A stretch of 64,000 nucleotides of DNA from Leucoraja erinacea. Taxonomy: Eukaryota. How positions within the stretch are numbered: position 1 is the stretch's first letter; every line of letters starts with the position of its first letter. Location: assembly GCF_028641065.1 (NCBI RefSeq), contig NC_073402.1, forward strand, positions 26,226,001 to 26,290,000, read 5' to 3'. The position numbers and the translations under genes were made by a program. The notes beneath the pieces were generated by a model. The model did not search any database and had not been told where the DNA came from. It saw only the letters and a list, made by a program, of their open reading frames with translations. Positions 1 through 64,000 of this stretch are shown here, in pieces.

Positions 1-216
1 CAGAGATACACCACTCTCTGTGTGAAAAATGTTTTTGCTCATCTCGGTCCTAAAAGATTTCCCCCTTATCCTTAAACTGTGACCCCTTGTTCTGGACTTC
101 TCCCAACATCGGGAACAATCTCCCTGCATCTAGCCTGTCCAACCACCTAAGAATTTTGTAAGTTTCTATAAGATCCCACCCCCCCTCAATCTTCTAAATT
201 CTAGCGAGTGCAAACC
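1..216 (-). mobile_element. CR1 3' fragment
   Basis: Nearly identical to 7760-7935. Confidence 0.85.
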
Positions 217-325
217 GACACTTTGTGCCTTCTTCTGAAGACATATCAGACTGGCTTCGAAGAGCGCGGTGATTGCATGCAGGCTGAAGGGAAAGTTGTG
301 AGCACACTAAACACAGGAGTTATTG

Positions 326-480
326 TTTAAGAAGGAACTGCAGATGCTGGAAAATCAAAGGTACACAAAAATGCTGGAGAAACTCAGCGGGCACAGCAGC
401 ATCTATGGAGCGAAGTACTTCGTACTTCGCTCCATAGATGCTGCTGCACCCGCTGAGTTTCTCCAGCATTTTTGTGTACC
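326..480. mobile_element. PLE-derived palindromic element, family P2
   Basis: Inverted-repeat arms. 12-bp TSD caggagttattg at 314-325 and 481-492. Confidence 0.8.
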
Positions 481-844
481 CAGGAGTTATTGCACTGCTT
501 TCTGTCACCAACCGCAGTGACGGTGAGGCATCCATCATTAGTTCACCAGCCTTGAACTAACGTGCCAGACACTAGATCAGCCTGCGATCTGGGTGCTGAG
601 AACGCCATAAATCTGGTGCAAATGACAGTCTACACGATGCCAGCTTTGGGGCACTGTGCTTCCCTGCGTTTCACTGAGCTGCCTCTCTGCTCAGCAGAGT
701 TTATTTTGTCCTTCTGCATCTCATAAACTTCAAAAAGTGCTCACACACACAGAAAAAGAGAATCTGTTTATTCAGACTCTGCTGCTGTTCTGCGATCCCA
801 CCACATGGCAAAAATGCACCAAATGACTCCGTTTTTTTTGTTGT

Positions 845-1152
845 TTGTTTAGTTTAGAGATACAGTGCAGAAACAGGCCCTTTTTGACCACCGAGTCCGC
901 ACTGACCAGCAATCCCTGCACACTAACATTGTCCTACAGACTAGGGACATTTCTAATTTTACCGAAGCCAATTAACCCTAAACATCTATGTCCTTGGTGT
1001 GTAGGAGGAAACCGGAGCACCTGGAGAAAACCCCCGCAGGTCCCGAGGGAGAACATGCAAACTCCATACAGCCAGCACCCGTAGTCAGGATCGAACACGG
1101 GTCTCTGGCGCTGTGAGGCAGCAACTCTACCGCTGCGCCACCGTGCCACCCC
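845..1152 (-). mobile_element. tRNA-derived V-SINE (HE1-like), full length
   Basis: A box (tggcgcagcggtagagt), B box (gttcgatcc), V-domain (gagtttgcatgttctccc...ggtttcctcc), tail ctgtatctctaaactaaa. Confidence 0.85.
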
Positions 1153-3291
1153 AACCCTTGGGGTCTACCCGTTAGTTACTGGCTCAAAACTAACGTGGGG
1201 GTACATCACTCCCAAATCCACCCAAAATAAAAAATCAACAGATGTGGGTAGTTAGGGGGGGAGGGTCTTTCAAGAGCCGAGAGTTTTTTTTTGTCAAACA
1301 GATGCACTGCCAATGAAACTAGTGAACGTTTCCCGTGAATCATTTTCCTCTTCATCATGTGGGACTTCTGGCTTTCAGCCGCAGTAATGTGGAGTAACCG
1401 TGGCCATCAATCTCCTTTCTTGAATGGGTTTGTGCTGTTCACAGATGTTGCCGCGGAGGCTATTTTTCACTTGGGTTACAGTTCTAATATTTTCATATCA
1501 TTTGCATCCAGCAAATAAACGCTACGACACAAGGGCCTTTATTTGAGCTCTGGGCTGTACAAAGGGGTGTTACAGTACGACTCGCCATCTGTATCTGTGC
1601 TCAGTCTTTGAGCAGGCCAATTAGATATGCGGCGGCAGACAGCCACTGTTTTATCTGGCCATAGAGTGGGCATTGTCAACTGAGCAGTGAGCATTTTTAA
1701 CATACTTCACCCCGAACCATTCTTTGAAGCTTCTCTGACCCTTCTTAAAGGGGAATTCTTATGGTGGGGGATTTAAGAATATTAATTGCTGAGGTTTCGA
1801 GTTTAGAGAGACAGCGCGGAAGCGGATCACGCCATACACTGAGGAAGGGTCTCGACCCGAGATGTCACCTGCTCCTTCTATCCAGAGATGCCACCTGTCC
1901 CGCTGAGTTACTCCAGCATTTTGTGTCTATCTTCACTATTACTATCCTACACACTGGGGACAATTTACGACCTTTACCAAAGCCAATTAAGCTACAAAAC
2001 TGCACGTCTTTGGAGTGTGGGAAGGAATCTGGAGAAAACCCACTCGGTCACAGGGAGAATGTACAAACTCTGTACAGACAGCGCCCGTAGTCAGGATCGA
2101 ATCTGAGTCTCTGGCTCTGTAAGGCAGCAACTCTACCACTGTGCCACCGTGCCACCCTATTTACATATGTGTATTTCTTATAAAGGGGCAGGATAAGATG
2201 ACATCGAGTGTATTAAATGCTGTTTCAAAATCCTTTAAACTGCAGATGCTGGTTTACACAACAGGGCACAAAGTGCTGGGGTAACTCAACAGGTCAGGCA
2301 GCATCTCTGGAGAACATAATAGTTGATTAGTCTGACGAAGGGCCCAGATCCGAAACTTCACCTATCCATGTTCGCCAGAGGTGGTGTCTGACCCGTTGAA
2401 TTTCTCCAGCATTTTGTGTCCTTTTTAAAAATTAATTTGTCGAATCTGTTTCTTCATTTGAGTGACTTTCAATTCCATAGGCCTTCACAATTCCCCTCTG
2501 CCTGCCCAGGTGGCGGATATTCATTGTAAAGCAAAAGGTCATGGACCCCCTGATAGTGACATGGAACTGATGTTTGGTACTGATGTTGGGCGGCACAGAC
2601 TCGGTGGGCCAAAGGTCCTGTATCCAAGATGTATCTGTAAAGTCTATATTCCAAAGTCTTTCAAATGCTGTTCTTGCACCTGCCTCAACTGGCAGCTCCT
2701 TCCACATACCCACCACAACTCACAAGAATGAAAACGTTGCCCCTCAGATGCCTCTTAAATCTTTCAACGTTCAGCATAAACCTATGCACAAGTCTTGCGA
2801 AGCACCAACGATTTGCCATGATTAGCTACATTACTGTGTTGGAAAGATATTTCATTGGGTGCCAACCACTCTACAATGTCCTAAGTTAATAAAAAGGTGC
2901 TATAAATATCCCAAGTTATTTGATACCAAACTATTAAGTGGTTAGACTCAACAACCCTGGCATATGGTTAATGCAACCTCACAATCCAAAGGAGAAAACC
3001 AGAGCTGGCGGAACTACAGCCAGACATAGAAACCATGCCTACAAAACAACTCAAGTTTGGTCGAATCACAATCGTTCTCTGAATGTTAAATATACAAGAA
3101 GAACAGGAATTGTTACAAGGAAATGTAACTGCACAGTGGCACAGCGGTAGAGTTGCTGCCTTACCACGCCAGAGACCCAGATTTGATCCTGACTATGGGT
3201 GCTGTCAGTACGGAGTTTGTACATTCTCCCTGTTTTCTTTGGGTGCTCCGGTTTCCTCCCACACTCCAAAGACGTGCAGGTTTGTAGGTTG

Positions 3292-3518
3292 TGTGTAGGA
3301 AGGAACTGCAGATGCTAGTTTACACCAAAGATAGACGCAAAATGCTGGAGTAACTCAGCGGGTCAGAAAGCATCTATGGATAGAAAGAACGGGTGACGTT
3401 TTGGGTCGAGACCCTTCTTCAGACTGAAGAAGGGTCTCGTCCAGAAATGCCACCCATTCCTTCTGTGCAGAGATGTTGTATGTCCTGCTGAGTTACACCA
3501 GCAATTTGTGTCTATTTT
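3292..3518. mobile_element. PLE-derived palindromic element, family P1, nested in a SINE
   Basis: Palindrome centred on cccttcttcagactgaagaaggg. TSD caggtttg(t/c)aggt at 3277-3289 and 3519-3531. Confidence 0.78.
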
Positions 3519-4320
3519 CAGGTTTGCAGGTGAATTGGCTTCCGTAAATTGTCCCTAGTGTGTGCAGGACATAGAACTAATAAATGGGTGATCATTGGTC
3601 CATGTGGACTTGCTGGGCCGAAGGGCCTGTTTCCACGCTAAAAGGGGAGACCCTTCTTCAGACTGTGCTGACGTTTTGGGTCGAGACTACTCTTCAGACC
3701 AAAGAAGGATCTCGACCCAAAACGTCGCCCATTCCTTCTCTCCAGAGATGCTGCCTGTCCGGCTGAGTTACTCCAGCATTGTGTGTCTGCCTGACATTAT
3801 TTAGATAGTGATTTCAATACCAAAGAGTGGCCACATCATCATTTCCCAGTGGATAGTGAGCTAGTGCTACTTGCCTGCTCATACCTCGCTCAGACAAGGA
3901 GAGCATGTGAGGAGTTGGCTGTAGCTTGATCAAAGAAGTGGGTTTGAAGGAGAATCTTGTTGGACAAGGGGAAAGTGCAGGGAATTAGGATGGGAACATC
4001 AGTGTGTGGAGCCTTGGCTGCTGAGTGTCAAACATGGGACAAACAGAAGAGGGGGATTGATGCCCTGATTAATGTATATGGAACTCTCTGGGATGGTTTG
4101 CTGTAGTGGCAGAGATAGGAGGATTTCAGTAGAACAGTTGAATTTTAGCCAGCATATATTGGGAGAAGGGGAAAATTGGCAAAGGTTGAATGATTTGCTG
4201 TGGGTTGAACCTGGGTCGTGGGACATTTGGAAGGCCTCAGCTCTACAAAGCAGGGTGATAGCCCAAACGTTGGAAGGCTGAGGCGGGCAGAGCTGGAGGA
4301 GGCTAAAGCGAAGGACAAGT

Positions 4321-4605
4321 GGCGGCGCGGCAGTAGAGTTGCTGCATTGCCCGGGTTCGATCCTGACTACGGGTTCTGTCTGTACGGAGTTTTTACGTTC
4401 TCCCCGTGACCACGTGGGTTTTCTCCAAGATCTTCCGCTTCCTCCCACAGTCCAAAGACGTACAGGTTTGCAAGTTAATTGGCTTGGTGTAATTGTTTTT
4501 AGTGTGTAGGATAGTGTTAATGTGTGGGGATCGCTGGTCAGAGCAGAATCGGTGGACCAAGGGGCCTGTTTTCGCGCTGTATCTATAAACTAAATTAAAC
4601 TAAAC
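4321..4605 (+). mobile_element. HE1-like V-SINE
   Basis: Same head, V-domain and tail. Confidence 0.85.
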
Positions 4606-5250
4606 ATGAAAGTGGTGACAGAAGCAGACAGGGTAATGAAGGATGTGTTAGGTGTGCTTACCTTCAATGGTCAGGGTATCGAGTACAGCAGTTGAGACGC
4701 CATGTTAACATGTACATGACGTTGGTAAGGCCACATGTGGAGTACTGTGCACAGTTGTGCTCGCCCTGCTATAGGAAACATGCCATTAAAGGGCGCAAAA
4801 AAGACTTACGAAGATTTTATCAGGTCTGGATGTTTTAACTAAGAAGGAGAGGATGGATAGGCAGTGCCTACTTTCCACTGGAGCGGTGGAGGCTGAGGGA
4901 CGATCTTTTACAAGTATATAAAACCAGGAGTGACATAGATAAAGTGAATATCTATTTTTTCTCCCTAGGGCAGGAGAGTCTTAAACCAGGAGGGTAATAT
5001 TTAAAAGGGACCCGCAAGACAACTTCTTTGCTCAAAGGATGGTGCATGTATGGATCGAGCTGCCAGAGGAAGCAATAGGGGTGGATACAATTATGACATT
5101 TAAAAGACACCTGGGCGGGTACATGGACAGGAAAGGTATGGAGTATTATGGGCCAGACGCAGGCAAGTGGGACTAGCTAAATTAGGCAACTGGGTTGCCA
5201 TGGACGAGTTGGGCTGAAGGGCCTGTTTCCATGTTGTGTAACTCTGACTC
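4605..5250 (+). mobile_element. Old degraded CR1 3' fragment
   Basis: Remnant of LVRPHVEYCAQL, and tail gttgggctgaagggcctgtttccatg. Confidence 0.75.
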
Positions 5251-5937
5251 GGTGGTCAGAAGATAATCTTGGCTAGCATAATCTCGTTTTATCTGTAGTG
5301 GTGGTGGTGGTGGGGGAATAGAGGCAAGAAAATGATGGATAGTTCATAAGTTATAGGAGCAGAACCAGGCCATCAAGTCTAAACCATTCAATCATAGTTG
5401 ATCTATCTCTCCTTCTCAACCCCTTTCTCCTGTGTTATTTCCATAACCCCCGACACCCGCACTAATCAAGATAGGGGTCACATTCCTTTTGGATGGGAAG
5501 AAATTAAACACCTTTCATCGCTAATGCTTACATTAAAAACAACATTGATCAACGTATACTTTTTGTAATCTCTACCATCTGAATGAAAAAACATTGGGTT
5601 GCTTCTCCGAGGCCACAAAACTAACCCTGTTTAAATCATGTACTGATTGCAGTTGGCAATGTGAACTGGTTGCTAATTTGAAAGGGCTCTCCATTTAGTT
5701 CCACTTCCCACACCTTTCCCAAAGTCCTGAACATTTCTACTCTTTGAAAGTCATTGATGTATTTGATGTCACCATCCCCATGGCCAGCATGTTTCCAAAT
5801 GCTATAATAGGATCTAATCCTGCAACCACTACAGGTGCTGTCTGTGTGGAGTTTGTACGCACTCCCTGTAACCACGTGGGTTTTCTCTGGGTGCTCCCGT
5901 TTCCTCCCACATTCCAAAGACCAACATGTTTGTAGGT

Positions 5938-6118
5938 TAGACAAAAGTGCTGGAGAAACTCAGCGGGTGCGGCAGCATCAATGGAGCGAAGGAAATAGGT
6001 AACGTTTCGGGCCGAAACGTTGCCTATTTCCTTCGTTCCATAGATGCTGCCGCACCCGCTGAGTTTCTCCAGCACTTTTGTCTACCTTCAATTTTTCAGC
6101 ATCTGCAGTTCCTTCTTG
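5938..6118. mobile_element. PLE-derived palindromic element, family P2, nested in a SINE
   Basis: Palindrome centred on aacgtttcgggccgaaacgtt. Imperfect TSD aacatgtttgtaggtta / aacatgttttggaggtta. Confidence 0.8.
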
Positions 6119-6140
6119 AACATGTTTTGGAGGTTAATTG

Positions 6141-6263
6141 TGTAGGTAGGAACTGCAGATAGACCGAAGATAGACACAAAGTTCTGAAGTAACTCAGCGG
6201 GACAGGCCACATCTCTGGAGATGTTTCCAGGGTGACGTTTCAGGTCGAGACCCTTCATCAGAC
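6141..6263 (-). mobile_element. P1 arm with intact hammerhead-like core at 6234-6261
   Basis: Minus strand reads CTGATGA A GGGT-CTCG-ACCT GAAAC GTC ACC. Confidence 0.7.
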
Positions 6264-7546
6264 TCGATTGTAATTAGCTTCTGTAAATCGCTCCAAGTGT
6301 GCAGGTTATAAAAAAAGGGATAACAGAGAATTAGTGTACGGGTGATTGATGTTTGCCGTAGACTCGGTGGGCTGAGAAGCCTGTTTCCACGCTGTATCTC
6401 TGAACTAAACCAGGTCCTATGATCAGCAGAGAAATAATTTACCCATTAAGACTATTTTAGATGCTGTCTGCTGAACAGAAGTTTCCAACTGAAACTACGT
6501 ATTCTTCTTGAATGGTTCCAACGAGGGATTATCGGGCAGTTGAGGGACAGTACCTCCAAAACGCAACACTCCTTTGGTATAAGCTTATAATGTTGCAAAG
6601 CCTAATCATTAGCTCCAAGCCCAAGAGCTGAAATCAAAATTAATTAAATAACCAGGAGATAGTTGAGGCAGGCACTATCACAACGTTTCATAAACAATTA
6701 GACAGGTACATGGACAGGACGGGTTTGGAAGGATATGGGCCAAAAGCAGGCATGGGACTCGTGTAGCTAGAACATATTGGCCAGTGTGGGCAAGTTGGGC
6801 CAAAGGGCTTGTTTCCACACTGTATGACCCACTGTATGACTCTATGAATCTATAACCATGGTGCATACACACGTTTGTTTATGAACCTTCCGCCCTGCTT
6901 CAACTGAGTTCTGGTGGCACATGGAACTGCAGATGCTGGAAACTTGAGCAAAACAAAGTGCTGGAGGAACTCAGCGGGTCAGACAGCTTCTGGGGAGGTG
7001 ATGTTTCAGGTCGGACCTTCACACTGATGGAGCATGGGGGGAAAAGCTGGAAAAGATAGTTTTCCGCTCTTTGTACGTATTTACCAATACTATAAATGCA
7101 TCAAGGTTATTTTGATCTACAACCTCCTGTGATAATAAGTTCCATCTTACCAAACAGTTTTTTCCTCAATACCTCATTGGATTTCTTGGTACCCACCTTA
7201 CTTCTGCTCCAGTCCAAAGGAGAAATGCTGTCTCTATTTTTATTCTGGCACATTCTCAAATGACCTGCTGCCCTCAGCCTTCTTTGCCTTTCCTAAGTTA
7301 CATCAATGCCCACTACAATGGCTGATAGTAGAGCACTCTTCATCCAATTCTCTCAGGACTTCTCACTCACCATAAAATGACTGTGTTTCTCGTGTTTGCA
7401 GCAAATTTAGATTATTCCAATTCAACTTGTAGCTTCTTAATGTGAAGAGAAATCACACCCTGAAAAGATAATATGGTTCAAGAACCATATCATCATCAAA
7501 GACACACACCACCCTGGCCACGCTCTCATTTCACTCCTGCCATTGG

Positions 7547-9625
7547 GAAACATAGAGAAATTAGGTGCAGGAGTAGGCCATTCGGCCCTTCGAGCCTGCA
7601 CCGCCATTCAATATGATCATGGCTGATCATCCAACTCGGTATCCCGTACCTGCCTTCTCTCCATACCCTCTGATCCCCTTAGCCACAAGGGCCACATCTA
7701 ACTCCCTCTTAAATATAGCCAATGAACTGGCCTCAACTACCCTCTGTGGCAGAGAGTTCCAGAGATTCAAAAAGGTTTTTCTCATCTCGGTTTTAAAGGA
7801 TTTCCCCCTTACCCGTAAGCTGTGACCCCTTGTCATGGACTTCCCCAACATTGGGAACAATCTTCCTGCATCTAGCCTGTCCAACCCCTTAAGAATTTTG
7901 TAAGTTTCTATAAAATCCTAAATTCTAGAGAGTATATACCAAGTCTATCCAGTCTTTCTTCATAAGACAGTCCTGACATCCCAGGAATCAGTCTGGTGAA
8001 CCTTCTCTGCAATCCCTCCATGGCAATAATGTCCTTCCTCAGATTTGGAGACCAAAACTGTACGCAATACTCCAGGTGTGGTCTCACCAAGACCCTGCAC
8101 AACTGCAGTAGAACCTCCCTGCTCCTATACTCAAATCCTTTTGCTATGAAAGCTAACATACCATTTGCTTTCTTCACTGCCTGCTGCACCTGCATGCCTA
8201 CTTTCAATGACTGGTGTACCATGACACCCAGGTCTCGTTGCATCTCCGCTTTTCCTAATCGGCCACCATTTAGATAATAGTCTGCTTTCCTGTTTTTGCC
8301 ACCAAAATGGATCTGCCAAACAATTGCCCACTCACCCAGCCTATCCAAGTCACCTTGCAGTCTCCTAGCCTCCTCCTCACAGCTAACACTGCCCCCCAGC
8401 TTAGTGTCATCCGCAAACTTGGAGACATTGCCTTCAATTCCCTCATCCAGATCATTAATATATATTGTAAATAGCTGGGGTCCCAGCACTGAGCCTTGAG
8501 GTACCCCACTAGTCACTGCCCGCCATTGTGAAAAGGACCCGTTTACTCCTACTCTTTGCTTCCTGTTTGCCAGCCAGTTCTCTATCCACATCAATACTGA
8601 ACCCCCAATGCCGTGTGCTTTAAGTTTGTATACTAATCTCTTATGTGGGACCTTGTCGAAAGCCTTCTGGAAGTCCAGATACACCACATCCACTGGTTCT
8701 CCCCTATCCACGCTACTAGTTACATCCTCGAAAAATTCTGTCAGATTCATCAGACATGATTTAACTTTCATAAATCCATGCTGACTTTGTCCAATGATTT
8801 CACCACTTTCCAAATGTGCTGCTATCCCATTTTTAATAACTGACTCTAGCAGTTTCCCCACTACCGATGTTAGACTAACTGGTCTGTAATTCCCCGTTTT
8901 CTCTCTCCCTCCCTTCTTAAAAAGTGGGGTTACATTTGCTACCCGCCAATCCATTATTACTAATGCATCCACTATTTCTGGAGCTACTTCCTTAAGTACT
9001 CTGGGATGCAGCCTATCTGGCCCTGGGGATTTATCGGCCTTTAATCCATTCAATTTACCCAACACCACTTCCCGGCTAACCTGGATTTCACTCAATTCCT
9101 CCAACTCCTTTGACCCGCGGTCCCCCTGCTATTTCCAGCAGATTATTTATGTCTTCCCTAGTGAAGACGGAACCAAAGTAGTTATTCAATTGGTCTGCCA
9201 TATCCTTGTTCCCCATGATCAACTCACCTGTTTCTGACTCCAAGGGACCTACATTTCTTTTAACTAATCTCTTTCTTTTCACATATCTATAAAAACTTCA
9301 GTTTTTATGTTCCCTGCCAGTTTTCTTTCATAATCTATTTTTTCTTTCCTAATTAAGCCCTTTGTCCTCCTCTGCTGGTCTCTGAATTTCTCCCAGTCCT
9401 CTGGTATGCTGCTTTTTCTGGCTAATTTGTACGCATCATCCTTCGCTTTGATACTATCCCTGATTTCCCTTGTTATCCACAGATGCACTACCTTCCCCGA
9501 TTTATTCTTTTGCCAAACTGGGATGAACAATTTTGTAGTTTATCTATGCAGTCTTTAAATGTCTTCCATCGCATATCCACCGTCAACCCTTTTAGAATTA
9601 ATTGCCAGTCAATCTGGCAATCTGG
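7547..9625 (-). mobile_element. CR1-clade (HER1-like) LINE, 5'-truncated, with RT domain
   Basis: ORF 7908-9104 contains KSPGPD, NYRPVSLTS, QHGF, YLDFQKAFDKV, GVPQGSVLGP and KFADDTK. The upstream part is frameshifted. The 3' end reads ctactcctgcacctaat..ctatg. Confidence 0.92.
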
Positions 9626-9828
9626 CAATTGCCTGGCAATCTGGGAAGATGATAAACTGTAACATTCAGGTTCAACAACAGCTTCTTCTCTGCAGCCACT
9701 AGGCTATTAAACACTACAGCTTGAAAACAACTCTGAAACCTAACTCTGAACTACCTTTTGACTCTGCATAGAGCATTGGTTTGTGTCTCTGCATTGTGTG
9801 TATATATATATATTATATACCTTATTAT

Positions 9829-10037
9829 NNNNNNNNNNNNNNNNNNNNNNNNNNNNNNNNNNNNNNNNNNNNNNNNNNNNNNNNNNNNNNNNNNNNNNNN
9901 NNNNNNNNNNNNNNNNNNNNNNNNNNNNNNNNNNNNNNNNNNNNNNNNNNNNNNNNNNNNNNNNNNNNNNNNNNNNNNNNNNNNNNNNNNNNNNNNNNNN
10001 NNNNNNNNNNNNNNNNNNNNNNNNNNNNNNNNNNNNN
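9829..10037. other. Assembly gap (N run)
   Basis: N run flanked by TA-rich microsatellite. Confidence 0.99.
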
Positions 10038-10191
10038 TATATATTTATATATTCATTTAAAACTTTTCTTCCATTTATTATAATGTTTATAGAGTACCAT
10101 GTTTACATATTCTGTTGTGCTGCTGCAAGTAAGAATTTGATTGTTCTGTTTGGGACATAGGACAATAAAACACTCTTGACTCTTAAGGACC

Positions 10192-10240
10192 ATAGATGCT
10201 GCTGCACCCGCTGAGTTTCTCCAGCAATTTTGTGTACCTA
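10192..10240 (+). mobile_element. Very short P2 insertion
   Basis: 14-bp TSD gactcttaaggacc at 10178-10191 and 10241-10254. Confidence 0.75.
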
Positions 10241-13200
10241 GACTCTTAAGGACCTCTACATTATTTAGAGTATTGGAAAGAAAGGCTCCAACATTAACCC
10301 TGGAGCTCAGTTTCCAACCTAAACATTAAGCATTCAACTTATTTTACAGTGAAAGCTTGAAGAGATTTCAATTCTTCAAGGAGTTACAACAAAAAACAGG
10401 AGAAAGTAGGTGAAGATGTTTGTCAAAGGTGCCAACTTGTAATACGTTTAACTGGTATGTTTACAGGAACAACCCTGTGGTTCTGTTTTAGGTGTTTTCC
10501 GCTTGTTGAACTGAGAAACAGTTGCCACACCTGTAACTGTCGATGAAGTACCAGATTGTTTGAAAAACTGTTTATCCTTAAAGAATATATATATTTGAAT
10601 AGTACAGCACAGAGGACAATTAAACCTATTGTGCATGTACTAACTCTTTCAGGGAGCAAACCAATTTGTTCTGCTCTACATTAATTTGCCTTAGTCCTGC
10701 ATATTAAGTATCCCACCTCAAGCATTCACCCAGGTCCCTTTTATCTGAGGCACATGGGATGCTTGGCCACGCATGAAATAATGAGCTGGGATGTTTACAT
10801 TATAGTTTTATAAAATGGGTTAGGAAACAAAAAGACACAACTCAGGTCAGGCAGCATCGCTGGAGAACATGGATAGGTGATGTTTCTGATCAGAACCTGT
10901 TGAGCTTAGTTTAGTTTAGAGATACATCGTGGAAACAGCCCATCAAGTCCATGCTGACCAGTGATCACCCCGTTACACTAGCACTATCCAACACACTAGG
11001 ACTATCCAACACACTAGGGACAATTTACAATTTTACCAAAGCCAATTAACCTACAAACCTGTAGGTTATATGGAGATGCTGGAAAGACAGGGTTTGTTTT
11101 CCCTTGGGTATGGGGGCAAACGACCTGATAAGATTAGGAAGACGGCAAAGCAATGGAGCTGCTGCCTTACAGCGGCAGAGACCTGGGTTGGATCCTGACT
11201 ACAAATTATGCCCGTGACTGTGTGGGTTTTCTCCGGGCGCTCCAAATTCCTCCCACACTCCAAAGATGTAGAGGTTTATGGGTTAATTTAGCTTCTGTAA
11301 ATTGTAAATTATCCACGGTGTGTAGGGTAGCATTAGTGTACCAGTATCGCTGGGCAGAGTGGACTCGAGGGGCCTGCTTCCGTGCTGTGTCTCCAAACTA
11401 AACTTTCTCTACCATATTCTCCTTGCTCCAAATAATTAAATTTACACCAGTTGGGGACGATAGTGGTCATTTTTCAGATGGTCGCAATGCATAGTTCAGA
11501 ATACTAGCGTGCGGAGATGGGAAAGGGTTGCAGGGACGGTGTGGAAGATTACAGACCCTTGCCCAATCTGTATATTCCAAGAAATGCCGTAGTTTTAAGG
11601 CTTGCTTTCAGATAGACCCTCGGGAATCTCCACATGTTCAGGCTGTAAATGTGGAATGCTCTTAAACAAACTCTCACTGTAAGGCCATCTGCAAGCAATC
11701 ATATCCGACCTAAAGACTGCACACTTTTAAGAGAAAGCAGTAACACTGCACACAACACATTCCACGTGGTCTGTGGAGTAACAATCTTGCCAGCAATTAA
11801 TAAAGCTTCTTTGTGGAGCAGAGCTCAGTGCTCTCATTCTGTGTTCCTTAATTACGCTGTAGCCACAGCAGAGTCACCTCCGCTCGGGAAGAGACCCAGC
11901 CAAAAGTCTGGTGTTTGACATCCCTCCTGAATCCCACAATAAATTATTACATTCGCGCAAATCTGAAGTGCTTGGCTCTGTGGAACATAGATGCCACTGC
12001 AATTCTTCCTACCTGCCGTTTAATTATTAATTTAATTTGGGCGGTATGGTGGCGCAGCGGTTGAGTTGCTGCCTTACAGTGCTTAGAGTATAAGAGACCC
12101 AGGTTCGATCCCGACTACGGGTGCTGTCTGTACGTTCTCCCCGTGACCTGCCTGGATTTTCTCCGAGATCTTCAGTTTCCTCCCAGACTCCAAAGGTTTG
12201 TAGGTTAATTGGCTTGGTATAAATGTAAAGACTGTCACTCATAGTGTTAATGAGTGTGTGGGATAGTGTTATTATGCGGGAATCTAAATCTAAACTACTT
12301 GCTTCAACGAAAGAACATTTATTAATATTAAGCACAATTAAAGATAAAGTCATAGTCATACGGCGGGGATACAGGCCCTGCCGCCCAACTTGCTCTCACA
12401 AAGAAGGGTCTCGACCCAAAACATCACCCATTCCTTCTCTCCAGAGATGCTGCCTGTCCTGCTTAGTTACTCCAGCTTTTTGTGACAGTCTTCAGTTTAA
12501 ACCAGCATCTGCAGTTCCTTCTTACACATGTTCCATCTACACAGGTCCCACCTGCCTGCATTTGACCCATATCACTCTAAACCTGTCCTATCCATGTACC
12601 TGTCTAATTTTTTCTTAAACGTTGCAATAGTCCCTGCCTCAACTACCCCTAAGGGGACAAGGAGAACCTTATCTGCTGTTGCTTATCCTTCAGACAGCTC
12701 CAAAGTGTTATCGTCTGAAGCTGGGCTGCCTCATCATGCTAAAGTGTTTCTAAACACGCATCTAGGAAGCACGCAATGACCATGAGGCTTGCACGGACTA
12801 GTTTATTGACATAATGGGATCGAGCAGGTGCCTTCATAGTCTCATAATATAGAGCTATTTATAAAACTTACCAGGGATTACTCTGAAGCAGGAATGTTGT
12901 CACTGAATTTACCACAGTTTAGTTTAGTTTAGAGATACAGCATGGAAACAGGCTCTGACAAATCTTTTTACGAGACCAAATATGTAACTGTCCTCAAAAC
13001 AGTCTGTGTAGACTTTACTTTAGAGACTTTAGAGATACAACGTTGAAACAGGCGCTTCAGCCCAGAGTCTGCGTTGACCAGCGATCGCCCTGTGCACTAA
13101 CACGATTCAACACACTAGGGACAAATTACAATTTTACCAAAGTAAATTACCTGTATGTCTTTGGATTGTGGGAGGAAACTAAAACACCCAGAGAAAACCC

Positions 13201-14949
13201 ACGCAGTTACAGGGGGAACATATAAACTCTGTACCGACAGCACCCATAGTCAGGATCGAACCTGGGTGTCTGTCTGTAAGGCAGACCAGTGCCAGCTGGC
13301 TATTGCAGTCAACTCTACCAAAACTTCTAGCCAGACCAGTGGCTTATTGAGTTTTCAGTCACACAAAAAGGGAGAAACTCAGCGGGTGCAACAGCACACC
13401 AAAACAACGTTTCGGCTAGGCAGTCAATCCTTCGCTCCAGATGCTGCTGCACCCGCTTTTCTCCACTGAGGAACCTTCGACGATGTATTTTAGATTTCAG
13501 ATGCACTTTCATTCAGATGGACATTATACCCAGATATACCCATTGTAAGGAAGAACAGGGGCGTGATGCCACAGTGCTACTATGCCACTGTCAAGCCCTT
13601 GAATAAACCACACACAGCTTGTTTGAGAATCTCACTTTTCACAGGTATAATGACGCACACTCTGCAAATGGGTTTCATTAAAAGTTAAGAACTTACTGAA
13701 CACTTTGTGTCTCGGAAACAAGGGTGGCATCACACATTGACTGGAACTGGGGGCAGAGAACAAACGGGGGCCTTGGGGCTGCAATTGTACTGAGGCAATG
13801 AATCAGCTGTCGGCGTGCATCTTTTGCTCTTACTCACAAAAACATCAATCCGTGGGAGTACGCCTTCAGCGGACAGTCCCAGTTAGCTCACGATTTACCT
13901 CATTTCAGCCCCCGGGGGAAATTAACGGAGGTAAAGACAGAATGCTGATAAGAGTGATAGCCCCTTGCCAAGGAATGAGTTTACTTCGCTATCCCCTGCT
14001 TCTCAATGACTGAGCATTGCTCGAAAAAGATGATTCTCGGTGTGAAGTTGGAGACCACACGTCACAGATCAAAATGTAATAGTCTTCAAATCCTACTCAG
14101 GATACATCTAATGCAAATTCAGCCAAACCTGGTGACTGCAAAATGCCAAAGCCCCATCTAACCAAGCTTCAGTTAATGCCTCTTAAACTCTGCTGATGTC
14201 AACCCCAGCAAGATAAGAGGCAACTATCTTTCTAATCAAACATTGGCATTAAATGTCTACTTTATGCTACAAGATTATCGTCAATGATGAGCTGCAAGAT
14301 AATGTTCATAAGTCAAAGGAGCAGGTGCATTTGATAGATGTTCATTCATAATTCAATCAAAGGCTGATCAGGTCTCTCTCAACCCCATTTGCCCCTTCTC
14401 CCCAGAGTCCAGTCATTCATCAATACCGCCATTCAATACCTAGCTGTCATGGCCATTGTTCGCATATCTTTCTCTATCCATATAACCATATAACAATTCG
14501 CCTGCCCATCTCGGCCCTACATAACAAATCCCCTTGACACCTGCACTACCAATCAAGCAAGTGTTGAACCTGCCTCCACCATCTCCATTCCTTCTCTGCG
14601 TAAAAATCCCCCTCATATTACCCCTAAACTGTCCCTTAATTCTAGTCATGTCCTCTTGTTCGCATCTTATCAACTCTGTCGTTTGCACATCTTTCTAAAG
14701 ACCCCCAAGCTAACAATGGCGCTCATCAGAATGGACCTAACTTATTCAACCATCTCTGTATAGTTGTTGAAACCCAGGCCTCTTAAATCTCCTCTGTACT
14801 CTCTCTATTTTGTGTTTTAATACCAAAATTGTCACTTCTAAAAAACGCCTTATCCCTGTCTTTGCACATCTCCGGCTAACAATGGGCCTTTGATACACCC
14901 ATATAAGAGGTCGACTTTTTTTACTTCTCTTTTTTGGCCTTTGATTGCT

Positions 14950-15160
14950 TTATTTACTTTCTTTTTTTGATTGCTTTATTGCGTGGTTATTATTTTTACT
15001 CATGTTTTATGTCTTTTAATTTATTGTTGTATTTTGCGCTTTATGTGAGCTGTTATGTTGTCTGTTTATGACGTCTTGTTTATTCCACTGTACAGCACTT
15101 TGTTCAACATTGGTTGTCTTAAAGTGCTTAACAAATAAAGTTGGATTGGATTGGATTGGA
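14950..15160 (+). repeat. Probable L2-type LINE 3' tail (second related tail at about 16528-16597)
   Basis: T-rich UTR, then gtacagcactttg..aac..gttgt..aaagtgct..aaataaa and (ttgga)n. Confidence 0.5.
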
Positions 15161-15462
15161 AGGCATCTGTTGCTGGCCCTGTTTTGTTCCGGCCTTCTCC
15201 ATCATTGCGTCTGAAGAAGGGATCCGACCCAAAACATCACCTGTTCCTTTTCTCCAGAGATATTGCCTGACCACCTGAGTTACTCCAGCAATTTGTGTCC
15301 ACCTTTGGTATAAATCAGCATCTGCAGCTCCTTTCTACTCAATTCTGTTAATGTTTCAATTGAGTCAATTTGCAAGGGAGATCATAACAGGCAGTTAAGA
15401 CTAAAACATTCATAATAAACGGGCAGCACAGTAGCACAGCTAGCTGGTAGAGCCACTTGTCT

Positions 15463-15959
15463 TGTCATCTTGTCCGGGAACATTACCATCTGGTTTGGGA
15501 ATTGCTCTGCCAAGGACAAGCAGGCTCTGCAGAGAGTAGTGCGTTCGGCCAAACGCACTATGGGAACTTCACTCGCCCCCCTGCAGGAACTATACAACAG
15601 GAGGTGCAACTCCAGAGCAAATAAAATCATGGGAGACCCCTTCCACCCCTGCAACGGACTGTTCCAGCTGCTACGGTCAGGCAAACGCCTCCGTTGCCAT
15701 GCGGTGAGAACGGAGAGGTTGAGAAGGAGTTTCTTCCCAGAGGCAATTCGGACTGTAAACGCCTATCTCACCAGGGACTAACTCTACTGAATGTTTTTCC
15801 TTCCATTATTTATTATGTAAAAGAATATGTGTGTTATGATTGTGTTTATAATTTGTTTGGTTGTTTTGTTGTTTGTCTTTTGCACAAAAGTCCGCGAGCA
15901 TTGCCACTTTCATTTCACTGCACATCTCGTATGTGTATGTGACAAATAAACTTGACTTG
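15463..15959 (+). mobile_element. Rex1/Babar-type 3' fragment inserted in a SINE head
   Basis: ITIWFGNCS..LQRVVRSA..LLRSGKRLR..SFFPEAIR. (cttga)n tail. TSD acttgtct. Confidence 0.85.
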
Positions 15960-18669
15960 ACTTGTCTCACAGAGCTAGAGACCCGGGTTCAATCCCTACT
16001 TTGGGTGCTGTCTGTGTGGAATTTGCATGTTGTTCCTCTGACTGTGTGGGCTTCCTCCAGGCACTTCCGTTTCTTCACACATCCCAAAGACGTGCGTGTT
16101 AGTAGGTTAACTGGCAGCCGTAAAGTGCCCCCAGTGTGTAGGGAAGTGGATGAAAAATAACTTTAAACTAGCGTGAACGGGTGATTGGTGAGAATCAGTG
16201 GGCCCATGTTGTATAACTCTAAGCACCTAAATCCAAAAGAAAATTCAATTGGATTCTTATTTCTGCAGTGACTGCCTAAAGCAGAGAACTCACTATCAAA
16301 TGGAGGTTTGAGGAGCTATCAAAGAGAAAATACATCCATGATATTCAAGGCAAAACTGGATTGGTAGATGAGGCCAAAAGAAATAGAAGGACATGCTGAG
16401 ATTATATAAATAGGAGTGGATTTAAGCATTAAAACAAGCATGGACTAGTCATGCTAAAATAACCTTTCCACGCTGTAAAGTTTTATGTAATGAAAGTTCT
16501 AGTTTGTGTAAGCCATTGAAGCCACCAAAGCACTTTGGCTAACGAGAGTTGTTTTTTTAAATGTGCTATATAAATAAAAGTGACTTGATTTGAATTCATA
16601 GATCATGTCGCAATCTTTTACCGGAGAGAAGATCAAAGACAGCAGAGTCTGAACCACCCACCCTGTTTCCCACCAAGTCGTATGCCATCCTGACCTGAAA
16701 TATGACAGGGTAGGATGAGGACACAGTCACTGCAGATGCTGGTTTACAAAAAAAAAGACACAATGTGCTGGAGTAACTCAGTGCGTCAGGCAACATCTCT
16801 GGACGTTTCGGGATGGGATCCTTCCTCAGACAGAATGAGGGTCCTGACCCAAATTGTCATCTGTCCATGTTCATGTTTGCCAAAGATGCTGCCTGACCTG
16901 CTGAGTTACTCCTGAACTGTATCGCCCTTCTTTCATCATCGTCACAACTAAATCGTAGAACCTTACAAGGAGGGACTGCAGCTGTTCCAGGTGGGTGTTA
17001 GCCACCATCACCTCTCATATTTGGAGTTGTTTAGTTTATTGTCACGTGTACCGAGGTACAGTGAAAAGCTTTAGCTGCGTGCTAACCAGTCACCAGAAAG
17101 ACAATACATGGCTACAATCAAGTAGTCCACAGTGTACAGATACAGGATAAAGGGAATAAGGTGAATAACGTTTAGTGCAAGACAAAGCCAGTAAAGTCTG
17201 ATCAAAGATAGTCCGAGGGTCTCCAATGAGGTAGATTGTGGTTCAGGTCTGCTGTCTAGTTGTGGTAGGATGGTCCAGTTGTCTGAAACTGTCCCTGAAT
17301 CTGGAGATGTGAGTTTTCACAATTCTATACCTTTTGCCCGATGGGAGAGCAAGTAGGAATGGACAATGAATAGACATTAAATAGTGGAGTAACTCAGCAG
17401 GACAGGCAAAATCTCTGGATCGAAGAGTCACCTGATGAGTTATACCAACATTTTGTGTCAACCCCCATTCCTTCTATCCAAAGATGCTGCCTGTCCTGCC
17501 AAGTTACTCCAACATTTTGTGTCTATCCTTGGTGTAAACCAGCATCTGCAGTTCCTTCATACACACAGACAATGAATGTTGACTTTGTCACCCATGCCCA
17601 GAACAAGAGGGGAAATTGATAAATACTGAGGGGGGCGGGGGAGAAAATCAGTGCCTACAGATCTTATCAGCAGGCATTGTGCCCCACTTCTGGTTTAACA
17701 GAGTGCATTTCAAATGGTCATCCCTGTAGTCTTCACATTGAAGGTGGCAAATATAGCAATGGGATGAGTATCCTGTTGACACTTTAAGCGGCAGCTTTGT
17801 ACCAGTTATCGCGTTAGCAGCGATTCACATTGGCCGTCTATATCACCTGCATCTACATCCAGCATTACACTTCCTTGAGCAAAATAAATATTGATCTTCA
17901 AAACATCTCCAGTTACCATCAGAGGCACTAAAATGCACTTCAAATACTAAGAAATCTGGCTTTCTACTGGATAATCACACCATTATTAAAGTCAATATTT
18001 GAAATTATATGTCATGACACGAGCTCCAGCCACTGAAACACTGAATCAACTTGGCACATAAAAGATAGAACCATCACTGGCATACAAACAGATCCTTTGG
18101 AACTATCATTAGAAACTCCACCTTGAAAGGTTATCTACATCCCCCGAATTACAGCAACTGTTTATTCAGCGGTATATTATGTGAGCTTATTGCATGCGCT
18201 TGCACACATGCACATAGACATTCAGTTTTTCAAACTGCTTCCAAAATCTAAAACATAGACCAGTACACGGGCGGTACGTACGTTTGCGCAGCGGCAGAGT
18301 TGCTGCCTTACAGCGCAAGGGACCTGGGTTCGATCCTGACCACGGGTGCTGCCTGCACAGAGTATGTTTATTCTCACTATGACCTGCGTGGGTTTTCTCC
18401 AGGTGCCCAGGTTTCCTCCCCATGCCAAAAGATGTAAAGGTTTTTAGGTTAATTGGCTTGGTATGGATGTAATTCACCTCGGTAAATTGGAAATTGTCTT
18501 GGCTATATCTGCCGCTAAATCGAATGCAAGAAAGAAACCAAATGTCTCTAACTTTCTATATATGCGAGTAAATAGAATTAACTAAAAGTAAAATTAAGTG
18601 ATCGATGTTCTGGAAAGCAAGGCATAAATTAGTAAGTGAACGAATTTTGAGACTCAAGTCCATAGTGAA

Positions 18670-18982
18670 CTTAGTTTAGTTTAGCGATACAGCACGGAAA
18701 CAGGCCCATTAGCCCACTGAGTCTGCACCGACCAGTGATCCCCGCACACTAATACTATCCTACATACACTAGGGACAATTTACATTTATACCAAGCCAAT
18801 TGCCCTACAAAGTTCTATGTCTTTGGAGTGTGGGAGGAAACCGAAGATCTCGGAGAAAACTCACACAGTTCACAGGGAGAACATACAAACTCGGTACAGA
18901 CAAGCGCCCACAGTCAGGATCAAACCCAGGTCTTTGGCGCTCTAAGGCAGTAGCTCTACCACTACGCCACCATGCTGCCACC
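18670..18982 (-). mobile_element. HE1-like V-SINE
   Basis: Full-length reverse copy. Confidence 0.85.
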
Positions 18983-20222
18983 TGATTAGGAAAAGAGACA
19001 ATGGGAATATAATCCCAAATGTGAGATATTCACATCCGAATAGATCAAAGCTTGGGTCACTTTGGTCACGATTATTTTTAGAAATGACTTGCATGGTCTA
19101 TGTGGCCACGGGCCCAGACTGAGATGGTTTAGCATGATAATGAAGTACAATGGGATCAGTGATGGAAATGAGAGATACCTGCTATAGATTATTCGGGGTT
19201 TTCCAATACACATTGTGAATGAAAGAAAAAGCTATCCACCAGCTAGCTTTCTTGTATAATAAAACAGCCCCTTCAGCCCAACTTGCCCTCGCCAACCAAG
19301 ATGCCCCAGCTACACTAGTCCCACCTGCCCGCGCTTGGTCCATATCCTTCTAAACCTCTCCTATCCATGTACCTATCCAAATGCATTTTAATTTGCTTTA
19401 ACTACCTCCTCTGGCAGTTAGATCCCTTACCACCCACCACTTTCTAGTTGAAAAAATTGCCCCTCACATTCCTATTAAATCTTTCCCATCTCACCTTAAA
19501 CCTCTGACTCTGGTTCTTGATTCCCCTAAACTGGGTAAAAGACTCTGTGCATTTGTCCTATCTATTCCCCTCATGATCTAACACGTCTCCATAAGCACCC
19601 CACCCTCAGGAATAAAGTCCAGCCACCCTAACTTCTCCCCCTAGCTCAATCCCTCAATTTCTGCAACATCCTCGTAATTCCTCTCTGCTCTCTTTCCAGC
19701 TTCGTCTGTGGAATTCTCAGCCTCAGAGGGCAGTGGAGGCAGGTTCTCTGGATGCTTTCAAGAGAGAGCTAGATAGGGCTCTTAAAAATAGCAGAGTCAG
19801 GGGATATGGGGAGAAGGCAGGAACGGGGTACTGATTGGGAATAATCAGTCATGATCACATTGAATGGCGTTGCTGGCTCGAAGGGCCGAATGGCCTACTC
19901 CTGCACCTATTGTTTATTGTCTATTGTCTAATATATATTTTTGGAAATCCATCCCCCTCCACTTACCTTTGTTCATGGTGAAGAAACAGAGTTAGTTACT
20001 GACCACACCCAACAATTCAATGAACTTCCTTGGACAAACAAACCTGCCTGAACTCCCACCCTCATCCCCCCACAGATTAAAACCCAGGTTTGCCATTTAC
20101 CTCAAACTTCAAGAAAGCAAACAAAAATGTAACCATTCTAATAGATGTAGGCTGCACATTTAAATCCCTGGGGCAAATTTCATTCACTACGAGGTGAATT
20201 TTGAATAAAAAGTATCATCACT

Positions 20223-20512
20223 AGGGCAGCACCGTGGTGCAGTGGTCGAGTAGCTGCCTCACAGCACCAGAGACCCGGGTTCGATCCTAACTATGAGTGC
20301 TCTCTGTACAGACTTTGCACGTTCTCCCTGTGACCTGGATGGATTTTCTCAGCATGCTCCGGTTTGCTCCCACACTCCAAAGATTGGAAATTTGTAGGTT
20401 AATTGGCTTCGGTAAAATTGTAAATTGTCACTAGTGTGTGTAGGATCGTGTCAGAGTGTGGGGGTCGCTAGTCAACGCAGTCCTGTTTTCGCGCTGCTTC
20501 TCTAAACTAAAC
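20223..20512 (+). mobile_element. HE1-like V-SINE about 30 nt from the donor of the 146-nt exon
   Basis: A and B boxes, V-domain, ctaaactaaa tail. Confidence 0.85.
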
Positions 20513-20542
20513 TTTACACAAACATTAGAAGATCGCTCTTAC

Positions 20543-20688
20543 CCTCCATCGAAGATCTTAATCCGTGTAGGCTCCAGCCTCTTCGGTGTTGAACTATCAT
20601 CTTCATGCTTCTTTCTTCTTTCTTCTTCTTTTTCTACTTTGCAGACTTCTTTCCCATCATCTGCAGAATGCACTGAAGGGATGTGCAT
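20543..20688 (-). CDS. HIVEP3: HIVEP3 next coding exon (146 nt): MHIPSVHSADDGKEVCKVEKEEERRKKHEDDSSTPKRLEPTRIKIFDG(G)
   Basis: Acceptor tttctag|ATGCAC and donor GAGG|gtaagag. In frame with the previous exon. Ends in the HIVEP motif RIKIF(D/E)GG that precedes the C-terminal finger pair. Confidence 0.92.
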
Positions 20689-21247
20689 CTAGAAATGAGG
20701 ATTTGAAATGTAGAATTAGTGCAGTTATGGGTAACCAGATTACCTAGAGTTACGGAGTCATACACTAAGGAATAGTCATAGTCAGAGTCAGAGTTATACA
20801 ACATGGAAACAGACCCTTTGGCCCAACTTGCCCATGCTGAGCAAGATGCCTTATCTAAACTCATCCTACCTGCTCACACTGCATGACTCTTGCTTGCAAT
20901 GATATGAAGTTTTGGTATATCCCATTTCAAAAGTTCTAGGAGCAGAATTGGGCCATTCGGCCCATCAAGTCTACTCCATCATGGCTGATCTATCTCTCCC
21001 TTCTAAACCCATTCTCCTGCTAACTCCCTGTAAGCCCAGACACCTACCTTTGTAGGATTTTTACATCCTATCTTCACAGTTCCACTACCTTGAACTGTTC
21101 CATTGAGAGGAACACACATAAATGTTCAGTAAATGAAGACATGAACTTAAAGATGGAAGCTCTGAGTTAATAATTCGCCTGATTTTTCATTCTGTCTCAC
21201 TTGCTCATCAAAATCTGTGCACTGCAGCAAATATTTGTTTAACTTAC

Positions 21248-21515
21248 TTTAGTTTAGAGATGCAGCATGGAAATAGGCCCTTCGGCCCCCCGACCAACAA
21301 TCACCCCATCTCTCCTACCCACTCGGGACAATTTACAAAAGCCAATTAGCCTACAAACCTGCACATCTTTGGGATGTGGGAGAAAACCGGAGCACCCGGA
21401 GAAAACCCACGTGGTCACAAGGAGAATGTGCAAAGTCCGTACAGACAAGCAACCGTGGTCAGGATCGAACCTGGATCTCTGGCACAGTGAGGCAGCAACT
21501 CTACCGCTGTGCCAC
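21248..21515 (-). mobile_element. HE1-like V-SINE
   Basis: Reverse copy with V-domain and tail. Confidence 0.85.
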
Positions 21516-22302
21516 AAAGTTATTCAGAATTCAATCAGTGTTATCATCTTCTTTTAAGAAGGTACTCAGATTGACTCAAGTTTGAAAGAATTACAACTCA
21601 GAAAATGAATTGTGCCTCAGCAAACAAAAAGTTGTAGCATTAATGTAATGTGCAGTAATAACAAATGATCTGCTTTGGAGCGGAATGGATTACAGTAGCG
21701 GCTGCCTCCTCCCTGGAGACCGGGAGACGGACTTAAACATCTGTAAATCCATTGCTAAATGTTAGTCAGTTAGTTCGGAGGGCTTTTAAAGTAATTGTAA
21801 GGGAAGCTGAAATTTAGAGGCAGCTCGGTGAGTTACAGGAAACTTAATTTAGGGCGGACTAAGAAAGCAAAAATTTGCCAGCAGCATAAATCAATGAGGA
21901 GTCCCCGCTGGGGCGTCCGGCCGCGGGCCGCGCTGGATTTGGAGCACACCATGGCCACACCCTCTTCTCCCCTCTCCCACCAAGCAAAGGGTACAGAAGT
22001 GTGAAAACGCACACCTCCAGATTCAGGGACAGTTTCTACCCAGCTGCTATCAGGCAACTGAACCATCATCCTACTAAACAACTAGAGAGCAGTCGTGAAC
22101 AACAAACTACATCATTGGCGACTCTCAGATTATCTTTGATCTGGCTTACTGGCTTTATCTTGCACTAAATGTTATTCCCTTATCATTTATCTGTACGTTG
22201 TGAATGGCTCGAGTGTAATCATGTATTGTCTTTCCGCTGACTGGTTAGCATGCAACAAACGCATTTCACTGTACCTCGGTATGCGTGACAATAAACTAAA
22301 AC

Positions 22303-22577
22303 AGAGTTGCTGTGTTATGGTGCCAGAGACCCGGGTTCGATCCTGACTATCAGTACGGAGTTTGTACATTGTCCCGGTGACCTGCGTGGGTTTTCTCCGA
22401 GATCTTTGGTTTCCTCCCACACTTCAAAAACGTACACGCTTTTAGGTTAAGTGGCTTGGTATAAAAATCAAAAAATTGTCCTTAGTGTATGCGTGTGGGG
22501 TTGTTAATGTGCAGGGATCGTAGGTCGGTGCGGACCCAGTCTGGTTCTGCGCTGTTTCTCTAAACCAAACTAAACTG
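22303..22577 (+). mobile_element. HE1-like V-SINE about 50 nt from the donor of the large exon
   Basis: gggttcgatcc B box, V-domain, ctaaaccaaactaaa tail. Confidence 0.85.
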
Positions 22578-22628
22578 AAACTCTGAAAGTGAATTTCTCA
22601 TGTGAGCCAGTCCTTGCTGCTGCCTTAC

Positions 22629-25600
22629 CTCACTAACCCGGAGCTTCCGTGCACTGGATGGGACCAACTTGCCCGTCTGGCGGCGTGGAGCTGTGGCCAT
22701 GGTGTAGATCTCCTTGCCGGACATCTGCTTGGACCTCAGGAGGGCGAGGCTGAGCTTGGTGGACATGCCTGGCAGATTGGGGTTGTGCAGGCTGATGCAC
22801 CAGCTGGCGTAGACGGAGGACCTTGGGTCGGTGTGCTGGCTGGGGTTGGGCTTGGTGTACTTCAGGTAGCACCAGCTGACGTTGGTGGTGGTGTGGAGGC
22901 TGGGGAAGCGATGGGCATCACCTGCGTCCGTGCAGGGAACAGCAGCGGGCTTTGCGGGGCTGGCACTCGACGGTCGGTCTGGTAATGTGCTGGACGGGAG
23001 CGTGTGAAACTCTTGCAAAGGTACTGGAGATCTCTCTTGGATGACCTCCAGATGATCTTCCTTCTTCACTGGTCCGAGGGAAGTTTTACCTCTGAATAAA
23101 TGTCCAGACCAGTGCTCGTGTTTACCAGAAGTCCCAGGTGGCTGCAGGGAGGACGTGAGGGGAGGAGACGAGGTCTGAACAGCCGAGACCTTGGTCTCAG
23201 CTTGGCACCGTCTGGACGGCTGGGGAGAGTGTCTTCTCAAAGCCTCGTCGGTTCTTGCTTCAGCTTTCTCTTCCGATTCTTCCTCTATTTCTTCCTCCTT
23301 CACTCGCTTTTGCTGCTGGGTCTCCATCGTCAGTTCCAAGCTCCCGGCTGGGGACAACATACGTTTGCTCCCACCGATGGTGGACGGGTAGGTCTCGGCT
23401 GCATAGGTACCTTCTGTGGTGGACCCGAGCATGAGGCAACCTGTCCTCTCCGCCATGGGCACGGGCACTCGGAGGTAGGGCGAGGGGAAGAAGTCCCGGT
23501 GGTGGCCGGCGATCATCTGCGCCAAGTCCAGGCCGATACCGTGCACGCCGGCGCTGCAGACCAGGGTGGCCTTGGGTCTGCTGTCCTCCACCCTGCAGAT
23601 GACCACGGTGGTGGAACTATCTGCCGACTGGGTGACCAGCATCTGGGACAGGGTGGTGTACATGGCACTGCCGTAGGTGGGCAAGTGCTCCTGGACCCTG
23701 ACCGGCACCACCAGGGACACCGTGGGCCGCAGGGGCTCAGGGGAATGGGTGATGGTGGGGGGTGGGAAGGAGGGAGAGGGGCTGTACTCCGGCAGTGGGT
23801 GGAAGGGGGGTTTGCGGTCCCTGAATCGCCCTCCGGCCTGCAACTGGAAGGCCAGCTGGGATCGTGCGGGCAGGTAGGTGGGAGGCTGGGCCGGGGTGGG
23901 GGTCAGGGGCAGGAGCGGGGAGGGCCGGGCGGGCAGCTCGGGGGCCACAGGATGGGGCAGGGGGTAGTGGGGGTATGGGAGAGTTGGGGGTGGCGGCTGG
24001 AGAGGGGCCAGCATCCCCTCTGGCGCTGAGAGCAGGGCTGACATCGGGCCTTGCTGCTGCTGGGGCCCGAAGGCCGAGAGGTACCGCGGCGGGTAGTGGG
24101 GCCCCTCCTGGAAGGCCGGGGCGGGGAAGGGGCGATGGGCCTCGCAGTGTGGCGGGGGGTCCCCGGGTGGGCAGGGACGGGGTGCTGGAGGAGGGGGGGA
24201 GCGGTACCTCGCCACCGGGCCTAGCTCGGCCTTGTCTGGCCTGGGCGGGAGCGGTGGCGGAGGGTCGGGCCCGGGGTCTGTGCTCCCGCACAGCGAGGTC
24301 TGGCGAACCAGCAGGCACCTCCGGCGCTCCCAGGCGGGCGAGAGGAGCCTGACGCCGGGCCCGGCCTCCGAGGAGAGGCTGCCGTAGTCGAAGGACTTGC
24401 TGCGGGCCTCGGGGGGCGGCTGGTGGGCGGCCGAGGAAGAGGAGGAGGAGGAGGCCTGCTCCGAGGACGAGCGCCTCATCTCCCTCTGCTGCTGGTAGTG
24501 AGCGGGCACGGTCAGCATGTGTGGGCCCGACGGCCGGACCTGGGCCTCGACGCGGGCCTCGACGCCACCATCCCCCTCCCTCTCGAAGGAGGCCGAGAGG
24601 CTGGAGCCGCGGGACAGGCTGCTCTCCTGGCTGGGGCTGCGGGAGAGCGGCGGGGCCGACTCGAAGCTCGACTCGCCCGACGACTGCGACATGTCGGCCA
24701 GCCGCAGGCGCTTCTTCTTGGGCGGCAGCTTCTCGGTGGGGAACTGCGAGAGGGTCTGGCTCCTCTGCGGCCACTGGAACTCCTCGGGAGGAGGCTTGTC
24801 CGGCTCCTTGGCGGCGGCGGCAGCGGCCGGGCCCTCCTCCTCCTCCTTCTTCTTCTTCTCCTCCACCTTCTCCGGCTCCTCGGTCACCAGGATCTCGGGC
24901 ACCTGGATCTTTCGTTGGCGGACGAGCCGGGCCTGCAGCGGGTGGTGGTGATGATGATGGTGATGGTGGGGCCTTGGTGGTGGTTGCCACGGCCTTCTCT
25001 CCTCGGCCTCGACCACCACCAGGCCGCTATATTCGGCCTCCTGCGAGCTCAAGGCGACCAGGTGCTCGGCGGGATCGAGAGGGGGCGCCGCTTCGAAGGA
25101 TCCGGGCCGGCCCAGCGTGTTGGTGTGTTGGATGACGGAGATCTCCTTCCCCGTCGTGCGTTTGGAGCCATCCGAGGCCGGCGTCGACGATGGCGGCCTC
25201 CCCTCCGCCGCGGTGACCATCGGCCTGATCCTCGTGTCCGCGGCCGCTTCAATTGCCATCAACGGTAAGCCGGGGCTGGGAGCGGGAGGGCCGGGAGCGG
25301 GACCGACACCGACGGCAGACTGGGGCTTCGGGCCTACGCCATAGGGCGGCTCCTCATCGTCGCCCAGACTCTTCTCTTTCCTCCTCTTCCTGGCCGGCGT
25401 CAGCTCCAGCGAGGGCCGCAGCTTGTAGTGGACGATCTGCGGCTGCGGCTGCAGCTCTGGGCCGGGGGGCCTGTGCTCGGCCTGCGGGCCGCCGAGGGCA
25501 GGCAAGGCCGGGGGCTGGGGCTGAGGCCGAGGCCGGGTGCGAGGGGCGTGCAGCTCCGAGCAGTAAAACTTCTTGTGCGTCTCGTAGTTGGTCCGTTTCC

Positions 25601-27587
25601 GATAGCGGGCCCCACAGATGTCGCACTCGTACATCAGCCCCTTCACCCTCGGCCCTTTCTTGGCCCTCCTGGCGGGCTCGGCCTCGGCCTCTCCATGCTC
25701 CTCCCCGACCCCGGGCCTCTCCTTGGCCGCCTCCCCCCCTTCCTCCTCCACTGCCTGGTACTCCATGCCCGAGGGCAGCTCGATGGCCTTCTGCCTCTTC
25801 AACATGCGGTGGTGGGTGATCAGGCCCTGGCTGAAGGCCTGGTCCGGCTCCGTGGTCCGGTCGTCGAACGAGTGGCTGCCCTTGAAGGCGGCGGGCGCAG
25901 TGCAGGAGGTGCCGGCCGACGGCATGGAGTTGCTCCTGGTCAGGGGCACGGTCTCGGTCAGGCCTGTGTGGCCGCGGTGGGCGAGCCTGCTGGCCTCCGG
26001 ACACAAGGCCTGCTTGGGGTCGAAGTGGAAGGAATCCCTGGAGGTGCCGGGCTTGGGCGACTCGATGCTTCCCCTCCTGGAGAGGGAGGTGCGGCGGGGC
26101 TTGACGCTGTCGATCTGCCGGGTGTCCACCACCGCCTCGTTGATGGTGATGAGTTTGGTGATGTGCTCGATGACATTCTGCTCCATCTGGGCCTTGGGCA
26201 GGGAGAAGGAGAGGCCCGACGGCTTGTCCTCCATGGCCGGCGGAGGCAGCCTGAGCCTGCTGTGGGTGGCGCTGGCCGCGATCATGGCAGTCCTCTGGCC
26301 GTAGCGCCCGTACTTGCCCAGGATGATCTCGGCGTACGACTTGGCGCTGGCCTGCGGCGGGCTGAGCTGCTGCTGCTGCTCGGCACTCTCCGACCTGGAG
26401 AAGTAGCCCGACTCCGTGCTGCCTTTGCTGCCCCCCGGGCTCAGGAAGGTCTGAGTCTGCTCGTCCGCGGCCAGCGCCTTCCTCCTCTCGCTCAGGCGCA
26501 GGGCCAGCCTCTGCTTGATGGTGTGAGAGTCGTCCGGCTTGTGGCTGTAGGAGAGGTCCAAGGAGGAGGACTCCGAGAGGTGGCAGCCTTCGTCCAGGGA
26601 CGACGACGACGACGGCTCGCCCGGCTGAGCCAGGGTGAAGGCCGGCTGCCTGGGGCTGGCCTCCGGAGGGCCGAAGGAGCTGCAGCCGGGAATGTGCTTG
26701 TGCTTGGACGGGGGGTCGAGCGAATGACCCGGCGGCATCCCGACCGTCTCATCCTCGGAGTCTGTGCTTTCGTCTCCCTCCGTCTGCTCCTCGGGCTCGT
26801 CCCCGCTCAGCTTCTCCGCGTCCAGGCCCGAGGTGCCCGGGTAAGGCTCCCCCATGGAGCCCGGCACCAGCCCAGCCTTCAGCTTGTGGGCGTGAGACTT
26901 CCTGTGCTTGTACAGGTTGCTCTTGGTCTTGAATGAGAAGCTGCAGGAGTGGCAAGGGTAGGGCCGCTCCCCCGTATGCGACCTGATATGTTTCTGGAGG
27001 ACGCTGGGCTTGGCGCAGGGGCGGCTGCAGAACTGGCAGATGTACTTGCCCGGCTTCTGGGGCTTCTTGTCCTTCCTGGGCAACTCGTCTGCTTTCAAGG
27101 GGACCTGCCCTGAGTGGTGGCCGTGGACGGGTTGGGCTGGTTGAGGCTCCTCCTTGGCCACGATGGGGGAGCGGGAGGGGAGAAGATGCCGGTGGGGGTG
27201 GAGGCCGGAGGGGTGGAAGGGAGCGGACACCATGGGACCTCTGGGGTCGAAGAGCTGCCAGGATCTCCCTTCCAGACCGAGCTCCGGCTTAACCGCAGCC
27301 ATGAACGCCGAGGCCATGGGTTGCTGCAGGAGTTGCGGTGAGCTGTGGTGGACCTGCTCGTAGGAGGAGTAGGAGCTGGGGTGTTCCGTCTGATCGGGCG
27401 CCAGGACCTGTTGATGGGCAGGAACGGGCAAGGCGCCAGAGAAGCAGGGCTGCAGCTGGCCCGGGTGGTAAGCAACGGTTGACCTCCCAGCCGAGGGACC
27501 AGCTTCAATCTGGCTCGACTTCCTGCTAGGGCTGTGCTCGGACCTCCCTGTACTCTTCTGCTGGGCAGAGCTCGACTCGGGCTCCAT
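22629..27587 (-). CDS. HIVEP3: HIVEP3/Schnurri-3 large first coding exon (1653 codons): N-terminal C2H2 zinc-finger pair, central CCHC finger, acidic/Ser-rich regions
   Basis: The ORF matches human HIVEP3 as I recall it, block by block: [144 protein letters not shown]. ATG context is gtcATGg. The donor GAG|GTAAGG after 22629 is phase 0; the ORF track runs on into the intron. Confidence 0.95.
25560..25631 (-). other. HIVEP3: Isolated CCHC zinc finger of HIVEP type
   Basis: [24 protein letters not shown]. Confidence 0.9.
26886..27044 (-). other. HIVEP3: N-terminal C2H2 zinc-finger pair (ZAS-N)
   Basis: [31 protein letters not shown]. Confidence 0.93.
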
Positions 27588-27909
27588 GACCCAGGGAGAG
27601 GCTTCACGTTCGTCTCTGCGGAACGGCGGCAGGATTCATTTGCTAAATGTCCGCTGCTCTTTAGACTCTCTCTGCCCAGCTCACATCTGCTGGCAATGGT
27701 CGCCGAGTTGAAACGCAGACACAACGTCCCTGCCTGATAACGATCCAAAGAACCAGCGATGCTTGCTTTTAAGTTCACTTCATGGCGAGTCCCTTTGTAG
27801 ACGATTATCAATCGCGCACAATGTCAAGATTGTCATTCCAAACAACTTTTCCAGGACCTTCTTTAAAGCTTCTTTTTCCTTCCATTATAACCTGGCGTTG
27901 ACCCTGATC
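27588..27909 (-). other. HIVEP3: 5'UTR part of the large HIVEP3 exon, containing five uORFs
   Basis: Acceptor ttgctttatcttgcag|GATCAGG at 27910/27909. Unique sequence contiguous with the ATG. Confidence 0.75.
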
Positions 27910-28009
27910 CTGCAAGATAAAGCAATGGACCGCAGAGTCAGTGATTGCATTTGTACGGCACACCTTCCAATATCTTTAATCCACCACAACATCTCCCTCG
28001 GGTTTAGTT

Positions 28010-28490
28010 TAAACTCCCATTCCCACACTGACCTTTCTGTCCTTGGTCTCCTCCACTGTCAGAATGGGGCCACAAGCAAAGTGGAGGAACAGCACCTTAT
28101 ATTTTGCTTGGCAGCTTACAACCCAATCGTATGATAATTGATTTCTCTAATTCCAAGTAACCATTGCATCCCCTCTCTCCCTGTCCCTCCCACACCTTAA
28201 TTGTCCTGTTAGTTTCACTGTTTATCTGCCTTTGTTATCGCATCTTCCACAGCCAACAAGGGACCATTGTGGTCTCCACCTTTTCTGGGTCATCTGTGCT
28301 GTCTCTGATTTGTTCTGTATTATTTCATACCTCTAGATTCCATCTACCCTGACTCTGTCTGAAGAAGGGCCCCGACCCGAAATGTCACCTATTCCCTTTC
28401 TCCAGAGATGCTGTCTGACCCGCTGAGCTACTTCAGCATTCTGTGTCTATCTTCGGTGTAAACCAACAAACTGCAGTTCCCTCCTACACA
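28010..28490 (+). mobile_element. Penelope-like element 3' fragment: GIY-YIG endonuclease C-terminus plus pseudo-LTR with hammerhead-like core
   Basis: Translates as NSHSHTDLSVLGLLHCQ..KVEEQHLIFCL, then frameshifts, resembling the PLE GIY-YIG tail (H..L.V.GL....R...E..LIF.L..LQP.G.N). A pyrimidine-rich UTR follows, then CTGAAGAAGGGCCCCGACCCGAAATGTC at 28359-28386. Confidence 0.75.
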
Positions 28491-28988
28491 TTTAGGTATA
28501 TCATTGCCATGTGTACTGAGGTACAGTGAAAAGCTTTGTTTTGCATGCTCTTCAATCAATTCTGACAATAAATATGATCAGACCAACTCAAGTGCAATAA
28601 GTAGACCAAAGGGAGAGATACAGTGTAGAATATATGTCTAAGCATTGTAGTGCATCGATTCCAGAGAAAATGTCCAATATACAATGAGGTAGGTTGGAAG
28701 ATTGGGACAGTACCCTTGCTTATGGAAGGACTGTTTGGAAGCCTGATAAGAGAGGGGAAGAAGCTGTTCCTGAGTCCGGTGGTGCGTGTAATCAAGAGAG
28801 AGCCAAGAGCGTTTAATTGTCACAAAAACTGACACTGAATTTGCAGCAGCAGCATAAAAGTCTTGTAATCACAACATTCATAGATGACATAGCATAAACA
28901 AAACAAAAATAATAAATGAATAATCCCAATACTAGTGCAAAAACGCCCAAAGTCCTTAGTGCAACCAAAGTAGTCCATAGTTTAGTAA

Positions 28989-29147
28989 AGGGGCTGTCCC
29001 ACTGTGGCGACCTTATCTGCGAGTTTAGAAGAGTTTGCCCTCGACTCACTCGTAGCATGGTCGACGCGAGGTCCTAGGGGATCCTATGAGGTCACTGGAA
29101 CTCTCCATCATGCTCAAGAGAAGTTCCCGCATACTCGCGGCCTCAGC
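28989..29147 (+). mobile_element. Truncated Harbinger-like DNA element
   Basis: Begins TAA|aggggctgtcccact, the same terminal motif as the 49856 MITE. Confidence 0.5.
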
Positions 29148-29149
29148 AA

Positions 29150-29261
29150 ATGTGCACTTTAACCACATGTGATTTTTTTTCTATTACAATCTCAAATTGT
29201 GGAGTACAGAGGCAAATAAATAAATGATGGGTCTTTGTCCCAAACGTTATGGAAGGCACTG
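29150..29261 (+). mobile_element. Tc1/mariner-like right terminus fragment
   Basis: Ends ..ttatggaaggcactg (reverse complement CAGTGCC, a Tc1-type TIR start), preceded by AT-rich sequence with aataaa. Confidence 0.45.
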
Positions 29262-31094
29262 TGTCCTTTTTCTCCAGAGATGCTGCCTGACCCGCTGAGT
29301 TACTCCAGCACTTTGTACTTTTCTTTTGAGAATAAAGTGTCCAACCACTTCCTCAGTAACTCTTACATCTACACATGGTGGGAGGTCACATAAGACTAGA
29401 TTATTTTTGCAGTAATAACAAGAGCTTAAGTCTATACTTGATGGCAGGTAGCATGTTCTTGATGCTAATTAAGTTCTGACAGTAAAGCCAGTTGGCATTG
29501 GATCTACCGCGGGCATTGGTGTAGGAGGATGTTTGGCACACGGTGCCATGTCACACCAAAGTCAACCGGTGGTCACCATGACCCTGATCCTTTCTTGCTA
29601 AGCTCAAGGGTTTACCATAACCGTGGTATAATTAGCAACCGTCACTAACCAGATCTTTGGAAAGGAGACGAGAAGGGATTTATTTCGTCAGAGCGTGGTG
29701 CATCTGTGGAATTCATTGCCACTGACGGCTGTGGAGGCCATCAATGGATATTTTTAAGGTGGTCATTGACAGATTCTTAATTAGTATGGGTTTTTGGGCG
29801 AAGGCAGGAGAATGGGGTTGAGAGGGAAAGATGGATCAGCCATGATTGAATGGCAGAGTAGACTTGATGGGCCGAATGGTTTAATTCTGCTCCTAGACCT
29901 TATGAACTTGAACTAAATCTCAACGATGAACATTTCTTATAATAATTTATATTTCAATGCCTGAAAAGGCAGTGGAAGCAATTGCAATTGAGGTTTCCAT
30001 ACAAAACTTGTATGCAAGAGCGCACACAGAACCCTCTGAAAGGCCTTGCTGTAATCCATTATGTCTATGTCTACAGCCTTGCCCTCATCAACCTTACATA
30101 GAAACATAGAAATTAGGTGCAGGAGTAGGCCATTCGGCCCTTCGAGCCTGCACCGCCATTCAATATGATCATGGCTGATCATCCAACTCAGTAACCCGTA
30201 CCTGCCTTCTCTCCATACCCCCTGATCCCCTTAGCCACAAGGGCCACATCTAACTCCCTCTTAAATATAGCCAATGAACTGGCCTCAACTACCCTCTGTG
30301 GCAACCCTTCATGGTTGTTTAGTTTAGAGATACAGCGTGGAAACAGGCCCTTCGGTCCACCGAGTGAGGGATGAAACTGGAGCTTCTGGAGAAAATCCAC
30401 GCAGGACACAGGGAGAACGTACGGACTCTGTACAGACAGCACCCATAGTCAGGATCGAACTCGAGTCTCAGGTGCTGCAAGGCAGCAACTCTCCCGCTGT
30501 GTTACCGTACCCCCAGTGATATTAAAAAACTCAATAAAATTCATGAGACATGATATCCAACCTATAAAATCATAATCTCTAGTTATCCCTTTTTCTCTTA
30601 ATATACTGGCAGAATCTCTTTGGATTCCCCTCAATCTTCAGCCATGATCATATTGAATGGCGGTGCAGGCACAAAGGGCTGAATGGCCTACTCCTGCACC
30701 TATTTTCTATGTTTCTATCTTAATTGCCAGAACTATCTCATGTCCTTTTTCGTCCGCCTGATTTTCTTTAGTGTGTTCCTCTATCTCCAGTACTATGGGG
30801 ACATTTCCTGACCAGAGCCTCAATTTCTCTCATCCTCCAGGGTTCCGTACTCCCACCTGCCTTGTCCTTCACTCTTATATTCCTGAACTCTCACTATTAC
30901 ATTTCTGAAAGCAATTCACTTTGCAGACATCTCCGTGCCTGCAAACTACGCCAATCAACTTTTGAGAGTTCATCACATTACAAAGGAGCATAGCATAGAA
31001 ATAGGTGGCTCTTTGGCCTTTGCTCAATGCTGGTGTTTATATTCCATTTTCTGCTCCAACACCTCCTTCCATTTAGGCACGGCAGCACAGACCT

Positions 31095-31957
31095 CCGTAA
31101 GAACAGTGCAGCCCCCAAACCCCTATTCATCAATGGGGACTGTGTGGAAAGGGTCTCAGACTTCAAATTCCTGGGCACACAAATTACGGAGGATCTCTCT
31201 TGGACTACAAACACCACCACAGCAGTCAAGAAGGCCCAGCAGCAACTCTACTTTCTGAGGATCCTTTAGGAAAAATAGCATAGAAATGGGCGGAGAAGAT
31301 GCTGGTTTATATTCCATTTTCTGCTCCTTCTTCCATTTAGGCACCAGCATAGACTATTCATCAATGGGGACTGTGTGGAAAGGGTCTCAGACTTCAAATC
31401 GACACAAATTACGGAGGATCTGTGCTGGTGTAAACTGTATAAAGGCCAAGCATGGTATGCCAGCACAACTCTGCAGCGGACAGGAGAGCCCTTCAAAGGG
31501 TCATCAACACCGCACAAAAAATCACTGGCTGCCCACTGCCCTCCCTCCCTGAAGGACATCTTCAGCTCTCGCTGCCTTGGCAGGGCAGCCAACATCCTGA
31601 AGGACCCCTCCCACCCTGGACACAACCTGTTCCACCTGCTGCCCTCTGGCAGACGGTACAGGTCTTTCAAAGCTCGCACAAACAGACTCAGAGACAGCTT
31701 CTACCCCATAGCCATACATGAACTTAACATTGCAAAATAAGAAATAACACTCACATTCAACTGAATGGTTCTACCTCAGCTGCTATTGTTATTTATCTGT
31801 AATTTTTTTTAATATGTATATATTTTTACCTTTTTTTATATATTTAAAATTGCTCTTGTGAATCGCACCGTGGGATTGACTTTTAAATTTTGTTGTACCG
31901 TGTGCAATGACAATAAAGAGATAGATTCATGCATTCATTCATTCATTCATTCATTCA
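31095..31957 (+). mobile_element. Rex1/Babar-type 3' fragment with a scrambled internal duplication
   Basis: INGDCVERVSDFKFLG..KAQQQLYFLR; HPGHNLFHLLPSGRRYRS..SFYP. (catt)n tail. Confidence 0.85.
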
Positions 31958-32278
31958 AATCATAGCGGTAGTGTTGATGCCTCACAGCACCAGAGACCCG
32001 GGTTCGATGTTGACTATGGGTACTGTCTATACGTAGTTTGTACGTTCTCCCCGTGACTGCGTGGGTTTTCCCCGGGTGCTCCGGATCCCTTCCACACTGC
32101 AGAGACGTACAGGTTTGTAGGTTAATTGGCTTCGGTAAAAGTGTAAATTGTCAGTGCGGTCAGTGTGGACTGGGTGAGCCGAAGGGCCCGTTTCTGCACT
32201 GTAGATCTAAACCAAACTAATCTCTCGTTCCACTTCACCAGCGACCACGAGTGAACAAGCAAGGTGCCTTATCCTGTA

Positions 32279-32461
32279 TAAGAAGGAACTGCAGATGCTG
32301 GAAAACCGAAGGTAGACAAAAGTGCTGGAGAAACTCAGCGGGTGCAGCAGCATCTAAGGAGCGAAGGAAATAGGCAACATTTCGTCCCGAAACCTTGCCT
32401 ACTTCCTTCGCTCCTTTGATGCTGCTGCACCCGCTGAGTTTCTCCAGCACTTTTGTCTTCT
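32279..32461. mobile_element. PLE-derived palindromic element, family P2
   Basis: Inverted arms. TSD tgcc(t/g)atcctgta-type, 14 bp with one mismatch, at 32265-32278 and 32462-32475. Confidence 0.8.
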
Positions 32462-35400
32462 TGCCTGATCCTGTAGTTGGGCGCAGGCGAAAATGTGCCA
32501 CCACTACCTCTAGGGATCTGGCCGTGCCTGCCAGATTTTTAATGTATATTGGAGGAAAATTAATGAGGAGCACACTCAGATCAGCCGAACACTTTGACTC
32601 TGACATCAGGAGGAGAATGGGGAGTGCAGGGGAGAGATAAGACTTTGTCTTCCATCACAGCGAGGAGGAGATTCGCTGCGATGGATGTTTGTGTAAATTG
32701 TGTTGTGTCTTGGTCCTTCCACGTTTGTACGACTGCAGAAACCAAATTTCGTTTGAACCTCAATGAGGTTCAAATGACAACAAATAAATTGTATCACTGG
32801 CGGAGGCATGCAGATCCCAGAGGCCCACGTTAGGTCTGGGAATGTGGGACGCGGTGCTCGTGGATAAAGAACCGGTGACTCTCTCCATCCACACAGCAAC
32901 CTTCCAGGAAGGAAACTGCCTCAAGGTGCTTCTCTGGAGCCTGATCAACTGACACCGATCCACGCAGGCAGAAGCCACTTCTGCATTTCCACACCTGCAA
33001 GTGTGAGAACCACAAGCTACCGTCAGCGACTCATCGCTGTGCACTGACACTGAACGCCACTTGGGAATTCAGTAAGGGGAGCGAGAAGCTGCAGCACCTT
33101 ACTGCACCCTCTTACTCGAGAATTCACCCAAGCAGACAGTCTGAACCTCCCCCCCCCCCAGTGTGGAAATATCAACGACTAGCAGGCATAACGTGAAGGT
33201 GAGAGGCAGGGTTTAAAGGTGATGCTTAGTTTAGAGAACCAAGGTGGAAAAGGGAGAGCGGGGGGGGATGGGGAAAGACCTCTGCTCTTTAGCTTGCTAT
33301 ATAACTATATAACAATTACAGCACGGAAACAGGCCATCTCGGCCCCTCTAGTCCGTGCCGAACACTTATTCTCCCCTAGTCCCATCTACCTGCACTCAGA
33401 CCATAACCCTCCATTTCCATGTACCTATCCAATTTATTTTTAAATTATAAAATCGAACCTGCCTCCACCACTTCCACTGGAAGCTCATTCCACACAGCTA
33501 CCACTCTCCGAGTAAAGAAGTTCCCTCTCATGTTACCCCTAAACATCTGTCCCTTAATTCTCAAGTCTTGTCCTCTTATTTGAATCTTCCCTACTCTCAG
33601 TGGGAAAAGCTTATCCACGTCAACTCTGTCTATCCCTCTCATCATTTTAAAGACCTCTATCAAGTCCCCCCTTTACCTTCTGCGCTCCAATACCCTCCCA
33701 CGGAAAGGGCTGAGGCTCTGGGATTTCTTCCATCAACCTCTCTACCTCAGACCTTGATCTCCCTAAACATACAGCAATCAATCCTACAAATCGTATTATA
33801 AAAATTGAGCGGTAGAGTTGCTGCTTTACAGCGCTGGAGACACGGGTTTGATCCCGACTACGCGTTCTGTCTGTACGGAGTTTGCACGTTCTCCCCGTGG
33901 CCTATGTGGCTTTTCTCCGGGATCTTCGGTTTCCTCCCACACTCCAAAGACGTTTGGGTTTGTAGGTTAATTGGACTGTTATAATTGTAAATTGTCCCTA
34001 GAGTGTCGGATTGTGCTAATGTGCGGGGATTGTTGGTCGCCGCGGACTCGGTGGGCCGAAGGGCCTGTTTCCGATCTGTATCTCTAAACAAAAACTATGC
34101 CCTCTGGTCCTCGTGAATGCCCCTTAACCTCAACCTTTCACCATTTGAGTGCGTTTTCTGGCTTCGGTTTTGACAATCCTGCTCATATTACACACAAACC
34201 TTGACATGGAATAGGAAAGGTTTATAGGCAAATGGGACCCGTTTAGATGGGGCATCTTGGTTGGCACCGAATGGCCTGTTTCTGCCCTTCGATGCATGTT
34301 TCCTTAGTGTGTGGCTAGCTCTTCTCCAAAGCAAGCCAATTCCGAGTTACTCCAGCTTTTTGTGCCTGTTCTTGGTTTAAACCAGCATCTGCAGTTCCTT
34401 CCTGCACATCTCGTCTGCTCCACTGTAAAAATATCTTCAATGTATGCCAACTTTGAAGAAATTCTCCTCCTCTCTCTGACAAGAATAGTGCAAGATCCTC
34501 TCTCGCTGCTCCCTCTCTGCGATTCCTCCTGTTCATATCTTTCATTAATTTGTTCTACATCTGGCTATATCTCCCGTTTCCCTTTCCCCTGACTCTCAAG
34601 GGTCTAGACCCGAAACGCCACCCATTCCTTTTCTCCAGGGATGATGTCTGACCCACTGAGTTACTCCAACTTTTTGTGTCTGTATCTTGAGTTATTTTAA
34701 GGGATGGGCAGGCAATGAGAACCATGGTGGTGTTTTGCAACTGGCTTGCATCAGTTGCCATGCATTACTGCAATGCGATGCCTTAGCAATGCTGATCGAG
34801 TGTGCGTCATGGGTCACTGAGCCCTTGGAACGCTCTATCCTCGCACCTGGACTGGAGCTATACCAGACACGTGCAGTCTGTAGACAACCACTGCTCCAAA
34901 TTCAGAAGCTTAAGTGAGATTATTTCAATGGTTCCTTTATTATCACATGTACCAAGGTACAGTGAAATTCTCTATTTGCATACAGATCAGAAGGTTATTG
35001 TCCTACACGAGTACATAATACGCTGGCTTTACTTTGCACTACATTCCCTTATCATATATCCATGCACTGTAAATGCTCGATTGTAATGTATTTATCTGCT
35101 GACTGGATAGCATGCAACACAAGCTTTTCACTGTACCTCGGAACACATGACAATAAACAAAACTGACAAACAGCCCACTGAGTCTATATGCAATTGTGAT
35201 GAGGTTTTGCTACCATTTCACAGTCCCTCCTCACTGGCCCTTTCTCTAGAGTCCGACACCGTCACCCTCCACCTCCTCACTGATTCCAGGTCTATGGGGG
35301 CGGGCAGTTACGATAGTCACCGAAGCCAATTAACCTCCAAACCTGCATTTCTTTGGAGTGTGGGAGGAAACCGGAGCACCCGGCGAAAGCCCCACGCGGT

Positions 35401-36079
35401 CACAGGGGGAAACGTACAAACTCTGTGTAGACAGCACCCATTGTCAGGATCGAACCCGGGTCTCTGGCGCTACGAGGCAGCAACTCCACTGCTGCGCCAC
35501 CGTGCCGCCAGTAATGCAGTGTGCATCCTATTAATACAACTGGCTGCAGAATACAATTCACTGCAATGAGAACACTCGCTGTTAAAAGTCCATTATTATT
35601 GCAGCAAACCTCACAGCAAGCACTACCTGCTGCACTGGTGCAAGGCTTGGTTGTCCCCAGGTGGGGAAGGATTTGTTGGAATAGCACACAAACAAAGCTG
35701 TTCATTGTATCTCAGTGCACGTGACAGTAAACCAATAGCAAATCGCCAACTTTAATCCTGGAGTTTTAAAACCAGTAACAAGCACCACCAGTAAGTTATG
35801 CTCTCGAATTTCTGAACCAACTTGTCAATCGCTGTGCTACCCACAGCCAACAAAACCATCACCCACTTCTTTTATCCTTGGTCATTCATGATTTCTCAAC
35901 CTGATAATCTTACCCAATGATTCCTAGTGAATCTAAAATGGATGTTAGTTTTGAACTGCAGGTAAACCGAGCTGTTTGGGAGGTTTCAAGGGGTTGAGCA
36001 TAAAGCTTTTTCACTGTAGCCCAGTACACGTGACAATAAACTAAACTGAAACAGCAGTTTGAACTCAACTTATGAAGAT

Positions 36080-36305
36080 GTGCAAAGGAGAGAGAGGGAG
36101 GGAGGTGGGGGGGGGAACAAGACAGGAGAGGGAACGAGGATAGTTAGGACAGGGAGGCGGAAATTAGAGAGGGAGGGGGAGATGGAGGGAGCAGTGCGAG
36201 AGGGAAAGTGCAAAGGAGGCAGCGAGAGAGAGATGGAGAGCAGGAGGTTCAGGAGAGGGAGGGACGAGGTGAGAGAGAGAGAGAGGGAGGGAAGGAAGGC
36301 GAAGA
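36080..36305 (+). repeat. GA-rich low-complexity purine tract
   Basis: Mostly G and A for about 220 nt. Confidence 0.85.
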
Positions 36306-36415
36306 GGTTTATTTGCCACTAATCACCACTTAGAGCAAATAGATGAACATCAATTATAACAACATTCTATTTCCGTGATCACACCCAGTGCATATGATTG
36401 AAACAAGTCCTGTAC

Positions 36416-36463
36416 CTGTTGTTCCTGAACTTGGTTCTGTACAAGGTGTCGTCTTTGTTATGT
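36416..36463 (-). other. Candidate 48-nt non-coding 5'UTR exon of HIVEP3
   Basis: tcgttttccgtttgcag|ACATAAC...CAACAG|gtacag within a repeat-free island. No transcript evidence is available. Confidence 0.35.
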
Positions 36464-38269
36464 CTGCAAACGGAAAACGAGATAACGTGTTAAAGTGAGA
36501 GGAGCGTTTTGACAATTTGAGCATTTGTGAAGTTGCAAACAGTGTGTTCACTCTGCATGGGAATCAGCTCACATGTCCTCAGCCCGATAGCTCTCCCTTA
36601 CGAGAGGGCACTGTGCTGCGCGCCAGAGGGGTAGCCACTGCTGGCTGGACACTCTCCAAGAGCTTTCACCGTCATTGTCTGACAAGTATGCCGACGTCAC
36701 CCAGGCTTCCCACAGCCAGTCAATTAAATGATTGCCGAGTGCAATCAGTCTATTTTCAGCCCGACTCCAGTGTTGGTTTAGATTGAAGATAGACACAAAA
36801 AGCTGGAATAACTCAGCAGGTCATGCAGCATCGCTGGTCGATACAGAATCGGTGAGTTGAAGGGCCTGTTTAGAGATACAGTGGAAACAGGCCCTTCAAC
36901 CCACCGATTCCGCGCCGACCCGTACACTAATTCTACCCTACAAAGTCGGGAGAATTTACAGAGGCCAATTAACCAACAAACCTGCATGTCTTTGGAATGT
37001 GGAAGGAAATCGGAGAAAACCCACGCAGTCACAGGGAGAATGTACGAACTCTACAGACAGCACCCCTTGTCAGGATCGAACCCGGGTCCCTGGTGCTGTA
37101 ATGTGGCAGCTCTACTGCTGCGCCACAGTTGCAGTATGTTTAATTCAGTTTAGTGATACAGTGCGGAAACAGGCCAATCGGCCCACTGAGTCCGTGCTGA
37201 CCAGTAATCCCCGCACACTAACACCATTCTTAAGATAAGTTCAAGAAGTAACTAAAAATACAAATTAGTGCCCCTATGATTTTTTTTTTCACGTATAATT
37301 ACGCCAGAGTTAATTTCATGGGTCCAGTTCCATCCTGGGGGGGGGGGGGGTGGAAATATACGTGCCCTCTTTATTTCTGGATTGTCTATTTTGTCAGGCC
37401 ACTCATGCCCTCTCTATCACTCAGTGATCACCCATTAGCTTAAAATATCTTGGTTGGGGTAAGGGAGAGAAAATTAACTGCTAGCAAAACATAGCAAATG
37501 CAAATATTTCCTGTTGTTTTACCACAATAGTTATTTCAGCAGTCTCCTGGACTCAGAGCAGACAAGGCCAACGCAAATAGAGGTCGGAATGCAAATAGCC
37601 AATGAAAATAATTCTAACTATATAAATTTACAGCAACATAGAGTCACCCAGAATAAAGGGCTGCACACTTGGGGGAGGGGTGGGGGGCACAGTGGTAGAG
37701 TTACTGCCTTACAGCGCCAGAGACCCGGGTTCAATTCTGACCACGGGTGTCACCTGTACAGAGTTTGTACTTTCTTCCCCGCGACCTGCGTGGGTTTTCT
37801 CTGGATACTCAGGTTTCCTCCCACACTCCAAAGACGTACAGGTTTGTGGTTTAATTTGGCTTCTGTAAATCGTAAATTGTCCCGACTGTGTTAGTTAGTG
37901 TACGGGGAATGCTGGTCGGCACGGATTCAGTGGGCCATATTTCTGCATTGGAGAAACATTCATAAGATCTGCCACTTTGTTCCATCCAATTCATCTTAAG
38001 CTGTGGAATATACCCCCTAGTAATCAGTCTGTACCATTGAGTCAGACTATGATGCACTGTAAGGAAAAGCCCAGTGTTGGACAGCTTTGGGAATCGGTAC
38101 ACCATAGTTATTATCTCCTCTCATACATTCGACACTGACTCGTCATTTTCTTACATGACTCGTATTGTAACAGAAAACTGTCTCGTCAGCACTCAAGTGT
38201 CAAAACTGCTTGGCACCCTGAATGTGACTATGTTTGACACAACGAGGAATATAGGTAGTTCAATGGCAT

Positions 38270-38750
38270 CAGATTCAGATTCAATTTTAATTGTCATTGT
38301 CAGTGTACAGTACAGAGACAACGAAATGCATTTAGCATCTCCCTGGAAGAGCGACATAGCAAATGATTTGAATAAATAATAATAAGTGTCCGGGGGGGGG
38401 GTGGTGATTGGCAGTCACCGAGGTACATTGTTGAGTAGAGTGACAGCCGCCGGGAAGAAGCTGTTCCTCGACCTGCTGGTTTGGCAACGGAGAGACCTGT
38501 AGCGCCTCCCGGATGGTAGGAGGGTAAACAGTCCATGGTTGGGGTGAGAGCAGTCCTTGGCGATGCTGAGCGCCCTCCGCAGCCAACGCTTGCTTTGGAC
38601 AGACTCAATGGAGGGGAGCGAGGAACCGGTGATGCGTTGGGCAATTTTCACCACCCTCTGCAATGCCTTCTGGTCGGAGACAGAGCTGTTGCCATACCAT
38701 ACTGTGATGCAGTTGGTAAGGATGCTCTCGATGGTGCAGCGGTAGAAGTC
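38270..38750 (-). mobile_element. Rex1/Babar-type 3' fragment
   Basis: QRVVKIAQRITG..SHPNHGLFTLLPSGRRYRS..NSFFPAAV. (tctgaa)n tail. Confidence 0.85.
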
Positions 38751-39879
38751 AACATGATGTCAAAGCTGATACAAATCTTGATACAGAGATACCACGTTGC
38801 CAGCCAATGTCTTCAAGGTCAGGCACCATTAGAGTGGTGTCCAGGTCCTCTGTGATTCACGATACCAAAGCCAAATGGCAGTGGAGAGAATGATGCACAA
38901 TAACCCCATAATTATTAAATATTAAATATTATTAGCCCACGAGCACGAAGGGATCAACAAAATATTTATCCCGCAAACACTTCAATAGTGGAGCATATCT
39001 GATTGTTACAAAGACTTAAGGGTGGCACAGCAGTAGAGTTGCGGCCTTACAGCGCCAGAAACCAGGGTTCAATCCTGACTACGGGTGCTGTCTGTACAGA
39101 GTTTGTACAGTCTCTCTGTACAGACAGCGTGGGTTTTCTCCGAGATCTTCAGTTTCCTCCCACACTCCAAAGACGTACAGGTTTGTAGGTTAATTAGGTT
39201 GGTGTAAATGTAAATTGTACCGAGTGTGTGTGTGTGTGTAGGATAGTGTTAGTGTGCGGGAATCACGGGTCAGTGCAGGCCTGGTGGGCCGAAGGGCCTG
39301 TTTCTGCACTGTATCTCTAAACTAAACATGCATTTATCTGACACCTTTCATGGACACCTGATATCCAAAATTGCAGTGAAACCAATGAATGACCTCTTTC
39401 TTGTAACCAAAAATGAGACAAATCAACTCAGATTTCCAAAATGTAGCTACCAGTTTTTTCCAGAAGTTGACTTGAGTGATCAGTATCAGGGAAGAATATC
39501 GGAGAGAATTGTTCTATTTTCAAAAGCAATGTTGCATCTTTTAGACCTGCCCGAGGTACGATCAAGTTTCTTGAGTTTTAAGCATCTTCGAAGGGCTTTT
39601 TACTCCGGTTTCTTGACATCAGTAGCAAGCACTATTAATATGATGACAGGCCAAAGATTGCGAAGGTGCATCATGCAGAGCTACCAGCAGATGGCACCGA
39701 CATGCTCATACAATCCTTTATTCCCCATAGACCCCACTTCCCTGCACACACAAATACACATTTAGCTCTGGTGAGTGTGCGCATTTTTCTGGCCGGGCAA
39801 ATGGGAGCTCTAGGTTGTTGGATGAAAACAGGATGAGAATGGACTTAAAAATCACAAAGCAATCAGCCGAGTTATCTTG

Positions 39880-40066
39880 GGTTACACAAAAAAGCTGGAG
39901 AAACTCAGCAGGTGCAGCAGCATCTATGGAGCGAAGGAAATAGGCAACGTTTCGGGCCGAAACGTTGCCTATTTCCTTCGCTCCATAGATGCTGCTGCAC
40001 CCGCTGAGTTTCTCCAGCTTTTTTGTGTAACCTTCGATTCTCCAGCATCTGCAGTTCCCTCTTTAA
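39880..40066. mobile_element. PLE-derived palindromic element, family P2
   Basis: Near-perfect palindrome. 16-bp TSD cagccgagttatcttg at 39864-39879 and 40067-40082. Confidence 0.82.
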
Positions 40067-43000
40067 CAGCCGAGTTATCTTGACTTTCTTAGTATGCAGG
40101 AAGGAACTGCAGATGTCAGTTTAAACTGAAGATAGACACAAAACGTCCGAATAACTCAACGGGTCAGGCAGCATCTCTGGAGAAAAGTGCTCCCGGTACG
40201 TCGCCAATTCCTTTTCTCCAGAGATAGTCGGTCCATGACTTTCTTACTTCTCCATTTCTCCCTCAGTAACAAGCTTATACAGCACGGAAACGGGACCCTT
40301 CAGCCCAACTCATCCATGCTGACCAGGGTGCTTTCATGATCTAGCCCAATTGGCATCTGGCATATATCCCTCCAACATTGAGGGCGGTGCAGCGGAGAAG
40401 TTGCTGCCGTACAACGCCTGAGACCCGGGTTTGATTCTGACCATGGGTGCTGTCTGTACAGCTTGTATGTTCTCCCTGTGACCACTTGGGTTTTCTCCGG
40501 GCGCTCCGGTTTCCTCCCAGACTCCAAAGACGTACAGGTTTGTAGGTGAATTGGTTTCAGTAAAAATAGTAAAATGCCCCCAGTGTTTAGTGTATGGGGT
40601 GATCGTCAGTCGGCACGGACTCGGTGGGCTGAAGGGTCGGTCTGTTTCTGCACTTCACGTCCAAAGTCTCTAAACTCTTTCATCCAGGAAGGGTTGCTGA
40701 GGAGTTACAAATAAAATTAAACATTGCACAAACAACTGTGAACATCCCCATCTCTGACCCAATGATGGAAAAAAAAGGTGACATGGAACATAGAACTGCA
40801 ACAAGGAACAGGCCTTTCAGTCCACACTGACTGCATCAAACACAACGCCAAGTTAAACTTATCACCTCTGCCTGCACGTGATCCAAATCCAGCCATCCCA
40901 TGCCGATCAAGGGCCCCGAAGGTAGCTGCGCCAACTGTATGTTTGGACCACGGCTATGATGATGTCTAAAGCCAAGCGATCCTGGCAAAAGCTAAACCAG
41001 ACGTTGGTTAGCAGCGTATTGGAAGATTCTCAATGTGGCTTAAACAGAGACGCACTCGGAGCTAAAATAATTGGCTCATTTGCAGCCCACACCTTCTGCT
41101 CAGTTACGAACAACCATCTCCCAAAGGCCCTGGTTGATTAGAACTCCCCAACTCTGGCACAAGTTGAGATAAGTCACACCATGGGTTTACTGTTTGATAG
41201 AGCTGACCTCCCAGATCTGCATGCCTCCGTTTCTCAATCCAGTCTCTCTTTTCTTCTTTTTCCAGCTGATTTTTCTCCTCACTCAAGCCTCATATCCCAC
41301 CAGTTACAGAAAGGAAATGCTGCTCTGCTGTTCACAGATGCCCAAGTGCCATTCTCAACTTGCCTGCAAACACTACAACATTTTCTACAAAGGTTTCTGA
41401 TTCTGAATGCTGAACATTTAATTCAAATCCTCCTGTCAAATCCTTCAGGGCAGAAATGTAGCTGTCCTAGAGTCATACAGCATGGAGAAAGGCCCTTCGG
41501 CCCAACTTGCCCATGCCAACCAAGATGCCCCATCTACACTAGTCCCACCTGCCTGCGTTTGGCCCATGTCCCCCCCCCCTAAATCTCCGTAAGCCTCTGG
41601 GGCTTTCACACGTCAGCTTACTAAGTCACTTCAGGTCATTGTGCCAAATTCCCCTCCATACCTCCCCCTAAAGGTCAACGCTGGCGCAGCGGTAGAATTG
41701 CTGCCATACAGCGCCAGAGAGCCGGGTTCGATCCAGTCTACAGGTGCTTGTCTGTTTGGAGTCTCTCGTGACCTTTCACTGAGATCTGCGATTTCCTCCC
41801 ACACTCCAAAGACGTACAGGTTAAAGGTTAATTGGGTTGGTATAAAAGTATAAATGTAAAACTTGTCCCTCGTGTGTGTAAGGGGATCGCTGGTCAGTGC
41901 GGACTCGGTGGGCCGAAGGGCCTGTTTCCGCGCTGTGTCTCTAAACTAAACTAAAGAACTAAACTACAAAGGCGAAGAATATAAAAACCATTGTCACAAT
42001 GTACGCATACTGACAGTCGACACAACCTGACCATTAAATCCACAGATTCACCAGACTACCCACAATGACTCCACTTATTGCAAGTCACACAATGAGGCCA
42101 ATTCACTTCCCACCTCTACATTTCTCTGTGGGCTTCTGCACAGAATGCATCACCTTTACAGTTGTACGTCAGCAAACTATTGTCTTTCAGAAACACCGAG
42201 CTAAATATGTCAAAAGCATCGGCATGTCTGCGGTGCATCTTGGACAATACAGCTCACCCCTTTCACGACACACTGGTCAACCTGAGGAGCACCTTGGGCA
42301 ACAGACTGGTTCCACCAAGATGCAGGACGGAACACCACAGGAGATCCTTCTTCCCCGACTCTATTCACCCTCCCCTCCCCCCGCCTCACCCACCCAATCC
42401 TTTCCACTCGTCACTTTAATTTCGTGTATTTTGTGTTTTATGACTGTTGGGAATTTCCCCCCTGGGATAAATAAAATTCCATTGTATCATATCTTATGTG
42501 CAAGGTGGTGTTCTGACCCATACCCATTCTGACCCCCTAACCCAGACAGAAGCAAAGCGGACCAGACAGTCCTTTAAGCCTGCTTCACCATTCGATAAGA
42601 TCCTACATCTCAAGCTACTTAATCCCTACATTCTGACTTGATCTATCTCTCCCTCCTAATCCCATACACCTACCTTCACCCCATAATCCTGGACACCTGT
42701 ACTAATCAGGAATATATCTATCTCTAGCCTAATTCTGTTTCTACAACTGATAAATAGCTAAGCCCTTGCCCTGCGACCAAGCTTCCAAGCTCTGGAAACT
42801 CCAGCAAAGGAGGCAGGTAGTCTTGTGGCCCAAATGGCACATCAGCTAAATCTGCTGAGTGAGAAATGAAGAGGTGGATTTGTCAGCGATAGACAAAGCG
42901 AGAGACTGCATTGACGTCAGTTTGCCATTTGCCGTAAGTCTGTGTTTCACCAGCCGGTGTAGCACAGCAACAGATTTGTTGTAGCGTTAGCATCTTCTCA

Positions 43001-45174
43001 TTTATGTCTATCAGCATATTCTTTCTTTCTCCTTAAACGTCTCCATAATATCTGCCTGAGCCCTTCCATACGGTGACAAGAGATTTCTCCTTGTCACCAA
43101 TCGAAATTGGTGAATCTGTGGAATACTTTGCCACAGAAGGCTGTGGAGGACAGGTCAATGGATATTTTTAAAGCAGAAATAGATAGATTCTTGATTAGTA
43201 CAGGTGTCAGGGGCTATGGGGAGAAGGCAGGAGAATGGGGTCAGGAAGGAGAGATAGATCAGCCATGATTGAATGGTAGATTAGACTTGATGGGCTGAAT
43301 GGCCCAATTCTCCTCCTATCACTTATGACCTTATGACATGAGTTTGGTCGCGAGTTAGCAGAGACCAAACTCTCTGATGTTTGGTCCCCAACATCAGGGA
43401 ATAACTCAGCGGATCAGGCAGCATTTCTGGAGAGCATGGATCTGTAGTGTTTCTGGTCCAGACCAGTCTGAAGAAGGGTCCATACCCGAAATGTCAGCCA
43501 TACACTAGCTCTACGTCTTTGAAGTGTGGGAGAAAACCGGAGCACCAGGAGAAAACCCACGTGGTCACAGGAAGAGTGTGCAAACTCCGTATAGACAGCA
43601 CCCATGTCAGGATTGAACATGGGTCTCTGTCGCTCTAAGGCAGCAACTCTACTGCTGTGCTACTGTGCCGCCCTCTTGATCGATCGAGGAGAGGTGAGAA
43701 AACCACAGTTTAAGAATAAGGAGTAAGCCATTTAGAACGGAGACGAGGAAACACTTTTTCTCACAGAGAGTGGTGAGTCTGTGGAATTCTCTGCCTCAGA
43801 GGGCATTGGAGGCAGGTTCTCTGGATGCTTTCAAGAGAGCTAGATAGGGCTCTTAAAAATAGCGGAGTCAGGAGATATGGGGAGAAGGCAGGAACGGGGT
43901 ACTGATTGTGGATGATCAGCCATGATCACATTGAATGGAGGTGCTGGTTTGAAGGGCCAAATGGCCTGCTCTTGAACCTATTGTCTATTGTCTATTGTCT
44001 AAAACCGTGTTTGATTGATTTGTTGGTTCAATTACTTTATCGAGACTTGTACGAAGGAACTGCAGATGCTGGTTTAAACCGAAGATAGACACAAAGCGCT
44101 GGAGTAACTGAGAGGGACTGGCAGCATCTCTGGAGAGAAGGAATGGGTGATGTTTTGGGTAGAGCAAAGAAGGGTCTTGACCCGAAACGACACCCATTCC
44201 TTCTCCAGAGAAGCTGCCTGTCCCGCTGAGTTACTCCAGCACTTTGTGTCTATCTTTACTATATCGAGGCGTTGTTCAGAAGTAGCGGAAGATCAGACAC
44301 TGTTGCCTTCGCTTGGTGCTCGGAGCCCATATTGCAACAGGGCCTCCTGTAAACTCTTTGTTACAATTCTGGAGAGGATCTTCCACAATCCCTCCCCATA
44401 GCAAGATTGCAATGATAAAAAGCCATTTCCTTAATAATGACTGGTTCGATGCCATCAACTCATTTAAAAATAAAAATGCTGCTTGGTTTATAGTCTTTGG
44501 ATGATAATCTGACTGAATCGCTCTGAATCCTGTCCAGAAATAATAAACGACAAACTCATATCAACCACATGTTTTCAGTAACAAAGAAATACTCAGAAAG
44601 AAAGGGTTTCAATTTATTAAGTGTCTTTCACAACCTAAATGCTTTACAATTAAAGTTCATAACTGATAGGAGCAGAATTAGGCCATTCGGTCCATCAAGT
44701 CTACTCCGCCATTCAATCATGACTGATCTAGCTCTCCCTCCTAACCCCATTCTCCTGCCTTCTCCCCATAACCTCTGACTCCCATTGTAATCACTAAAGA
44801 AGCACTTCGTTCAAATTCAAACAAACGTCAATGAAATGAAAACTGAATCATATATTTTCATGATTTGAGACGAGGTATAATTATTGATGAGATTTATCCC
44901 ACCTAAAATTTCCGATACAGAAGCCACCATGAGTTGTTTTGTGGTAGCTTCCCCAAGCAAAGACGCGTACAGATTTGATTAACAAGTTATAGGAAAGATG
45001 TGATTGCACTGGAGGGTGTGCAGGGGAGCTTTACAAGTATATTAATCGGGCTGGAATATTGTAGTTATGAGGATTTTTGGATAGGCTGAGGTGGTTTTCT
45101 GTGGAAAATAAGCCGACGACCCAAGATGGTGAATTTAGAGTGGAACCCACAGTAAATACAAAGGAACATCGACA

Positions 45175-45365
45175 CATAATGTGGGTCAGGCAGCAACTCC
45201 GCAGAAAGGGAACAGGTGACGTTTCGGGTCAAGACCCTTCTTCAGACTAGACTGGAAACGTCACCTCTTCCTTTTCTCCAGAGATGCTGCCTGTGCCGCT
45301 GCGAGTTACTCCAGCATTTTGCGTCTATCTTCGGTGTAACCCAGCTTCTGCAGTTCCTTCCGACA
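45175..45365. mobile_element. P1 palindromic element with intact hammerhead-like core (minus strand, 45218-45245)
   Basis: Minus strand reads CTGAAGA A GGGT-CTTG-ACCC GAAAC GTC ACC. Inverted arms. Confidence 0.75.
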
Positions 45366-46570
45366 TAAATACAAAGGATCGCTTTTAAGTTTGTGTAGAA
45401 ATACAGCATAGAAATGGACCCTTTGCCCCATTGAGTCCACGCTGACCATTGATCACCTATTCGCACTAGTTCTGTGTTATCCCATTTTCTCATTTCCCCC
45501 CCCCCTACATACTACAGACAATTTACAGAGGCCAATACACCTACACGTCTTTGGGGTGTGGGAGGAAACCAAAGCACCTAGAAGAAACCAATGCGGAAAC
45601 AGGGAGAATGTGCAAACTCCACACAGACAGCACCGGCGGTCAGGATTGAACCCTGGTCCCATAATTTAGCAGCTCTACTGGTAATGGGTCAAATAATCAC
45701 ATTATGTGTTGCCCAGATTCTCCATTAAATAATAAAACTTAAAGTGCTGGAGTAACACAGTGTCAGACAGCATCTCTAGAGAGAATAGATAGGTGACATT
45801 TCGGGATTGGGCCCTTGAGGTTGGAAGAAAAGTCCTGACCCGAAACATCACTATAGATGTTCTCCAGAGATACTGCCTGACCAGCTGAGTTACTGTAGCA
45901 TTTTGTGTTATTCTTAGGTAAACCAGCATCTGCAGTTCTTTGTTATTATAAACAATCTCCTTCAATGCTATGGATCTCAGGAGAGAACTGGGTTATCATG
46001 AATTAGTACGGGTGTTGGGGGTTATGGGGAGAAGGTAGGAGAATGGGGTTGAGAGGGAGAACTAGATCAGCCATGATTGAATGGCGGAGTAGACTTGATG
46101 AGCCAAATGACCTAATTCTGCTCCTGTTCATCTTATGAACATGCAATAATGAAGTGTTTTGCATTCATTTCAACTGATTCTGACATCACAACTGTGAATT
46201 TATTCACTAAAGCAAAATGCTCAAGATTTAGGGCAAGCCTAGAAGTGTGAGATTTCGGTGCCAACTGGATGGAGGTGCTTGAGGTTAGAAGCCTGGAGCA
46301 TTAGTGTATGGAGACAGTGGCTTGGATCCCCACTGTGTTAAATTCATCACACGCAGGGCTAGTCAATCTCTCGGCTGCCAAAGGAAATGTTGGAGTAAAC
46401 CTCAAGGTCTGACCATTCCATGTCGGCTTACATAATCGCAGACCCATCCAAAACACTGCCATCAGTATCCTCACTCACACCAGTCTCCCTTCACTCCGTT
46501 CATCTTGACATAGGTTTAAAGTGAAGTGGGGGCGGAATATTTAATAGGAACTCGAGGGGCAACTTTTTTT

Positions 46571-46572
<2 letters not shown>

Positions 46573-46605
<33 letters not shown>
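46573..46605 (+). repeat. (AC)n microsatellite expanded inside a CR1 tail
   Basis: Pure AC run at the CR1 ttttcacacag site. Confidence 0.95.
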
Positions 46606-46607
<2 letters not shown>

Positions 46608-46658
46608 GTGGTGGGTATACGGAACTAGCTGCCAGAGGAGGTAGTTGAGGCAGGTACC

Positions 46659-47480
46659 TCATCTGGCTCTGAACACCAGGAAAACAAAAGAGCTCATTGT
46701 CGACTTCAGGAGGCACAGCACCGACTTAGCCCCCCTACACATCAACGGCGAGTGTGTGGAGAGGGTCAACACCTTCCGGTTTCTCGGCGTCCATATCGCT
46801 GCTGATATCTCCTGGACGGACAACACGATAGCGGTCATCATGAAGGCTCAGCAGCGGCTGCACTTCCTGAGGGTCCTCAGGAAGCACAACCTGGACTCTA
46901 ACCTGCTGCTGACCTTCTACCGCTCGTCCATCGAGAGCCTGCTGACATACTGCATTACAGCATGGTATGGCAGCTGCACCATGGCAGACAGGGAGAGGCT
47001 TCAGCGGGTAACCAGGACAGCGCAGAGGATCATTGGTTGCCCTCTCCCCTCCCTGATGGACATCTACACCTCCCGCTGCCTTAGCAGGGCAAAGAAGATC
47101 ATCAAAGACAGCTCCCATCCTGCGTTTGGACTGTTCGACCTGCTGCCCTCTGGAAGGCGCTATAGGTGCATCAAATCCAGGACAAACAGACTCAGGAATA
47201 GTTGCTTTCTGAGAATTATAACTACTATTAATTCTAATTCACACATGCACTGACTTCACAGCCCAACACGGACTTCCATCTGTATATATGTATATATGTA
47301 TGTAGCGCCGCAGAAATTGTGCACCTATTCCCGCCCCCCTCCCCCCCCCCCCCCTCTCCCTTCTGTTTTTTGTTTTTCTGTTTCTTGTTTTTTGTGCTAA
47401 ATTGTATGTATGCACTGAGTACGAGCAGCTTTCATTTTCACTGTACATGTATAGTGACAATAAATGGCATATTTATCTAT
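46659..47480 (+). mobile_element. Rex1/Babar-type LINE 3' fragment inserted in a CR1 tail
   Basis: Open ~200 aa: LNTRKTKELIVDFRR..INGECVERV..FRFLGVHI..KAQQRLHFLR..FYRSSIESLLTYCI.AWYG..LLPSGRRYR. TSD aggtacc at 46652-46658 and 47481-47487. Confidence 0.88.
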
Positions 47481-47654
47481 AGGTACCATCACAACATTTA
47501 AAAAACATTTGGACAGGTGCATGGATATGATAGTTATAGAGGGATATGGGCCCAGCGGCAGGTGGGACTAGTGTAGATGAGGCATGTTAGTTGACGGGCA
47601 AGTTGGGCCGAAGGGCCTCTTTCCATGCTGTATGACTATCATTCAATCGTAGAT

Positions 47655-48815
47655 TGTTATAGTGTGGAAACAGGCCCTTCGGCCCAACTCGCCCATACTG
47701 GCCAACAATGTCCTAGTCCCACTTGCCTGCGCTTAGTCCATATCCCTCCAAACCCATCTAATCCATGTGCCTGTCGAATTGTTTCTTAAACAATGTGATG
47801 GTCCTAGCCTCAAGTCCTCTTCTGGCAGTTTGTTCCATATGCCCACTACTCTTTGTGAGAAAAAGTTACCCCTCTAATTCCTATTAAATTCCCCTTCACC
47901 TTGAACCTATTTCTTCTGGCCCTCAATTCCCCTACTCTGGGTAAAAGACTCTGTGCATCTACCCGATCTATTCCTCTCATGATTTTGTGCACCTTTCTAA
48001 GATCACCCTGCATCCTCCTGCACTCCATGGAATAGAGACCCAACCTACTCGACCTCTCCCTATAGCTCACACTCTCTAGTCCTGGCAACATCCTCATAAA
48101 TCATTTCTGAACCCCTTTCAAGCTTGACAATATCTTTCCTATAATATGGTGCCCAGAACTGAACACAATATTCTAAATGCGGTCTCACCAATGTCTTATA
48201 CAACTACAACATGACCTCCCAACTTCTATACTCAATACTGTAACTGATGAAGGCCAAAGTGCCAAAAGCCTTTTTGACCACCTTATCTACCTGCGACTCG
48301 ACCTACAATGAACCATGCACCTACACTCCTAGATCCCTCTGCTCTACAACACTACCCAGAGGCCTACCATTTACCATGTAGGTCCTGCCCTTGTGCAACA
48401 CCCCAAAATGTAAGACTTCACACTTCTCTGTATTAAATTCCATCAACCATTCCTCCGCCCACCTGGCCAATCGATCCAGATCCTGCTGCAATCGTTCACA
48501 ACCATCTTCACTACCTGCAAAACCACTAACTTTTGTATCACCAGCAAACTTGCTAATCTTGCCCTGTATGTTCTCATCCAAATCATTGATGTAGATGACA
48601 AACAGTAACGGGCCCAGCACGGAACTCTGTGGCACACCACTAGTCACAGGTGGCCTCTAGTCTGAGAAGCAACCTTCCACCATCACCCTCTACTCCCTTC
48701 CATGGAGCCAAATTGCTATCCATTCAGCTATCTCTCCTTGGATCCCGTGCGATCTAACCTTCCAGAGCAGCCTGCCATACGGAACCTTGTCGAACGCCTC
48801 ACTGAAGTCCATCTA
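47655..48815 (-). mobile_element. CR1-clade LINE 3' fragment with degenerate RT
   Basis: TSGVPQSSVLGPLLFVIYINDLD..KFAGDTK..FNTEKCEVLHFG. Tail gggccgaagggcctgtttccac. Confidence 0.9.
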
Positions 48816-49855
48816 CATCCTGGTTTTAACAAGCTACTTTTATTTTGGATTCACATATTTCAGGAGGCTTTTTTTCCTTCTATCTTTAAACCCATCTAAT
48901 CCTTTAATCATGTTGAACACTTCAGTAAGCCGAGCATATAATATTTTTATACTCAAGGAAATGGAAGCTTAACATGGGGAGCTTGTCTTCATCAATGGCC
49001 CACTGTTATTCCATCAATTTCCCTCCAGTTGCAGCATTTCCTTTGGCTTAGTAGGTAGCTTCTACCCAGAGAAGTTCACTTTAGTTTAGAGAAACAGTAT
49101 GGAAAGAGGCACTCTGACCATCGATCACCCGTTCTATGCCATCACACTAGTTCTGCAGGATCTCGCTTTCTCATTCACTTGGGGAAATTTTAGGGGCATC
49201 AAATAACCGCCAAACTCGCAAGGCTCTGGGATGTGGAAGGAGACCGGAGCGCCTGGAAAAAGACACATGTGGTCATGAGGAGGACACGGAATCTCCACAC
49301 AAACGATGCCCGGGGTGAGGATCAAACGTGGGCCTCTGGCTCTGTGAGGCGGCAATTCTACCAGCTATGCCACTGTGCCACCCATTAGGAGTTTGTGGGG
49401 TCACATCCCATGAAACTCAAGTGCAAAATTGAACACCATCAAATAAGTTTACCATTTGGGAGATCATTAAACATAGAACAGCACAGAACAGCAACAGGCC
49501 ATTCAGCCCACAATGTCGGTTCTGAGCACGACACCAAGATAAACCAACCCCATTTGAGAAATGAAAGTAAAGTATCATTCTTAAGCCCTCTTAAGCTGCA
49601 TGCTAGCCCTCATCAATATGTATTGTTCAATCAACATTAATGAAGCAGTACATCTGGTCATTAAGAAGATACTGTCTGTGTGAAGTTGTTGCACAAAATT
49701 AGCTCTAAGGCTTCCGACATCTCACCAACAACTCCATTTCAAAATCACTTTGTTGACTTTACAGTGTTTATTGGATGGCCTCTATAATTTCAGTCCAGGT
49801 GAAAGATCTCAACGTGAAACATCGCCTATCTATTCCCTCCACAGATGCTGCCTAT

Positions 49856-50081
49856 TTCCCCTGTCCCACTTAGGAAACCTGAACGGAAACCTCTGGAGAC
49901 TTTGCGCCCCACCCAAGGTTTCTGTGCGGTTCCCGGAGGTTTTTGTCAGTCTCCCTACCTGCTTCCACTACCTGCAACCTCCGGCAACCACCTGCAACCT
50001 CCGGGAACAGCACGGAAACCTTGGGTGGGGCGCAAAGTCTCCAGAGGTTTCCGTTCAGGTTTCCTAAGTGGGACGGGGGCA
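49856..50081. mobile_element. MITE with 86-bp terminal inverted repeats, PIF/Harbinger-like
   Basis: Arms at 49856-49941 and 49996-50081 are near-perfect reverse complements. Flanks are TAT/TAA. It interrupts a P1 arm. Confidence 0.8.
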
Positions 50082-53000
50082 TAACTCACTAAGTTTCTCC
50101 AGCAACTCCCACTTTTTTGCTGCCGTCAGGCGGCACGGTGGCAAAGTGGTAGAGCTACTGCCTTACAGTGCCAGAGACCTGGGTTCGATCCCGACTACGG
50201 GTGCGGTCTGTAATTGTTGTATGTTCCCCCCATGGCCACGTGGGTTTTCTCTGAGATCTTCGGTTTTCTTCCACACTCCAAAGGCGAAGAGGGTTGATAG
50301 GTAATTGGCTTGTTATTATCAATATAAAATGATCCCCAGTGTGTGTAGGGCAGTGTTAACGTGCGGGGATCGGAGGGCCAAATGGTCCATTTCCACGCTG
50401 CTTCTCTAAAACTAAATAAAACTAAAAAAGTTTAAGCCTGTTTTCTGGGTACCATTCATACGAGAGCCTGGTTTAGTGTCAACAGCCTTTTAGGAGCCGA
50501 TTGTTACAATTACTCCCTGTGCCTTTCATTGCGGAGCCTGTCTAGATTGGAAGCTGAAGCAACAATTGGAATTTCCACGAAAAGTAAACCTGAAATTTTG
50601 GCAGCCAAAGTAGAAGCTATCATTAAACTATCACATGAGAAACCACACTGCTCTCCGTTAAATGCCAGGTCCCTGAGAGTTTGTAGAATTAAGCAAAAAG
50701 AGAAATCCATTCCAGAAGAAGTGCATGTACCACCATCTGAAGAAGGGACTCGACCCGAAATGTCACCCATTCCTTCTCTCCAGAGATGCTGCCTGTCCCG
50801 CTGATTTACAATACTACCCAGCGTTTTGTGTCTATGTTCAGTGTAAACCAGCATCTGCCAGTTCCTTCCTGCACCCTACCACCATCTTCACAGCCTCAGG
50901 TCCCTGGGCAAGCAACAGGAATAGACACAGCTTACGAGAAGGTGGGGAGTAAGAGAGCCAATTCCAAAAGGGAAATACATAGAACTATACATCACAACAC
51001 AAGGCCCTACGACCCATGATATGTATGCCGTACATCATGCCAAATTAAACTAATCCCTTCTGGCTACATATCCTGGATCCACATGTCTCCATTTCATGCC
51101 CATCTTAGTTTAGTTTAGTGTAGAGATACAGCAGGGAAACAGGCCCTTCGGCCACCCGAGTCCGTGCTGACCAGCGATCCCCATACACAAGCACCACCCT
51201 ACACACTAGGTAGATTAATTATCCTCTGTAAAGTTGCCTCCAGTGTGTAGGGAGTGGATGAGAAAGTGGGAAAATGTAGATACAGTGACAACGGGTGATG
51301 AATGGTCAGCATGGACTCGGTGGGCTGAAGGACATGTTGTCATGCTATAGGCTTCTGCGATGGTAGAGTGCATTGCGACATCTGAAATGGTGGCTATTCA
51401 AATGAAGTCCCAAATGTAGAGGACCTCAGGAGTGTGTTCTAGTTTTGGATATTAATTGGAAAGTGGAAGTGGGAAGGGACTGAGGCAATGTGGGTTGTGG
51501 AAGGGCGGATTTGGTGCCGGGAAAACAGGAACATCCCACAGAACGTGTCCCTGCTGCGTGAGAGATTCACTGGTGTCACGGATTCATTGGGCCGAAGGGC
51601 CTGTTTCCACGCTGTATCTCTAAACTAAACTTAAACCTAAAACGAGATACAAGGAACTGGTGTACAAAAAAAGTTTGTGTTATAGGAGCAGAGTGAGACA
51701 ATTCGGGGGCCATCAAGTCTACTCCACCATTAAATCATGGTTGATCTATCTCTCCCTCCTAACCCCATTCTCCTGCCTTCTCCCTCTAACACCCATACCT
51801 CAATACATTAAACAATAATGAGGCATTGCTGGGGTAATTAGCCTGACCTGCCGAATTACTCCAGCACATTGTGGCTATAGCTAAAGCCATCACCTGCATG
51901 TAAAGTGTCCCAGCCCATAGGTTCAGGTCTAGTTCCTCCCTGGGACCACATGCTGGAAGACATGGGGCTACATTGCAGCGTTCCCTCCACTGGTTCCCTC
52001 CAGCGGTTTAGTTTAGTTTAGAGATAAACAGCGCAGAAATATGACGTTCGGCCCACTGAGTCCACACCGACCAGCAATCCCCGCACGTTGACTACCCTAT
52101 ACACACGCTGGGGACAATCTTTTACATTTACACCGCCAATTAACCTACAAAGCTGAACGTCTTTGGAGTGTGGGAGGAAACCGAAGATCTCAGAGAAAAC
52201 CCACGCAGGTCACCGGGAGAATGTACAAACTCTGTACAGACAAGCACACATACCCGGGTCTCTGGCGCTGTAAGGCAGCTCTACCGCTATGCCACCGCGC
52301 CGGTCTGCCCTGCCAGCTTCCCTGTGCGATCGAGAGCATGGGGTTAGGCTTGTAAACAAACTGTGTCTTTAAATTTAAAATAAACTTTATGGCGGTTTTC
52401 ACTGCAGCACCAATCATTAAGTGAAATCCCGTTCCCGTCGGGTAAAAGATACGGACGAGTCTGGTGCACGCCACCAGACTCAGGAACAGCTTCTTCTCCT
52501 CCGTTATCAGGCTTCTGAACGGTCCGTCCACAAGTTAGGGTGCTGTCTGATTCACCTCTATCCCATTGTGGACATTGGACTTTGTCTCTGGAACTGGTGC
52601 GTGACAATGCTGAGAACTATATTCCACACTCTGTACATTACCTGCTGCTCTACCCATTCGACTAGAGTTTGACATGACTGTATTCACGCATAGTCTTATC
52701 TGATTTGATTGAGTAACATGCAAAACAAAGCTTTTCACTGTACCTCAGTTTACGCGACAATAATTAACCAACACCTGTCTGTGGCCAAAGACCACCTTCA
52801 CAAAAGCCGCTCATAAATGACCACATTGGAGTCAGAGTAATACAGCATGGAAACAGGCCCCTTGGCATAACCTGCCCGTGTCTTACCAAGATGCCCCATC
52901 TACACTAGCCCCACCTGACCGCGTTTGGCCCATATCCCTCAAACAACAGAATACAACAAAAAGGGGGGAAAAAAGGATAATTATAACAAGTTTATTGCTG

Positions 53001-54488
53001 TTTAATCACACAAGCAGGGTCTGTTATTCGTTTAAACTCCAGCCCGTTAATGCATCCCGTCTGAGTTCCCATTAATATTTTCTCCTGAGTTGCTCCTGTG
53101 TCTCATTCAAAATGGGCAATGTGCTGTCTTGTACCAGTGAAAGATGCATTTGTAGATTACACTGTATTTGAGGGAACCCGACACAGCTAGGAACAGGTCA
53201 TTTGCTGGTCATATTATAATAATGATTTGCTTCCATGGCTGGATGACATGACACTGGTTACACAGAAGCTTTTCACTGTACCTCAGTACACGTGACAATA
53301 AACTAAAACTACATTTGGACAGATACATGGATACGAAAGGTTTAGAGAGATATGGGCCAAACGTCGGCAGGTGGGACTAGTGTAGATGGGGCATCTTGGT
53401 GGGTATGGGCATGTTGGACCAAGAGGCCTGGTTCCATGCTACACAACTCCAACGTGGTCATATATGCACCACTTTTGTGAAGGTGGTGTTTTTCCTCACC
53501 GCAACAACTAGCATCAATACGTAGCCTTTAATGGAGTTAAACACTATGTCGGTGGAGTTTTCAAACAAAACTTAACAATAAATCAAATTAATAGGACATT
53601 AAGAGCACATTAAATTCAAAGGGCAAGCAGCCAGAAGCTCAGGCACAGAACATGATAGAGATGTCTTCTCAAAAGGTCATGAGTGACAGGAGCAGAATTA
53701 GGCCATTCGGCCCATCAAGTCTACTCTGTCAATCAATCATGGCTGATCTATCTCACCTTCCTAACCCCATTCTCCTGCGTTCTCCCCGTAACCTCTGACA
53801 CCCATACTAATCAAGAAAAGTACAGTCTTCTGGGAGGAAGATAAGAACAGAGAAGGAATTCTAAACCTTATCTCCTTGGCTGCTGGTTATAGAGAAACTT
53901 TAAATTGACCAGAGAGCAGAAAGAAAGATTGCCGAGATCCCAGAGGCTTGAAGAGGCGGAGGGGGGGTCCCAGAGATAGGGAACGATGAGGCAATGGAGA
54001 GATTTCAGCGCGAGAATGGGAATTTAGAATTGGGACGTTGCCAACCTAATCGGACAAAGTGCATTTTCCAGGGTTTTAACTGCTGCATGCCCGAAGTGTA
54101 ATTTTTCCAAGTTCGCTAACGAAGGTCTTGTCAGTCCAAGTGTTTTGTAATCTTATTTAAGGATGTGGCAAGGTGAAACGCCACGGATGGCAAGAACACC
54201 ATCTGGCTGAAGCTGATGAACACTGCACTCTGAGGACCTGGAGTTTCAGGTGGGCTCGGTGATACAGGTACAGCAGCTGGAATCACCTCAAGATGCCTTC
54301 TGCTGTCACGTCGTAACGAGCGGCTGACAGGGAAATGCCCAAAGGGGGTCAAATGCTCACAGTTTCTTGACAATGATAAGCCCACGCTCCAAAATTTGGA
54401 GCAGACCAGGCCAAGGGCAAATCTCTGCCCGAGTACCGACCACTGGAACAGGAACCATCCTGCCACAGCCAGACAGTAGTGCTGAACT

Positions 54489-54570
54489 ACACAAAAATGC
54501 TGGAGAAACTCAGCGGGCGCAGCAGCATCTATGGAGCGAAGGAAATAGGCAACGTTTCGGGCCGAAACCC
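54489..54570 (-). mobile_element. Single-arm P2 insertion
   Basis: 11-bp TSD agtgctgaact at 54478-54488 and 54571-54581. The minus strand starts GGGTTTCGGCCCGAAACGTT (stem II plus GAAAC). Confidence 0.78.
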
Positions 54571-56879
54571 AGTGCTGAACTGTTACTCACCTCTTGGGAT
54601 GCAAGCAGAAGCCTCTACGTGGCGCATCTCAGACAGGAACTGTACCACAGTGACTGACTGAAGTAGCCAATTCTGCACCCACCAGCCCTCAACCGTCACT
54701 GACCGACCGGAAACACGTGATATAGAAGATGGCCGGACACGAGGGAGAAGAACTCACCTCTTTGGTGACCCTCGGACTATCCTTGATCAGACTTTGCTGC
54801 CTTTACCTTGCACCAAACGTTATTCCCTTACCATGTATCTATGCACTGTAAATGGCTCAATTGTAATCATGTGTTGTCTTTCTGCCGACTGGATAACACG
54901 CAACAAAAGCTTTTCACTGTACCTTGGCACACGTGACAATGAACTCAACTGAACTGAGGAGTCCAATCAGTTTTTGCAAACTTAGTTTAGTTTATTATCA
55001 CCACTTGCTATAGTGAAAAGCTTTTTTGGTGTGTGCGATCCAGTCAATGAAAAGATTATACACGATTACAATCAAGTCGACCACTGTACAGATACAGGGA
55101 AAAGGGTAAAACTTTTAGTCTAAGGTAAAGTCCAGTAGTCTGATTAAAGATAGTTCAAAGGTCTCCAATAAGGTCAATGAGAGGCCAGGTTCGCTTTCCA
55201 GTTGGTGAGAGGCCAGTTCAGTTGTCTGATAACAGCTGGGAGGAAACTGTCCCTGAATCTGGAGGTGTGCATTTTCAAACTTCTGTAGCTCTTGCCTGAT
55301 GGGGTAGGGGAGAAGAGGGATTGATCGGGGTATGGCTCATCCTTGCTTATGCTGGTGGCTTTGACCTGCTGGCAGCACGAAGTGTAGATAGAGCCAATGG
55401 AAGCGAGGTTGGTTGGTGTGATGGTCTCTGGGCTGCGTCCACAATTCTCTGCAATCTCTTGCGGTCTTTGCATCAAACCGTGCTGTGATTCATCCCAATA
55501 AAATATCACTCAGTTTCAGGCTTTTCAAATGCTTTTGAGGGAAAATGTTCTGAACTAATAGAAAATGTGGGGGGAAACCAGAGATAGCCCACGCGGTCAC
55601 GGGGAGGACATGCACTGACAGCACACGTAGTCAGGGTCTCTGGCGCTGCTACTCTTCCACTGTGCCACCGTACCCCCCTGGGTTGGTGTTGGTCCGTCAA
55701 AAGGCCAAGGATCCTCAAGCACAATAGGGTATTAGAGGCGTGTTAGAGACATTGTGTGGCAGGACATCGAAGGCAGGGATCTGGGTGACTAAAGATGACG
55801 GAAGCATCTCGATCCCCAACGTGATCTTCATGAAGGGAGTTAGTCAACTCTTCTTTGCACTTCGAGGACCATTAGGAACCATTAGGAACAGCACATCATG
55901 ATGAACCCATAGACACCGGCATCTGGAGAAGAACATGACGGACCGCTTTAATGTGGTCAAGGTTGATTTCCATGGCTTCGTGATTTAGTGAGAACAAGGT
56001 GGTGTTAAAATTCCTGGAAATAGGTTACCGAAAATCATTTGTCACCCAAATCACCAGGTTTGTGTTCCATGGGACAATTAACATTTTTAGGTCTCTATAG
56101 ACGTAGTTCTTTTAAACGCGTCGTTACATTCAATTTTAATCTTTGTTTTATCACACCTTATTTTTACTGATGATATTGTCTTAATTTTGTATAAAAATGC
56201 AACTAAATTTTTGTCACTTTTTAATTTAAAACAACACATCAAATAACGTTAACACTATATAAATGACCTGAATGGTTCTGGCTATGTTTGGTTCAGAGAC
56301 ACAGCACGGATACCAGGCCCTTCTCTCCATGCCGACCATCGATCACCTGTTCACACTTGTTCTATGTTATCCCACACTCCCAACACAGGGGGCAATGTTA
56401 CAGAGGGCAGTTAACCTGCAAAGTTTGGGATGTGGGAGGAAGCTGGTCACAAGGAGGACGTGCAAACTCCACACAAGCAGCACCTGAGGTCAGTATTGAA
56501 TCGGGGTCTCTGAGTGGTACAGTTAGTTTGTAATCTTGATTTTATCGCATTATAAAACTAATTTTATACAATTATTGAACTATATTTTTTTTAAACTGAA
56601 CATCAAATGATGTTAACACAATATAACTAACTGAACAGTGGTGACTGGTTCCTTATAGTGTGACCTTCCTAACTAGTGACGTGCATATTTCATTTACTTT
56701 TCTACCATTTCCCTTTTAACTTCTGTGGGCTAGTATTAATTTTTACAGAGAAATGCAACATTAAAACTCGTCATAGGGGGACAGTTTTAGTTGTCTTAGT
56801 AAATCGCCAACTCCTGCACGTTGAGCACTGGGAAAACTCAAGGAGGTTTCCGAGCTATGTTGCTTGTCCGAAATCACCT

Positions 56880-57635
56880 AGTCCATCGCGGGGCACTGAC
56901 CTCCCCACCATCGAAGGGACTTACAGGAGTCGCTGCCTCAAAAAGGCAGACAGCATCATCAGAGACCCGCACCACCCTGTCCACGCTCTCATTTCACCCC
57001 TGCCATTAGGAAGAAGATATAGGAGCCTGAAAAGGGGAATGTCCAGGTTCAGGAGCAGCTTCTTCCCTACGGCTATTAGACTATTAAACACTACAACCTC
57101 CAAATAAGCTCTGAACTACATGGACCTGGGAGCATTGTTATTTTCCTTTTGCACTATTATTGTTTGTCTTTAAGTAAGTGTGCATCTACACATATATACA
57201 AATATACACATACACAATGATATATCCNNNNNNNNNNNNNNNNNNNNNNNNNNNNNNNNNNNNNNNNNNNNNNNNNNNNNNNNNNNNNNNNNNNNNNNNN
57301 NNNNNNNNNNNNNNNNNNNNNNNNNNNNNNNNNNNNNNNNNNNNNNNNNNNNNNNNNNNNNNNNNNNNNNNNNNNNNNNNNNNNNNNNNNNNNNNNNNNN
57401 NNNNNNNNNNNNNNNNNNNNNNNNNNNNNNNNNNNNNNNNNNNNNNNNNNNNNNNNNNNNNNNNNNNNNNNNNNNNNNNNNNNNNNNNNNNNNNNNNNNN
57501 NNNNNNNNNNNNNNNNNNATCTACTGAACTTTTTTTAATTTACTGTCTTGTCTACAGAGTTCACATAATTTTTCTGCTGCTGCAAGTAAGAATTTCATTG
57601 CTCTGTCTGGGACATGGGACAACAAAATGCTCTTG
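56880..57635 (+). mobile_element. Rex1/Babar-type 3' fragment with an N gap inside its 3'UTR
   Basis: LPTIEG.YRSRCLKKA.SIIRDPHHP.HAL..LP.GRRYRS..SFFPTAIRLLN. Confidence 0.82.
57228..57518. other. Assembly gap (N run)
   Basis: N run flanked by TA/CA-rich microsatellite. Confidence 0.99.
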
Positions 57636-57919
57636 GCTGTGAGTGGGAGCTCAGCTTCACAGTGTGTAGCTGGAGCACTGATCCCACACTTGAACCCCAG
57701 AGGCCAGTCTTCTGATCATAGCAAGGTCATGCGGAGGTGGGAACGAGAGGACGAGCCGGGGAGGAATTCCTCTGTGGATTGCAGAGAGCGGGTCTCCTGC
57801 CAGGGCGACCAGTGAGCAATGCTGACGCTATGGGAGGAATTTCCAGAGTCGGGAACATCCCACTCGCTCAGTCAACAAGGAAACAGGTGCACCGAGCATG
57901 CGAGGAAAGGATGGGGTTT

Positions 57920-58330
57920 GAAGTAACCCTTGCATTCCCTCTCTCTCCATCACTCCCCCGCTCCTAGTTGTCCAACTAGTTTCACTGTATGTAGTTTCCT
58001 GTTTAGTTCCACCGTTCACTGTCGTCCTGTTTAGTTCCACCGTTCAAACCCCCCTCCCCTTATCACCTCCTCCACAGCTAACACTGGGCTCCACCTTTAC
58101 TTGATCACCCTTGCCGACCATGATTTATTCTTTTCATAATTCATTCTTTTGTGCTTTGTACCTTTTCATATCTCTAGTTTCCCTCTCCCCGGCCTCTTAG
58201 TCTGAAGAAGAATCTCGACATCACCTATTCTTTTTTTCCCCCCAGAGGTGCAGTCCGACCCACTGAGTTACTCCAGCATTTTGTGTCTCTCTTTGGTGTA
58301 AACCAGCATCTGCAGTTCCTTCCTACACGA
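57920..58330 (+). mobile_element. PLE pseudo-LTR copy related to 28150-28490
   Basis: Colinear similarity (aagtaacccttgcatt..., tctgaagaag, ctgagttactccagcattttgtgtc, cagcatctgcagttccttcctacac). The hammerhead stem II/GAAA part is partly deleted. Confidence 0.7.
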
Positions 58331-59414
58331 ATGGAAGTTAAGTTTAGTTCAGTTCAGTGTCACGTGTGCCGAGGTTAAGTGACAAAGCTTTTGTTGCATG
58401 CTAACCAGTCAGCGGAAAGACATTATTACAATCGAGCCACTGTTCAGTGTATAGATATAAGAAAAGTGAATAACGTTCAGTGCAAGGTAAAGCCAGTAAA
58501 GTCCGATCATGATAGTCCGAGGGTCACCAATGAGGTAGATAGTAGTTCAGGACTGCTCTCTGGTTGTGGTGGGACGATTCAGTTGCCTGATAACAGCTGG
58601 GAAGAAATGGTCCCCGAATCTGGAGTTGTGCGTTTTCACACTTCTGTACGATTCTAAAGTGCACTGTGGAAAGAGATCAACGCTGTCACAGCTCAATGGA
58701 GGGCAAATCCTTACTATTATAGTCAAGGCAAGTTGTAACACTACAATTGGCTTAAAGTAAATATATACCTGTAACATAAAAATCTCTAACACCCATGCAG
58801 CATTCTTGAGGGAGAAAGTTTGCATTGTTGCTGTACCAAGGGCACTCATTACAAACACGGCTCCATGTTGATCATCATGCAGTGAAACTTTTCTAATTAT
58901 AGTACAGTGCATGGGAGGATTATTGATGTGCATTTAAGCCGATATGTTTGGCTGTCAAGGAAGGAACTGCAGATGCTGCTTTAATCCGAAGAAAGACACA
59001 AAGAGCTGGAGTCTGAAGAAGAGTCTTGACCCAAAACGTCACCTATTCCTTTTCTCCAGAGATGTTGTTTGACCCGCTGAGTTACTCCAGCTTTTTGTGT
59101 CCATCTAAAGCCTACGTGTTATATGGCCTGTGAACCAAACTCAGAGGCTGAGATAATTATCTCGGTTCAACACCACCCCGGTTATAACTCATGCCAAAAA
59201 TAGTTCTTCTTGTACTTCACCCAGAAGATGCATTCAGTTCCAAAAACTATTTATCACCCAAATCCTTGTTTTCAAGACCTTCTCTATATTTAATACAATA
59301 TCATTACTGTTTTGCTTCATATTTTTTCTTGCCATTCCTCACCGCCTTGTATTCCATTGTGATCTTCATGGCAAAATAACTGGTGTCCTAAGTTGACCGT
59401 TTATGTTTAGTGTA

Positions 59415-59575
59415 AAGGGCCTGTCCCACAATATTATTAAGCTGTTTTGCTTCACGTGATTTTTTCTCGCGGGCCATTCGATCACCGCCGTATGGAGTTG
59501 TGCGGAGCTCCCGACATCGCGCTAGGCTCCGATCTGACCGGGTTCAAAAATTCCGCGCAAAAGCCACATTGAGGC
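59415..59575 (+). mobile_element. Truncated Harbinger-like element
   Basis: TAA|agggcctgtcccac followed by a CpG-rich segment. Confidence 0.4.
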
Positions 59576-60152
59576 TGCCCGTGTTTGCTCGAAGTCTGAC
59601 CTTTTAGTTTAGCATGGAGTCGCAACAGAAAGACACAACATGGAAACAGGCCCTTCAGGCCCCCACCAAGTCCACGGATCACTGCTTCTATGCTATCCCA
59701 CTTTCTCAGACACACTGTACATACTGGGGGCAACTTATACAAGCTTATTACCCCCCATATCTTTTGTATGAGGGAGGAAACCAGAGCACCTGGAGGAAAC
59801 CCACGTAGGGACCACACACCCACAGGGAGAACCTGCAAACTCCACTCAGAGAGCACATGCCGTCCGGATGGAACTGGGTTCCCTGGTGTTGAGAGGCAGC
59901 AGTTCCACCAGTGCACCATTGTGCTTGTTCTTATGCAGTATAGATTTACACAACGCTCAAGGGCCAAGCATGACCTTTGAGAGTGATGAGTGTCACCCGA
60001 GTCGAACCAGTACCACCAACAGCCCACACTGCCTTACTGTAAACATCAATCTCGGAATTGGAACAAACCTGGGGAATTTGTCTTGTCTGTAATCTGCTAT
60101 CTTCTTCAGCACCAGATGCTCCGATTCTGGAAAGACTCAGTACAACATTTGT

Positions 60153-60447
60153 CGGCAGGGTAGCGCAGCAGTAAGTTGCTGCCTTACAGCGCCAGAGACC
60201 CCGTTTCAATCATGACTACGGGTGCTTGTCTGTACGGAGTTTGTACGTTCTCCCTGCGACCCGCGTGGGTTTTCTCCGGGATCTCCGGTTTCCTCCCACA
60301 CTCCATAGACGTACAGGTTTATAAGCTAATTGGCTTGGTGTAAATGTAAATTGTCCCTAGCGTGTGTAGGATAGTGCAAGTGTGCGGGGATCGCTGGTCG
60401 GCATGGAGTCGGTGAGCCTGTTTCCACGCTGTATCTCTAAACTAAAA
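60153..60447 (+). mobile_element. HE1-like V-SINE
   Basis: Near-consensus full-length copy. Confidence 0.85.
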
Positions 60448-61816
60448 TGCTTGCCTTATTCCCTTAATGGGTGACCCTTGTTTTGGTTCATATCCTGGAC
60501 TTCCCACTCTAAAACCCACCTCTTGCCTCCCCCTTAAGTTTAAAAGCCTACGTCACCCATGTTGCTCATCTCTTCTTGTATCTTTGGCTTGGTGCCAATT
60601 ATCAACTCGTAAAAAAGAATTTGGGTCATTTACTTTTCTGGAGGTGCGATATATTACAAGGGGTTTTTTTTCCCCTCCTCCGGTTTACAGCACAAATCAT
60701 GCCTGGGAAATCCCAAAGCTGTGCTGTTACGAGAAGCCCTACATGGAGAAGCAACGATCTTTGCATGGTTCATTACTAGACAATTTTCTTATCTCCCCAA
60801 TGCTCAACCCCCTCCTACTCTTTACTCCATAGCTCAGCTCCCTACACCTTGCAATATCAGCAATATCAAAGGCTTCGGGGGAGAAGGCAGGAGAATGGTG
60901 TTGAGAGGGAAAGATAGATCAGCCATGATCGAATGGCAGAGTAGACCCAATGAGCCCCAAGACCTCATTCTGCTCCTACGACGTATGCACTAATAGCACA
61001 TTATCCATAAGAACGGAGCATTAAATCAGAGACACACTCAAAGTTGATCTTGTGAACCTGTCTTGGAGGACAGCCAGGGATGGGAGTGAATTTCCTTGTT
61101 CCAGGTACATGGTGATGGGGGAGCACTGAGCACCGATGCCAAGTACCAAACGCCAACCAAAACAATTTGTATAGAAAGGAATTGCAGTTGCGAGTTTATG
61201 CCGCCAATAGCCACAAAGTGCTGGAGTAAGTCAGTGGGTCAGGCAGCATCTCTGGAGAAAAAGGGTGGTCTGTAGAAGGGTCCCGACACAAGTTAACCAA
61301 AGCCAATTAATCTACACACACACACACTAGGGACAAGTTAACCAAAGCCAATTAACCTACAAACCTGTACATCTTTGGAGCATGGGAAGAAACCAGAGCA
61401 TCCAGAGAAAACCCACACAGGTCACGGGGAGAAAGTACAAACTCCACATAGACAGCACCCGTGATTATGATCAAACCCAGGTCTCCGGCGCTGTAAGGCA
61501 GCAACTCTCCCGTGCCGAACAATTGACTATTATATTTTTTTGTAAACCAGTATCTGCAGTTCCTTGTATCTCCAGGAGTCTTGACTCGCTTGCTTAGTTG
61601 CCAGTTGTTTTCAGGAACAGGGTGGCACGGTGGCGCAGCGGTAGAGTTGCTGCCTTACGGTGCTGGCAGCGCCGGAGACCCGGGTTTGATCCTGACGACG
61701 GGTGCTGTCTGTACGGAGTTTCTACGTTCTCCCCGTGACCGCGTGGGTTTTCTCTGGGTGCTTCGGTTTTCTCCCACACTACAAAGACGTGCGGGTTTAT
61801 AGGTTCAATGCTTTGG

Positions 61817-61963
61817 NNNNNNNNNNNNNNNNNNNNNNNNNNNNNNNNNNNNNNNNNNNNNNNNNNNNNNNNNNNNNNNNNNNNNNNNNNNNNNNNNNNN
61901 NNNNNNNNNNNNNNNNNNNNNNNNNNNNNNNNNNNNNNNNNNNNNNNNNNNNNNNNNNNNNNN
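61817..61963. other. Assembly gap (N run) inside a SINE
   Basis: N run. Confidence 0.99.
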
Positions 61964-63654
61964 GTGGAGGATAGTGGTGCAGGGATCGCTGGTCGGTCGA
62001 CTTGGTGGGCCGAAGGGCCTGTTTCCATGCTGTAACTCTAAACTAAAACTAAAATATATGTTTTAAAGTTGAACGTGTTTCTCTAGCTCCAATTTTTTTT
62101 AATCCCGAGTGAATTTATCCACTAATGGGTGAGCTCAGGGTCCAGCCGATCACAGCAGATGGCTAAATGAGGGAACCCTTGTGACATAACTAGACCAACA
62201 ACAGGAAGTAACCCTTCAACACATCATTAACATTAGCGGACAGCAAAGGCCCAGTATCTTATCACTGACAGTCTAAATAAGCACTCTCATTTGGCTCAAA
62301 ACCAACCTTCTTATCTTCCACTTATTTAAACTTCAATCGATGTCCTTAAAACCTGACTTAACAAAAAAATAAAACTTATTTTCTTTTTGGAACCAAGCTC
62401 ATTTTCAGTTTCCTAGATGTCAACAGATAAAGACACAAAGTGCTGCAGTAACTCAGCGGGTCTGTCACCATCTTTGGGGAACATGGATAGGCGATGTTTC
62501 GAGTTGGGACCTTTCTTCGAACATTCCCAAAAGTAGGATTTCCTTAATCTAATGCAAGGTATAATAGTCATTAAGAAACCAAACGTCCTCTGGTGTTTTT
62601 GTATTCAATGCCAGATGTGCATTGGACACAAAATGCCCCATTGTTGATTTTAATATTCTCTTGTTCTTTGATTCACCACCCCGCATAAAAATCTTCTAAA
62701 GCATTCCTGGCGATTAGAATTCGCCTCAGTGACCCAACAGCTTAAAATATATCCAGATATATTTATACTATAATATATTACAGTTTATTGTGAAGATAGA
62801 CACAAAAAGCTGGAGTAACAGTGGGTCACGCCACATCTCTGGAGATAAGGAAGAGGTGACATTTCAGGTTGAGATCCTGCTTCAGAAATGTCACCTATTC
62901 TCTCCAGAGATGCTGCCTGACCGGCTGAGTTGGTTGTAATCCAGTTTTTTGTGTCCATCTGCAGTTTAAAGTAGGATCTGCAGTTCCTTCCAACACTTAG
63001 TTTAATGTAAAGGTAGTTTCCAAAGAATACTAGTCACTGCTTACATACTGTCAGGCAGAGACATGTCTATACACATATGCAAACATGCACAGTCATGCAG
63101 CATGGAAACAGGCCCTTCGGCCCAACCTTGACACAATTTACTGGTAAACTGTGACTCCAGTTACACCTCACACTGCCTTGGCAAGGCCACCAGCATTAAG
63201 GATGAGTCTCACCCTGGCCACTCCCTCTTCTCCCCTCTCCCATCAGACAAGAGGGATAGAGGTGTGAAAACACATACTACCAGATTCAGGGACAGTTTCT
63301 TCCCTGCTGTTATCAGGCAACGGAACCATCCTATCAACCAGAACTGGAGAGCAGTTCTGAGCTACTATCTACCTCATTGGAGACCCTTGGACTATCTTTA
63401 ATTGGACTTTATGTTGCACCAAACATTATTCCCTTTATCATGTAGCTGTACACTGTGAAAGTCTTGATTGTAATTATGTATTGTCTTTCTGCTGACTGGT
63501 GAGCATGCAACACGAACTGTTCACTGTACCTTGGTACACATGACAATAAACTAAACATACTCATGCCAACCAAGGTGCCCCATCTCTCCAGATACTCAGA
63601 AGAAATACATATAAACCCCCCAAAAAAGCACACATGAACACAATTACACATGGA

Positions 63655-64000
63655 CATTGTGTGCAGTTTGGGTCCCCTAATTTGAGAAAGGACATGCTTG
63701 CTATTGAGGGAGTGCAGCGTAGATTTACAAGGTTAATTCCCGCGATGGCAGGACTGTCATATGCTGAGAGAATGGAGCAGCTGGGCTTGTGTACTCTGGA
63801 GTTTGGAAGGATGAGAGGGAATCTTATTGAAACATATGAGATTATTAAGGGTTTGGACACGTTAGAGGCAGGAAACATGTTCCCGATGTTGGGGGGAGTC
63901 CAGAACCAGGGGCCACAGTTTAAGAATAAGGGATAAGCCATTTAGAACGGAGACAAGAAAACACTTTTTCACACAGAGAGTTGTGAGTGTGGAATTCTCT
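63655..64000 (+). mobile_element. CR1-clade LINE 3' fragment (runs off the window)
   Basis: CVQF.SPNLRKD..AIEGVQRRFTRLIP..GLSY.ER. Confidence 0.88.

Follow-up and report, generated by a model that had tools for sequence, protein, structure and literature searches.

The minus-strand motif at 45218-45245 in a 64,000-nt window of the Leucoraja erinacea genome (the window being the whole stretch of contig NC_073402.1 that was analysed) is very probably the minimal hammerhead of a Neptune-type Penelope-like element (PLE) pseudo-LTR (pLTR), stranded in a 200-bp head-to-head stub in which it is predicted to be folded shut and likely inert. The core itself is a genuine minimal hammerhead core of a known class, a further member of the ribozyme class described in 2014, in a copy that is predicted to be dead.

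The 45218 core and the insertion that holds it

The minus strand at 45218-45245 reads CTGAAGA-A-GGGT(CTTG)ACCC-GAAA-CG-TC, letter for letter as in an earlier, sequence-only reading of this DNA. The catalytic boxes CUGANGA, GAAA and NUH are all present, together with the extra base after A9, the G10.1-C11.1 pair and the palindromic 15.2-16.2; helix I has 2 bp, the palindromic ACGU takes the place of helix III, and the cut is predicted to fall between 45218 and 45217. Assignment of the motif to the minimal type-I hammerheads of PLE pLTRs, with an extra base after A9, an ACGU helix III and a 2-bp helix I, is thus borne out. Hammerheads of this kind (min-HHR) were described by Cervera and De la Pena in 2014 in metazoan PLE pLTRs, including those of the fish elements Xena, Poseidon and Neptune, where they occur in thousands of solo and opposite-strand copies and are inactive as monomers (PMC4209133). 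The present family shares with them the core boxes, the extra base between 9 and 10.1, G10.1-C11.1, the palindromic 15.2-16.2, the lack of a real helix III and a genome-wide scatter of mostly solo or opposite-strand copies. Its stem II of 4 bp and helix I of 2 bp differ from the 7-8 and 4-5 bp of schistosome families, whereas the D. virilis helix I also has 2 bp (PMC4209133). The parts of that paper considered here name no cartilaginous fish among the hosts.

Twelve sites in the window lie within five mismatches of the 45218 core, and 45218 alone is fully intact, intact meaning that the ACGU palindrome, a stem II that pairs and is closed by G-C, and every catalytic base are kept. At each of the eight places where the sequence-only reading listed a decayed copy, one is present. 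The second core that it called intact, at 6234-6261 on the minus strand, does exist and does carry CUGAUGA, but a G10.1-U11.1 wobble replaces the conserved G-C, so that it is not fully intact, and CUGAUGA, taken there as canonical, is a minority variant of this family (T at N7 in 15 of 144 old copies). A loose hammerhead pattern gave 13 matches in the window against 6.2 ± 3.5, a count reached in 8 of 100 shuffles and not significant. An Rfam search of the window returned 27 matches at E<=10 with no hammerhead among them, only below-threshold miRNA-like matches on the palindromes.

What had been overlooked is that the core sits at the centre of an inverted twin insertion. The 200 bp from 45166 to 45365 comprise two fragments, both from the 3' end of this element, that meet head to head and are bracketed by a 13-bp target-site duplication, the copies of which start at 45153 and 45366 (Table 1). 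The arm that carries the core has an internal deletion of ~14 nt, and its 5' end is the commonest in the family. In a minus-strand RNA the tailed arm would be transcribed first, and it is predicted to pair with GAAACGUC; the pairing with GAAACGUCAC is predicted to measure 12 bp. Fold prediction for the twin RNA gives P(unpaired)=0.00 for G12, A13, A14 and C17, and forcing the hammerhead fold in the whole twin carries a predicted penalty of 22 kcal/mol. The corresponding cost is ~6 kcal/mol for the same arm alone, for an old solo copy or for a young full-length element, so that master-like contexts would not favour the active fold by themselves; energy models of this kind are blind to tertiary and protein-bound folds. 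The upstream arm is thus predicted to lock GAAAC-GUC in a duplex, the 45218 copy being shut off by its own inverted half.

Table 1. Features of the window discussed in the text
Feature	Position	Strand	Description
HIVEP3-like frame of large first coding exon	22560..27635	-	1,691 codons; first ATG 27587; context only
Minimal hammerhead core	45218..45245	-	CUGAAGA, extra A, 4-bp stem II with CUUG loop, GAAA, palindromic ACGU, GUC
Left target-site duplication, 13 bp	45153..45165	+	with the right copy, the only two exact occurrences in the window
Tail-less arm	45166..45248	-	5' end at A of initiator-like (C)AGT, 3 nt before core
Junction between arms	45249..45253	.	5 nt, repeat of the adjoining five bases
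Tailed inverted arm	45254..45365	+	5'-truncated at G12; PLE tail of ~36-40 nt at about 45330-45365
Right target-site duplication, 13 bp	45366..45378	+	with the left copy, the only two exact occurrences in the window
Solo tailed arm inside SINE-like repeat	6139..6264	-	core 6234-6261; 5' start at A of AGT
Young-subfamily twin	5939..6124	.	146-bp palindrome joined inside stem II, plus tail
Similar twins	324-477, 32275-32462, 39884-40063		from sequence

The parent element and the conservation of its fold

A search for GIY-YIG domains placed decayed frames directly upstream of the motif, and when that GIY-YIG frame served as the query, 149 of the 150 scored matches were 89-93% alike. At all 14 long-frame loci examined the core follows the stop codon, ~85-125 nt past the end of the frame. 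The encoded protein combines a reverse transcriptase (RT) with a YIDD motif, a CxxC linker and, at the C terminus, a GIY-YIG domain; the Pfam matches (RVT_1, E=3e-6; GIY-YIG, E=5e-3) both fall under the curated cut-off. The unit runs from a pLTR with core through the tail, ATG, RT, CxxC linker and GIY-YIG to a second pLTR with core, over ~3.95 kb (3,948 bp in L191). Tandems of pLTR, ORF and pLTR with a core in both pLTRs, counted by core pattern plus repeat, were present at six of the eight loci examined (L191 and L193-L197), and their pLTR repeats are 98-99.4% identical. The marks of a PLE were found together: partial tandems that form pLTRs, inverted 5'-truncated copies and a one-sided tail. 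The suggestion, made in the sequence-only reading, that these repeats are ribozyme-bearing retroelements has therefore gained an autonomous RT and GIY-YIG element linked by the 14 loci and the tandem pLTRs. On its sequence features the family is the end piece of an EN+ Penelope-like element with the layout of Neptune, as judged by the CxxC linker. From that linker we take the clade to be probably Neptune, as against Nematis. A Zn-finger-like linker between RT and EN marks Neptune/Nematis (PMC8557442).

The full tandem copies are those of a young subfamily, in which stem II has a UUCG loop and the triplet is GUU. The two cores of the window, at 45218 and 6234, belong to an older subfamily whose ORF-linked copies were found only decayed; no full-length master of it appeared among the loci examined, and its link to the PLE runs through decayed GIY-YIG stretches and through the young subfamily, about 78% alike. 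The likely ATG stands 167 nt past the inferred RNA start, beyond the tail. In full-length copies (L191:4110-7810 and L192-L197) the RT-EN frame usually does not share the reading frame of the N-terminal one that begins there, and a C-rich stretch with indels lies between the two; frameshifting, decay or assembly error may be behind this. The youngest lineage (L191:3982-4012) has acquired the GUU triplet, U-G as the first helix I pair, a U-G in stem II and the UUCG loop. U-G pairs and a GUU triplet would be expected to weaken cleavage.

The top three GIY-YIG matches came from a second PLE family, represented by three near-identical intact 759-aa RT + GIY-YIG frames (L069:340-3836, L070:4177-6453, L071:4162-7613; G000 C23, C37 and C39), all within ~7 kb of contig ends. 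These frames were considered as the source of the repeat and rejected, as they have 31% identity to the Neptune frame and no link to the repeat; the two of their loci that were checked have no hammerhead pattern. They are preceded by a ~420-aa frame ending in a stretch that we take to be esterase-like, and at L070 satellite repeats and G-rich, telomere-like ones lie alongside. It would be unusual for a PLE with an endonuclease to sit at chromosome ends.

Comparison with distant PLEs from metagenome contigs, 40-60% alike in protein, placed the core behind the frame at 24 of 48 loci and antisense at 0 of 48 (seven of 55 loci, with <300 nt of flank, having been dropped), and most of the remaining loci hold decayed versions of it. 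Relative to this family the flanks and loop II differ and the boxes are kept. In an alignment of 13 sequences 85.7% of cells are paired, a figure equalled in 0 of 500 shuffles and compared with 4-47% in slid controls, and changes on both sides occur at 10.2-11.2, 10.4-11.4 and 2.2-1.2; the set consists of essentially two families, so that these represent few independent events and not 11. A third possible core (L298, 273 nt past the frame) was excluded from the alignment because its helix I did not fit. A check proposed in the sequence-only reading, that of covariation, has come out in its favour, with compensatory pairs in stem II and helix I across PLE families. Taken as sequence comparison, these results suggest that the hammerhead fold is selected between lineages. 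In the distant PLEs (L271-L350) the core is also preceded, at about 30-35 nt, by a TATA-like box, and the motifs at the tail boundary resemble those of this family although the flanks are unrelated.

Within the genome, changes between lineages of the motif are found only at N7, loop II, 11.4, H17 and 1.1, positions at which hammerheads tolerate change. Individual genomic copies, by contrast with lineages, decay neutrally. The core is intact in 19 of 144 old copies (13%) and in 19 of 35 young ones, 31% of old copies differ at G12, much as they do at other CpG sites, and the median mismatch per column is 8.5% in the core and 9.6% downstream (p=0.20). Pooled mismatch is lower in the core, at 8.9% versus 13.2% downstream in old copies (p=6e-6) and 2.3% versus 5.4% in young ones (p=0.01), a difference that we ascribe to subfamily-diagnostic columns downstream because the column medians do not differ.

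Position relative to HIVEP3

The large frame of the window was named as HIVEP3 by Atlas with very high confidence, and a zinc-finger exon lies directly to the left of the window (locus L199). The 6234 core is intronic, because it lies between these two exons. The 45218 core stands 17.6 kb upstream of that frame's first ATG; it may or may not be part of the HIVEP3 transcript, possibly in a 5'-UTR intron, and location is its only tie to the gene.

The sequence-only reading had noted that both cores lie on the sense strand of HIVEP3. There is no preference for that strand: the window has 26 plus and 21 minus arms (p=0.56), and exact family cores number 8,710 and 8,701 genome-wide. It is highly improbable that 45218 is an active, co-opted ribozyme that cuts HIVEP3 pre-mRNA, alone or with another intronic copy, and tunes its expression. 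The core is letter-perfect and on the strand of the gene, and at ~400 arms per Mb dimer partners would be common in long introns; yet its helix I has 2 bp, it may lie outside the transcript and is predicted to be occluded by the arm transcribed first, and a share of old core-spanning copies stays intact regardless. Furthermore, a monomeric min-HHR showed no activity in vitro (PMC4209133), and the ribozyme of the anole PLE required protein (PMC11167929). As marks of host co-option, strand enrichment is absent and decay of the core is neutral. Active ribozymes on the HIVEP3 sense strand are not supported: the copies are 5'-truncated stubs with neutral decay and no strand bias, and the 45218 copy is predicted to be occluded.

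Other repeats surround these copies. A SINE-like family has about 17-20 copies across the window (e.g. 3136-3310, 31957-32220 and 39022-39330), presumably with a tRNA-like head and a resemblance to elasmobranch SINEs, and PLE stubs often lie inside such copies, as at 6139-6264. Fragments of LINE-type reverse transcriptase frames occur at 7908-9128(-), 31279-31740(+) and 46645-47253(+). Near-perfect 146-bp palindromes of the young subfamily recur at 5939-6084, 32310-32459 and 39880-40029, with a joint that is self-complementary across stem II and GAAAC. On miRNA models they reach 40-90 bits, which is below cut-off, and their intronic transcripts would fold into long double-stranded RNA.

Copy ends, the element RNA and the role of the ribozyme

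The exact 28-nt core of the old family has 17,411 matches in the 2.19-Gb genome (reversed control 0) and the exact young core 14,359, compared with about 4,000-9,000 in coelacanth and Xenopus (PMC4209133). In 105 random 10-kb stretches we counted 417 arms (reversed control 0), about 4% of the sampled bases, and their density extrapolates to an estimated 870,000 or so genome-wide. No relatives were found among viral contigs.

The 5' ends of these copies cluster 2-6 nt before C3 (15 of 50 young solos), and in old solos the modal end is the A of CAGT. Genome-wide, exact young counts fall from 14,359 through 10,121 to 6,587 over the five bases upstream of TCTGA (54% lost, 14% per base), compared with a fall from 54,648 to 52,954 over the two bases across the cut site (3.1% lost, 1.6% per base). 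At most about 3.5% of the 54,648 could start at the cut site, as a genome-wide upper bound, and only one of 50 young and none of 195 old solos do; we therefore rejected the view that stubs begin at the ribozyme cut and are fossils of cleavage in vivo. In a small sample truncation falls again further upstream (15/32 versus 2/17, p=0.026). Reads from three raw RNA runs, mapped onto a young full-length copy rather than the window locus, have loose ends that cluster at the same bases with a peak at the A of CAGT; they revealed no molecule starts or ends, though ends at the cut site may still occur, since passenger copies dominate the reads (79-96% run into unlike sequence). Two single-cell runs have a strand skew of 4:1 to 25:1 at the 3' end of the element (L191:3800-4110) that is absent from the bulk run. 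One contig of run X1 joins the region past the ATG (L191:3981-4176) back to the base before the core, 196 back with 27 letters between, and could be a genomic mini-tandem or a circular RNA.

From this pile-up of copy ends, the initiator-like TCAGTCT, 3 nt before the core, is the likely start of the element RNA. TCAGTCT matches the initiator consensus YYA+1NWYY (PMC5287114), with +1 at the modal copy end. The main rival to this start site is that the pile-up records an RT stop or template switch before a C-rich tract, or a splice acceptor (a pyrimidine tract plus CAG), which we regard as somewhat unlikely. The upstream sequence is indeed C/T-rich and ends in CAG, TCAG-T-CTGA is nearly self-complementary, the ends spread across five bases, and helix I is where a D. 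virilis intron ends (PMC4209133). On the other side, the upstream G and A are mostly kept (86 of 93 and 73 of 86 copies), and the peak holds at -30 to -33 in old subtypes despite differing upstream spacing, while the fit to the initiator consensus points to transcription; a splice-acceptor origin was rejected because no exon-1 sequence is common to the copies. The 5' junction shows no excess of a cap G (G 8, T 7, A 6). In the distant PLEs, two inverted arms (L278 and L283) also begin at the core edge, a parallel that is suggestive only.

With this start the core would span +4 to +31, and it could be conserved chiefly as a downstream core-promoter element to which the hammerhead look is secondary. 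In D. virilis the Penelope promoter is internal, lacks a TATA box and includes a DPE-like RGACGTGY (PMC2377424); in the present family an ACGT lies near +28. We consider such an origin quite improbable, however, since the compensatory pairs in stem II and helix I are an RNA-level signature and lineage changes are confined to the hammerhead-tolerated positions given above (N7, loop II, 11.4, H17 and 1.1). A C3/G8 swap also gave rescue in the anole PLE ribozyme (PMC11167929). Promoter and ribozyme roles of the core may coexist.

The 3' ends of copies form two clusters, at roughly +63-67 and +102-104 relative to the cut site, which match the two tail-defining RT starts of PAc, the Poseidon of Anolis carolinensis (Frangieh et al. 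2024, PMC11167929). Of 58 classifiable twins, 48 have the tail on one arm and not on the other (28 expected, p=2e-7), 11 of 69 having been left out as their tail class was indeterminate. A target duplication of at least 8 nt is present at 20 of the 58 twins and at 20 of 77 short solos, as against 1.5% and 1.1% in controls, from which it follows that stubs are direct insertions. Other PLEs are known to have inverted pLTR insertions in which the tail is confined to one end and the duplication measures 8-10 bp (Arkhipova et al. 2013, PMC3846280; Craig et al. 2021, PMC8557442), and the present copies resemble them in their head-to-head 5'-truncated form, the 30-40-bp tail at one end, the target duplication, the partial tandems and an initiator-like motif in the pLTR. 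They differ in that both arms measure ~85-115 nt, duplications reach 16 bp and about a third of the arms are in twins.

With the RNA start as given above, stubs probably arise as follows. The endonuclease would make a staggered cut at the target, and RT would prime from one or both target ends at two internal RNA sites, about 65 and about 103 nt past the cut site. cDNAs begun in the 5' pLTR would run off the 5' end of the RNA to leave stubs of ~97 or ~134 nt, and two cDNAs meeting head to head would yield hairpins such as 45166-45365. The template would be uncleaved RNA, and the ribozyme would be kept by selection on master elements, likely working only as a dimer or with the element protein, not in stubs. 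Going further, we tentatively propose, at somewhat less than even confidence, that the mRNA of Neptune-type PLEs opens with the hammerhead, transcription starting at an initiator 3 bases before C3, which would explain a helix I of only 2-3 bp. RT beginning ~100-135 nt downstream would run off the cap and leave hundreds of thousands of ribozyme stubs in the genome. Cleaved RNA would never be copied, so that the ribozyme, far from making the transposition template, may decap or de-tail the RNA, as a dimer or on protein, and act as an off-switch at its 5' end. The two cut DNA strands would be primed at two different, coupled sites of the RNA.

PAc offers a close experimental counterpart, its ribozyme being protein-assisted and dispensable for insertion in vitro (PMC11167929). 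Both elements have a hammerhead in the pLTR and two internal RT starts downstream that define a tail; in both, the two target strands are extended, uncleaved RNA appears as the template and no RNA reads end at the cut. The element described here differs in its CxxC linker, of Neptune type, and in its likely ATG beyond the tail, that of PAc lying at stem II, and in 48 of 58 genomic twins the RT start is not the same on the two strands, whereas PAc in vitro showed no strand difference (PMC11167929).

The stubs might instead form a non-autonomous family of SINE- or retrozyme-like kind that sustains itself through renewed transcription and re-insertion by the PLE protein, which we judge unlikely. 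On this view each stub would bring its own initiator-like start and the two RT start sites. Short copies are present in huge numbers with fixed 5' ends, and they have target duplications of their own. However, stubs that begin at the start site are found in three old subtypes and in two of the three young ones, usually together with long copies of the same subtype (the counts are small and most copies unclassified), twin junctions vary from copy to copy, and long tandem arrays were not noticed in an incidental view of the 105 sampled stretches. Non-LTR retrozymes were reportedly described by Cervera and De la Pena in 2020. PLE-derived non-autonomous retrozymes are known, and resemble these stubs in being short, non-coding, related to PLE pLTRs and hammerhead-bearing, but are head-to-tail arrays with at least two complete HHRs (bioRxiv 10.64898/2026.07.22.740005). 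The 45218 locus, a head-to-head twin with one core, was rejected as a retrozyme for that reason.

In the literature searched we found no account of this family in cartilaginous fish or of PLE copy ends that mark a start site at the hammerhead. The 45218 locus is by itself of little weight, being one of the roughly 870,000 estimated stubs. The young insertions, in their tens of thousands, amount to a natural run-off experiment that bears on what the PLE hammerhead does: their ends mark the likely start of the RNA, they indicate that cleaved RNA is almost never integrated, in agreement with one in vitro study, and the arms of inverted insertions use different RT start sites. The intact-looking young tandems offer a ready system for dimer- or protein-assisted cleavage and for the start site.
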